A stretch of DNA of 64,000 nucleotides, taken from NCBI GenBank assembly GCA_002104905.1, contig MCFE01000100.1:108447-172446 (forward strand), written 5' to 3'. A program made the translations under genes and the position numbers. Each line of letters opens with the position of its first letter. The stretch's first letter is position 1. Shown one piece after another: positions 1 to 64,000 of this stretch. Below the pieces are notes generated by a model. It made no database searches, was not told the DNA's origin, and saw nothing but the letters and a program-made list of their open reading frames with translations. The DNA comes from Basidiobolus meristosporus CBS 931.73. Lineage: Eukaryota; Fungi; Basidiobolomycota.

Positions 1-1100
1 ACCACAGACTTGGGTCATGAGTCACAGGTACTGATGCAGGTAATTGGCTAATGCCAGTTCATATACTTGATGCAATGAGTGGGACTAAAACATCTTGGTG
101 TATGATAAGATTCCCTAGCCAGTTGGGGTAAATTGTGACCACACCTACAGTTGTGTCTAATTGGTCATTTGCTAGCTGTACTTGAATGATATTGTTGGGA
201 ACTATTTCTAACTTTATTTGTTTTGCCAATGACTCTGCCATGATCAGCATAGAGGAACCTGTGTCAATGAGGGTAAGAATCTCCTTATTCTTAAACTATC
301 AAAAAAAATATAACCCAGATTTCATCACAATAATACAAAAGTGGCTTTTGAATAGTTTTCTGACAATTTTCTCACTCTCTGATCCTGAACACTCTATCAC
401 CTTGTACATTTGTGTGCATTGATTGGCTATTGCCTCTTTTTTACACTTCTTACTTCCTGACTCAGCTGTTTCTCTTACTTTTCAAGCATATAATTGATTT
501 ATATCTGTTAAAACTTCAGTTGTACCACAATTGCCAATTGCATTGTCCTATGCAGGTTCCTATACCCTATACTAACATTAAGTGCAACCCCACACTGAAG
601 AAGTAACTCCATTAAAATCCAGCACTCAATGGGTATTTCAGCTGTAACACTCTGTTTCCATGACCTTGGTGGGAACCCTACATCTTTATGCCACTATTCA
701 TTCACTTGTTCCCATATGTCCTGGTCTTCAGCCAGCACTGCAAGGTCTAGCACCTCATCTGCCAGTATTTGCAATAAATCCTTGCAATATTCAAGTGTGT
801 TTTCTTGAGCACTGATCTTGAGAAGTGCTGTGACCTCTTGATGTGCCTATTAATGTTCCAAAATTCCTGAGAAGACATTGTGGTAGTCTTTTGAGTTGTT
901 GGCATTGTCACTTTGTTTGTAGTGAGATCTCCACTCTGTCAACAATGATGCATATGGAGGCTGTTGTAGACAAACCCTATGAAAAAACTTGGTCCTGCAG
1001 GTGGTTCTGATTTGGATGAGCCATCAGGAGACTATTATAATACCAGCAGCTTGGAATTAATGGCCTTCTACGCAAACGTATGACAGGATTACAACAGTTT
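1..1100 (-). mobile_element. Degraded Ty3/Gypsy gag-protease remnant
   Basis: ORF 59..250 (-) resembles a retropepsin (SLAKQIKL...VQLANDQ...VGVVTI). Upstream frames are broken and the region is CpG-free. Boundaries are approximate. Confidence 0.4.
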
Positions 1101-2066
1101 TTGGCTGATTTTACCACCAAATAATGTTAAAAAACACAATAGTGTTTGGGTGGTGTATTGCTAAGAGTTGCATGGAATTGTTGCGGTCTTAATGCACTCT
1201 ACAACTATTTGAGTGGATTTAACTGGCAGTACATTCAATTCACTTATATGGCCAGAAACTTGACAGTGTTTTGATGGCCTCATTCCAAGCCTCTGATGAT
1301 ATTATCATGGCAGTACGGTGGCCTACTGCTAGTTCTATATAATGCTACCATACCAGTATAGCAAGTGGTATTTCCTTTATCTGCCTCCCCTTGTGCAATT
1401 TATATATTTTGCTGTTGAGTCAGCCCTCTTTATTTCCTGGCCCACTACCACCTTGGGTATTCCACATATAGTTTAAATCAGAGAAAACTATGGCCTCCTG
1501 CTTACTAACCTCTACAAACATACACACCTGCTATAATTGACATACTTCTATCACCACAACTTTACAGATTTTTGGTGTGATACTTGCAAAGTTGAAATAT
1601 ACCTTGTACTGCTGGTAACATATACATCTTGCAAACATATGCTTGGTTACCTCTACTTCTGCCATGAATACCTCCTGAATATCCACAAAGAACTTTTTGG
1701 TATTTAGCAAATATGTTCCTGCTCCCTTCTGGATTCTAGTCCCCCTTGAAGGTGAGTTCTGGCCCTTGTTTGTGTGAATTTTGTATTGAATGGTATAGCA
1801 ATTGGCTTGTAACCAATAGAAACCTGGCATACCTTGGTAGAGTTTTCCTAATAAAAATCAGTTGCTTGTTGCACTCAGCCCAACTTTGCATTACATAACT
1901 GATTACCCACACATTGGGGCTGCTTAGCTTCTTAATTCCATAGGAATAGGTGTCTCCATGTGCACATCTGTCCTCACTATTGTCCAACTCTTCCTGGAAA
2001 AGTGTAATGAAACTTTTGAATGAGTTAACTGAACCTATATGACAACTAAGCACAGAATCTTAGAAT

Positions 2067-2681
2067 TGTCAAGGGTGACAGAAATATTAGCAGAGAAGTA
2101 CTGGTTTAATATTGGCTTTGTATATAGTTGAGTTAGGCTATAAAGGCAACAGAGTTGCTTTGCTATACAGACTAGGCTTGGTGTTCATGGGAATTCTAGA
2201 TATGCTGGTCTTGGGTGGAAACTAGAACAGAATTGTTGAGTTCTTAATTTTGCTGAGGCACAATCCTAATTTTGTTGAGACACACACTAAACCAAAAGAT
2301 TTGGTAAGCTGTATTCATATTTCTCTGATCAAGTTGAATTAGTAAGAGCCAAGAGACTGGGCTGATTGAAATCTGTTTGGGTGCTCATAGGTGCATATGA
2401 TAAATGAGAAATTGCATCATTAATCAGCTGATGTCTTGGCAACTGCTCAGTAGTTGGATAGATCTCAGATGACTAATCACTTGGAATGGCTTAGCAGATC
2501 AGTTGAGGACATAATGACTGTATCATAACTGATCAGGTGTGACAGCTAAAAATTGATTTTGAGAAGTGATAACATAAACTATAGCTGGGATTAGTTATGC
2601 TTGGGTTAGGGAAAATCAGTTAGGGTACTAGATTTTCTAACAGAGTAATATAGGCTAAGTTTTAAATGTTGATGCACAACA
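2067..2681 (-). repeat. Putative 3' LTR of the chromovirus
   Basis: On the minus strand a purine tract GGGGAGGAAGTGA (PPT) directly precedes TGTTGTG at 2681. The end at ...TTGACA (2067) is tentative because no second LTR is available for comparison. Confidence 0.45.
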
Positions 2682-5600
2682 TCACTTCCTCCCCAGAGAG
2701 GAGTTTTCTGATATCTTTTGGGTTCCCCTGTGGCTCTAATACTGATTGAAGATGGCAAAATCATCAAAGTTGGTGTAAGGTTCCCAGGTGTTGTGTTTGG
2801 CATCATATCCTTTCCACTTGACTAAATAAGGGCAACTTAGTTCTTCTCTATCTTGGTCAACAATAGCTTCAACTTCATAGGATTTTGAAGTAACTGGGTC
2901 TTGAGATATAAGCTTCAGTGAAGAAGGTGGAAAGTTTTTGGGTAGCCATGCTCCTGTATTGTCCTGAAGTACATATGATCCTCCAGTGGTCCATCTGACA
3001 ACTTTGAATGGGCCTTCAAATTTGGGGTTGTGTTTAGATTGTTGGATTGGATCTAGTGTCATGACATATAACCCATCTGGCAAGCTGCTGTTCCTGTGTC
3101 TTAAGGCATATGTTGAAGTCATCTTTTGCTGTGAGGTCTTACATCTGGCACTGATATCAGGGTAGACAATGTTGTTAAGGTACTCAAGCCAGTTCTTTAG
3201 CTTGTCTGTATTCAATTTTGCTAACTCTGTATTCTGGTAGTCTCCAAAGTGTTTGAATTTTCTTCCATACATCAACAAAATGGCATCAATCCATGTAGAG
3301 CAGCAATTTTGGGGTTGATAGCATACTGTATGGTTGGAATGTACTTGTCCCAGTTACTCTTGATACCTTTGATAGATTTCATGATGATGATCACTGAGGT
3401 CTGAACATGTCTTTCAGCAAGTCCATTAGCTTTGCAATGATATGGAGTGATCAGAAGGTGATTAATGGCGCTATTCTGACAAAGGGTTTTGATCACGTGA
3501 TTCACAAACGCTGCTCCATTATCTGATTGAATTACCTTGCGGAATCCTAATAGGCAGAAGAGCTTGAATTGTGCTTGTGCAATAGTGACAGCATGCTTGT
3601 CTGGGATAGCTTGGAGGAAGACAATATATGTGCAGACATCCACAGCTGTAAAGAGGCAGTGATTACAATCATCAATAGTGGTGAAAGGTCCAGCCAGATC
3701 AATTGCAATATGATCCATAGGAAGGCTTGCATGGATGGGACTCAAAGGGTGAAATCCTAGTGATATCCATCAGAATGTAGCCTCTTCATAAGTGTGCCAG
3801 CTCCAAAGTGGCCATGCAAATGACTCCTCTGCATCAATGTTTTCATTTCATTGGCATGTGGAAATGTCCAAGTTGCTGAATCCAGTTAAGGAATTATTTT
3901 GGAAGCTGTAGTGAGCTTACTGACTATGTCAGTAATCACATGTCCCTCCCAAGGTGAAGTTGGGAAAAGTCTTGAGAGGTGGTCAGGCAGGATGTTGAGG
4001 ATTCCTTGGCAATGAGTAACTGTATATTCATAATCAAGTTGAGTATCAAGCCAGTTGGTGAGCATTAGAGTCAGAGTCTGTTGAGTATGGATATAGACAA
4101 GGGCTTGGTGGTCAGTGTACAGGGTAAAGGGTTACCCCATAAGTACTGATGAAACTTCTTCAAGGCAACAACTATGGCAAGTGGCTCATTCTTAGCAGCA
4201 GAGTAGTTTCTCTCAGCAGGTTGTGGTGACTTGGCTTGGAAAGAGATCTAGTGAGGTGGATTTTGGTCTTCATCCTGGTATAGGACAGCCCCTAACCCAA
4301 CATTAGATGCATCTGTAGCAACAACAAAGGTCTTAGTAAGGCCTGGGTAGGATAGGGTGGGTGCTAGTGGGAGCAGCTGGCAGAGTGACTCAAATGCTTG
4401 GGCATGATCCTTGTTCCAGGCTGAAGGAAGATCAGGACTATGGCATGATGCATCCAAAGGGGCACTCAAAGAGGACATGAGAGGAATGTGTTCCCTGAAA
4501 TAGCTGAATACTCAAAGATAATGTTGGAGTTTCTTAGCGTTAGTGGGTTTTGGCCATTCAGGAATATTGACCAGCATGAAAGGGTCAAGTTGGTGGCCAT
4601 CTGGTGTGACTATGAATCCAGGAAGATTGATTTTGAGGCAAGCAAGACTGCACTTTTCAGCATTAAGAATCAGTCCAGCAGCTGTTAGTCTATTGATGAC
4701 ATTGATGACATGAGTTGCATGATCATCATGGTTTGTGGAAAATATGATGGCATCATCAACAAATACTAAGGTGTATGTTGCATTCTTGAGTATCATAGTC
4801 ATGACTCTCTGGAACATGCTGGTAAGTGTCTTTAGGCCAAAGGGAGCTCCCTGAAACATCCATTTCATAATATTCCTAGTAAAGGCAGTTGTATGCTGAT
4901 GATAAGGATGGATCTGGATTTGGTGATATGCATCCTTCATGTCCAATTTGGAGAATACTTTTACACCTGATAGTGAGGAAAAGATATCCTGGATTTGTGG
5001 AATTGGAAGTTTATCATCTTGGAGAAGTTTGTTCAGAGGTCTAGGGTCCAAACAGGGCCTCTTCAGAGTTAGATTTCCATTTGCATCCTTCTTGGGTGCA
5101 AGTATCAAAGGGCTATTGAATATTGTGTTGACAGGGGCTTGAGTGATAATTCCATTGTCAGCCCACTTTTGGACTATTTCATCAACTAAGTGCTGACAAG
5201 AATGTGGAATTGGGTATTGCCTCCTCCATGTTGACTCACCAGGTGGGGTTTCTAGCATAACAATGGATTCTGGAATAGTGCAGAAACTGCTCCTAGGAAT
5301 GACTTGGTTTCTTTCAATGGCCGGCTGAATTTCCAATTTGACTGATTGAGAATACACTTGAAAAGTTGGGGTTGCTCCTCTGCTTCCAGAAGGGGAGATA
5401 TAATCTCTGGAATCCAATCTGTTCTGGGTGGCTGAGACTTAGTGATTCCAGGATATGAAACTTGTAGTCTGTCTATATGAAAGCCAAGTTTGGTGAAGGT
5501 GTCTAGACCAATGACTAACTGAGGTCCATCTGGAATGTCAATAACTTCTATTTGATGGATTATAGTCATTGAACCACAATGTATGCTGATTGGGTTGGTG

Positions 5601-5890
5601 ATACCAATTCTTGGGGCTGAGAGGTCCTTAGCTGCAAGTATGATTTTTCCTGGTTGATTTTCTATTTCCAATTTGAGTTCTTTGACTACATTAGGTGATA
5701 CAATAGAGTTGGATCATCCAGTGTCTAGTAGTGCTACATATGATTGGCCATTGAGTTAGAGTGGCACCTCTATAGCTTTTGGCTGTGCAATCAGTTGCTT
5801 CTTTTCTTGAACAGTTGCAATCTTAGCTGGAATTTCAAAAAGGTTGTTATAATCTTAAACTGTCAGTTCTTCATATGATTCCTCACACCC
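2067..5890 (-). mobile_element. Ty3/Gypsy chromovirus-type LTR retrotransposon, decayed and 5'-interrupted
   Basis: Gypsy domain order in broken ORFs: protease region (5252..5671), RT (4512..5417; LDMKDAYHQI, PFGL, FVDD), RNase H (4248..4478; VATDASNVGLGAVL), integrase (3272..3745; IAIDLAGP, SDNGAAF, GLAER), then GPF/Y motif and chromodomain (2736..3278; YEVEAIVD...YLVKWKGY...NTWEP). Confidence 0.9.
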
Positions 5891-5943
5891 TGTCATTTCA
5901 TTAGCTGAATTTCATCTAGGATCTGAGTAATCTTTGCCATTGG

Positions 5944-7387
5944 TGTAGTGGGGTCACAATGACACCCACTGACAGATGTGCTCATTCCTATATTTTCTAC
6001 TTCCCTATTCCTCTACTACACTTATTTTAGTTTCATCCCATTTGTCTTACTTAGTCAGTACTATCCCAAAAGCCAGCTGACTATCACACCTGCTTACCTT
6101 ATTGAATAAGTTATCCCTCACTTTATGTAAGATTACTAGCTGTAAGTGCTTCTATATTAGGCAGGTACCCGTGCCAGTACCTGTGACATATGATCTACCC
6201 ATGTCACCATCCCTACCATTTCTATACCATATATGATATCCCTATGCTACACAGGCTTCTGAGTACTGATTCCTGATTAGTTGGATGTGCTGTGCCTCTT
6301 AGAACCTTCTGGGACCTACTTAGAATACTCTTAGCTCATTCTGATGTGATTAAGATTTCTACTGATCTCTGGAACCTTCTGGAACACCATGATTAGTATT
6401 CACTTAGCCAGTGAGAGAAGTATAAAAGGGAGGCAATCCCTCAACAATAAATCATCATCCCTTTTATCAATAAGCCAACTTGTTGATTAGTGTGATCACT
6501 GCTACCTGCTGCTACCTGAACTTCCAACCCCAGACCACAGGACACTCCCAGGAAACTGCATTGACAGCCAACTGACCTTGGAAGCACTACTTGGGAGGAA
6601 TACTCAGAGTAGGTATCTTTGATTATATTTGATTCTTTCCCAAGTTTGTTCTTGTTCAGGCAAAGAAACTTTTCTGTCTTTGTAACTATTGACCACAGCT
6701 GCATTGTTATCAAGTCCCTGCCGGTGGAGTTTACAATTGTTTTGACTTTGGAAGCTTTAATGCAGTGTCATATCAAAGGACACTAAACCCAGTACATACT
6801 TTTGTTAAGACACCAACTAAGTTGGGAATTGTAGCTCAATAGTTCTCTCTTGACAGGCCTGTGACTTTATTCCCCCTCACATTAAATTAGAGACAGAACC
6901 CAAGTATTTGTAGCAAGCTTTTGCCAGAGGTTATTGCACCCAGTAAGCACCACACACGCAAAACACTTGAGAAGTGTTGTATGTATCTCTCCCTTGGACT
7001 TATACACCACCACATATTTGGCACCCAATGTGGGGGGATTCATACAAGCTCCTTAGGACCCAACAAGATGTATCTGTAAATTTGAGCCATTGTCCACTTA
7101 TTGAAAAGAGACTACCAATACCATCAAGATTACAACACCAACCTACCTACCCAGAATGAACTCTATGCCATTACCACTCTCACATGGAGCTCCACAGTTT
7201 GATGGAAGAAATATGGAAAGCTTCATATTCCAATGGGAGAAGCTCTGCAAGATGTGCAGCCTATCTGAACAAGAAATGGCTGAGGACTTCCCCTACTACT
7301 GCACCAAAGATATTACCACTAAGCTTCTCAGACAAAGTGACATTCTCACTGACTGGGCCTTAATGAAGACCTACCTACAAACCAAAT
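5944..7387 (+). mobile_element. 5' end of a second Ty3/Gypsy element (LTR, PBS, start of gag), cut by Copia LTR insertion
   Basis: TGTAGTGG (5944) ... CCACCACA (7014) form imperfect inverted termini, with TATAAAA at 6421. A PBS follows at 7019. ORF 7156..7395 is gag-like (APQFDGRNMESFIFQWEKLC) and stops at the Copia LTR at 7388. Confidence 0.65.
7019..7035 (+). other. Primer-binding site for tRNA-Lys(CUU), CpG-decayed
   Basis: TGGCACCCAATGTGGGG equals the Lys(CUU) PBS TGGCGCCCAACGTGGGG with both CpGs mutated (CG>CA, CG>TG). It lies 4 nt after the LTR end. Confidence 0.75.
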
Positions 7388-7611
7388 TGTTGTAAGAGTC
7401 TTGGAGATATTGGAAGTGATTGGGAGAACAAGTAGATTATGTGGTTTTCACTTAATGATTTACTGAATGTAAAAGTAGTATTTATACTTTTACATGGTCT
7501 TGGCATTAGAAACATGTAAAATAGGCTAATGAAGGTCCCAAAAACATGTGTGCAAAGTTTGGGGCTGTTTGGACAGCTTTGAGAATTTTCATGTTCTAGG
7601 TACCTGGTACT
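7388..7611 (-). repeat. Truncated Copia-family LTR
   Basis: Starts TGTTGTAAGAGTCTTGGAG on the plus strand, matches the LTRs at 7612 and 11946, and breaks off where the next LTR begins. Confidence 0.85.
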
Positions 7612-7960
7612 TGTTGCAAGAGTCTTGGAGATATTGGAAGTGATTGGGAGAACAAGTAGATTATGTGGTTTTCACTTAATGATTTATTGAATGTAAAAGT
7701 AGTATTTATAGTTTTACCTGGTCTTGGCATTACAAACATGTAGAATAGGTTAAGGAAGGTCCCAAGAACATGTGTGCAAAGTTTGGGGCTGTTTGGACAA
7801 CTTTGAGAATTTTCATGTTCTGGGTACCTGGTATTTTGGTGAAATTATTCCAAGTAAATCCCAACAAGGAATTTGGTCAGTATTCTCTAGGATTTGAAGG
7901 TGATGATCTAAGTGACTAAGTTAGGTGAATATTTAGGTGGAAATACAAATTTTTACAACA
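7612..7960 (-). repeat. Copia 3' LTR
   Basis: TGTTG...CAACA termini, adjacent to the PPT, homologous to 11946..12293. Confidence 0.9.
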
Positions 7961-10900
7961 CTCCCACTCAGCTAAATGTCCATACTGACTAGTCGTAATT
8001 TTGACCTAAGATATTCAAACTTGTCTCTAGCCAATGGTTTGGTAAATATGTCTGCAATCATTTCATCTGTAGAACAGTTAACTAAGCTAACTAAGTTATT
8101 CTCTATAGCTTCACGTATGAAATGATGTCTAATATCTATGTGCTTGGTTCTAGCATGAAAAGTTGGATTTCTACCTAATTGTATACATCCTTGATTATCT
8201 TGAAATAAAGTAATAGGCGTTTTTTGACATAGGCCTAAATCTGCAAAGAGCTTTCTTAACCACATTGCTTCTTTTGTAGCTTCACAGGCTGCAATATACT
8301 CTGCCTCTGTAGTAGAAAGTGCTACGGTTGGTTGCTTTCTTGAATTCCATGAAATTGCTCCTTTACAGTAAAGAAAGGTGTATCCTGTGGTGGATCTTCT
8401 GTCTTCCAAATTTTGTCCCCAATCAGCCTCAGAGTATCCCACAAGATCCTGTTCTGAATCCTTATAAGTGTATCTTAAGCAGATATCAGCAGTTTCTTTT
8501 AGGTATCTAAAAATCCGCTTAACTGCTGCAATATGATCAGATCCATAATTCTGATTATGTTGGCTGACAACTCCCACTGAATATGAGATATCTGGACGTG
8601 TTCCAAGCATGCTATACATCAGACTGCCGACCATAGATTGATAAGGAAAGTCAGGGCTTTCAGATGGCACCAAGCTCTCTTGATTTGGTTGAGTTTTGAC
8701 CAAGTTAAGGTTTGTCTCCATTGGGGTAGCTGCCGGTTTACAGTCTTCCAGTTGGTACTTCTTTAGTATATCTTGAATATACTTGGATTGGCTTATGGTG
8801 ATAGTCTGGGTACTTCTGTCTATGGAGAACTTAATCCCTAAGTAGTAACTAAGTTCTCCTAGATTGGACATCTTGAACTCCTTAGATAGGCTAGATTTAG
8901 TCTCTTCCAATGTTTCTAGGTTATTGGCGGCTAAAATAAGATCATCCACATATAGAGCTAATAGAACTGGATTTGCTCTATCTGGCTTATAGTATATACT
9001 ATAGTCAGCATTACTCCTTTTGAAACTCAAAGATTCCAAATAAGAATCTATCTTGCAATTCCAGGCTCTTGGTGATTGTTTGAGACCATATAGTTACTTT
9101 TTAAGCTTGCAGACCAAATGGGGGTTATCTTGGTCAACAAACCCATCAGGCTGGTCCATATACACGTCCTCATCAAGTTCTCCATTCAAAAATGCAGTTT
9201 TTACATCCATTTGATGAATAAAAAACTTATATTTGGCTGCAATAGCCAATATTAATCTGATGGAATTAAACTTGGCTACCGGTGCAAAGGTCTCAGTATA
9301 GTCAAGTCCTTTTGTTTGAGAGTATCCTTTGGCTACAAGTCTTGCTTTGTATCTTTCAATTGTACCATCAGCCTTGTATTTTGTCTTGAAGACCCATCTG
9401 CATCTAATTGATTTTTGGTTGATTGGTAATGTGGCTAAGTCCCAAGTTTGATTTTCCATCAGGGCCTGATATTCCTCAGTCATTGCAGATCTCCAAAACT
9501 TCATCTGAGGGCTATTTAGGGCCTCTTTTACAGTCTGGGGTTCATCAATATGGACTGAATAGGCATAGGCTAAGTTTGTGCCCTCATTGATATAGTAATT
9601 TGGGCTATTTCTTGTCTGATTGGATCTCCAGGCATTTGATACTGGAATGATCACTTCTGGGATATTCCTGGGCACTGATTCAGGCTGAGCCACAGTTGTA
9701 GAGTCCTCTGGAGTAAAAAAATTTTCACTGTTTTACTCTGACTCAATCCTGACAATTGGTGGACTTGAGATCAAATTTTTGTCATTATCTGATGTCATTT
9801 TTTGTGAAAGTTTTGAATTTTCCTCAAACAACACATCCCTGAGCTTGATTAGCTTCTTTGCTTTGGTATTGTAGAGTCTGTATGCTTAACTCTTATTGCA
9901 GTAGTCCAATAATATGCATTTTACACTGTTTGGCTCAAATTTTGACTGATTTCTGGGCAGATTCTTGGCATATGCTGTACATCCAAATATTCTTAGATGT
10001 TCTGCACTTGGTCTGTATCCATACCATGCTTCAAATGGAGTAGAATCAAAAGTATTCTGTTATAACTCCTGTTTTTAAGGTATACAGCTGTGGCAACTGA
10101 TTCCACCCAAAAATCATAGGATAATTTTTGATCATGGATCATAGATTTTGCCATATCAATTGTTGTTCTGTTTGCATGTTCTGCTACTCCATTTTGCTGT
10201 GGGGAGTATGGTACAGTAGTCTCTTGCTTTATCCCATGAATTTTGCCGAAGTGGATGAAGAGTTTTGAGGTATATTCTCCACCAATGTCAGAGTGTATTT
10301 TCTTGATTTTTTCACCAGTTTCTCTCTCCACCATGGCTTTAAACTCCCTAAGCTTAGACAGAGCTTCTTCCTTTCTCTTCATGAAGTAGACTCATGTGTA
10401 TTGTGTATAATCATCAATAAAAGTGATTAAATACTTCATCCCGCCTAGGGATAAATTTTGCAAAGGTCCACACAGATCTGAGTGAATTAGATCTAATTTT
10501 TCTTAGTTTTAATTAACCCAGAGCTCTTGAATGGTTGTCTGGCTTGTTTCCCATATATGCAGGCTTCACAGTGCTCCAAATTAGCTGGGGGACCAATTTT
10601 TACTCTGGAAATTAGCTGATCTTTGATCATTTTGCACAAATAATCATAGTTGATGTGTCCAAATCTCCTGTGCCAAAGTATTGGTGTCGCTTCATTTAAG
10701 TTACTTATATTGGCTTCCAAATGTGATGGAATATAAGTCAACTTGTATAGATTCTGATCTCTGATACCCAAAGTAATATGGGCACCATTTTGATCAGTGA
10801 TCTTGCATCCAGAATTGTCAAAGCTGAAACTGAGTTCTTCTGCAGTGGCCTTGCTTACAGATAGTAGGTTCTTGGCTATTTCTGGTACATAGAGTACTTC

Positions 10901-11933
10901 TTTGAAGGTCAGTGTATGGGTTCCTTCACTGCTTCTTAGATTTACTTGGATAGTTCCTTCTCCCACTGCATCAAGTGTTCTATTGTCACCTATGAAAACC
11001 TTCTTAATTAGAATTTCTTGATATTGGGTAAAAAGTTCTATTTGGTGTGTAAAGTGTTGAGATGCTCCAGAGTCAATATACCATGTCTGAGAATCCTTGT
11101 TTGTGGTCATATATAGTGCAGGTATGAGTAGTCTTTCTTCAGTTGTTGCAGCATTTTCATGTTCAGGCTTCTTTTGCTGATTATCTTTCTTTTTGAAGCA
11201 CCAGTCTAATATGTGTACTTTCCTTTTGCAGTAGTTACAAAACAGGTTGCTGTTACCTTTGTAGGGTCTTGGGTACCTCCTTTGTTGGTTATCATTGCTT
11301 ATTAAAGCATTTTCTTCTTCCTTCTTATTTGGGCTTGATTTTCTTAATTCTTCATCCAGGAGCCTTCTATATATGTAATATAAGGTCAAATCTTCAGTTC
11401 TGGTCTCAAGGGCTGATACAAGGCCCTGAAACTTGTCTGTCAGGCTATTCAGGATGGTAACTATCACATCCTCATCAGTAGTTGGTACACCCACAGATCC
11501 CATTTCATCTACCAGCAGGGAAATTCTGTTAATTAGATTTTTCATTTCTTCTCCTAGTAGCATCTTTGTAGTAAAGAATTTTTGTCTCAGATACATTTTC
11601 TGAGCAGCTGAACATGACTGGTAGGTGTCTTCTAATGCCTTCCAGGCATTCTTTGTCATTTTTGCTCTTGAGCATTGAATTAGCAATTTGTCCTTGACAT
11701 TAAGGCAAATGCAGTTAAAGGCACTTTGTTCTTTCTTCTGGTACTTTAAGGCTTCCTCTCCCACATTTTTTGGAGGGTATTCTTCTCCCATGACAATATC
11801 CCAATGGCCTCTTTGTTGTAGCAGCATCTTCATCTTCACCTTCCACACTTGGTAGTTAGATCCATCCAACTTTTCAGCAGAGTGAAATATTCCAGTAATA
11901 GCAGTAGTAGACATTGCAGAGAGTGACAGCTTG

Positions 11934-11945
11934 GGGCTCATAGCC
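11934..11945 (-). other. Copia PBS of half-tRNA-iMet type
   Basis: GGCTATGAGCCC directly after the LTR, one mismatch to GGTTATGAGCCC, which is complementary to the initiator-tRNA anticodon stem-loop. Its ATG is in frame with gag (MSPKLSLSAM). Confidence 0.75.
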
Positions 11946-12293
11946 TGTTGTAAGAGTTTTGGAGATATTGGAAGTGATTGGGAGAACAAGTAGATTATGT
12001 GGTTTTCACTTGATGATTTATTGAATGTAAAGTAGTATTTATACTTTTACATGATCTTGGCTTTACAAATATGTAAAATAGGCTAATGCAGGTCCCAAGA
12101 ACATGTGTGCAAAGTTTGGGGCTGTTTGGACAACTTTGAGAATTTGCATGTTGTAGGTACCTGGTATTTTGGTGAAAATATTTTAAGTAAATCCCAACAA
12201 GGAATTTGGTTGGTATTCACTAGGATTTGAAGGTAATGATCCAAGTGACTAAGCTAGGTGAATATTTAGGTGGAATTACAAATTTTTTCAACA
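11946..12293 (-). repeat. Copia 5' LTR
   Basis: TGTTG...CAACA termini, followed on the minus strand by the PBS and gag. Confidence 0.9.
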
Positions 12294-12841
12294 TATTCAA
12301 CATAAGATGAACATACTGCACTGTGTATCTGAGCTCAAATGAGATACCAATAGTATCCTGCTGACTCATATCACTGATGAGGCCAAGACATGCAGCCAGC
12401 ATGTGAAGATTGAAGAGGTGAAACTGTCACAGTCACTGATCATCACACAAAAGGTGATAAAAATACAACCTGCCTGTGAGATGGTGATCTTGTAAGAGAC
12501 ACCCATAGCTTGTTTGACAAATGAGTATATGATAACCCCAACAAAGGTATTGGACCATCTAGTAGGAATCTCAGTCCTTAAAGCATCAATACCACCAAAA
12601 TTTGAAGAGCAAAGCTTGAACTGCTTAGTAGTTAATCACATACAATGCACAGTGATACTACCTAGAGGAGTGTTGTTGTTGAACATACAAGAAGTTGACG
12701 GTAACAACCAAGTACCACCTACAGGCAAAGAGCCAAAAGAGGAGCCCCCTGAGCTGGATGTGGACCCTGGTCCACCTCCTGTGCTACAGGATAAATACCT
12801 AGAAGGAATACACCCACCTGTCCATGTATTCTCTAAGAACC

Positions 12842-13556
12842 AGGTGGAATTACAAACTCTTACAACAAGAACAACTAGATTAGCTGGTTTTCACCTAATA
12901 ATCTATTGAGTGTAAAAGTAATGTCTATACTTTTACATAAACCTGGCAAAAATAGCCCATAGAATATGCTTAGGAAGGTACCAAAAGCATATGAGCAAAG
13001 TTTGGAGCTGTTTGGACAACCTTAAGAAATCATGTGTTCTAGGTGCCTGACATTTGTTGTGATTATCATGTTGTCACCTAGATATTCATACTAACTAACT
13101 CACATAGATCTTATTCTGTGATTAGCATTCTGTCCTGACCAGACTTCTTGTTGGGACCTGGAATATTTTCAGCAAATTATCAGGTACCCAGATTATGACC
13201 TTTCTCAAGGTTATCCAAAAGACCCCAAGCTTTGCACACATATTCTTGGGACCTTGCTAAGCATATGCTATGTGCTGTTTTTGCCAAGACTATGTTAAAG
13301 TATAAACATTACTTTTACATTCAATAAATTATCAAGTGAAAACCAGCTAATCTAGATGTTCTTGTTGAAAAAATTTGTAATTCCACCTAAATATTCACCC
13401 AAGTCACTTGGATCATTACCCACAAATCTTATAGAATTCTGACCAAACTCCTTGTTGGGATTTACTTGGAATATCTTCATCAAAACATTAGGTACCCAGA
13501 ACATGAAAATTCCCAAGGTTGTCCAAGCAGCCCCAAACTTTGCCCACATGCCCTAA
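12842..13556. repeat. Cluster of diverged Copia-family LTR fragments in both orientations
   Basis: 12863..13068 and ~13170..13367 are mutually inverted LTR-homologous arms. A further LTR start, TGTTGAAAAAATTTGTAATTCC, begins at 13363. Confidence 0.8.
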
Positions 13557-14175
13557 GGAGGATCGATAACCAGAGCTGGGGTCCTCAGGGAGCGGGATAA
13601 AGCAGAAATAATGCCATGAGGATCATTATATGTGTGGAGGGATAGATTACGCATGGGCATCCATCGAGCGGTTTCGTGATAAGAGCAGAAGATTGAATAT
13701 TGTTATGGATTGGTAGAGAATGTTGGTGCCAAACACCCCCCCCCTCCAAGGTTTTGTGGCAACTGACATTAGGTTTGGGTGCGATTGAGGAAGTGTGGGC
13801 ATGGTATTGAATATATTACAGAAGGGCATGGTGCAGCGAGCACAGAGGTTTGAGTGATTGGCCAAATCTGCGGAGTTGAAGAATCATCTAAAATTATGAA
13901 ATTCGCTGACATATTGTACGATCGGCCGGGCACACCCTCCGATGTCGTTGGCAACACTCTGGACCTTCGAAACCGAACCCATGGCAATCTCGGAGGCTAC
14001 CAGAGCCATGAGGTCGGGAAGGCAGCCAAGGTTTGGAAGCGACGGGGATCCTCAATAATAGTACAACTTTATAGTGGTTTCTGAATACATAAGGTGAGCT
14101 AGACTTGCAAGTTAGAGATAGACTGGATAGTGTCACATAAAATACATTTTTCATGATCAAAAACTAAACGTAGGC

Positions 14176-14257
14176 GTGGGAGTGGGAGTGGGAGTGAGAG
14201 TGAGAGTGGTGGAGGTGAGGTACGGTGAGGTTCGGTTGGGTGCGGTGCGGTGCGGTG
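14176..14257 (+). repeat. Compound microsatellite (GTGGGA)3(GTGAGA)2 followed by GGTGA/GGTGC pentamers
   Basis: Seen directly, just downstream of the Pumilio stop codon. Confidence 0.85.
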
Positions 14258-14316
14258 AAGAATCACTAAAAAATTGGATATAAAACACGAAATGAAAGGG
14301 ATTCCATCGGTGAGAT

Positions 14317-16999
14317 TCAGTAGAATGGATAGCGCATGTTGTTGACCTTCATGGGATGCTTGTAGTCTGCTCGGATCCCCTGATACCCGGAGTGGTTCAT
14401 CGGGACCGAAGTTGGCGGGGGGTAGGCGCCGTTCGAGTGGCTCGGCTCCCTCAGAAGCTTCCCTTGGATCCGCTTGCCGTAGGGGGTGTTCTTGATGAAG
14501 GGGATCATGGGCTTGATGCACTCGACCAACTGGGTTCGTTGCACCGGATCCGCGTAATCGAGCGCCGTCTGAACCACGTAGTTGGCGAACGAGTCTCGGA
14601 GCAGCTTTTCCAACTGCTCCGGGTTCAGGAGCTCCTCGATCAAGCCTTTGCGGGTCTCGGGGTCGGCGACTCGGATGCACTTCTCGATCACGTTCGAGCT
14701 GAACTTCTGCACCGAGAGAACACACACGCTGCCCCAGAAGGTTCGGATCAAGGGGCTGGAGAACTGCTCCTCCCCCAGGTCCAGCACGTACTGGACCACG
14801 TAGTTGCCAAAGGGGTCCTGCACAAGCTGTAACCCATTGGCCGTGATCTCGTTGATCAGCTGGGCCTTCTGGGCGGGGGAAGCGTAGTCGATACACCTCT
14901 GGAACACGCAGCACCCGTGACGATGTGAGGCCACCTCGACGCAATGGCGGCTCACGGCGTCGTAGATGAACTGTTTGTTCTCCGGCAGCATGGAGTTCAG
15001 GCACTTCTGGATCACATGATTCCCGTTGAGGTCCTTGATCAAGGGGACAACGCTCGGGGTCAGCGCAGCTATGACCAGCTGGATCTGCGTGGGGTTCGAC
15101 AGGAACTCGATCAGCTTCTGGGCCGCGCGTGTTCCATGCATGTTTAGCGAGATGTTCACCAGCTCGGGTGCCACCTTGCCAACGAGGACGGTCCTCTGCT
15201 CGTCACTGGAGTACTCGAGCAGTTTCTGGCACAGGTAGTTCCCGAATGGGTCGGTCATGAGATCCACGAAATACCCGTTCACCTCGTCGAAGATCAGGTC
15301 GGTGTACGCCGGGTTCTGCTCCTCGAGTTTCTTCTGCAGGTAGCGGCACCCATGCTGGTCCCGGCACAACCCATGGACCTCCCCCATAAGGCTCTCCAGG
15401 CTGACCCCTTGGAACCGGCTCATCAGCTCGACATCGTTGGCGGATTTTTTGTGGCCCCCCTTGTTGGAGGATGGCTTGCCGTTCTTTCCGACCGCCTGGC
15501 CTGCCTTGGAGTAACCGTAACCGCTGTGGTGGTTGTTGATGGCCAGGCTCGCTGCCCCAAACTCTCCCTTGTAATGGCCCTCGTGGTAGCTGCCACCGCG
15601 CACCAACTTGGGCACCAGGTGACTGGGCTCCATGTCGTGACCGAAAGCCGACTGTTTGCGCATCCCTGGCCCCTGCTTCAGGTATTGGTGGCGGACGTCG
15701 TGTTCGTCTAGAACTGAGTAGCCATCGTCAAAGAAATCCGGAGTAAACAGGTTGTGACTCCGGGTCGAGCTGGGCACAGAGATCAAGTCGTTGTATGCGG
15801 TTAGATTCCCTCGGATGGGCTGGCTGTTCACCCTTCCAGAGGAAACAAAAGCTCCCCAATCGGCTCCGTGGACATCCTCAGACACCGCCAATGGATGGGG
15901 GACACCCGAGAATGAGGAAGTGGTGGAAAGCTACATCAGAGAGACAGTCAGGTTAGACTATGTGTGGAGGGAATCAGCTGCGCGTAGACGCTTACCTTGG
16001 CTGGGAATCTGTCCGCCTCATTGTGCATACGAGGGTTTCTATGGGCAAAAGCACCGCCTAAAAATCAGGTTAGAATCCGTTCGAAGTGGCCAGGTGAACT
16101 TCTTGCCGTACCTTGATGAATGAAATTGCTGTCAAAGACGGACGCCAACCCACTGTGCCCATTCAGATTGGAATGCAAATCGTTGGTGGTGCTGTTGTAC
16201 AGAATCTTGCTATCGTTCAGGTAGGATGCTCTGTTTAATGGACCGGTTAGACCTTGGGGTGCTGTGGAAGTGGCTCGCTGGATGGAAACTAACTCTTTTA
16301 GCTGATGCGGGTTCTCCTCGAGGTTGAGCTTATCGAAGCTTTCCCAAATATTAGTATCATCGCTGGGGAAACGCTTGTACAGGGTGTGGCTGCGAGTAGG
16401 TCCTTCAGCGCCCTGAGGGTCCATACCACGTCTATGCGAGAGTCCAGCATACTGCTCAGAGAAATCCGACTCCTGTGCCAGCATCTCGTTGTTGAAAGTA
16501 GATGGCATAGTATTGGCACGGTGTCTATTCTCAAGAAACACCGCCTTAGGTGGGGGAAGGTCAGATTGCAGCCTAGGAATACCAAAGTAGGACTACGTTT
16601 CATTAATCTAGATGCTCACAGAAGAGTAAGCGAAAGGGGAGTGTAGGTTACCTGTCGGGTAGCATCCTCGACCGGGCTGTCGAAGACGGTCCCGCGACGA
16701 TCGTACGGGGTCGCTTGGAAGATCTCCTCGTTGGGACTGAAGGGGCTTTCGCGAAGGAAGTCGATCGAGGGATTGTTCGGATTGGGAGGCAAATCCTCCC
16801 GCGGGGAGAGCAACCTTTCACGCGAATTGGGCCGCTTTACGCGAACATCCAAAACCTCACCAGGCGTAAAATCGGTATGCCGCTGAAGCAGGCCATCGCT
16901 CACTTTTAGGCTGAGAATGCCGGGCTTTCTTTTCGAAGCCTCATCAAGAGCGCTTTGGTCAGGCCCGCTTGAATCGAGGACAGTGCGTTCTTTCGACAT
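14317..16999 (-). CDS. Pumilio/PUF RNA-binding protein, Puf4/Puf5-type, multi-exon
   Basis: Eight Puf repeats in ORF 14317..15891 with recognition motifs CRYLQ, NYLCQ, TRAAQ, NHVIQ, CCVFQ, NYVVQ, SNVIE and NYVVQ. Upstream exons ~16652..16999 and 16112..16592 have GT-AG introns. The middle exon structure is not fully resolved. Confidence 0.92.
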
Positions 17000-17842
17000 G
17001 GATTGTCAGCTTTCTAGGAAACCCTGGGCGTACTTGTCGGGGTAATGTACAGTACTATGAGGAAGTCAAAAACATCCCATTAAAATCGGGCCAAACAGAA
17101 GAAAACGTCGACAGGGCAGAAAAGAGCCGCCAGCACTACGTGCGCCCAGATCTGAGAGTGGGGAATACTTACGTGGAAAGAGAAACCGGTGGTCTGTGGA
17201 GTTGGGTAAATAGAATATCGAGGTTGCCGACAGATATTAGAGAAAATATAGTATACAAAGTGGAATTCTAACGACAGAGAGAACAAGCTCACCAAAGCAA
17301 GGATTTTGGTCAAATTAAGAAATTACGAAAAAGACAAAAACAAGATGGTGGTATTTGTGCAATTGTAAGTGGGTGTTGGGTCTCTGGGTAATTGGCGCGA
17401 TTCCGATGGATTTGCCCATCAATTTGGCCATCCTTGGACAATCCCATGTTATTCCTCAGAAATCATCGGATGGATTTGGGGTTGGGTGGTACAAGCCAGA
17501 CGGACTGGTAAACAAATGGAATTGCGCATCCAGCGGGACGCGATCTTGACTCGCGCAACAAATCTCCATCCTCAAAATGGACTTACCATATGCGGCCTGG
17601 GTGTGCTGGATCAGGCATGTGCGTTCCCAGCAGAAACCATGTTCCGAGTGAGACGAGGAGTGGCAAATGGCGATCGCCGAAACACAGTGAACAGGAACAC
17701 ATGTTGGATTAAGATTCATTTTAATGAAATTGAGGTTTGGTGAGAATGCTGGAAGACCGTCAAGAGCAATGTAAAGTGGGATTTCTACAGGAAAGGGTAA
17801 GGGTGTGGCATGGTCATGGTCATGGGAGTAGAAAGAAGGCAT

Positions 17843-18596
17843 CTATCCGATGATGAGCTGGTTGCCATCGATAGTATATTCAGGGATTTCCAAGTTAAGA
17901 GGGGCGGGTCCCTTTCTAATACGTCCAGAGATGTCGTAGTGGGAGCCGTGGCAAGGGCAATACCAGCCTCCGTAGTCTCCGGCCTCACCAATGGGTACAC
18001 AGCCCAAATGGGTGCAGATACCAAGCATGATCATCCACTCGGGCTGTTTGGCACGCTCGGAATCTTGTTGGGGGTCTCTGAGTTCAGACACGTTCACCGA
18101 GTTGGCTTCGTTGATCTCAGCTGGGGTTCTGTGACGGATGAACACTGGCTTACCACGCCATTTGACGACGACGTTCTTGCCTTCGGGGATGTTGGCCAAA
18201 TCAACCTCGACCTTGGCAAGGGCCAAGACATCAGCGGAGGCGCTGAGATTGGTGAGGAAGTCGTATACAGTGGCCTTGGCCATCACGGCAGTGGCTAGAC
18301 CGGTGGTTCCCACCATGAAATAACTGAAGGCTCTGCCAGAATCTTCACCAGAGTTCTCTTTCTTGTAAGCAGAGAAGTCAGGGACCACGGTGGAGTTACG
18401 GGAGTAGGAGGTGTGGCGCTGTTGGTAACCTAGGGAGATGCACCAGGAGTTGAGCGAAAAGAAGAACAGAGATGGGGATGGTTGTCGTGGTCTTACCGAA
18501 AGCCTCCTTCCTGACGATGGAGGAGCAGATGGGTTTCAGAGCAGCGGAAGCCTGAAGGGAACGCTTCGCCAAGGCAGAAGTAATCAAAGAAGCCAT
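17843..18596 (-). CDS. RIP1: Cytochrome bc1 Rieske iron-sulfur protein
   Basis: CTHLGC and CPCHGSHY motifs, mitochondrial presequence, intron 18430..18496. Confidence 0.97.
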
Positions 18597-19104
18597 CACT
18601 AAGGGTTGGGAAAACTAACGAGACAAAGGTAAGGGAAACCTCGGGGTTAGGACAATCAAACTGAGCTAGAGGTTTTCAGAAAATCCAAATACCAAAAATG
18701 GCTTTCACTGCGGGAAAGAATTTGCTACTGAGGCTGGCTCAAATTTCTCCTATTTCACAACGACCCACTCAGCATGTTGGGCCCCCACATCCCCGATCTT
18801 TTTTCACCCAGAATTTATTACTGGTCGTGGTGAAGCCCCAAACAAGTCACAAAGATTAGTGGCCCTTCCCCAAATTATATTACCACCCCGCTGCAAGCCT
18901 AGACTCGAATTTGGGCCCCCAAATCTTGATTTTCCACAAGAGGTTTAGACGATCGAGTTAACCAGGGAATTATGCTTGGTTGTCAAATGCCAAAGATCTA
19001 CAAATCCCAAGTTACACGGCATCATGAAAATTTTGAATGGATGAGAGAGCAAACATGTTCGGTCGCTAATATTAAGCTGGAGATTGGAGTGACACTGGGC
19101 AACC

Positions 19105-19986
19105 ATGTCTTTCTTGAGCAGTGCCCTTAGACCACTTACCCCCGCCACCGCTCGCTTCGTGTCGGGCCGAGTGGGCGTTTCCCTACTAACACACCATACC
19201 AACTCGCTCCACCTTGAATACCAACAGCAGCGTGGCTATGCCAAGAAGAAGGGTGGGAAAGGCAAGAAGGGCGAGGAGCAAGAATCGGCCTCGGACGCCC
19301 CCGCCGCTCCTGAGTTCGATTTGTCCAAGTTTGAAGCCAAATTTGCTGATAGTGTCGAGGCGTTGAAGAGAGAATTCAACTCCATGCGTATTGGAAGAGC
19401 GAATCCTGGTACATAGCGTTGGGCTCGTTCGAAAAGAGGCAAAAGAGATTCTAACTTCCAACCTTGTAGCCATTCTGGATAGCGTCGTAGTTCCAGTGGA
19501 CGAAGGAACTTTCCCCCTGAATCAGCTAGCCCAAGTTGTCGTCAAGGATCCTCAAAATCTTATCGTCAACGTCTACGACAGCGAGGTAAGCTAGCAGAAG
19601 TTTCCCCCAGAGGCGTGTCCTTGTCGACTAACGCCGGTGGTGATTGTTAGACTCTTTCAGCAGTGGATAAAGCGATCCGTATCGCCGGCCTGAATCTGAA
19701 CCCCGTGATTGACAACAAGATTATTCGAGTTCCTATCCCCAAACTCAACAAGGAGTTCCGGGAAAATCTGATCAAGATGGCAGGAAAGACCTCGGAGAAA
19801 GCCAAGATGTCAGTTCGTAACGTGCGCCAGGACGCTCTGAAGCAGGTGAAGAAGGAGAAGAGCAACGGAGCATCAGAAGACGACATCAAGAAGCTAGAAA
19901 AGAAGGTGCAAGCCATCGTGGACAAAGTGTCCAAGGAAATAGAAGACATCCACAAAGCCAAGTCCAACGAGATCATGAAGAGTTAA
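19105..19986 (+). CDS. RRF1: Mitochondrial ribosome recycling factor
   Basis: RIGRANP, DKAIR.AGLNLNP, IRVPIP, VRNVRQDA motifs. Exons 19105..19408, 19470..19585 and 19651..19986. Confidence 0.93.
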
Positions 19987-20294
19987 CTCGGACGCATCCG
20001 CCACCCACCACCCACTACCCACACCCCATACATCCATTCGAGCAAACATTTCTACAAAAGGCTTATATAGATTTATATGTTGTTGATTATCATGCTTGAA
20101 GTAAAATGAACTAGGCATGAGCTCCAATATATTTGCACATCTGTGGTGGCTTAATCCAAATTAACTACAACAATAACATCTTCCTCTACGAATAAAAACA
20201 ATGCAAAGGTACATGAGCAGAGAGGATTCCGAGCAGAAGGGCAAAGGTTGATTACCCTAAGGTTGATTACGTCCCAAAATGATGATTACTTAGT

Positions 20295-23200
20295 TTAGTG
20301 TCTAGCTTTTTTCGGTGGTCTGGCGTTGTTTCCGTTGGCCTTGCGCTTGGTTTCTGTGGTAGGGGCACCGTGCTTCTTCTCATCATCTACAAAAGCAAAG
20401 CTTAGTTGGCCGCTGCCATGGGCTGTTCCCGTGTCCTAGCACTTACACTTTCGCGCCTTCTCTTCCAGCTCATCCCAATCCTCTCCGGATTCTTCTTCTT
20501 CTGACCCGGATCCCGAGTCGGATTCTGAGTAATCGTCCGAATCCATAGAGCTCTCCTCTGTCGAGCTCTCAGCAAAGTCATCCGACTCCATCTCGAATTC
20601 GCTCTCCATTTCTTCGGTGGCGTCGGAGTTCTCGGCATCCGAGTCGTTGCGCAAGAAGCTCCAGCCACCATCCTGGAAGAATGCTGCTGGATCCTCGTTG
20701 ATGGTTTTCATGATGGTATTCCAGTTTAGATTGAGCGGACCTTCTGTGAATGGGACATCGACCGAATCCAGCCATTCTTTGACATTGTCCAGTTGTGTCA
20801 TGGGAATGGTGTTGATGTGGAACGGCTGCCTAGAATAGTCTTTGAACACAAACACAAGGTCGAAGTTCTTCAAGCCAAACTGCACTCTTTCCAGGTGGGC
20901 GAGTTCAATGTCGGCCAGTGTGATCACCAGGAATGGTGGATCGGAGAGATGGATCAACGCCTCGGTAGTGGGCTGGAGGAGAACGTTCGTTCTGTACGGA
21001 ACCCCTTGGAACCCGAGCTCTCGGAACGGAACATCCACCTCCACTCGAGATTCGCTCAGCTCGGCGATCTTCTCGGAGAATGATCTAAACTCCTTGTTCA
21101 GCAAAGCACGACGTCTACGCTCTTCCTGCTCGGCCTCAAGTTCATCTTCATCTCCGTAGTTGTATCTGCGTCGTCTGTTGCCGGTCTCGTCGAACTGGGC
21201 ATCGGAGGCTTCACGGTAGAATTGCACATCTTTGGTCTTCTTCTTTCCAATCATAATGGGGTTCTTCAAGTGAACGTGAAGGATAACAACCAACTCGTGG
21301 TCGCATGGTTGGAAGAAGAGATGCTTGATGTTGCTAAAGAGCAGGTCGATCTTCTGCTCGTTCTTCAGTGGGGAGATGTAGCGCAAGCCGTTAACATGGA
21401 TTTCCAATTCACCAGGGATTCTCTTGCCATCCAGCACGGGTCTGGCAAACACGTCGGGGAGTCTGAAGGGTCTCTTTCCTTTGACCTCGATAAGCTTGTC
21501 CTGCTCGATGATGTCGGCCATTTCCTTCTTTTCGGCTTCGCGCTTGGCCAGGTTCTTCTTGAGGTCGAGGATGTTCTTGTAGATTTCGGTCATACGATAT
21601 GTATCGGAGCTGCGGTAGGTGAGGGCGCGAACGAAGTTGGCATTCGGGTCGTCAAATGGCATGTCTTCTTTTTTTCCAACGCCTTGACCGGGAGTCAAGA
21701 AGTTGAGACGAAGGTAAACATAGTCGCCCTCGTCGTTCTTGCTGGCATTCTTCAGGGTGGATATATGGAACGGGACCGCCAAGCCGTAGATGGGCAAGAT
21801 GATACTCTCGTTCTTGTGATCCACGACGATCCTGAGTTCCTTGACTTCCTTTGGCAGCAGTGTTTCACGCTTGTAACTCTCGTACTTCTTGAACACCGCC
21901 TTCTTGTCGTCGGCGTTTTCCTCCTTTCCTTCGGCGAATCTAGCCAAGCCCTCAGCCTGGATTTGGCCGGCAAGCTCTTTTTGATGGTCCTTTCTCTTTT
22001 GCTCAGCGCTCTCCTCGGTCTGCTCTTGGCTTCTAAACTTGCTCTTCAGGATGGCCGAGTTTTTGGGCTGCTGAGGCGCTGGCTCCGCTGCACGTTCTTT
22101 CTTGACAACCTCTTCGGCCTCCTCCTCCTCGGCATCATCCTTGAAGAAGTAGGACACATCATTCAAGCTAGCACTGCATTCGGTGAGAATGGTTGGGGAA
22201 GAATTGGTGACGCGCACTGTATCGATCAGCAGCAGTGAGTAGAGCTTGCTCTTGCTGTCGCTGGCTTTTGGATTCTCGATGTCTTGGAAGCCAAGCACCA
22301 CGATCACCGCCATCCCGCTCTTGAGAGTCCGGTTGTTTTTCCCGTTGATGATGAAGGCGGATTCTCGGAACTCGATACCGGTCACAAAGCCGCAATTTTT
22401 GACGAAATGCTTTTCCAGCTCGGGTCTCTTGGACTTGATGTAAGAGACGGCCTTCAGGTAAACATCCTTGAGCTTCACTCCATCCTTGATCGAGTCCATG
22501 ACGCGTCGTTGAAGGTCAAGCAAAAACTCGTAGTTCTTCTCTTGTGTCTAGAGGGATGCAAATGTGGTCAGGAGGCGCTCAGCATTCACTCGGAAATCCA
22601 GCTCAACGTACTTTGTTGGGGTCGATCAAGAAGGTGCGGCCGATATTGGAGCAGTACGACTTGTATCTGATTCCGAGGGAGCAAACAATGGTGCCGGCGT
22701 GGAGATTGTCGTTGTTGGAAATGGCCGACGACCGCAAGTCGTATGAGCCACCGCTCTGCACGATAGGGGAATAACACCAATCGGCTAGATCCAGCTTTGC
22801 CTAGATCCGAAACGGTTAGCCTGCTCCCATGGACAACCTGCAAGCAGACACTTACATCGGCTGGGAAACGAAGACGCTTAACAATATTTTCGTCCCAAAT
22901 CGAATTTTCCGTCAGCTCGGACAGCTTGTCGTGGGTGATTTGCTTCTCCTCGTCGATGACCGAGGACATCTCGTCTATGAAGAAGTTCTTCATGATAAGG
23001 GAGCTAAGTCTACACGCCAGCTTGGTGGTTTTCTACAACAGAACAATCGGTTATTCCCGTCTACGCCATTGCGGATCGATTAGCGGCAACTTACGATCTC
23101 CTCCTCTTCTTTCACTGCCAGCGTGGCGGCGATGGCTGGGCTAATATCGATCTCCTCAAATGTGTGGGAGCTTTCCTTCAAGATGTTTTTCCATTCGTCC

Positions 23201-23899
23201 ACAAATTTCCCTCCGACCTTGTCCTTGGCGAAGACACCAATACGCTTCTATCGTTGGGCAAAAGTCAAGGGAAATAACCGCACATGGCCGCCTTCAGCGA
23301 CCGCTGCGGAAACCAAAGAGATTCACAAAAAAGATACACCCTCGTTAGATTTGCCGATAAGCTCAATCACATTCTCAAACAACTGGCGGTTGTGAGCATC
23401 GTCCTTACTGCGCTTGTGGATTTCGATAGGCACCTGGCTGCTCCCAACCTTCAGTCCCTCCAGCAGGTTACCTGAAGAACCATCAATGCCATGCAACAGG
23501 TGCGTCTGTGTGTAAAGCAAACCTCACGAACCTTTACTAGCGCTTGTGATGAAATGGAAAGTGTCGGCCGTCACAACCAAAAGTGTGCTTGGAAACTCGT
23601 AGCCAAGCAACCAAGTCTACCATAAGGGGTGGGCTGGTTAGAAACCGAAGATCCACGTGCAGCGGAAAGGGAAAATACCTGGAGTGCGGTGGATTTCTGG
23701 TAAGGAATTTCTTCGTCCGCATTACCAGTCACCACAACAATGCTGTCTACTTGTTCGAAAGAATCGGCGGCTCCGTTCTAAAAAACAAGGCACGGTGAGT
23801 CACAACTCCACTTGGCCCCTGCAATCCACCTACTTTCCAGTATGAGAGCAATTGTCGAGCTCTCCGATGAAAAGTTCGCGCGTCCAGTTGGATACTCAT
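20295..23899 (-). CDS. SPT16: FACT complex subunit Spt16
   Basis: N-terminus [23 protein letters not shown], core ORF 20436..22523 ([25 protein letters not shown]), acidic tail, several GT-AG introns. Confidence 0.97.
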
Positions 23900-24312
23900 A
23901 GTGTTGTCAACAGCAAACGATGCTGGAATAGAAACTGCTTATATAGTTGGAGCGAATATGACGGCTAGAAAAATCCAGCGTCGGTACGTGATGTTGGCCA
24001 GGCTTGTTTTTTTCTGATTTGTTATGAATCACTGATGGTTCTGTCCCTCGCATCCTCAGATCTCCAATTTTCTATGGGATTGAATGTAAACAAAATGGTT
24101 TGTTGTCACTTAGGGCGGGTAATTAACGTTACAATGGTGGTGGCCAACCACTCTTCCAAATATTGACGTATTGTTCGCACGGGGTCAGATACGTATTTAT
24201 TGGAAATGAGCAGAGACAGCAGGGAGTTGTTAAGGGTGACCACTGGCAACAGTTGAATTTGTCATCTATTTATTACAGGCTTTGGGATCTAATGTTACAA
24301 AGGGGAGAGGGC

Positions 24313-25842
<1,530 letters not shown>

Positions 25843-26201
25843 TTAGTGTGAATATGCGAATAGAAGCTTTGGACGACCACAAGCAACGATGAGTATAATT
25901 ACGAATTCTATGCGGTTTGTAAACAAAATAAAAAAAAGGATTTTTTTTTCGTATAAAAATTCTTAATCAATGTTCATTTATGTCGCTGCGTTGCGGTTGC
26001 CAACTAGCACTAAGCAAGCTATGTCAATCAGCTGATTGCATCGGGAATAAAAATGGGACTCATATATATATATAGGTAGCAACAGGGGCAGGTGATGTCG
26101 TCATCCATAGCATGTACGTGATAGGGGAGAATTTCCGGTGTATGCTTGACGCATCATTCTCTATCAAACCTCGTCTACTGTTGTTTGCGTAGTTAGCAAG
26201 A

Positions 26202-27617
26202 ATGAGCGCGGAAGGATTTATCGGTTCAACAATTAGTTTGATCTCCCGTTCAGACATTCGCTATGTTGGTATTCTTCATAGTATCAACGCACAAGAGTCT
26301 ACGATTGCCCTAGAAAAAGGTAAACATTCGCCTATATTACAATGGATGGATTAAGGATGGATGGATATGGCTACAACAGACATGCTCTATCCTTCCAACT
26401 CTGAAAATCAGCCCATAGCCATGCCTACACTTTCCTTTGCCTTGGCCGAGTTCCCGCTTTGACCCCACCCCACCCGCACCCCAGCACACCATCATCTAAT
26501 CCGCATCCCTCATCTTTTTCCCTCATCTAGTCCGCTCCTTTGGTACTGAAGGAAGAAAAGGAAATCCTGCCGAAGAGATCGCTGCATCTGATCATGTTTT
26601 CGAATACATTGTGTTCCGTGGCTCCGATGTCAAAGATCTGAACGTTTGCGAGGCACCACCCGCTCCTCAGCCTCCAGCAGTTCCCAATGATCCAGCAATT
26701 CTTCAGGTCACTATTCCCTTTCTATTCCTTAATGGGGTCGAGTTGTTTGCTCATGTTCTTTTTATTAGACCACTGCTCCTCCTCAACCTCCCGGTTTCCA
26801 AAACTACGGAAATAACGACGTGAACAGACCAAAAGAAACTGGGGGCTCCTTCGGGCAGCCTCAACCTGCATATCCTAATCGGGCTCAGCAGTACTGGCAA
26901 CAGCCCGGTCACGATGCTAGCGCAGAGCCACAGTCGAAAGAATCTGCCGGCGGCATTGAGCAAAACGGTGCCTCCGACAGGCTCCCTGGTATGGGTGGTC
27001 ACTTGACCCACAACAACCGCAGAGGACGTGGAAACCGTCGCCACAATGGAAGAGATAGAAACAATATCCCTATTCCCTCATCCGATTTCGACTTTGAATC
27101 ATCTAACGCTAAGTTTGATAAAACTGAGCTATTGAAGGAGATCGAGGATGACGAGGTGCCAGAGCAACCCGTCGAGCCTTCGACCCAACCATTCTACAAC
27201 AAATCCACCTCGTTCTTCGACAATATTTCTTGTGAAGCCAAGGAAAGAATGGACAACAACGATGGCCGGTAAGGACACATTCCGCCAGCATAAGCCCGCC
27301 CAAACGGAACTAACCCTTTTCAATTCTTGCTCAGCCCCAGACTTTCATTTAATGAACGCCGTGAACGACAACACCACGAGCGCCAATTGAATCTCGAAAC
27401 CTTTGGACAAACATCTGTTGATTCCAGTAGGTACAGAGGGCGCGGTCGTGGAGGCCATCGTGGCCGTGGTTCCGGCGGTGGTTCCCGAGGCGGTCGTGGG
27501 GGCTACAACCACAACAACTACCGTAACGTAGGAGCTAGAGTAGAAAACGGAACATTCTGGAACAACAACAACAACAGCAGCAGCAACAGCAACAACGTCG
27601 CCAATAACCGTGTATAA
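26202..27617 (+). CDS. SCD6: Lsm14/Scd6 P-body protein
   Basis: LSm14 N-domain ([20 protein letters not shown]), FDF ([11 protein letters not shown]), FFD, TFG (LNLETFG) and RGG tail; three introns. Confidence 0.95.
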
Positions 27618-28114
27618 ATACTTGAAAAAGACAGCCTGACATATCACTCACACCCGATATTTTCGAGACCAAAATCCCTGCTTAGGAAACGCCACTTTAC
27701 TATTTTTCTTCTACCCAAATGATTTACCTTTCCAACATCTTTTTTTATATCCATTAAAAGTCAACTTGTTTCTACACTCGTAAAATCCCACTGTAATCCC
27801 TCGGTTTTTCTTCGGAAATATAATGTATAAGAATCGGTCTAGCCCACATTTTTTGGTTTCCTCCATTACAGCGCATTCTCCAGCGAAGATGGTATCACGA
27901 GCATTGGGGTAGAGAAGTATTGAAATCGATTTATTGCTGGTGACAAAATGGGTGGTGTCTTTTGTATTATGGTTGCTCAAGCTTTGTGTTTCTACATTAT
28001 GCTCCGATGAAGCGCAAGGCTGTATGGCTGTATTAGTGGTATGATGTTGATAGGTGGTGGATGGTGGTCGAAAAGGTGTGGACGTGAGTACGGAAGAAAT
28101 GATGTGTATTCGAC

Positions 28115-30100
28115 TTAGTCAATAAGCTGTCTGAAGCGATCCTCCATTTCTCTGTTCAGTTGGCCAAAACGCTCGATCAAAACCTCTTCTCCATCAGCGG
28201 GGTCTTCAAACTTCATGGAGCTGAGTTTATACAAGATGTCCGACATGTTGTCCCGGATCTTAGCCCAGGTGATCTGGTTGTTGGTAACCTCAACGGCATG
28301 AGTAGCGTGGTTGTAGAAACCAATCATGTTGCGGAGTAGCCAGACAGTCTTGTAGAATGGGCAATAGCGATCATAGGACGAATAGCCATTTTGCTGCAAG
28401 AAATCATCCTTGATGATTCTAGCTACCTCCAAGGTGATCTTATCGGTCTCGGCAAGGGCGGACTTGCCGACCAATTGAACGATTTCTGATAGATCCTCCT
28501 CCAACTGAAGGATTTCCTTACACTTGGTTCTCAAATCAACGAACTCGGGATCGGCCTTTTCGTAGAATGGCTCCAAGGATTTGAGGTACTTGGAGTATGA
28601 GAGAGACCAGTTGACGGATGGGAAATGCTTACGTTGGGCTAGCTTCTTGTCAAGGCCCCAGAATACCTGGACGATGCCCAGGGTGGAAGCAGTGACTGGG
28701 TCGGAGAAATCACCACCAGGGGGAGAGACTGCTCCGACAACAGACACAGATCCCTCACGTCGGGGATTACCGAGACAGACGGTTTTGCCGGCACGCTCAT
28801 AAAATGATGCCAGACGAGCACCAAGGTAAGCAGGATAGCCGGAATCGGCAGGCATCTCAGCTAAACGTCCAGAAATCTCACGAAGTGCCTCTGCCCAACG
28901 GGAGGTGGAATCAGCCATCATAGCAACATTCTTACCCTGATCACGGAAGTACTCGGAAAGAGTAATGCCGGTGTAAATGGATGCCTCACGAGCAGCGACT
29001 GGCATGTTGGAGGTGTTGGCAACGAGGGTAGTTCTCTTCATGATCGATTCTTGTCTGCCATCAATGTTGACTGAGAGCTGAGGGAAATCCATCAGCACCT
29101 CAGCCATCTCATTGCCACGTTCACCACAACCCACGTAGATAATGACGTCGGAGTTCGAGTATTTGGACAGTGACTGGGAAATGACAGTTTTGCCACATCC
29201 GAAGGCTCCGGGAATAGCAGTGGTCCCTCCTTGAACACATGGGAAGAGAGCATCGAGAACTCTTTGGCCAGTAAGCAATGGATAGTCGGCGGCAAGCTTT
29301 TCTGCAACAGGACGAGGGGTACGGACTGGCCAGAGTTGCTTCATGGAATACTTTGTAACAACACCATCGAATTCGGCCTCGAGAACGGTGTCTTCGATTG
29401 TGTATTGACCCTTTGGAGCTATGTATGTAATGGTACCGGCAGACTTGGGTGGTAGCATGATCCCGTGACTATTAACGAGCGAATTTTCGAAGACTGTTCC
29501 GTATATATCACCGCCGGTGATGTGATCACCAACTTGGAAATTAGTTGGAGTAAAGTCCCATAGGAGTTGGTTATCCAAAGCAGGCGTAGCGATGCCGCGG
29601 GGAATGTAAATGGAATCTGACGCTTCTTGGATATCCTTCAGCGGGCGTTGGATACCATCGAAAATATTGGAGCAAAGGCCAGGTCCTAGCTCTACCGAAA
29701 GAGGTTTCCCAGTCTTCAAAACTGGATCTCCTACGGTAAGACCCGATGTTTCTTCGTAGACTTGGATGGTGGCTTTATCCCCGTCGATTCTAATGACTTC
29801 ACCAACCAGTTCTTCGTGGCCAACACGGACCAGCTCGTACATAGCTGAACCAGTCATTTTTTCGGCGATAACGACTGAATAGTGATACCGTCAGCGAACT
29901 GGGATAGAACTAGAAGCATCCTTCAATACTTACCAGGCCCCGAGACGGAATAAATGTAGCCATATTCACTTTCGCAGGCGTCGGAGATTTTGGGTAATTC
30001 CCTCATAGCGTTTTCAAGAGCACCAGCCTACAACGAAGGAGAAACGTTGGTGAGCGTCGACTTGCAAAGGGTTTAGGGGTTCAAAAGGATAACATACCAT
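28115..30100 (-). CDS. VMA1: V-ATPase catalytic subunit A (no intein)
   Basis: [27 protein letters not shown] motifs. ATG-only first exon at 30098..30100 and two introns. Confidence 0.98.
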
Positions 30101-31376
30101 TTTAGTGTTAGGTGAGGACAGAAAAGGTGAAGGAGGGAGCTTGTAGAGAAAGAATTATGATGGAGAAACGGCGTGGTGACTAGCTTTAATATTAACTGGC
30201 CGAAGAGGTCAACCCTCTCCATAGCTCGAGAATTCCGGGCAGACAGGGACCCAAATGAGGATCTGGGCCACAAATTGGCATATACTCTCACCTTAAACTT
30301 TGACCATCGGCAATTTAGATAATTTAATTTTAATTAGTTCGCCACTCGAGCCAATCCTCGGTTCGTTTCATTGCAAAACCAGGGCATTAATCCAATTTTG
30401 CTGGATTGCGTTAAATGCGTTCAAATCGACCACCCAGCCACTCTTGTTTCCAAACGGAGTATGAGGCCAATCATCACACTTGTAAGACTTGGGCAATGTA
30501 TATTATTATAGGCAGGTGGACAAAACAGGTTCTCCAATAAATACATAAATATCCATTTATATGCTCTGTAAATCTATACAAATATAGGTTGATCAGAGCA
30601 AGGACGTTCTTCGTGGTGTGAATCTTGGAAGCTTGAGCCATTTTTGCGCAACCCTCCACCAGTTTTCTGATAATCAGAACGTATGCTAAAGAATCTCATT
30701 CGAATAGGGAAGGGTATGGCCAAGCCACATATAAAGAGTGAACAATCCGGACGGCTCTACGTTGCCGTGAGAGCAAGGCGTTCATTTAATAGGTGATTTA
30801 ATCTCGATGGCTTTATATTGCTGTACATCTCTATGTTGTTGGTTATATGATATAGTGGAGGATATGGTGCGGATGTTGATTAAACATGCTCAATATTGGC
30901 AGGGTCACATAAGGATATCTTGGAACTTCACCCAATGTAAGCTGGAGCCTTCGACACTTTGAAAAGTCAGAAAGTCCATCTTGGAGGGAGCAACAGGCTC
31001 GAAAGAACCAACAAGGCCAGTCTTGGGTTCTACCAGCGATATGGTAACGTGGATCAAAAGAAGACCAAGGAGTATAGAGAAGTAGATTAGGACGCGGGTT
31101 ATATTGGCTGAAAATTTGGTAGTGGCCATGTTACGTGAGAGGTTAGTGAGTAATGATTGATGTGGAGCCATCCATTTAAATGGACTCGTTGACAATCACG
31201 CATCCTCCTTCACATCTATGCAACAATCGGCCTTTATGCTCATTCTTCATAATCAAATCTCCTTGAGGACAATTGGTCCATTGGTTTTGCTTGACGTACT
31301 TTATTGTGGAGGTGTAGTCAACAGAACAAAACCAAGTACTATATAATAATTAGCTAATATTTTGGCGGCAATTGGC

Positions 31377-32260
31377 TTACTGGAACCAGAGAAGGAGCAG
31401 GGCTAAGATAGATGTAGCCATCACTGGTGATGTCCGAGCACTGTTACTAAGACAGGCAGTACAGAATGCTAGAAGCTTGTTAGTTTAGGCCTGGCAAAAT
31501 GTTCCAAAGTATGCAATACTTACGGTCACCACCGCCGCGGCGGTACAAACCAAACGGCATTCTAAAGATTGCTAACCGACCGGCTTCCGGAACTGCCTTC
31601 AAGCCTCTCTCATCATAGATTTGAAGTATATAGTCCTTGTCCTCGGTCAAGGGGGCTAAAGTTTGGTTCCAGGTGCTGGTTTTCCAGATGTACTCTTTAG
31701 AACTTCCGGAGATGTTAAACGCAATCGGATATTCCAGGTTTCTTGAGATTCTGGCCGCCAGCAAGTATAGCTCCTTTGGTGGTATCCTCAGGTTTTTGTC
31801 AAATTCCCATTTGAAATGAATATCGTCTCCTATCGCGAACCTAGGAAAGACGGTTGCGGGATTGGATGGATTCACCATAGTGATCCGCCCAGGCGGGTCT
31901 CTAGGGTCCATGATTATAGTACTATTGCCCTTTTCACCACCTGCTAGCGTTCCGTTTCCTGGTGCGCCTCCTACTATTGGGCCGGTGCTGGTGCTATTAC
32001 CTGGGATATTTCCAGATGCTGGTAGATTAGGACCTCCGCCGATTGGCAGTTCTGGCGCGATTGGACTCGCCAATGGTCCAGGGGGAGATGATATCTGTGG
32101 AGGGGTGTCTGACGTTGGACTTGGTGGCTGCACTAGAAACGATATTAGCATTTGTTTTCCTAAACATGCCAGTTTCAATGTACCCACCGCCTTGTGAGAG
32201 TATAGGAGAGGCCAAAATTAGCACCGTCAATGCCAAGCTTACTTTGGTAGCCCAAACCAT
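31377..32260 (-). CDS. Predicted secreted/GPI-type surface protein: signal peptide, Pro/Gly linker, beta-sandwich, CxxC and hydrophobic tail
   Basis: Signal peptide MVWATKVSLALTVLILASPILS. The domain FAIGDDIHFKWEF...YIWKT...YILQIYD..G.....AGRL and the spliced end PFCTACLS...ILALLLLWFQ* resemble a conserved uncharacterised fungal family. Two GT-AG introns. Confidence 0.75.
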
Positions 32261-32513
32261 AATTAGTCACGTATTAAGAAATCCCGTGAAGCAAAAATTC
32301 AATAAACAGGAACAGCATGGCGACCGTCAATTTTATATCGTTGCTGGCTACAAGTGGGGATGTTTCATGTAAGATATAATGTGGAAGAGAGACATCACGA
32401 CTACATTACTTCTCTTTGTACAAGATCATATCTTCCTTCAAGTCATTACTATGTAGGAACCCATGCATCGGATAAAATTGGATGGTATTGACGCACTAAT
32501 CCTTGGTGCATTG

Positions 32514-32563
32514 CTTAGCATACATTCTCCTTACCATTCTTAGCATACATTCTCCTTACCATT
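32514..32563 (+). repeat. Perfect 25-bp tandem duplication CTTAGCATACATTCTCCTTACCATT x2
   Basis: Seen directly in intergenic DNA. Confidence 0.9.
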
Positions 32564-33029
32564 CTACGCCTGAACACTCGATACTTATTGGCATTCCCCT
32601 ACAGCTGATCGCTATAGTGTATGTCAAGCTAGTCACAATATGATTAGTTGGCTCGAAAACGCGATAAATTATGCCAATTCCACCAACACCATGATTCTCC
32701 TGGTTTTTGATAATAAACTTCGATTTTACCCCAGGCAATTCCAGTGACCCCATAAGGAGGGGAATCACCGAAGGATATTGAATTTATTATACTGCTTGAA
32801 ATATAAAATAATTTTAAATCTATCGAACTGGACACAGGATAGAGAATTGTTCAGCTACCTTAGTATACAACCATCATAGGTCCTTTATTTTCCCTCCTGT
32901 TAGAGGTACTCGTAAGATATCGCTGACTTAAAGGTGACTATTTTTTTCTTTTCTATCGCTGTAGCATTGGCTACCCTCCATTCGGCTCTTGGAGAGTTTG
33001 ATTGCTGACCCTTGCAATTTGATAGAAAA

Positions 33030-33479
33030 ATGAGCATCGTAGGAACTCCCGAACACACAATCCGTGTAGCACGTCTCTACAAGCGCTGCTTAAAACTCTC
33101 CCTGGATTGGACTATCCGTAGAGATGTGTGGCGTGTTCAAGCCTTGGAAATTCGTCGTTTGTTCGATGCCAATCGCAATGTAACCAACCCCAAACTTGTT
33201 GCCTCCCTCATTGACAAAACCGAGAAAGATTTGGAGAGAAACTGGCATCCTGATCCTTATAAGGGTTAGTAGAAGCACCTAATAGTATTTCCTGAGTATG
33301 GAATCTCCTAACGCCCTTCCTTTCCAGCACCTACCTCTCCCGAAGGTACTAAATGGGAGAGACATGGATTGCCCGATCCTGAGGTAAGGACAAGAGTTCA
33401 TTGACTCCAACATCACCACCTCGCTGACCTGCTTCGATAGGACCCACGTCACTTCTGGAAGACTGAAAGCACACACTAA
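33030..33479 (+). CDS. NDUFB9: Complex I subunit B22/NDUFB9 (LYR family)
   Basis: RLYKRCLKLSLDW, IRRLFDANRN, HPDPY, PEGTKWER motifs; two introns. Confidence 0.9.
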
Positions 33480-33783
33480 AACTCTTGAGAGTTTCACCTA
33501 TTATCATAGTATCATTGAAAATCACCCATTTTTCTTTCAACATGAATTGGCCCATACCGATATAAAGTATAAATTAAAGAAAGATCGCCTCTTATTTACT
33601 CATGCTTCTTTCTATTGTATTTCTAGCCGGGGGTCGAGTGCGCAGTGTGTGGAAATTTTATTCGGGTTATATGCCGGTAATGATGGGCAATTTTTTGGAA
33701 GTATATAGTTGATGAACCATAGACAGATGCGATAGTGAAGATGCAAGAGGTTTCCTCTATGATGATCGGGCGGCTCCGGTACG

Positions 33784-35489
33784 TTAAGCTTGAGAGGTGG
33801 ATTTTTTGTCAGCATCAGTGGAGCGCCCCTGGCTCTTTAAGCCGGCGAACTCTTCGATGAGCTCCCGTTGGCGTGGCGTGATGTTTCTGCAAGAGAGTTA
33901 GCTTAAAAGAGGCCGACATGACAATTATTCAACCACATTACGTACCTAGGAATTTCTACCTTGAGCTTGACATATTGATCACCGTGTGCATTTCTGTTTA
34001 ACTGCTTGATGCCTCTGTTTCTGAGGACACTGACATCCTCCGGCTGAGTGCCGACTGGGATCTTGAGCTCCACCTCGCCGTCCAAGGTGGGAACGTGAAT
34101 ACTGCCACCAAGAATGGCGGTATGCAATGGAACCTTGGCATCAACAAAAACGTTGGCACCCTCTCGACGGAATATATTCGAGGGTCTAACGCGAAGCCTG
34201 ACGTATAAGTCCCCAGCAGTTCCCTTTCCAACCACCGGCATATCGCCTTCATTCGACAAACGAATCTTGACCCCTTCGTCAACACCAGCCGGGATGTTCA
34301 CACTAACAGTCTTGGGCTTTTTGACTCTACCAACGCCGTTACATGTAGGACATTGGCTACTATGCGGGATGTACTTTCCAGTGCCAGCGCAAGAGTTACA
34401 GGTGCTTGCTATCATCCCAATACCAATGGAATAGGAAGTCTGTCCAGTTCCGCCACATACTTTGCAAGTTTCTTTCTTTTTACCACTCTTTAACCCCTCT
34501 CCATGGCAAGGCTCACAGACACTAACCGGGGATACAGTAATCCGCTTCGTTGTACCCTTAACTGCCTCCAGGAAGTCAATAGCCAGGTTCACCTGAATAT
34601 CGTCACCAACTGTAAACTGGCTAGCTGGATTGCTTCTTCTGCCAAATCCGCCACCGAACATTTGACTAAATATGTCATCGGCATTAAACCCGTGGAAGTC
34701 ACCCCCCGGAAAGCCCCCAGCACCTGGTGGTGCATTGCCGTCAAATCCAGCATGTCCGAACTGATCGTAGGCCGCACGCTTTTGTTCATCCGACAAGATC
34801 TTGAAGTATCGAAATGTACCAAATAAGCAAATCGAATCTGGGGCATAAGCTTGCAAGCAACCTTACCTCGTAAGCTTCCTGAATCTTCACGAATTTCTCC
34901 TGTGCTGCTTTATCTTTGTTTGTGTCTGGGTGGTATTTTTTGGCCAGCTTTAGACAGAATATTAGTGAACCTGAACACAGCTATGGTTAATTCTTCTGTC
35001 AGTTACCTTGTAATACGACTTTTTGATATCTGATTGCGAGGCATTTCGAGCTACACCAAGGAGTTCGTATGCATCTTCCTTCTTTTCTTGTGTAGAGGCT
35101 GAGTCGAACGAAGATCAGTACGAGTAAATGCAGTTTTAGGAACACAAATGGTATTACCAGTGCTATGGAAATGGCTCTAGGGAAGTATTAGATCAAGTTG
35201 ACGATTGTTGCATGGAACTCTTATCTAGCCCTACCTTTTGAGTCGTCACGCTTGGAATTAAGCCCAAAACTCGAGTGGCATCTATTCAGGCAGATAATAA
35301 CGTAAGACAATGGAAGACAGTCACTTGGATAGTGCTTTGGTGCTGAAAGGAGTACTAACCTCGATAATTGGGGCTGATAAACGCGCGTCTGTGGAGATGA
35401 ATGCTTGACGAAATGGTCGAGAAATTTCTACCCGACAACTTTGAATATACTCTAGAAGCAATCTGAGCGGGGGTTGAGAAAGAGGGCAT
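33784..35489 (-). CDS. MDJ1: Mitochondrial type-I DnaJ chaperone
   Basis: Presequence MPSFSTPAQIASRVYSKLSGR, J-domain (DAYELLGV), G/F region, four CxxCxGxG repeats and C-terminal domain; several introns. Confidence 0.93.
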
Positions 35490-35918
35490 TTTGGACTGCT
35501 TATACTCTGCAGAAGTAGTAACTCGATTGAAGTAAACCGTTGAGAAGCACTATATTACTGTCGCTTTTGTCCGTCCTGCTTGGGGAGCCAATTTAAACCT
35601 GACGATATCAAATTTGTCCCCGATGAATATCCCCGATGAATTTGGCCATCTTTCCACGATTTTCGAAATTTTTCCGTCCCCGAGGCTTCACATCGGCTAG
35701 ATATCTTATATCTCGAAACCGCCATGAATGTTAAATGCCACAACCAGCTACCATTGGTACATCAAAAAGCGAACCATGAATACCGCAATTTCTAATTTGT
35801 GATTAGGCTGAGGATCCATCGAATTTATGAAAATTTTCTTCGATCAAGTCAAAATGCTCTCCGGTTAACAGCATGTTGATGTAGAAGCCGTCTCCCAGTT
35901 GTACCTTATAACTTTAAT

Positions 35919-38039
35919 ATGAATAGAATTTCTAGCCTCAGTCGGGGTCTTAGAAGACTCCGGATACAGCCAGTTTCGCAATATAGCCAAAGAATAGCTC
36001 CTACAAGTTACAGATACTTCTCTAGCATTCCCAGCGACTCCAATTTGACTTCCAACAACGAGCCAAGCAAGGCTGTCGAGTTGGAAAAGGAAACCACTCA
36101 TTCAGTGAACACGGACGTTTCCTCAGAAATCTACAAGCCTGCTGTGACAAGCGAGTACGTTCCCAAATGGCCAAAGTTTCGGGATATGTCTCCTGAAAAA
36201 GCATACGAAACCTTCTTGACCACAATCAAAGGCTCCTCCGATCAGCCGACCATCAGAGAATTCAACGGCTTGCTAAATGCTCTGAAGAAGCAAAAGAATC
36301 TGCTTGGGGTGAATCGCATGCAAGAGGTATATAGATACATGGGCAGTTTGGAGTATGTGGAACCAGACGTCGCAACGTACAACACGATGATCCACGCATT
36401 TGGCGAGATCCAGGATGTCAAATCGGCCTTGTCCTATTTCCAGAAAATGAAAGAGGCAAACATCCAACCCTCTTCTGTCACCTACAATACACTCATCAGC
36501 ATATTCACATTCAATAAGCAAACCAAAGCCATACCGCAGCTACTAGAGGAGATGAAGTTAGATGGCGTCAAGCCAGACATATTCACTTACAGCACGTTGA
36601 TCCACGCATACAGCTTCGATAGAGACTTGGATCGCGTACTCCAGGTGGAGAAAGATATGCAAGCCTCAGGCATCTACCCTGATGTGGTCATTTATAACGC
36701 GTTAATCAAGGCATGTGGCAATGTAAAGGCCCTTGACAAAGCTTTAGAGCTATTCCAGAAAATGAAGCAAGAGGGGTACACACCCGATCTTGCCACATTC
36801 AACTCGCTTCTCCGGGTATGTCGCAGATGCGAGAAGCGCAAGCTTGGCCAGTCATTACTTGATGAGATGCTGACAGCTAACATCGAGCCGAATCACACCA
36901 CACTTCACGAAGCCAACCTGGATCCACTGACGGCACTTGGCAAAATGAAGGCCGCTGGAATGGCTCCGTCTGGGCGTACGTACGAGACGTTCATCAACAC
37001 CGCAATCAAGAAGAATGACTTTGCTACTGCATACAAGATCCTTCGTCAAATGGCCGGTAGCGGCGTTGCACCTACTGTCTACAGTTATGCGGTTCTGATT
37101 GATGCCCTGGTGAAGAGTGGGGATGTAGCGGGGGCCGTTCAGTTGAGCAAAGACATGAGGGTAGCCGGCCTTCAGCCAGATGTCGTCATCTACACCACGC
37201 TAATTGACGGCATGGCGTCTCTGTCTGACACAAAGGGTACAATCGAGCTTTTCAAGAACATGGTCTCCTCCGGGGTGCAACCAAACGTATACACCTTCAA
37301 CAACCTGCTCAATGCCTGCGGCAAAAACTCTGATTGGAACCAGGCCGTGGAGCTGTTCGGCAGTATGAGTAAATATGGAGTCAGACCCGATGTCCGGACT
37401 TACAACTCGCTCTTCGCTACCTACAACGAAGATATCGACCCAGCTCACGTGTGGGCGATTTACAAGGAAATGAGTAACGAGCGGATAAAGCCCGATCGCC
37501 TTTCTTATGTCCTGCTGACCAAGATCTTTGTCACCTCGAAATACCCCAAGTACGCCATGAGGATTTACAACACCATGCAGGATTCCGGGCATCGCCCATC
37601 GCTGGACACCTTCAACAAGTTGATGGAGTTGAATCTGTCACATAACGACGACGCGGCCGTTTTCAGACTCTGGTCGGATATGAAAGCGCTCAAGGTGACC
37701 CCCGACATCACCACCATTGGCATTTTGTTGAAGTCGTGGGACAGAGAAGGGCACCTGAGCGCGGCCATCACTAATATGCATCTCCTTGTGAAGAACAGGT
37801 TCCATCTCACACCGAATCTCTGGATCACATACATCTCCGTCTTGACCAAACACGGGCTCTTCGAGGAGGTGGTCAAACTCTTGCCGCTGTTCCGTAAGAA
37901 TGAGATCTTCCCCAACCAGCGCGTACTCGAGGCAGTCAAGCGCTCCCTCGAGTTCAGTGGCAACACCCAGCTATTAGATGAGGCGTTGAGCCTGATAGAC
38001 AAGTACAAGTGGATAAGAGAATCAAAGCCCACCAAATAG
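35919..38039 (+). CDS. Mitochondrial pentatricopeptide-repeat protein
   Basis: Intronless 706-aa ORF, Arg/Ser-rich presequence, and more than 12 35-aa repeats of the type PD.vtYntlI.a..... Confidence 0.93.
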   Translation: MNRISSLSRGLRRLRIQPVSQYSQRIAPTSYRYFSSIPSDSNLTSNNEPSKAVELEKETTHSVNTDVSSEIYKPAVTSEYVPKWPKFRDMSPEKAYETFLTTIKGSSDQPTIREFNGLLNALKKQKNLLGVNRMQEVYRYMGSLEYVEPDVATYNTMIHAFGEIQDVKSALSYFQKMKEANIQPSSVTYNTLISIFTFNKQTKAIPQLLEEMKLDGVKPDIFTYSTLIHAYSFDRDLDRVLQVEKDMQASGIYPDVVIYNALIKACGNVKALDKALELFQKMKQEGYTPDLATFNSLLRVCRRCEKRKLGQSLLDEMLTANIEPNHTTLHEANLDPLTALGKMKAAGMAPSGRTYETFINTAIKKNDFATAYKILRQMAGSGVAPTVYSYAVLIDALVKSGDVAGAVQLSKDMRVAGLQPDVVIYTTLIDGMASLSDTKGTIELFKNMVSSGVQPNVYTFNNLLNACGKNSDWNQAVELFGSMSKYGVRPDVRTYNSLFATYNEDIDPAHVWAIYKEMSNERIKPDRLSYVLLTKIFVTSKYPKYAMRIYNTMQDSGHRPSLDTFNKLMELNLSHNDDAAVFRLWSDMKALKVTPDITTIGILLKSWDREGHLSAAITNMHLLVKNRFHLTPNLWITYISVLTKHGLFEEVVKLLPLFRKNEIFPNQRVLEAVKRSLEFSGNTQLLDEALSLIDKYKWIRESKPTK

Positions 38040-38163
38040 TATTCTTTCCATCGTTCACTAAGCAATATAAACAAACGACATCGTGCATCTCCAATGATTG
38101 TTTTCTATTATTTATTGGTTTGTATACATGCATACACCCATTGAGACCGCTAAGTACAACGAT

Positions 38164-38785
38164 TTAGTTTTCCTACAAAAGAAAATGCGGTTAATTACAG
38201 TGCTGTTGGGCTCACAAGAAACAGCTCACTTACGGGGATTTCGACTTCTCCGGCATCGATAGCATCGGTGAGGTCCTTGGGGTTTTGTCCATCAACAGTG
38301 CAGCCAACAGAGAAGCAGGTACCCAAGATTTCCTTGACGGTACCGCTCAACTCACGGGCCAAAGACTTGTAACGCATGGTTCTGGCAATCTCAATAACGT
38401 CATCCAAGGTGATGTTACCGCTGTGCTTGATGTTCTTCTCCTTCTTACGATCTCTGATGGGCTCCTTCAAAGCTCTGATGACAAGTGAGGAGGCACTGGG
38501 AACGACAGAAACAGCGGCTTGACGGTTTTGGATGGTCAATTGAACGGTGATACGAAGACCCTTCCACTCTTGGGTAGCCTTGGCAATATCTTCACCGACC
38601 TTCTTAGGAGAGAGACCAAGAGGACCGATCTTGGGAGCAAGAGCGGAGGAAGCACCAACTTCACCACCGGTAGCTCTAAGGTAGACTATAGATCAACATG
38701 AAGGTTAGAACGGGATCCACGAGACAACGGGTCATTGCATCTGCTTACTAATTTTAACTTCGTTGGGATCGGCCTTTGGTGGCAT
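38164..38785 (-). CDS. RPL12: 60S ribosomal protein uL11 (L12)
   Basis: [43 protein letters not shown]; two introns. Confidence 0.97.
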
Positions 38786-39163
38786 GTTGAATTACTCAAT
38801 GGATGAACCTACGTGAAAAGTGGATGGATCCAAAACCAAGGGGAAAGAAGGAGCCGGTCTTCGCTACTTTCACTTTTAAGAAAATCATCCACTTTCCTAC
38901 TTTTTCTTGCCTCTGGCCAATAAGAGGCCCCAGGAGTGGAAATTCTTTTTAACCCGCGAGGATTTGATTTGCCTTGGATTTAAGCAAGCCAGTGAGGAAA
39001 TTTGACTAACCTAAGCAGGTCAAAATTTTCATGGGTTGACAAGGGGCCTATTTACCAGTATGCATTTTTCGAAGATGGACGAAATTTTTTACATTTTAGT
39101 CGACGCGAAAATTTCTTATTGTACTTGGTCGGACCAAGTAGAACCATTTTAACTAGCAGCAGT

Positions 39164-40212
39164 ATGAACGCATTGACCCTTCTACGTGCCTCTCGTGCAA
39201 GCATCCCTCGTCTGGCCGCTTGTGCTTCTATCCACACTTCCTCTGTTCTTTTGTCTGCCAGCAAGGCGGCTCATACCAAGAGCATTTATGGCAAGGAAAT
39301 CAACTCCAATTCCCCTTCTCTGCAGGCATTCTCCGCCAGAATCGGGATGAATTTCTCTGAGCCCGACCTTATGCTACAGGTTGTCACCCACCAGTCATTC
39401 AACCGCAAGCTTCCAAGCAACGAGAAGCTCGAAATCCTCGGACAGAAGGCTTTGGAATTGTATGTCACCGAGTACTTGCACCTGAAGTATCCTCTGTTGC
39501 CAGTAGATAGTTTCCAAGTACTTTTAGAGCAATACACCGGACCTCAAACCTTGGCCTATATCGGCAACGAAATGGGTATCCATCACATTCTTAGGTGGAA
39601 GCCTTCGCTGGAAGAGAATGCCCAAGCCAGCACCAACGCCATGATGGCCAAGGCAGTCCGTGCCTTATTTGGTGCCATCTCTCACGATAAGGTAATTTCC
39701 ACGGCGAAGCGGCCAACGGTATCCCAGTCTCCCTATTTATACTTTGACGTTCTAGGGTCCTGCTGTTACAAGAAAGTTCGCTCATGCCTTCGTCCTCTCG
39801 AGAAGCGTCGATCTGGAGCTCGTGCTTCCTACACCTGAGCCCAAGAGAATGTTGACCGCCTTGATGAAGCGTCTCGGCAAAGAAAGACCCATCTCTAGGT
39901 AAGTGTGGGGCGAATCGGGGAAACCAGGCATCCCATCGACTAACCGCGACTTTCGTTCATAGAATCCTCAAAGAAACCGGTCGCCACTCCAACTCCCCAG
40001 TGTTCATTGTTGGAGTATTCTCCGGCATCGAAAAGATCGGAGAAGGATACGGCAGCTCCATCAAGATGGCCGAGCACAGAGCCGCCAAGGACGCACTTCA
40101 GAACCATTATTTGAAGGAGGTGAAAGACTTCGATCTACCAACTGACACTGAGATCAAGTCCGGAGTCACCTACAGGGCCAACAAACTTGGGGACACACCA
40201 GCAGTGTTGTAA
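39164..40212 (+). CDS. MRPL3: Mitoribosomal protein mL44 (RNase III-like plus dsRBD)
   Basis: [10 protein letters not shown] RNase-III-like signature lacking catalytic context, dsRBD ([23 protein letters not shown]), presequence, two introns. Confidence 0.88.
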
Positions 40213-40967
40213 AGCATCACAACTCCACCATTTTCTGGCATCATAAACCCTTCAAGCACATCCATTCGCTCTTTTCAGCAGCCTTCTTTATCGAACATGC
40301 CATCATATACATAAAGATTTCACCCCACTCACTTTATTGGGAAGTTTATCCTTAGAATCCGGAGCACATTTGGGCTGGTCAAAATAAAACTTCAAGTCAC
40401 TTTCCAAATCGGATGTTCCGTTGTTTCGTATGGCTTGCTCCGGATGCGTGTCTTGTCGATAGCCATATATGTGCAGGGAGTGTGATGTAGGGATGACTCA
40501 AACCAGATGTTTCATAGAATACCCGTTACTCTACAGCATGCTGTCACGTTACCCTACCATATGCCATTGAATTCGACACGGAGGCCTAGCCTCACGATTT
40601 AAGGTTATCCTGCAATGTTCCCCCGAATCTTGGCATCTCATTGTTGTCCCCAATCATCGAATTGTGGGCTAGGCACAAGCAATTCATAGAATTTCCAGAC
40701 TGCAAATTGAGCAATTACTCCGCCTGCCAAATATGACCTATACAATACCATTCGTATCTTCCTTATTTGGCCAACTGAAGACACAAATCAATGAAATCCC
40801 AGCGCTGATCTAAACACATCAGGTGGGTCCGCCATATGCATCGGTGGAAAATCCAAAAAGAATCCTCCAACCGCAACGGATATAAAACCGCCGTCAGCTC
40901 CCCTGGGTCTCCTCACTTGCATTTATAAACCCTCAGTTAACACTACCGCTAACCACATAAACCATTG

Positions 40968-42056
40968 ATGTTTACACGATCCCGAAAAGATTCCTCCCTG
41001 GCCCGACTCGAAGGGCTGGAAATTGTTCTTCACAAAGACATCTTAACGATGTACGGTTCCTCCGACGAGTCCGTAGGCTGCATACTGCGCGGTGCCTTGA
41101 AATTCCAAATTCTCGAGCCGATGAAGGTCAAATCCATTTCCCTGAGTTTCAACGGCAAAGTTAAAATTCTGACTCCTGCAGGTATGTTTGTCTCTCTGTT
41201 GGCCTTGTTGTTGCCTTGCTAACCCAGCCTTTGTTTAGTAACCCCGTTGCGAGAACTCGACCTCCTGGAGCACAAGTGGACATTCCTCGAGTCCGAGCAA
41301 GACCCTTATCTACTGGCTCCTTCTAATTACGAATATAACTTTGAACTCCCTTTACCTGGTAACCTACCCGAATCGGTGGAGGTTCCATATGGCGATATCT
41401 CTTATAACCTCCTCGCTATCGTGGAGCGCCCAGGCTTCAAATCCGATTTCAAGACTGAGAAGAAGGTTGACATACAACGTGCTCCTTTGCTGTTCACCGA
41501 CGAGCTCCTTCATCCGAACGTGGCCACTGGCATTTGGCAGCAGAAGGTGGGGTATTGTGTATCTATTCCCGACACAAACTACACCGTTGGCCAGACGTTT
41601 CCAGTGCACTTCAACTTACTATCATTGGACCCATTCCTGTGCATCACAAAAGTTACAGCCGTGATGAAGGAGTACGTAACCTGCAAATTCCAGGGTTTCC
41701 GACCAATGATCAAATACCATGATGTTGGACGGTCCAGTGTTCTTCCGAACCGCGAGCAGGAACTGGTTTGGGACGGGTCTTTGAACCTTGAGATTCTCAA
41801 ACGGGCTTTGTATGATTGTGAGACAGACTATATCCAAGTATCCCACAAGCTATTCCTTGACATAGAGGTGATGGAGCCCACTGGGGAAATCCAAACCTTC
41901 CGAGTTCAAATGAAAGTAGGGATCCAGTCTAGCCTGCAGAACGAACTGGCCCAGTCCCCACCGAGATATCAACCATTTTCCAGCTTCACTGGACTACCTC
42001 CACCACCCTATAACTTCGACATGAATCCCGACTACTCTCACATCCTTGTCATCTAA
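40968..42056 (+). CDS. Alpha-arrestin (ART family)
   Basis: Arrestin-N (LRGAL...KVKSISL.F.G; YEYNFELPLPGNLPES...ISY.L.A.VERPG), arrestin-C, PY motifs PPRY and PPPPY; one intron. Confidence 0.9.
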
Positions 42057-42330
42057 CCCGCTCCAGCATTTCGCTTGATTAGAGATATATTATATCATAG
42101 TTGTTGTACTTCTAGCCTTGTAGATACACCCTACTGTCCCGCCCTGACTTCCATTTCTATATCACTAATCCTCGGCATCAAAAGACCATCACTCAGCATC
42201 AAATGAGAATAAACCATCACTCAGCACCACTGGTCACGTGGAGCTATTTGTTTCGGGCGCAATTGATGAAACCGGTACTCTAGGCTTCAAAGGGGAGATT
42301 TGTACCGTGGAATTGTGTGTAATCCGGAGG

Positions 42331-42405
42331 AATTCTAATCGCATGCCCGACACTCAATTCTAATCGCATGCCCGACACTCAATTCTAATCGCATACCCGA
42401 CACTC
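42331..42405 (+). repeat. 25-bp tandem repeat AATTCTAATCGCATGCCCGACACTC x3
   Basis: Seen directly; one mismatch in the third copy; no spacers. Confidence 0.9.
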
Positions 42406-42513
42406 AAGCTACCACCCGCGGTGGCAGCCAGTCGGCCAGTATGATATAACCAGGACAGAGGGCATCGAAGCGCTACAGTTTATTGATATTGTTATATGCC
42501 AATGCAATTCACT

Positions 42514-43405
42514 CTATTTCTTCATTTCATTCAATTTGTTTTGAACAATCCTCTCAATCATGGATTCGAGTTGGGGTGATGTGGTCAAAGAGTCCTCTTC
42601 GAATTTGGCCGAGACGATTCTCTCCACATACTTTCCGAGCATATCTACCTCGACGTTGACTCTGTCTCCGGGCTTCTTGGATGGCATGATGACATGCTCC
42701 TGAGTGTAGGCGACCATCATGAAAGTGAACCACTTTTCGGCGTAATTGACCTCGCAGACGGTCAATGAGGTGCCATCCAGAGCAATATAGCCCTTGGGGA
42801 TGATATATTTCATCAGCTCGCCGTTCTCTACTTGAAGTTTGAACCACAGAGAGTTGCCCTCGGGAACGATGCTAATAATGGAAACAGTATCGTCGACATG
42901 TCCCTTTTAAGACGAAACCAACTCATGAGCACACTGTTGACAGGAACCATACGGAATAAGGGTACCTGAACAAAATGACCACCGAAACGAATTCCAGAGC
43001 CCATAGCACGCTCCAAGTTAACCTTGGCTCCCACCTGAAGATCGCCTATAATATTCAATCTCAGAAACAACCACCCCGAGACAATGGTGGAGGAGTGACA
43101 ACCTACCCAAGTTGGTTTTCTTCAAGGTCTCGGGAGATACGCCCACTTTGAAAGTGTCTTTGTCGAACTCGGTCACGGTCAAGCAAGTACCTGGAGAAGG
43201 ATCGTGGGTAAGCTCATGCATCCTTGTAGCTTGTTGGGCGAGCGAACATACCGTTGATGGCAATGCTATCGCCAAGGTGACAGTCGTCGAGAATTGCCTC
43301 GGCATCCTTAACAGTAATGGTCCAACCCTTTCCTCCGGATTCCGAAGTATCCAAAGTGTTGACGTTGGCAACGGTGCCGATAATTTCCACTATTCCGGTG
43401 AACAT
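42514..43405 (-). CDS. RIB5: Riboflavin synthase
   Basis: MFTGIVE N-terminus, SIAING.CLTV, VNLERA, GGHFVQGHVD, GYIALDGTSLTV, VNVEVD; three introns. Confidence 0.97.
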
Positions 43406-43529
43406 ATTTAAGGTATTCTGAAACTCAGGGTATATCCAAGTGCGTGTTTAGTATCAACCTAGAGAGAAGCAGGTGCAAAAGATGTACCAGCAGTGAGCAA
43501 AAAATCAATCTGATAAGCACTAGTTTTGC

Positions 43530-43565
43530 CTAAATCGTGGGCCAAATCGTGGGCCAAATCGTGGG
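43530..43565 (+). repeat. 12-bp tandem repeat C(T/C)AAATCGTGGG x3 upstream of RIB5
   Basis: Seen directly. Confidence 0.85.
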
Positions 43566-44138
43566 CCATAGATGCCTTAGTAATGCTAATAAAAGAAACG
43601 ACCAAGATCACGAGACACATGAATCATCGCTTTTAGTCAGCTTAGATGGAAGGCTCGGGATGAAACCATCATCATAAATGAGGACAATGGCGGCTCTCGA
43701 AGACCGCTTGGCAACATCACTGCATTGATCGCAGCCTCGACATGACACAACGATCACCAGAAGCCCCGCCTGATCACTAGAAACACCGCTTGGAGGGCCT
43801 CTTGAAACCCCAAATTGCGAGAAGCCTTAACAATGTATGGAAAGTCAGTCTTAAACAAATTAATCATTGTTCGGACATTCGTGATGATGCAAATTGATCG
43901 CTCAGCATGCTCGCTCGATCTAACCTCGGTATCAGATTCCTTTTTTTCCATTAATAACCTGTTGATTCCCATCTCAATTTAGTCTTCTCTTTTTCATCGA
44001 AGGCCTGCAGCTGCTCTACCCCAAAGCGTATCTAGCCACCTCTTCGCCACTGCCCATTGTAAATAACCCTCACACCGGCCTATTTTTGGTGCGCCTTATT
44101 CCCCCTGTTAAACCATGCCCACGTCCGGACTTAACGCC

Positions 44139-44409
44139 ATGTCGGAGCAGAAGCTCAAGAAGATGCTCGAGCAGAACAACCGTTTACGTGAACAATTGGA
44201 CCTACCACGTGTCCCCGTGTCTCAAGCAAGCCAAATGTATGTTCCTTCTTCGGACACTTCCCAGCACCCCACCAACTAATCCTTCCCCTAGGCTCATAAA
44301 ATACGTCTCCACCACACGTGACTACTTGGTGCCATCTGTATGGGGAACACCGGGCGCCAACGATCCCTTTGCAAACAAAAGTGGTGGTTGCGAATGCACG
44401 ATTCTATAG
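44139..44409 (+). CDS. Heterotrimeric G-protein gamma subunit
   Basis: MSEQKLKKMLEQNNRLREQLDLPRVPVSQAS / LIKYVSTTRDYLVPSVWG...GCECTIL: GGL-like domain with a CAAX box and upstream Cys; one intron. Confidence 0.88.
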
Positions 44410-44786
44410 AATTCCTCAGTTCACGCCAGACATCCACCCCATCTGCTTAAGCTTGTATTTTGTTTGGTGCTGTTCGATTCTTTAAGTCTCGGTAACCCCG
44501 ATCAACAAGTGCCTCACCAACATTCCCATATTTTGCTTCGTACTCGAGACCTCCCCAACCCCATCACACTCCTCTGTTCCAAAGCGGTTTTTGCATCCCA
44601 GCTTAACTTAGTCTGCCAGTTTGGTCATATCTGATGTACAGAAAACACATTCCGTTTGCAAAAGGTTTCTCTTTTCAACGGACATCTTAACTTTAATATC
44701 TTTAAATATAATTAACCCCATTTAAACGTGTCTCCTGATGAATCCGCAGCCGAGGTTGGCGTGTTTACTGAATCCACACGAATCGA

Positions 44787-45939
44787 TCATTGCAGCAGGT
44801 CAGCGTTTCGTCTCTGAATGCTTCTTAGGCAATGTGTGGAGCAAACTCGATGCAGTAGAGGTATCGCCATCCCGAACTGCTTGGACTTCTCTAGTATCTG
44901 GAGGGGAGACTCGAAAACAGGGCGATGGCATACTGTACAATGTATTAGCTGGTTGTGTCGAAGGAGTTTGTATAGTCTAGTGGGGAATTTCTCAGGAATC
45001 GACAGAGGGGGTTGGAGGCTAAGAATCAGCCGGCCAGTGATCTCTCGCAGGGAGGGAAAGTAGTCGGGGTCGTTTTCCTCCTCCAACTGGAACACCAATG
45101 AGTCCTCAGACACTTGCAAAACCAGGTTCGGTATCTCCAGGATCTCCGCTGGCAAGTATTCGATATGATTTCCGGTGAGGAAAAGGGAATGGAGTTTGGG
45201 CATACGACCGATGGACGCGGGTATTCTGGTCATCTCATTGTTGAAGGCAAAGATCGCTTCCAAAGCGACGCACTTTGCTACGCTCAAGGGTAAGCCTTTG
45301 AGCTTGTTGTGGGCCACGTTGAGTGCGTTGAGCTTGGTAAGCCCGGAGAGATCGGGCAGGCTGGTGAGAAGGTTTCCACGTAAGCCTAGTGCCACCAGTT
45401 CGGTCAGTTCCCCAATCTCTTTGGGTAATTCTCGGATCTCGTTGCGTCCTAGTCCCAAAACCTTCAAGGTGCTCGCCCAGCTTCGCAGCACTTCCGGAGG
45501 CACACTTGTCAACCGGTTGTCGCTAAAATCGCAAATCTCTAGCCTTGTCCACGCCGCACATTTCTGCGGGATCTCTTCCAGAAGGTTTCCCCGAAGCCGC
45601 ACCTCCTTGAGGTATACCAAATCAAACACCGCCTCGGGTAGCTGACGTAGGTCTGCCTGTTGCAAATTCAAAAGAACGATGCTTTGGTATGAAGGAGAAA
45701 GCTTGATAGCTCGATTTGGGTCTAGAGGGGGCGGTGGAAGGGTTAGAAACAGAACTGGTAAAGGGAGACCGCATCACCGCTGCCTTACTTCTTCTGGTCA
45801 GTGAGCCGAGTATTCGTAAAAGTTTATTCCACCTCGCGGCATTTCGATCTACCCACCAACTTGGACGGTGGCTGTTCAGTGCGATCCTTAAGCCGTCACA
45901 AAAAAGGAAGCTCTCGGGCTCCTGTAGAAAGGGTGACAT
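44787..45939 (-). CDS. Leucine-rich-repeat protein with C-terminal BC-box-like and Cys-rich domain (LRRC58-like)
   Basis: About eight LxxLxLxxNxL repeats, then FPSLREITGR and CTVC...PLLHRVCSTHC. An in-frame first exon 45789..45939 joins via a GTAAGG...CTAAC...TAG intron (45722..45788). Confidence 0.8.
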
Positions 45940-46372
45940 CAAGAGAGAAGCATGTAGTGGTGGTGGTTTGGTGGATTTAATATCTTTGCCATTGGTTTAT
46001 TGGATGATGGGTGCTGGTAGATCGTCACAAATCGATATCTGGGGTACTTCCGTGGTGGGAGGATGCATATCGAGATCGGAGACCAACCTCATGTTTAGGC
46101 TTGAAACTCTTCGGAGTTTCATAAGCATGAAAAAATGGCTGTTTTGAAATTGATGATTCATGTCCAAGATACAAGGCAAACATATGGTGAGGCCCATTTC
46201 TAAACGTTTTAAGATTTCTGGGAATTCCAGGGGAATGTTTGGGTGTTTGGATCAGGTGTAAGTGTAGAGTGTAAATAACGAGTTGGTTTCGAATTTCCTA
46301 GTCCAGTCATATTTATAACCTCCACTGCCCACTTTCCGTTTGAAGCACAGCGCTCTTGCTTACTTGTCTGCC

Positions 46373-49300
46373 ATGAAGCTTCATCCTCTAAGTTCACAGG
46401 GAAGGAGCTGTGGACTACGGATGCTCCACACAATTGCCACGTTGGTTATTGTGGGGAGTTTTGCTGATCTGGGTAGATACGTAGCTGCCGAATCCCCTGG
46501 ATATGGTCCTCCAAATAACGGTGGCTATGGATCCTCTAATAGCGATGGTTATGGTATGGGAGAGCTCAACTCCTACGGCGTATCCAAACCACAGGGCGCT
46601 TATGGTTCTAGTTCCTATGACAGCTCCAGCAATGGCTACGGCAGCGAGAGTACAATGAGGTACGGGGGCAACGTAGTGAAGAAATATGTACCCGGTAAGA
46701 CAGTAAAGAGAAAGGTGTATGGGGGAGGGACCACCGTCAAAAAGATCTACAAGCCCGGAAAGATCACCAAGAAGTATATCCCCGGCCAAAAGGTGAAGAG
46801 AAAGGGATACGGAAGTACTACTATCAAGAAAATCTACAGACCTGGAAAGACCATCAAGAAGAAGAAGTACATTCCCGGCCAGAAGGTGAAGAGAAAGGGA
46901 TACGGAAGTACTACTGTCAAGAAGATCTACAGACCTGGAAAGACCATCAAGAAGAAGAAGTACATTCCCGGCCAAAAGGTGAAGAGAAAGGGATACGGAA
47001 GTACTACTGTCAAGAAGATCTACAGACCTGGGAAGACCATCACCAAGAAGAAGTACATTCCCGGCCAGAAGGTGAAGAGAAAGGGATACGGAGGTACTAC
47101 CATCAAGAAGATCTACAGACCTGGAAAGACCATCAAGAAGAAGAAGTACATTCCTGGTCAAAAGGTGAAGAGAAAGGGATACGGAAGTACTACTGTCAAG
47201 AAGATCTATAGACCTGGGAAGACCATCAAGAAGAAGAAGTACATTCCCGGCCAGAAGGTGAAGACAAAGGGATACGGAGGTACTACCATCAAGAAGATCT
47301 ACAGACCTGGAAAGACCATCACCAAGAAGTACATTCCTGGTCAAAAGGTGAAGAGAAAGGGATACGGAAGTACTACTGTCAAGAAGATTTATAGACCTGG
47401 GAAGACCATCAAGAAGAAGAAGTACATTCCCGGCCAGAAGGTGAAGACAAAGGGATACGGAGGTACTACTGTCAAGAAGATCTACAGACCTGGAAAGACC
47501 ATCACCAAGAAGAAGTACATTCCCGGCCAGAAGGTGAAGAGAAAGGGATACGGAAGTACTACTGTCAAGAAGATTTATAGACCTGGGAAGACCATCAAGA
47601 AGAAGAAGTACATTCCCGGCCAGAAGGTGAAGACAAAGGGATACGGAAGTACTACTGTCAAGAAGAAGAAGTACATTCCCGGCCAGAAGGTGAAGAGAAA
47701 GGGATATGGAGGTACTACTATTAAGAAGAAAATCTACATCCCTGGAAAGGTGGTTAAGGTCAAGAAGCCTTATGGACCTACCTATGGCTACAAGAAGATC
47801 CGTATCCCAGGGCAAACCAAGTACAAGAAGGTCAAGATCCCCGGGAAAACCACCCTCAAGAAGGTTCCTTACGACGCGGTCTACAAGTACAAGAAAACCC
47901 AAATCCCTGGCGGAACCACCAAGAAGAAGGTTAAGGTTCCCGGCGGATACGGTAAGAAGAAGGTTCCGATCGACGCGGTATACGGCAAGAAGAAGGTGTA
48001 CAAAGGAAAATACGGGGATTCCGAAAGCCAGTGGGGCTACAAGAAGATCCGTGTGCCAGGTGGCTTTACTAAGAAGAAGGTCAAGGTTCCTGATCAGTAC
48101 AAGTACAAGAAGGCCAAGATCCCTGGCGAGACCCAGTACAAGAAAGTCAAGGTTCCTGGGAAAACGGTTACCGAAAAGGTGCCTACCCCTCCAGTATACG
48201 GAACCAAGAAGATCCGGATTCCAGGGAAGACCGTCACCAAGCCTGATCCTTACAAGACCAAGACCATTACAGTCAAGAAACAGATCCCCCCACAGTACGG
48301 CTACAAGACCGTCGAGATCCCGGGAGGGTATACCACCAAGAAGCGGGTCATTCCGGGCAAAACCATTAAGAAGAAGGTTCCATACGGCAAGCAGTATGGC
48401 TACAAGAAGGTCTACGTCGACGGAGAGCCAGTCAAAACGAAGGTTCAGATCCCTGGGCAAACATACATCAAGAAGGTGCGCATCCCTGCGGAATACGGCT
48501 ACAAAAAGATCGCCGTGCCAGGAAAAACCACCAACAAGAAGTACAAAGTGCCCGGAGGAAGCAAGAAAATCAAGTACAAGAAGCCGGCTACTTATAAATA
48601 CGTGCGACGCAAGATCTCAGGTGGCACCACCACCAAGACGGTGCAGATTCCTGGCCAGACTCTTACAAGAAAGATCCCGACCAGTCCTAGATACGTTTAC
48701 AAGAGGATACCTGTTGAAGGAGGGTTCACCAAAAAGAAGGTTGCAGTCTCAGGTAAGACCATCAAGACCAAGGTCCCAACAAAGGCCGAATACAAGTATG
48801 TCAAGTACCAGGTTCCTGGTGGGACTAAGGTGGTTAAGACCCGAGTCCCCGGAAAGCTTACTCGCCAGAAATACAAGATCCCAGCCAAGTACGGCTACAA
48901 GACAACCAAGGAGAATGGACCACCAAGCTACAAGAAGATCTACGTTCCAGGGAAAACGATGGTCCAGAAAGTGCTTGTGCCAAAAGATAAGGATACTAAG
49001 GTTTATCTGCCACCGGATCAGGAATTTGTGGAGGAGTACTACAATGAAAGTATCGGTACTTTCGTACATAGACTCAAGCATTGCTCGTGGAATATTGACC
49101 AGAAGCAGTATAACTGTGTAATTGAGAAGGACTCGGTTGATGAGTATTTGCAGCCTGACTCCACCAACAGCCGTATCCCCCTTGAGCAACGCTACATTGA
49201 GGAGTACTACGATGAGATTAGCCAGAGCATCAGACGTCGTTTCAGAGTGTGTACCTGGAGCTCCGAAGCCAGAGACACTGTCTGCCACACTGAACAGATG

Positions 49301-51304
49301 CCCGATAGCCCGGATACTCCTCGAGTGCGGGATCCAGGAGAATTTGTCACGAATGTGTATCTACCACCAGACCGTGTCTACACCGATGAGTACTACGACA
49401 AGACTACCAACACTGTACGCAGGAGACTCAGAGTGTGTACTTGGAGTGTCGTGGACAAACGGTACAACTGCTCCTTCAGAGACATCGGTAACGACTTCAG
49501 GGTGGGTTACGGAGAGGAGACGGTGATTACCGAGTTCGTGGACACATGGAAGGGTGAAATCAAGTATCAGATCAGAAGTTGCAAGCTATCCTCGGAAGGG
49601 GCTGAGCGTGAGTGCACCGTCGATAACGGAGTAAGCTCAGATGGCTATAAGCCTTTGGGAGCAACGTACAAGGAGGGATATGCCAACGATATCATCCGTG
49701 GAAACACTCGAATCCGGTCGGCTTACTGGCCCGAGAAATCCTCGGCCAACCAACGGGTATACATCTATGAATACATCGACAAGCCTAGCAGGAAGTACAA
49801 GAGACGTCTGATGATCTGTCGCCTTGACAAGCAGTGGGAGTGCGCCACCTCCAACGACCACGTTCTAAGCTCGCCATTGGATATCATCCATGTAAACCCT
49901 CGCGGCCAGCAGCCCAACCTCATCAAGCTGGAAAGTCCTAATGAGGTAGAGAATATCAACCTGTCTGCCGGGAAGAACCCTCCAACTGAGCGAATCTACG
50001 TCCAAGAGTACCTGGACCCGATCACCAGCGCCATCCAGAGGAGAATCAAGGTTTGCACACTCGGCAAAAAAGCATGGGAATGTACGCTCTCTGACACTGG
50101 ATCCACTTACGGCCAACTGAGCCAGAGAGTGCTTGGTGACGATGAGGTGGAGACGGTTGACCTGTACTTCGATTACACCGGAAGAATCACCCGAAACACA
50201 AAAACATGTAATACCAAGTACAAGGACCAGTGCCAGAATGATTCATCCAAGTTTGGCGGATTCAAGCCCATGCTTGGGGAAAATAATTCTTCCGAGTTGT
50301 CGTTGTACAGTGGACTCAAGTTGCAGAATGTTTACTGGCCAGATATCGACCCAAAGGGCCCCGTTTCTGATAGAGTGTATGTATACGAATTCGTGGATCA
50401 GACTTCGCGCAAAGTCGAGAGACGCATAGTTTTGTACAGGTTTGACGCGGATTCTCGCTCCTGGAAGTACACCACCGTTCCAGGTGAAAAACTATCGAGC
50501 CATGTTGATTTCGACTCCCTCACTGTTGATGGTGCTGATGGTGACATCGTTTTGAACAACGGAAATAGCAGGGAGGTACTGCACTTCTCCACCGGCAAGG
50601 GTGCCCCCCCTACCGAAAGAATCTTTATTCAAGAGTATTTCGATGCTACCTCTGGTTTCATTCGACGACGAACAAAATTCTGTATATTCAACAACAGTTC
50701 CCAGAAATGGGATTGGTCCGATAAGGATGAAGAGCTAGGTGGCCTGGATCCTTACGCTAGTACTGTGCAACTTCCATCCGACAGAACATATGTTGATGAG
50801 TATGTGGATTCCGATACTGGCAGGAAAACTGTCAAGACCACTACCTGCAGATATGACATTAGCAAGAGAGATTGGGACTGCACGCGAAACGTGAGCGCTG
50901 GTTTCGACGAGGGCTGGGAGGGCCAAGACTCTGATGTTCAAATCAGTAGAAGCGACTCGGAGAGTGATTCTTTGAATAGCCTGGAATGGTCCAGCGAGTT
51001 TAGCTCCTATGACGATGACTTGCATAGTTTTGAGAGCGACTTGAGCTTTGATGAAGATGAGGACGATGATATTCTACTGGACGACGACTTTAGTTCGTCC
51101 TCTACAGAATATTTGTACAAAGCTCCTTTGAGCATAACATCCCACAAGGTGGCCCATCCCAACAAATCCCATGCTTCTGTGAAGCTCGTCGACAAGAAAC
51201 CAGGTGGTAAGGACATGAAGCCCGTCTACAAGAAACCAAGTGGTAACGACATGAAGCCCGTCGACAAGAAACCAAGTGGTAACGACATGAGGCCCGGTTA
51301 CTAA
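46373..51304 (+). CDS. Giant predicted secreted Lys/Tyr/Gly/Pro repeat protein with C-terminal Cys-pair repeats
   Basis: Intronless ~1,640-aa ORF. Signal-like MLHTIATLVIVGSFADLGRYVAA, GYG-rich segment, 31-aa repeats, degenerate KKVxIPG/YGYKK repeats, ten EY.D...RRR..C....W.C modules, acidic patch and 13-aa tail repeats. The function is inferred only. Confidence 0.85.
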   Translation: MKLHPLSSQGRSCGLRMLHTIATLVIVGSFADLGRYVAAESPGYGPPNNGGYGSSNSDGYGMGELNSYGVSKPQGAYGSSSYDSSSNGYGSESTMRYGGNVVKKYVPGKTVKRKVYGGGTTVKKIYKPGKITKKYIPGQKVKRKGYGSTTIKKIYRPGKTIKKKKYIPGQKVKRKGYGSTTVKKIYRPGKTIKKKKYIPGQKVKRKGYGSTTVKKIYRPGKTITKKKYIPGQKVKRKGYGGTTIKKIYRPGKTIKKKKYIPGQKVKRKGYGSTTVKKIYRPGKTIKKKKYIPGQKVKTKGYGGTTIKKIYRPGKTITKKYIPGQKVKRKGYGSTTVKKIYRPGKTIKKKKYIPGQKVKTKGYGGTTVKKIYRPGKTITKKKYIPGQKVKRKGYGSTTVKKIYRPGKTIKKKKYIPGQKVKTKGYGSTTVKKKKYIPGQKVKRKGYGGTTIKKKIYIPGKVVKVKKPYGPTYGYKKIRIPGQTKYKKVKIPGKTTLKKVPYDAVYKYKKTQIPGGTTKKKVKVPGGYGKKKVPIDAVYGKKKVYKGKYGDSESQWGYKKIRVPGGFTKKKVKVPDQYKYKKAKIPGETQYKKVKVPGKTVTEKVPTPPVYGTKKIRIPGKTVTKPDPYKTKTITVKKQIPPQYGYKTVEIPGGYTTKKRVIPGKTIKKKVPYGKQYGYKKVYVDGEPVKTKVQIPGQTYIKKVRIPAEYGYKKIAVPGKTTNKKYKVPGGSKKIKYKKPATYKYVRRKISGGTTTKTVQIPGQTLTRKIPTSPRYVYKRIPVEGGFTKKKVAVSGKTIKTKVPTKAEYKYVKYQVPGGTKVVKTRVPGKLTRQKYKIPAKYGYKTTKENGPPSYKKIYVPGKTMVQKVLVPKDKDTKVYLPPDQEFVEEYYNESIGTFVHRLKHCSWNIDQKQYNCVIEKDSVDEYLQPDSTNSRIPLEQRYIEEYYDEISQSIRRRFRVCTWSSEARDTVCHTEQMPDSPDTPRVRDPGEFVTNVYLPPDRVYTDEYYDKTTNTVRRRLRVCTWSVVDKRYNCSFRDIGNDFRVGYGEETVITEFVDTWKGEIKYQIRSCKLSSEGAERECTVDNGVSSDGYKPLGATYKEGYANDIIRGNTRIRSAYWPEKSSANQRVYIYEYIDKPSRKYKRRLMICRLDKQWECATSNDHVLSSPLDIIHVNPRGQQPNLIKLESPNEVENINLSAGKNPPTERIYVQEYLDPITSAIQRRIKVCTLGKKAWECTLSDTGSTYGQLSQRVLGDDEVETVDLYFDYTGRITRNTKTCNTKYKDQCQNDSSKFGGFKPMLGENNSSELSLYSGLKLQNVYWPDIDPKGPVSDRVYVYEFVDQTSRKVERRIVLYRFDADSRSWKYTTVPGEKLSSHVDFDSLTVDGADGDIVLNNGNSREVLHFSTGKGAPPTERIFIQEYFDATSGFIRRRTKFCIFNNSSQKWDWSDKDEELGGLDPYASTVQLPSDRTYVDEYVDSDTGRKTVKTTTCRYDISKRDWDCTRNVSAGFDEGWEGQDSDVQISRSDSESDSLNSLEWSSEFSSYDDDLHSFESDLSFDEDEDDDILLDDDFSSSSTEYLYKAPLSITSHKVAHPNKSHASVKLVDKKPGGKDMKPVYKKPSGNDMKPVDKKPSGNDMRPGY
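46765..47735 (+). repeat. Coding tandem array with a ~93-bp unit (KKKKYIPGQKVKRKGYGSTTVKKIYRPGKTI), about 10-11 copies
   Basis: Near-identical DNA repeats seen directly, with small codon-sized indels. Confidence 0.92.
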
Positions 51305-51591
51305 ATCCTGTTTCTTGCATATACATATACAGTAAAACACCATCCTTTGTTAGCCTCTTTTTTGAGAAATCACGTAATAAAATTGACGATGAAGTACACT
51401 TGCTGCAAACTTTTCCTTCAATCTGTGGCTCTTGATCAGAGTTGAACCTGTATCACATAACCTTCCGTAAACATCCCATTGTGCAATCGTAAAGTGCGGT
51501 TTTGGGTAAATGTCGTGCTCAAGCTTTCTTATGCAACACAAGATGCGACCACTCGTAGAAGGGTCCGAAGCCTACTAATCCATCAATCTTG

Positions 51592-53346
51592 CTGATGCTT
51601 CAATCGTCTTTAACTTCCCTTCTTGCGTTATTGTCACACAGGATCAAGCAAATAAAATGGTGGCTGCCCATGGAATGCAACCACACCATCATGGCTGCCG
51701 ACAACACTACAGAACTTTCAAAGTCAGTGCCTCATCCCATATCCTCTCTGCCTGTCACCACCGGTGACAAGTATCCAGATAATGAAAAAATCCATCCCGA
51801 AAGAGGCTTCTACCACCGCTATCGTCTATGGTTTCATCTGCTTATGTTTGTGGCTATCACTAGCTTAATCATAGCTGCATGGGTGCTACATGGAAATGAA
51901 ACGTTGGTCCTTTCGTTGCTATGGGCTTTCATATCCTTGAAGCTTATGTTCTATCACGTGCCTACCAAAATTCTTTCAAAGCCATTGGGCTTGTTCTTCG
52001 GTGCCATCATAAAAGCAGTGTCAGCTATCCCCGCAAAAGCTCGGCCTATTTTGGGTGTTCTACTTTCCGTTGCGCTGATCATATCGGTTGCCCTGGCTCT
52101 TCCTACAATCGAGGGCCATAGTAGTCGTTTAGACCGGTTGCGATCACTATTGGGGCTTGTGGTATTCTTGGTAATACTGTATGCCACCTCTAATAATCGC
52201 AAGCTCATCCCTTGGAGAACAGTTGTAGTTGGCATCTTGTTGCAGTTCCTTCTTGGGCTGTTCATCCTTAAAACATCGGTTGGTTATGATATCTTCAGCT
52301 GGTTGTCAAACATGTGCTCTACTCTTCTTCAGTTCTCAGGAGCTGGTTTGGCCTTTGTGACTACCAATGAAATAGCCAGTATTCCCATCATTGTCTTCAC
52401 AGTATTACCAGCAGTGATTTTCTTCGCAGCTATCGTTCGCATAGTGTACTACTTGGGGGGTATGCAGTGGATTGTCCGAAAATTTGCCTGGCTAATGGTA
52501 AGACTAATGGGTACTAGTGGCGCGGAATCTGTTGTTGCTGCCGCTTCACCATTTGTCGGTATGGGAGAATCGTCTTTGCTCATTCTTCCGTTCTTGGAGA
52601 CGTTAACTCGTAGTGAGCTCCACTCAGCCATGACATCAGGGTTCGCTACTATTTCAGGCTCCGTGTTGGTAGCTTATATATCGATGAAGGTTGATGCCCA
52701 GACCCTAATCACTTCGTGTGTCATGTCTGTTCCTTGCGGCTTGGCCATTTCCAAGATGCGTTTCCCAGAAACCGGAGAGCCGGTTACCAAGGGTGCGGTG
52801 CGGATCCCTGATGGCGGGGGAGAGAAAGAAGCAAATTTCCTGCATGCTGCCTCCAATGGTGCTGCCCAGGGTATCCAATTGGCGCTGTTGATTCTTGCCA
52901 CTGTCCTGTCATTTATCTCTCTGTTGACTCTGGTCAATGCCTTCCTCACCTGGTTGGGAAATTTCCTGAACATCGATCATCTGACACTGGAGCTGGTTGT
53001 CGGTTATCTGTTCTATCCATTCATGTGGTTGGTAGGAATTCCTACAGTTAATATGCTGGCGATTGCCAGACTAATGGCCACAAAAATGTTTGTCAATGAA
53101 TTCGCTGCGTTCGCTCAGCTTTCGCAACTGGCTGCTTCAGGTGTGCTCACAGAAAGAGCCAACTCATTGGCCATCTACTGTTTGTGTGGATTTGCCAATT
53201 TTGGATCCATTGGGATTCAAATAGGTGCCCTAGGGGCCATGGCCCCAAGTCGCAAGAAAGATCTTGCTGAGCTTGCATTCTCAGCTATGTTGTGCGGCAC
53301 TATGTCAACATTAATGAGTGCTACTGTGGCTGGGATGTTGCTGTAG
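51592..53346 (+). CDS. Concentrative nucleoside transporter (CNT/SLC28/NupC family)
   Basis: IPWRTVVVGILLQFLLG, ESVVAAASPFVG, MTSGFATISGSVL, GFANFGSIGIQIG; intronless. The start codon is uncertain. Confidence 0.95.
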   Translation: MMLQSSLTSLLALLSHRIKQIKWWLPMECNHTIMAADNTTELSKSVPHPISSLPVTTGDKYPDNEKIHPERGFYHRYRLWFHLLMFVAITSLIIAAWVLHGNETLVLSLLWAFISLKLMFYHVPTKILSKPLGLFFGAIIKAVSAIPAKARPILGVLLSVALIISVALALPTIEGHSSRLDRLRSLLGLVVFLVILYATSNNRKLIPWRTVVVGILLQFLLGLFILKTSVGYDIFSWLSNMCSTLLQFSGAGLAFVTTNEIASIPIIVFTVLPAVIFFAAIVRIVYYLGGMQWIVRKFAWLMVRLMGTSGAESVVAAASPFVGMGESSLLILPFLETLTRSELHSAMTSGFATISGSVLVAYISMKVDAQTLITSCVMSVPCGLAISKMRFPETGEPVTKGAVRIPDGGGEKEANFLHAASNGAAQGIQLALLILATVLSFISLLTLVNAFLTWLGNFLNIDHLTLELVVGYLFYPFMWLVGIPTVNMLAIARLMATKMFVNEFAAFAQLSQLAASGVLTERANSLAIYCLCGFANFGSIGIQIGALGAMAPSRKKDLAELAFSAMLCGTMSTLMSATVAGMLL

Positions 53347-53399
53347 CTAAGAAAGAATTGGCATGCTTTCAAATATATTAAATGGCCAATGTACATTTT

Positions 53400-53620
53400 C
53401 TAATCTAGCTTAATAAACATAAGAAAATAATTACTGATATCTCTGCGATATAGTCTCATTAGGTAGCCATAGTAAATCTTCTTCCAGTCCTTCTCATCGT
53501 TATCAATGTAATCTGGGAAATCTGGGTGGAGAGTATTGTAAATCTCATCTGGGAAATCTGGGTGGAGAGTATTGTAAATCTCATGAATCCAAGGGAGGCG
53601 CGTCATGTTAAAGATGCCTA
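53400..53620 (-). pseudogene. Possible F-box-like gene remnant containing a 36-bp tandem duplication (53511..53584)
   Basis: The translation ends ...EIYNTLHPDFPD x2 ... DWKKIY, a motif common just after F-box domains. Only the duplication is certain. Confidence 0.25.
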
Positions 53621-54244
53621 TTTGGATGCTGGAAATGATCGCATGAGATGAATGTCGACCCACTTGTCCACCCTGCATATCAGACCCTAAGCTCGTTGGC
53701 CAAATCATCAACCACCATCTTAGGGCCGTTGGTAGCAAAGTACAGGAATGACTCGGGCAGGCTCATTTTCTGGCTGGAAAGTTTATCTACAATGCCTTGG
53801 ATGAGCTAAGTCTACTTTTGTACTTATCGTTGCCTAATCTTCTATTTGTACTTGCTCCTCACATGTTCATATAGTATTTATGTGTAAAACTACTCCCGTT
53901 CTCGCGATGGTCGCCAATATGAGGAGGAGGAGTATGATAATGAGTACGAAAGAGGTGTGTCTCGCAGAAATGTTCCTTAAAGCATCCTCGCTCTCGCTGT
54001 GGACGTCAGTACGACCAGGATGGCTATGATAACGAGTACCAAAGAGGAAGAGATGACCAGCGTTACTATCCCTATTCCCAATTTGGTCACTGGTGCGAGC
54101 AAGAAGATACTGAAAGAGGACTCGTAGGAAGGAACAGACAGCAGAACTACTCCCGCAAGAAATGAGTACCAAAGCTCTTCCCGTTGTATGGTTAGCGTGA
54201 TTCTTGGTAGGAATCATTTGAAATAGATTGCTTATTTGTCCAAA

Positions 54245-54378
54245 GACATTAATAAGGGGAACATGACATGGATTGATACTCATTGTAAAGTGAGTGTGTC
54301 GCATATGGTACTACTGGCAACGAGCCGTCAGGTACTTCATGAAGGTCAACTTAGGCTCTCCTGACTGCAGAATATAGT
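54245..54378 (-). mobile_element. Old diverged 3' fragment of the same LINE family as 56136-64000
   Basis: YILQSGEPKLTFMKYLT...HTHFTMSINPCHVPLINV aligns with YILQSEKPKLAYLKYLT...HTPFMMNINPYHIPLINV of the intact ORF2. It is cut at 54379 by a Copia LTR. Confidence 0.75.
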
Positions 54379-56135
54379 TGTTGTAAGAGTTTTGGAGATG
54401 TTGGAAGTGATTAGGAAGGTCTCAAGAGCATGTGCATAGAATTTGAAACTGTTTGGACTGTTGTAAAAAATTTGTAATTCCATCTAAATATTCACCTAAC
54501 TTAGTCACTTGGATCATTACCTACAAATCTTGGAGAATACTGTCCAAATTCCTTGTTGGGACTTACTTGGAATATTTTCACCATAACATTAGGTACCCAG
54601 AACATGTAAATCTGCTAAGTTGTCCAAACAGCCCCAAACTTTGCAAACATGTACTTGGGACATTCCTAAGCCTATACTACATGATTGTCTTACCAAGACC
54701 AGGTAAAGTATAAATACTTCTTTTACATTTAATAAAGCATTAAGTGAAAACCACATAATCCACTTGTTCAAGAAAGAGCAAAGGGCCTTAAACTGCATTT
54801 GCCTTAATGTTAAAGATAAATTGCTAATTCAATGCTCAAGAACAAAAACAACAAACAACACCTGGAAAGCATTGGAAGACACCTACCTGTCATGTTCTGC
54901 TGCTAAGAAAATGTATTTTGGACAAAAGTTCTCTACTACAAAGATGCTGTCAGGTGAAGAAATGAAAAATGGCAATTACATTATTACCCTGTTGGTTGAT
55001 GAGATAAGATCAGTGAGCATACCAACTATTGATGAAGATATAACAGTTACCATCCTGATTAGCCTAACAGACAGGTTTTAGAGCCTTGTGTCAACTCTTA
55101 GGGAGAGGCTGCATGCCAAGTAAGCCTCACAATCAGTGAAGGGAGTTACACAGTTACCTTCAAAGAAGTACACTATGTGCCAGAAATAGCTAAGCACTCA
55201 CTAACTGTAAGTAAGGCCACTGCAGAAGGACTCAGTTTCAGTTTTGTCAATTCGGGAGGCAGGATCACTGATCTAAACAATGCCCATATTGCTTTGGGCA
55301 TAGGAAATCAGAATCTATCTAAGCTGACTAATATTCCATCATATCTGGAGGCCGGTGTACTTAACCTAAACAAAGAAGCACCAATGCTTTGGCACAGAAG
55401 ATTTGGACATATCAATTTTGATTATTTGTGCTGAATAAGCAAAGATTGGCTAATTTCCAGAGTAAAAATTGATCCCCCAGCAGATTTGGAGCACTGTGAA
55501 GCCTGCATATATGGTAAGGAAGCCAGACAGCTGCTGAAGAGCTCTGGGTTGATCAAAACCAAGAGAGAACTTGATCTAAGTTGCTTGGATTTATGTGGAC
55601 CAATGCTACACCTTGTTGTAAGAGTCTTGGAGATATTGGAAGTGATTTGGGAGAACAAGTAGATTATGTGGTTTTCACTCAATGATTTATTGAATATAAA
55701 AGTAGTATTTATACTTTTACATGGTCTTGGCATAACATACACATAGAATAGGTTACAAAAGGTCCCAGAGCATGTGTGCAAAGTTTGGAGCTGTTTGGAC
55801 AACTTTGAGAATATTCATGTTCTGGGTACTAGGTATTTTGGTCAAAATATTCTGAGTAAATCCCAACAAGGAATTTGGTCAGTATTCTCTAGGATTTGAA
55901 GGTAATGATCCAAGTGACTAAGCTAGGTGAATATTCAGGTGGAATTACAAGTTTTTACAATACTCTCACTCAGCTAAATGCTTATATTGACTAGTCCTAA
56001 TTTTGACCTAAGATATTCAAACTTGTCTCTAGCTAATGGTTTGGTATATATGTCTGCAATCATTTCATCTGAAGGAGAGTAAACTAAGCTAACTAAGTTA
56101 TTCTCTATAGCTTCATGTGTGAAATGTTGTCTTAA
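54379..56135. mobile_element. Rearranged Copia-family pieces
   Basis: Partial LTR at 54379; opposite-orientation LTR ~54459..54765; plus-strand gag and pre-integrase fragments (54764..55081, 55177..55434) homologous to 10493..11989; full LTR 55614..55962 with PPT and the minus-strand RNase H end (55974..56130), cut by the LINE. Confidence 0.88.
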
Positions 56136-59100
56136 GGGGGGGGGGAGACAGTCACCAACAGGTGAAATCTTTATTTCAGTTAAAACAAAGAAGCCAGCGC
56201 AACTGTTGTAGCTTTGATACAAGAGTGTGTAGCTGAGGGGAATTTGTAGATAAGTTAATAAGAAGTGATGATAGTTCTTCAGTGCTCAAGACACTGTTCA
56301 GTGGGAAGGGGGTAGCAAGAGAGGTAAGAATGACTTGTGAACAACATTAATGAGGGGAATGTGATAAGGATTGATATTCATCATAAAGGGAGTGTGCTGC
56401 TGCAGATATTGCTGCCAAAGGTCTGTCAAGTACTTCAGGTAGGCCAGCTTGGGCTTTTCTGACTGCAGAATATAGTGAGCAAACTTCTTGACTTCAGGAT
56501 CTCCAAGTATAGTTCTCCAGCAGGAGCCAGGTGTTGTGTGGTGTGTTCTCTTCCAGGCCTTAATCAGTGGGTTGTTGCAGTTGTGAAATCTGAGGTATAA
56601 TCTGGTTCTAAGGTAGAGAAGTCTGATCTTATAGGGCATAAGCCCAAATGCACCAAGAATAGCATGTCTGTAGGGGCATTCAGGCAAATGAGGCACCAGG
56701 GAGGTAATGCACCATACTGCAAACTTGTCAAGCTTAGTGCAGTCTCTAGAAGTAAGAGAGAGAAGTGGTAAGCCAAATTCCAGGACAGGGAAGACAAACT
56801 GCTTGAGTAGAAGGAGGCAGCTGGGAGCTGAAGTTGTAGGAGGAGTAACAGCCAGTAGCTTGTGGAGTGCCTGTCTTGCCAGGATAATTCTCTTCTTCAG
56901 GTGTGCTCCAGAGTCTAGTCCAGTAGGAAGGAAAGGAAAACCAAGTTATGTAGCAGAAACCTGAGCAGGTAGAGTGGAGTTCTCCAAGTTGATGGGAGAG
57001 CCCAAAGGTACTGTCTTTGCAATGGAAAGCTGGAGATTATTCTTCTGCAGATACTGGTGGATGGTCTGGGAGTCTTGTTGCACATTGGAGGAGGATATTC
57101 TGATGTCATCAGCAAAGAGAGTAACCAGGCAGTCAGCTGAGAGTCTTGGGAAATCATTCAGGAAGATGGCAAACAGTATAGGACCAAGCACAGAGCCTTG
57201 AACCACTCCATTAGGAACTCAGAACACAGCTGATTGCTCACTTGGGTGCAGAATTCTTGCTTGTGGATCCAGAAACAGAGACCTGACAAGGAGGGTGAGA
57301 GAGGTACTGGAGAAGCATTGCAACTTGGACCAAAGCAGATTTCTGTCAACTGAATCAAAGGCCTTAGTAATATCAAACAGAACAGAGGGATACTTGCACT
57401 GGAGAGAGTGATCTTGGCTAAGTATGACTGCATATTCCAAGGAGAGGCCAGGAACAAAGCCAAACTGTGCAGGATGAAGCTTGAGGGAGTTAGAGTAGAG
57501 CTCCTGAGCAAGCAGAAGCTCAAACACCTTTCTGCAGGTGGGCAGCAGAGATATTGGCCTGTAGGAGCTAGGATCCAGGTGCTTTCCTTTACCCTTGTAC
57601 AGTGGCAGAACATTTGCAAAGGACCATTCCTCAGGATTAGAAAGCTGGGCTGAGCATTGCTGAAACAGTGGAAGCAGAAGTGCAGACATGGCCTTGGTAC
57701 TAGTCTTCAGAAGCTCATAAGAGATTGTGTCCACACCTGGAGCAGTAGAGTTGGGAAGCCTCTTGAGCACATTATGGATTCTCCTTTGATCAAGTGCAAG
57801 TGGAATGGGCAGAGTCTTGAAGTCAGGATGAAAGCCAGGAGTTGAGTACTGCTTTGTAGAGAAGAAGATGTTAGCCAGCTGTTGTGTTGAAGGTAACTTC
57901 CTGGAAGAGGGCCTTATTGCCCTGTAGAGTCTTGATACTGTTCTTGTTATAGAGTTGGAAGATTGCAGAGGCAAAGAACTCATAATATGATCCCAGAGCT
58001 GAGTATGCAGAGTGTGGTGAATTGCCTTGGAGTGGTGTATTGCTGTCAGGAGGAGTTTCTCTGTTTTTGGGTTAGGGAAACTCAGGTAGCTTTGTTGCAG
58101 GGCTGAAACAATGGATTCCCATTTTCTTGAGGTAACAGCAGTAGTCTTGCATGGCAGTGAGAGGGAGGCAGAGACCAGAATCAGATGCTTCACAAAGAGC
58201 CAGGCATAGTTGAGATCATCTGGCAGAGAAAGTAGCAAACTGGCAAGCTTCAAGTAGTTCCCAAAGTCTTTCTTCTGATTCTTGGTAGCTTTGTGGGTGA
58301 GCACAGTAAGTTTTGGCAGCTTCTTCTTCACAACTGGTTGCATAGAAAGGGACCAGGCTGGGTGGTCAGAGGCTCTCAAGGATCCTAGCTCAGCTCCAGA
58401 GAATTGCTTAACTTCATTCACAAAGTAGAGGGCAGCAGCAGAAGGGCAGATCCAGTCAACACATCTTTTCTCAGATTGAGCACCTAGTGCTAGCAGATGG
58501 CTTTCTCTCAGGAAGTTCAGTAGGAATGTAGACCTTGGCTTCATTCTTGCAGTCAGAGTAGTCTTGTTCTCAGGATGGGGAATGTTGAGATCTCCAAGCA
58601 AGATAATAGGTGTTGATATAGATCGCTGGTATTGCTGAACTTTCTGGCATATAACTTGCACTTCCTGAAGGGCAAGACTTGGAGGCAGATAGCAGAGCAC
58701 CAGACTGATAGTTGGCAACTGGAGAGCAGCACAGTAAGGGGAGTAAAGAGGAACACAGAGCTGAGGAGTATTGATGGTAGAAGAGATGAAGCAGATAGAG
58801 GAGGTATTCTTTGTTCTAGGAGTAGAAAAGCAATATAGATTAGTCAAAAGTATAGAGGGTAGCTGGACATCAATCAAACACAAGAGGGAAAATCTTGAAA
58901 GAAGTCTCTCTAGAGTTGGTCTTGATGGCTGTATGCTGTTGCAGTTAAGCAACAGAACTTCAGGTAGTCAGGCAGAGGTTGTAGCTTCTTCAGAGGCAGC
59001 ATTGACAATGTGACCTGCAGAGTCCCAGAGCTCTTGAAATGGTGCATCACTTAAGTCAGCAAGGAGGGAAATGGCATGATTCTTGAGGAAGTATGCCACA

Positions 59101-60733
59101 TCATAGAAGGGGGCTTGTCACTTGATGGCAGCAAAGAAAGACAGAATGGCAACATGGGCTGGAGGCTTGTTGAACAGTAGAGAGTCAGAGGATTCAGATT
59201 CTTCAGGCACTATCTTGAAGTCAGTTTTCAGCCAGTTAAGGTTCTTCTCCACAAAGGCAACAAATGGGTCAGCAATGTTTTGATCTAGGATAACCTCCAG
59301 AATCCTCCCGTTTCTCCAGGCCAGGTTGACAATTCTTGAGAGCTGAATATTGCATGCCTTGAGTGCTTTCCTGATGTTGGAAATGGGAGTCCAGGGAACT
59401 TGCTTCAAGTACACCACAGTCCAGGTAGAAGCTGGTGGTAGGTTTGTTGGGGGCTTGTAAGTCCTTCTGTGTTGCAATGGAGCTGCAGTAGTCAGATTGG
59501 AGTCCACATTCTAAGTAGAGGGTTTTCTTGATGTGTCTTGCTGAATGGTACTGGAACTGGATGTGCTGATAATTCCTGCTAGAACCTTGCCTGCATAAGT
59601 CTGAGGTATAGTTGAGGTGACTGTAGAGGTGGTGGCAGCTGGTGCAGGTGGAGAGGCAGAAACTGAAGCAGGAACTGAGGTCACCTGGGAGAAGGCAGTA
59701 GAAGCAGGTTTTCTGGGAGGAACAGAGTTCACTATCCAGTTGTTCTGTAAAACACTGGAGTAGCTTTTCTGTGGAACAGGATCTTGCTCTTGAACAGGAG
59801 CAGAAGCAGGAGGCTGGGGCTGAGCAGTAGTGGTAAGGCAGTGGCACTCCAAGGAAGCTTTTTGCAAGGCATCTCTGGCAGTTTTCAGGGCAGTATTGGC
59901 TTCATTCTTGAGCTTCTTGCATTGGGCATCCAGTCTCTTGTTTTCAATAGCCAGGGCAGTATTGGCAGCCTCTAAATCAGCAATTCTCTTCTCAATTGCA
60001 AGGAATCTCTGAAGAAATGCATCAGTAGAAGTGCTGGCATCTGGGAGAGCAGTGGCAGGAATAGACTCCATTGACAGTGGGCTTCTTGGAGGCAAGGAAA
60101 GTGGACTGGCAGATTCAGGCACAAAAGGAGATATCCTGGCAGGAGGAGAAGGAGTATCCAAGGCAGTAACAGAGGCAATTCTTGTTGGTGAAGCAGCAGC
60201 AGGGGAGGCAAGCCTGTTCAGAAACTGGGCAGGAGATGAGTGCTTGAGGAGAGGGAGTCTTCAGCTTGCCAAGCATGTCTTCCATCAGAGTGATACCAAT
60301 ATTCCTGGTGCATTTGCAGAGAAAAGTAAGCTTCCTGAGTCTGCCAGCTCTTCCATTCCTTCTGATAGTTCCTTTGTTTCCACAGTTGGGGCAAGAAATC
60401 TTCTTGACAGACTTGTCAAAGCAATCAAGAACCTTCCTTTCAGGTGTAGTAGGGCTCCTGTTGAGGTTTTGGTGGCATATCCAGAGTCTTCAGCTTCAAA
60501 TTTCAATTTTTGAGATTTTTGGGTGATTTTTGATGGGCAGGATCAAAATTAGGGTTAGGGTTGCGCGCTGTGACTGCTTTTTACGATCGCAAGGTCAGAA
60601 CCTAGGAAAAAATAAAAATAGTTAGTAAAGGTGATTTAATGGATGGATGGATGGATTCGGAGTCAGATTCAATCAAAAAATCAAATCGTTGACTAATTTA
60701 AGAGGTTAGAGTAAAGTGTGATTTATGATTAGG
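56136..60733 (-). mobile_element. APE-type non-LTR retrotransposon, copy 1 (4.6-kb unit, nonsense-mutated)
   Basis: ORF1 (coiled coil plus RRM-like, probable ATG 60071, internal stops at 59511 and 59118). ORF2 EN-RT is broken by TCA>TGA (57219) and TAT>TAA (56946). The 3' end is a G10 run on the plus strand, inserted in Copia pol. Confidence 0.93.
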
Positions 60734-60796
60734 TTAGGGGGGAGACAGTCACCAACAGGTGAAATCTTTATTTCAGTTGAAACAAAGAAGCCAGCG

Positions 60797-63565
60797 CTAC
60801 TGTTGTAGCTTTGATACAAGAGTGTGTAGCTGAGGGGAATTTGTAGGTAAGTTAATAAGAAGTGATGATAGTTCTTCAGTGCTCAAGACACTGTTCAGTG
60901 GGAAGGGGGGTAGCAAGAGAGGTAAGAATGACTTGTGAACAACATTAATGAGGGGAATGTGATAAGGATTGATATTCATCATAAAGGGAGTGTGCTGCTG
61001 CAGATATTGCTGCCAAAGGTCTGTCAAGTACTTCAGGTAGGCCAGCTTGGGTTTTTCTGACTGCAGAATATAGTGAGCAAACTTCTTGACTTCAGGATCT
61101 CCAAGTATAGTTCTCCAGCAGGAGCCAGGTGTTGTGTGGTGTGTTCTCTTCCAGGCCTTAATCAGTGGGTTGTTGCAGTTGTGAAGTCTGAGGTATAATC
61201 TGGTTCTAAGGTAGAGAAGTCTGATCTTATAGGGCATAAACCCAAAAGCACCAAGAATAGCATGTCTGTAGGGGCATTCAGGCAAATGAGGCACCAAGGA
61301 GGTAATGCACCATACTGCAAACTTGTCAAGCTTAGTGCAGTCTCTAGAAGTAAGAGAGAGAAGTGGTAAGCCAAATTCCAGGACAGGGAAGACAAACTGC
61401 TTGAGTAGAAGGAGGCAGCTGGGAGCTGAAGTTGTAGGAGGAGTAACAGCCAGTAGCTTGTGGAGTGCCTGTCTTGCCAGGATAATTCTCTTCTTCAGGT
61501 GTGCTCCAGAGTCTAGTCCAGTAGGAAGGAAAGGAAAGCCAAGATATGTAGCAGAAACCTGAGCAGGTAGAGTGGAGTTCTCCAAGTTGATGGGAGAGCC
61601 CAAAGGTACTGTCTTTGCAATGGAAAGCTGGAGATTATTCTTCTGCAGATACTGGTGGATGGTCTGGGAGTCTTGTTGCACATTGGAGGAGGATATTCTG
61701 ATGTCATCAGCAAAGAGAGTAACCAGGCAGTCAGCTGAGAGTCTTGGGAAATCATTCAGGAAGATGGCAAACAGTATAGGACCAAGCACAGAGCCTTGAA
61801 CCACTCCATTAGGAACTGAGAACACAGCTGATTGCTCACTTGGGTGCAGAATTCTTGCTTGTGGATCCAGAAACAGAGACCTGACAAGGAGGGTGAGAGA
61901 GGTACTGGAGAAGCATTGCAACTTGGACCAAAGCAGATTTCTGTCAACTGAATCAAAGGCCTTAGTAATATCAAACAGAACAGAGGGATACTTGCACTGG
62001 AGAGAGTGATCTTGGCTAAGTATGACTGCATATTCCAAGGAGAGGCCAGGAACAAAGCCAAACTGTGCAGGATGAAACTTGAGGGAGTCAGAGTAGAGCT
62101 CCTGAGCAAGCAGAAGCTCAAACACCTTTCTGCAGGTGGGCAGCAGAGATATTGGCCTGTAGGAGCTAGGATCCAGGTGCTTTCCTTTACCCTTGTACAG
62201 TGGCAGAACATTTGCAAAGGACCATTCCTCAGGAGTAGAAAGCTGGGCTGAGCATTGCTGAAACAGTGGAAGCAGAAGTGCAGACATGGCCTTGGTACTA
62301 GTCTTCAGAAGCTCATAGGAGATTGTGTCCACACCTGGAGCAGTAGAGTTGGGAAGCCTCTTGAGCACATTATGGATTCTCCTTTGATCAAGTGCAAGTG
62401 GGATGGGCAGAGTCTTGAAGTCAGGATGAAAGCCAGGAGTTGAGTACTGCTTTGTAGAGAAGAAGATGTTAGCCAGCTGTTCTGTTGAAGGTAACTTCCT
62501 GGAAGAGGGCCTCATTGCCCTGTAGAGTCTTGATACTGTTCTTGTTATAGAGTTGGAAGATTGCAGAGGCAAGGAACTCATAATATGATCCCAGAGCTGA
62601 GTATGCAGAGTGTGGTGAATTGCCTTGGAGTGGTGTATTGCTGTCAGGAGGAGTTTCTCTGTTTTTGGGTTAGGGAAACTCAGGTAGCTTTGTTGCAGGG
62701 CTGAAACAATGGATTCCCATTTTCTTGAGGTAACAGCAGTAGTCTTGCATGGCAGTGAGAGGGAGGCAGACACCAGAATCAGATGCTTCACAAAGAGCCA
62801 GGCATAGTTGAGATCATCTGGCAGAGAAAGTAGCAAACTGGCAAGCTTCAAGTAGTTCCCAAAGTCTTTCTTCTGATTCTTGGTAGCTTTGTGGGTGAGC
62901 ACAGTAAGTTTTGGCAGCTTCTTCTTCACAACTGGTTGCATAGAAAGGGACCAGGCTGGGTGGTCAGAGGCTCTCAAGGATCCTAGCTCAGCTCCAGAGA
63001 ATTGCTTAACTTCATTCACAAAGTAGAGGGCAGCAGCAGAAGGGCAGATCCAGTCAACACATCTTTTCTCAGATTGAGCACCTAGTGCTAGCAGATGGCT
63101 TTCTCTCAGGAAGTTCAGTAGGAATGTAGACCTTGGCTTCATTCTTGCAGTCAGAGTAGTCTTGTTCTCAGGATGGGGAATGTTGAGATCTCCAAGCAAG
63201 ATAATAGGTGTTGATATAGATTGCTGGTATTGCTGAACTTTCTGGCATATAACTTGCACTTCCTGAAGGGCAAGACTTGGAGGCAGATAGCAGAGCACCA
63301 GACTGATAGTTGGCAACTGGAGAGCAGCACAGTAAGGGGAGTAAAGAGGAACACAGAGCTGAGGAGTATTGATGGTAGAAGAGATGAAGCAGATAGAGGA
63401 GGTATTCTTTGTTCTAGGAGTAGAAAAGCAATATAGATTAGTCAAAAGTATAGAGGGTAGCTGGACATCAATCAAACACAGGAGGGAAAATCTTGAAAGA
63501 AGTCTCTCTAGAGTTGGTCTTGATGGCTGTATGCTGTTGCAGTTAAGCAACAGAACTTCAGGTAG
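60797..63565 (-). CDS. LINE ORF2: APE endonuclease plus reverse transcriptase
   Basis: EN motifs LNCNS, CYLPP, LGDLN, VDW, SDH. RT motifs APGVD, YRPISLL, QFGF, DITKAFDSV, QGSVLGPILF, FADD, YLGF. No ATG before the EN domain. Confidence 0.95.
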   Translation of the reverse strand, partial: LPEVLLLNCNSIQPSRPTLERLLSRFSLLCLIDVQLPSILLTNLYCFSTPRTKNTSSICFISSTINTPQLCVPLYSPYCAALQLPTISLVLCYLPPSLALQEVQVICQKVQQYQQSISTPIILLGDLNIPHPENKTTLTARMKPRSTFLLNFLRESHLLALGAQSEKRCVDWICPSAAALYFVNEVKQFSGAELGSLRASDHPAWSLSMQPVVKKKLPKLTVLTHKATKNQKKDFGNYLKLASLLLSLPDDLNYAWLFVKHLILVSASLSLPCKTTAVTSRKWESIVSALQQSYLSFPNPKTEKLLLTAIHHSKAIHHTLHTQLWDHIMSSLPLQSSNSITRTVSRLYRAMRPSSRKLPSTEQLANIFFSTKQYSTPGFHPDFKTLPIPLALDQRRIHNVLKRLPNSTAPGVDTISYELLKTSTKAMSALLLPLFQQCSAQLSTPEEWSFANVLPLYKGKGKHLDPSSYRPISLLPTCRKVFELLLAQELYSDSLKFHPAQFGFVPGLSLEYAVILSQDHSLQCKYPSVLFDITKAFDSVDRNLLWSKLQCFSSTSLTLLVRSLFLDPQARILHPSEQSAVFSVPNGVVQGSVLGPILFAIFLNDFPRLSADCLVTLFADDIRISSSNVQQDSQTIHQYLQKNNLQLSIAKTVPLGSPINLENSTLPAQVSATYLGFPFLPTGLDSGAHLKKRIILARQALHKLLAVTPPTTSAPSCLLLLKQFVFPVLEFGLPLLSLTSRDCTKLDKFAVWCITSLVPHLPECPYRHAILGAFGFMPYKIRLLYLRTRLYLRLHNCNNPLIKAWKRTHHTTPGSCWRTILGDPEVKKFAHYILQSEKPKLAYLKYLTDLWQQYLQQHTPFMMNINPYHIPLINVVHKSFLPLLLPPFPLNSVLSTEELSSLLINLPTNSPQLHTLVSKLQQ

Positions 63566-64000
63566 TCAGGCAGAGGTTGTAGCTTCTTCAGAGGCAGCAT
63601 TGACAATGTGACCTGCAGAGTCCCAGAGCTCTTCAAATGGTGCATCACTTAAGTCAGCAAGGAGGGAAATGGCATGGTTCTTGAGGAAGTATGCCACATC
63701 ATAGGAGGGGGCTTGTCTCTTGATGGCAGCAAAGAAAGACAGAATGGCAACATGGGCTGGAGGCTTGTTGAACAGTAGAGAGTCAGAGGATTCAGATTCT
63801 TCAGGCACTATCTTGAAGTCAGTTTTCAGCCAGTTAAGGTTCTTCTCCACAAAGGCAACAAATGGGTCAGCAATGTTTTGGTCTAGGATAACCTCCAGAA
63901 TCTTCCCTTTTCTCCAGGCCAGGTTGACAATTCTTGAGAGCTGAATATTGCATGCCTTGAGTGCTTTCCTGATGTTGGAAATGGGAGTCCAGGGAACTTG
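63566..64000 (-). CDS. LINE ORF1, C-terminal part (RRM-like)
   Basis: Open frame QVPWTPISNIRKALKACNIQLSRIVNLAW...EATTSA*, in frame with ORF2. Confidence 0.8.
   Translation of the reverse strand, partial: QVPWTPISNIRKALKACNIQLSRIVNLAWRKGKILEVILDQNIADPFVAFVEKNLNWLKTDFKIVPEESESSDSLLFNKPPAHVAILSFFAAIKRQAPSYDVAYFLKNHAISLLADLSDAPFEELWDSAGHIVNAASEEATTSA

Follow-up and report, generated by a model that had tools for sequence, protein, structure and literature searches.

The cement proteins of the sandcastle worm (Pc-1 and Pc-2) and of mussels (Mfp-1 and Mfp-5) are secreted, basic, rich in Lys, Tyr and Gly, and built of short tandem repeats. In plants, YxY and YKYK motifs are cross-linked by peroxidases. 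Examination of a 64,000-nucleotide stretch of the Basidiobolus meristosporus CBS 931.73 genome (contig MCFE01000100.1; hereafter the window) revealed a gene coding for a large Lys- and Tyr-rich repeat protein. Judged from sequence comparison, extensins, plant proline-rich proteins (PRPs), elastin and the mussel and sandcastle-worm proteins are compositional analogues of this protein, not homologues.

The YGYK and GYG motifs recall the GGYGYGGKK-type unit of the sandcastle worm, and the presence of a basic block together with acidic material recalls the coacervate cement of the same animal (both comparisons from general knowledge). However, Gly is much lower than in the marine cements, Val, Ile, Thr and Pro are high, and the ten Cys-pair beta domains found here are absent from the mussel and sandcastle-worm proteins. 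The motifs PSYP, PTYK, GYGYG and YGGKK of Mfp-1 (AKPSYPPTYK) and Pc-1 (VGGYGYGGKK) gave 0 matches in this protein, with one PTYK-type match in each of the homologues P0001 and P0003, and protein searches returned no mussel or sandcastle-worm cement proteins among their matches. The main link of the initial annotation to these cements was GYG, and this link is weakened: the present protein has 17 copies of the motif and the three homologues (P0001, P0002 and P0003) have 0, which makes it a recent, gene-specific feature.

Extensins and plant PRPs are likewise basic, periodic and rich in Lys, Tyr, Pro and Val, and VYKYK-like and YxY motifs are found here too. The extensin likeness suggested earlier stands for the YxY and YKYK motifs (14 and 2 copies), which are short and fit many other proteins, but not for the defining motifs, as SPPP (extensin Ser-Pro(3-5)) is absent from this protein and from P0001-P0003, and the PPVYK/PPVEK pentapeptides of plant PRPs gave 0 matches. 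Moreover, the repeat frame consists here of Pro-Gly turns and not of polyproline, the lineage is unrelated, and an extensin-type hydroxyproline-arabinoside scaffold is not expected. With the Als, Flo, PIR and GPI wall proteins, the Basidiobolus protein shares a signal-like N-terminus, long variable Thr-rich tandem repeats and a non-enzymatic character, but its repeats are polycationic whereas theirs are Ser/Thr-rich and neutral or acidic; the PIR repeat Q(I/V)xDGQ(I/V/P)Q gave 0 matches and no Pfam adhesin domain was found. The predicted tandem three-stranded beta-sheet units of the C-terminal half resemble the G5-E rods of SasG and Aap, although the match is at noise level, lacks sequence similarity, and concerns units which here carry a Cys pair.

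Gene structure and relatives within Basidiobolus

The ORF stays open from the Met codon at 46373 to the stop codon at 51302-51304 (ORF listing and translation; Table 1). The initial annotation had placed the protein within 46373-48990. The sequence features described for that span are present, but the span takes in no more than the gene's first half, and the same ORF continues for 767 aa with a very different sequence that contains Cys, made of ten Cys-pair mini-domains and an acidic tail. Two further ORFs overlap it, at 46415-48460 on the opposite strand and at 47706-49121 in another frame; both are shadow ORFs produced by the repeat, and conservation in homologues is seen only for the + frame from 46373. 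The exact 1643-aa sequence is present in the ESM Atlas and was not found in a 15-billion-protein collection. Codon use is host-like and ordinary, and is uninformative as an expression proxy. Sequence conservation indicates that the gene is real and conserved in Basidiobolus, with a very large product.

Table 1. Coordinates of the gene and its predicted features in the window.
Feature	Position	Strand	Basis
TATA-like element tatttataa, ~55-63 bp 5' of start codon; candidate core promoter	46310..46318	+	sequence reading
Whole CDS, single exon, 1643 aa + stop	46373..51304	+	uninterrupted ORF; homologues collinear
N-terminal signal-like segment, aa 1-32	46373..46468	+	hydrophobicity; kept in P0002 and P0003
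Gly/Ser/Tyr-rich low-complexity linker with GYG motifs, aa 33-100, mildly acidic	46469..46672	+	composition, pI 4.3
Near-perfect repeat block, ~ten 31-aa units, aa 101-470	46673..47782	+	TRF, unit list
Degenerate repeat block, ~twelve 33-aa units, aa 471-876	47783..49000	+	period, segmentation, position profiles
Ten 44-aa mini-domains with linkers, 17 Cys	49001..50902	+	alignment, local HMM
Acidic Asp/Glu/Ser tail, aa 1511-1590, net charge -24	50903..51142	+	composition
Short basic C-terminus, three 12-aa KKPSGNDMKPVD-type repeats	51143..51301	+	TRF, C-terminal sequences
AATAAA ~70 bp 3' of stop; candidate polyadenylation signal	51376..51381	+	sequence reading

Searches among 1.8-5.8 billion proteins recovered as relatives only three "hypothetical proteins" of B. 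ranarum and B. meristosporus, in line with the fungal origin inferred in the initial annotation. The family, which within the databases searched appears restricted to the genus Basidiobolus, consists of the present protein, KAK9760491.1 (P0001), K7432_006122 (P0002) and ORY06435.1 (P0003). P0002 of B. ranarum is collinear with it from end to end and the partial P0001 from residue ~652; identity to the B. ranarum proteins is 49-54% over >1000 aa, with all Cys conserved. The family keeps a common order, from the hydrophobic start through the 33-aa PG/PG/YxYK repeats and the 44-aa Cys-pair mini-domains in tandem to the acidic tail, as established from the full-length alignment, the P0003 sequence, the mini-domain HMM and the charge blocks, whose signs are conserved in 4/4 members. 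The extreme charge of the perfect repeats is specific to this gene and is not kept in its relatives. The amplified N-proximal repeat consists of 31-mers here and of 11-mers in P0002, and the region is non-repetitive in P0003. Fungal adhesins and surface proteins typically show such variation between species.

When the protein, its C-terminal half and the homologues were scanned against Pfam and NCBIfam, no family scored above the cut-off: no enzyme or other known domain was detected in the protein, nor, with motif counts added, any carbohydrate-binding or wall-anchoring domain of known kind. The "wnt" (19.4 against a cut-off of 20.3 bits) and BP74_N matches of homologues were sub-threshold Cys/composition noise, and the candidates P0004-P0007 from a profile search of 1.84 billion representatives proved to be unrelated simple repeats covering 12-25 profile positions. 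In PDB sequence searches, the mini-domain profile matched only the WD-repeat protein SQT1, at E ~1, and the polycation matched the designed toroid dTor_12x31L (31-residue repeats), an artefact because period and Lys content are shared. A feature search of the ESM Atlas gave no usable match for either half. The protein had been said to belong to no named family, which agrees with the Pfam, NCBIfam and PDB sequence searches; the HMM and structure searches for homologues proposed at the time yielded only Basidiobolus relatives and no convincing fold match. On these searches, the 44-aa Cys-pair mini-domain and the 33-aa PG/PG/YxYK repeat appear to be two modules without family assignment.

Molecular organisation of the protein

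The N-terminal segment comprises a basic n-region, a hydrophobic core TIATLVIVGSFA, and small residues before Asp33. It is the sole hydrophobic stretch of the protein (Kyte-Doolittle maximum 1.52 for a 19-mer and 2.08 for a 12-mer), with an n-region that is unusually long (16 aa) and a core that is moderately hydrophobic only. This hydrophobic start, already noticed as signal-peptide-like, is conserved in both full-length homologues, P0002 and P0003, and the protein is probably exported. The GYG-rich segment reported to follow it was also recovered: residues 41-100 are Gly/Ser/Tyr-rich (G 19%, S 15% and Y 9% across residues 1-120) and GYG motifs lie in the linker, a position which in the homologues is P/S/T/N-rich instead. 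At the other end of the protein, the acidic tail is found in every homologue, and the last repeats form a 36-bp unit present 3.2 times at 51180-51296 (Tandem Repeats Finder). A GPI-attachment signal was looked for at the C-terminus and is absent, because the end is hydrophilic (...NDMRPGY).

K, G, T, I/V, Y and P predominate across residues 101-876, whose net charge is +228; this bears out the Lys/Tyr/Gly-type composition described over ~800 aa. Thr makes up ~11% of the repeat block and K 31% of residues 121-470 and 25% of residues 471-880. In the first part, the ~10 near-perfect 31-aa repeats of the initial annotation correspond to a 93-bp unit present in 9.7 copies at 46769-47666 (Tandem Repeats Finder; 91% matches, 0% indels, score 1516) and, at the protein level, to 11 YIPGQKVK-anchored units spaced mostly by 31 aa, a repeat pattern far beyond chance. 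Each unit is made of a YIPGQK, a GYG and a YRPGKT sub-unit. Acidic residues, which had been called rare in these repeats, are absent altogether, residues 101-470 containing 132 K+R and 0 D+E. Among the variant codons of the near-perfect repeats, 10 are synonymous and 4 non-synonymous (omega-like 0.11, P = 1e-4); the 31-aa repeats are under purifying selection.

The degenerate units with YKYK/YKY-type motifs were likewise recovered, with a period of 33 = 3 x 11 (autocorrelation peaks at 33, 11, 66 and 22) and PG-to-PG spacings of 11/22/33; YGYK occurs 5 times, next to the YKYK and YxY counts given above. Each 33-aa unit combines two K-K-(V/I)-x-(V/I)-P-G-x-T sub-units with one P-x(2-4)-Y-x-Y-K-K sub-unit, and there are 31 (V/I)PG turns, 11-22 residues apart in a Lys-rich frame. 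Matches to this block came from Basidiobolus proteins only. Position-specific conservation in homologues is 82% for P, 75% for Y, 66% for K and 60% for G, which suggests that selection keeps the turn, Tyr and charge frame, whereas R (17%) and Q (7%) are poorly conserved. Cross-linking by transglutaminase (Gln/Lys) was dropped for this reason, Gln being the least conserved residue of the repeats (1/15 positions). The long beta-hairpins expected from the turns are in part reflected by AlphaFold2, which draws short paired strands, but at a pLDDT of only 40.6, so that support for them is weak.

The mini-domains follow the consensus R-x-Y-V-x-E-Y-x-D-x3-G-x3-R-R-x3-C-x6-10-W-x-C, and their region includes a duplicated module of ~190 aa. 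The local HMM counted 10 copies both in this protein and in P0002 and 11 in P0001, each copy scoring 19-68 bits. Nearly all Cys occur in pairs at fixed positions within the repeated unit and 17/17 are invariant in the B. ranarum proteins, as would be expected for extracellular disulfides. Seven of the eight N-glycosylation sequons of the protein lie in this block. AlphaFold2, run on 4-sequence alignments for each half, gave three antiparallel strands per mini-domain at low confidence (mean pLDDT 52), and the mini-domains are tentatively predicted to be three-stranded beta-meanders; only the secondary-structure pattern was retained because pLDDT was low. A beta-propeller arrangement of the C-terminal half was considered, and the data neither favour nor contradict it. 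The DDB1 propellers matched by Foldseek in the PDB (TM ~0.1, rmsd 25-30 Å) are meaningless, and VIA-align wide gave Z <= 4.5 throughout, the noise level of a generic three-stranded meander (SasG, Z 3.7).

Proposed role and alternative explanations

We give about even chances to the protein being secreted and non-enzymatic, a component of the extracellular matrix or of the cell surface that is specific to Basidiobolus. Among the other explanations, processing by Kex2 is unlikely. In this case, cuts after Lys-Arg would free ~ten strongly cationic 31-residue peptides with antimicrobial or signalling activity. The protein shares with Kex2-processed fungal repeat proteins a signal-like start and tandem repeats, with KR once per unit in most perfect repeats (residues 142, 173, 204, 235, 266, 327, 389 and 441). 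However, KR is conserved neither throughout the array nor in the homologues: it is present in 8/11 YIPGQKVK-anchored units and lost in 3/11 by Thr for Arg, the amplified repeats of P0002 (KNDYxPGKTIE) are without a dibasic site, and P0003 is without such repeats. KR spacing is almost absent from what the family conserves, namely its degenerate block and its Cys domains, and a protein of 1643 aa with 635 aa of folded-looking, conserved non-repeat domains is unlike the known small precursors.

It is quite improbable that the protein is not exported, its hydrophobic N-terminus being a membrane anchor or irrelevant, and that the Lys-rich block binds intracellular polyanions such as nucleic acids or polyphosphate in a histone-H1-like or nucleolar manner. 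By composition, the Lys-rich runs do look like nuclear localisation or nucleic-acid-binding sequences, and the N-terminal 30 residues are better conserved than is usual for signal peptides. The strictly conserved Cys pairs of a repeated small domain nevertheless favour an oxidising, extracellular setting, the hydrophobic stretch is short and its value of 1.52 is below the usual membrane-helix threshold, and no nucleic-acid-binding domain was detected (Pfam/NCBIfam).

It is very improbable that the protein is an elastomer in the wall of the spore-shooting apparatus, with elastin/resilin-like Pro-Gly recoil and Tyr/Lys cross-links in the subconidial swelling. A pressurised swelling does rupture to launch Basidiobolus conidia (PMC13370150), and the 31 regularly spaced (V/I)PG turns and conserved Tyr would suit such a role, but the (V/I)PGxG pentapeptide arrays of elastin-like proteins, VPGxG-type included, gave 0 matches, the block is highly charged where elastin is hydrophobic, and both resilin and elastin contain far more Gly. 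Finally, it is scarcely credible, and already contradicted by conservation, that the gene is non-functional, whether as a decaying pseudogene or as a chance ORF which a minisatellite of lysine codons keeps free of stops. AAG-rich low-complexity repeats do hold several frames open (as in the shadow ORFs) and the 15-billion-protein collection lacks the exact sequence, but every Cys is kept at the identity to B. ranarum given above, the repeats show a synonymous excess, codon use is host-like and the ESM Atlas holds the exact protein.

Within the surface or matrix reading, a general wall or surface-matrix role is possible, and sticky spore material such as a capilliconidial adhesive is rather doubtful. 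Secretion, disulfides, binding and cross-linking, like the biological role, are what we infer in the following model. Removal of the signal peptide would leave a charge-block polymer. Its first ~780 aa, i.e. ~22-24 units of 31-33 aa, may form an extended or loosely structured block in which a Lys-rich frame with alternating Val/Ile carries two Pro-Gly turns and one Tyr pair per unit. The next ~635 aa would fold into ten small beta-sheet units of three strands, most likely with one disulfide apiece, as a mildly acidic stalk or binding array, and the acidic tail would end the protein. The polycationic block could bind polyanions by charge, such as acidic wall polymers, secreted acidic proteins, or arthropod, substrate or bacterial surfaces, and the regularly spaced Tyr could provide cation-pi, hydrogen-bond and hydrophobic contacts and lend themselves to oxidative cross-linking. 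The acidic C-terminal part may pair with the basic block of neighbour molecules and give a self-assembling coat or glue.

Basidiobolaceae produce adhesive-tipped capilliconidia and thick-walled zygospores (PMC13370150). An adhesive or wall-hardening function, as first proposed, is plausible. In the gut habitat, such a Lys-rich protein would be very protease-sensitive unless glycosylated or cross-linked. A more specific version, in which the protein would be the polycationic part of a Lys/Tyr glue of the capilliconidial droplet or another spore adhesive, formed by coacervation with acidic Tyr/Asp-repeat proteins and then by Tyr cross-linking through tyrosinase or peroxidase, is a long shot. If true, this glue would have arisen by convergence, as a counterpart in a fungus on land to the cements of the sandcastle worm and mussels.

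We know of no description of the chemistry of the capilliconidial glue which sticks spores to arthropods. Among open-access papers and preprints, we found none that deals with this protein or with adhesive proteins of Basidiobolus, and no wall-matrix or adhesive protein of Basidiobolus or other zoopagomycete fungi. Should the protein be an ordinary wall filler, the value of these findings would be limited to the annotation of four "hypothetical proteins". As a genus-specific, selected, block-charged Lys/Tyr polymer, it would be a concrete test candidate for an adhesive or wall-matrix role in Basidiobolus, and it would offer a new template, encoded genetically, from which bio-inspired adhesives or coacervates could be designed.

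The reading frame and its surroundings

The giant Lys/Tyr repeat protein is encoded by a single uninterrupted ORF of 1643 amino acids which, according to the ORF listing and its translation, runs on the forward strand from the ATG at 46373 to the stop codon at 51302-51304. The initial annotation had placed it at 46373-48990; its repeats are indeed found there, but this interval covers only the first half, and the ORF continues to 51304. Two long overlapping ORFs, Leu/Ser-rich or Arg/Ser/Thr-rich in composition, are by-products of the repeat and not genes: comparison with the homologues revealed cross-species conservation of the frame starting at 46373 only. Such shadow ORFs could be mis-called by an automatic gene caller.

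The main ORF is a real, selected gene. The distinct variant codons of nine in-register 31-aa units are synonymous in 10 cases and non-synonymous in 4, for 18.3 synonymous and 65.7 non-synonymous sites (omega-like ratio 0.11, binomial P = 1e-4), and codon use is host-like. The 1643-aa sequence is present letter for letter in the ESM Atlas; the exact sequence is absent from a 15-billion-protein collection. Because word searches returned no protein more than 90% identical to it, the gene may be lacking or mis-modelled in the public B. meristosporus protein set.

Other eukaryotic genes of the window code for V-ATPase A, RuvB-like, SPT16, PPR, PUF and LRR proteins and a concentrative nucleoside transporter, and its mobile elements are of the copia and LINE types. 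The LRR ORF lies about 700 bp from the repeat gene, and the transporter ORF is one uninterrupted stretch of 585 aa. Composition shifts sharply from 38-42% GC (1-14000) to 56% GC (14001-16000) in the region of the PUF-repeat gene, where GC3 is 0.81.

Features of the window (nucleotide positions) and of the Lys/Tyr repeat protein (residues counted from the Met at 46373)
Feature	Position	Strand	Remarks
Copia-type gag/pre-integrase ORF	10493-11989	-	inside the low-GC first 14 kb
Leucine-rich-repeat protein ORF	44787-45671	-	LRR_8, E = 2e-21; divergent from the repeat gene
TATA-like element	~60 bp upstream of the ORF		sequence reading only
Overlapping ORF, 681 aa	46415-48460	-	shadow of AAG-rich repeat; ORF listing
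Overlapping ORF, 471 aa	47706-49121	+, other frame	shadow of AAG-rich repeat; ORF listing
AATAAA	~70 bp downstream of the ORF		read from the bare sequence
Concentrative Na+/nucleoside transporter (CNT family)	51589-53346	+	Nucleos_tra2_C, E = 2e-73; directly downstream
LINE-type ORF, truncated	57219-58952	-	endonuclease and reverse-transcriptase domains
LINE-type ORF	60797-63550	-	endonuclease and reverse-transcriptase domains
Signal-like start	residues 1-32		basic n-region, then hydrophobic core TIATLVIVGSFA
Linker	residues 33-100		Gly/Ser/Tyr-rich with GYG motifs
Near-perfect repeat block	residues 101-470		93-bp unit, 9.7 copies, 91% matches, no indels
Degenerate repeat block	residues 471-876		period 33 = 3 x 11
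Cys-pair mini-domain block	residues 877-1510		ten 44-aa copies and linkers (alignment A2)
Acidic tail	residues 1511-1590		Asp/Glu/Ser-rich, net charge -24
Basic C-terminal end	residues 1591-1643		short 12-aa repeats, hydrophilic C-terminus

Architecture and predicted structure

The hydrophobic core of the start is the sole hydrophobic segment of the protein, with a Kyte-Doolittle 19-mer maximum (1.52) below the usual trans-membrane value, and the hydrophobic start is kept in both full-length homologues. The near-perfect block comprises 11 YIPGQKVK-anchored units and contains 132 Lys and Arg residues and no acidic ones. In the degenerate 33-aa unit, two sub-units follow the consensus Y/T-K-K-(V/I)-x-(V/I)-P-G-(K/G/Q)-T-x-x-K and one further sub-unit reads P-x(2-4)-Y-(G/K)-Y-K-K. 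This three-part plan is common to the perfect and degenerate units, and the 31-aa unit is therefore a form of the older 33-aa unit that was amplified recently. Residues 101-876 carry a net charge of +228 and 76 regularly spaced Tyr (commonest spacing 11 residues), and the repeats are Thr-rich. Compared with the homologues, 82% of Pro, 75% of Tyr, 66% of Lys and 60% of Gly in the degenerate repeats are invariant, while Gln (7%) and Arg (17%) drift.

The mini-domains of the C-terminal half share the consensus R-x-Y-V-x-E-Y-x-D-x3-G-x3-R-R-x3-C-x6-10-W-x-C, and a module of about 190 aa is duplicated among them. Their block contains 17 Cys and 7 N-glycosylation sequons, for a net charge of about -11; all 17 Cys of the C-terminal half are invariant in the B. 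ranarum proteins, and the invariant share is 83% for Trp and 70% for Tyr. Mini-domain 8 lacks both Cys and mini-domain 9 the second, replaced by Trp (window 50354-50731); in the B. ranarum copies mini-domain 8 has a single Cys. The Cys count is therefore odd, leaving one potentially free thiol which could form an intermolecular disulfide. At the extreme C-terminus, three 36-bp repeats (51180-51296, 92% matches) encode KKPSGNDMKPVD-type units.

AlphaFold2 models built from four-sequence alignments were not confident for either the C-terminal half (mean pLDDT 52, pTM 0.35) or the repeat block (pLDDT 40.6, pTM 0.16). The mini-domains were consistently modelled as three antiparallel strands (about 9, 12 and 7 residues) connected by turns of four residues; strands 2 and 3 bear the two Cys. 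The long beta-hairpins initially suggested for the repeats are weakly supported by the short pairs of strands drawn there, with turns of two to four residues; the block may equally well be disordered. No meaningful match came out of structure searches that used these models as queries (TM about 0.1, Z <= 4.5).

Relatives and distribution

When 5.8 billion proteins were searched by words, with the C-terminal half and the degenerate repeat block as queries, only three matched: P0001 (KAK9760491.1, B. ranarum, cut short at its N-terminus by the end of a contig), P0002 (K7432_006122, B. ranarum, 1540 aa) and P0003 (ORY06435.1, B. meristosporus CBS 931.73, 1249 aa), respectively 54% identical over 1083 aa, 49% over 1337 aa and 38% over 1022 aa. 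HMMER scoring of all 1.84 billion cluster representatives with a profile built from the ten mini-domains found only the P0002 and P0003 clusters; four other weak matches were rejected as unrelated simple repeats. Nothing usable for the protein came from Pfam, NCBIfam, PDB sequences, Foldseek, VIA-align or the ESM Atlas. Sub-threshold Pfam 'wnt' matches in P0001 (583-663, 19.4 bits) and P0002 (1017-1103, 16.7 bits; cut-off 20.3), which coincide with mini-domains 6-7 plus the conserved DTGSTYGQLSQ linker, recur in these two homologues and are probably Cys-pattern noise. As far as the searched collections go, the family is restricted to Basidiobolus; each species has at least two paralogues, and all of them are annotated as 'hypothetical protein'.

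In all members the hydrophobic start, which only the truncated P0001 lacks, is followed by 33-aa PG/PG/YxYK repeats, Cys-pair mini-domains and an acidic tail, and the charge of successive blocks goes from positive to mildly negative to negative. The last residue is Tyr in all but P0003. The segment between linker and conserved repeats is hypervariable: 31-mers with a charge of about +12 in our protein, 11-mers without net charge (KNDYxPGKTIE, five or six copies) in P0002 and a non-repetitive Lys/Glu/Ser/Thr/Pro stretch in P0003. None of the three relatives contains GYG, of which our protein has 17 copies; the motif is therefore recent and peculiar to this gene, which weakens the GYG link to marine cements first proposed. 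The family-level signature consists of (V/I)PGxT turns with YxYK.

Putative function and alternatives

The signal-like start, the lack of a named family and the restriction of relatives to Basidiobolus uphold the earlier idea of a secreted orphan family. We give roughly even chances to a surface or matrix protein that is secreted and has no enzymatic activity, based on the signal-like start without a second hydrophobic segment, conserved Cys pairs of extracellular type, sequons, Thr-rich repeats, absence of a catalytic domain, block-polyampholyte layout and species-specific repeat amplification.

A precursor processed by Kex2 into cationic 31-aa peptides is unlikely: KR occurs in most 31-aa units, but is changed to KT in three and is not conserved in the relatives. 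An intracellular polyanion binder, against which the conserved Cys pairs speak, is slightly less probable still. An elastomer of the discharge apparatus is very improbable, given the absence of VPGxG arrays and a repeat block far too charged, and a non-functional ORF, contradicted by conservation and selection, can practically be dismissed.

When the protein was searched for them, no defining repeat of extensins, PRPs, elastin, Mfp-1 or Pc-1, no PIR motif and no GPI signal was found. The protein belongs neither to the Lys/Tyr bio-adhesives nor to the basic Tyr-cross-linked wall proteins and would at most work similarly. Fungal tandem-repeat surface proteins are closest in kind among fungal proteins, from which it differs by its unusual polycationic chemistry and two sequence modules without assignment. 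We regard it as a putatively secreted fungal repeat protein, compositionally convergent with Lys/Tyr structural and adhesive proteins.

If this is a surface or matrix protein, its polycation may attach to anionic polymers of the wall, to secreted acidic proteins or to foreign surfaces; the Tyr residues, set at regular intervals, would add adhesion and may undergo oxidative cross-linking. The acidic C-terminal part could pair with basic blocks of neighbouring molecules, and the mini-domain array may act as a stalk or as a module for binding. A paper of 1994 by Dykstra and Bradley-Kerr, cited in PMC5126542, reportedly deals with the adhesive droplet of capilliconidia. Structures of this fungal family that could use such material include capilliconidia with an adhesive-covered beak, zygospores whose thick wall has two layers, and a swelling under pressure that launches the spore (PMC13370150). 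The finding would gain interest should the protein prove to act as a glue or coacervate.
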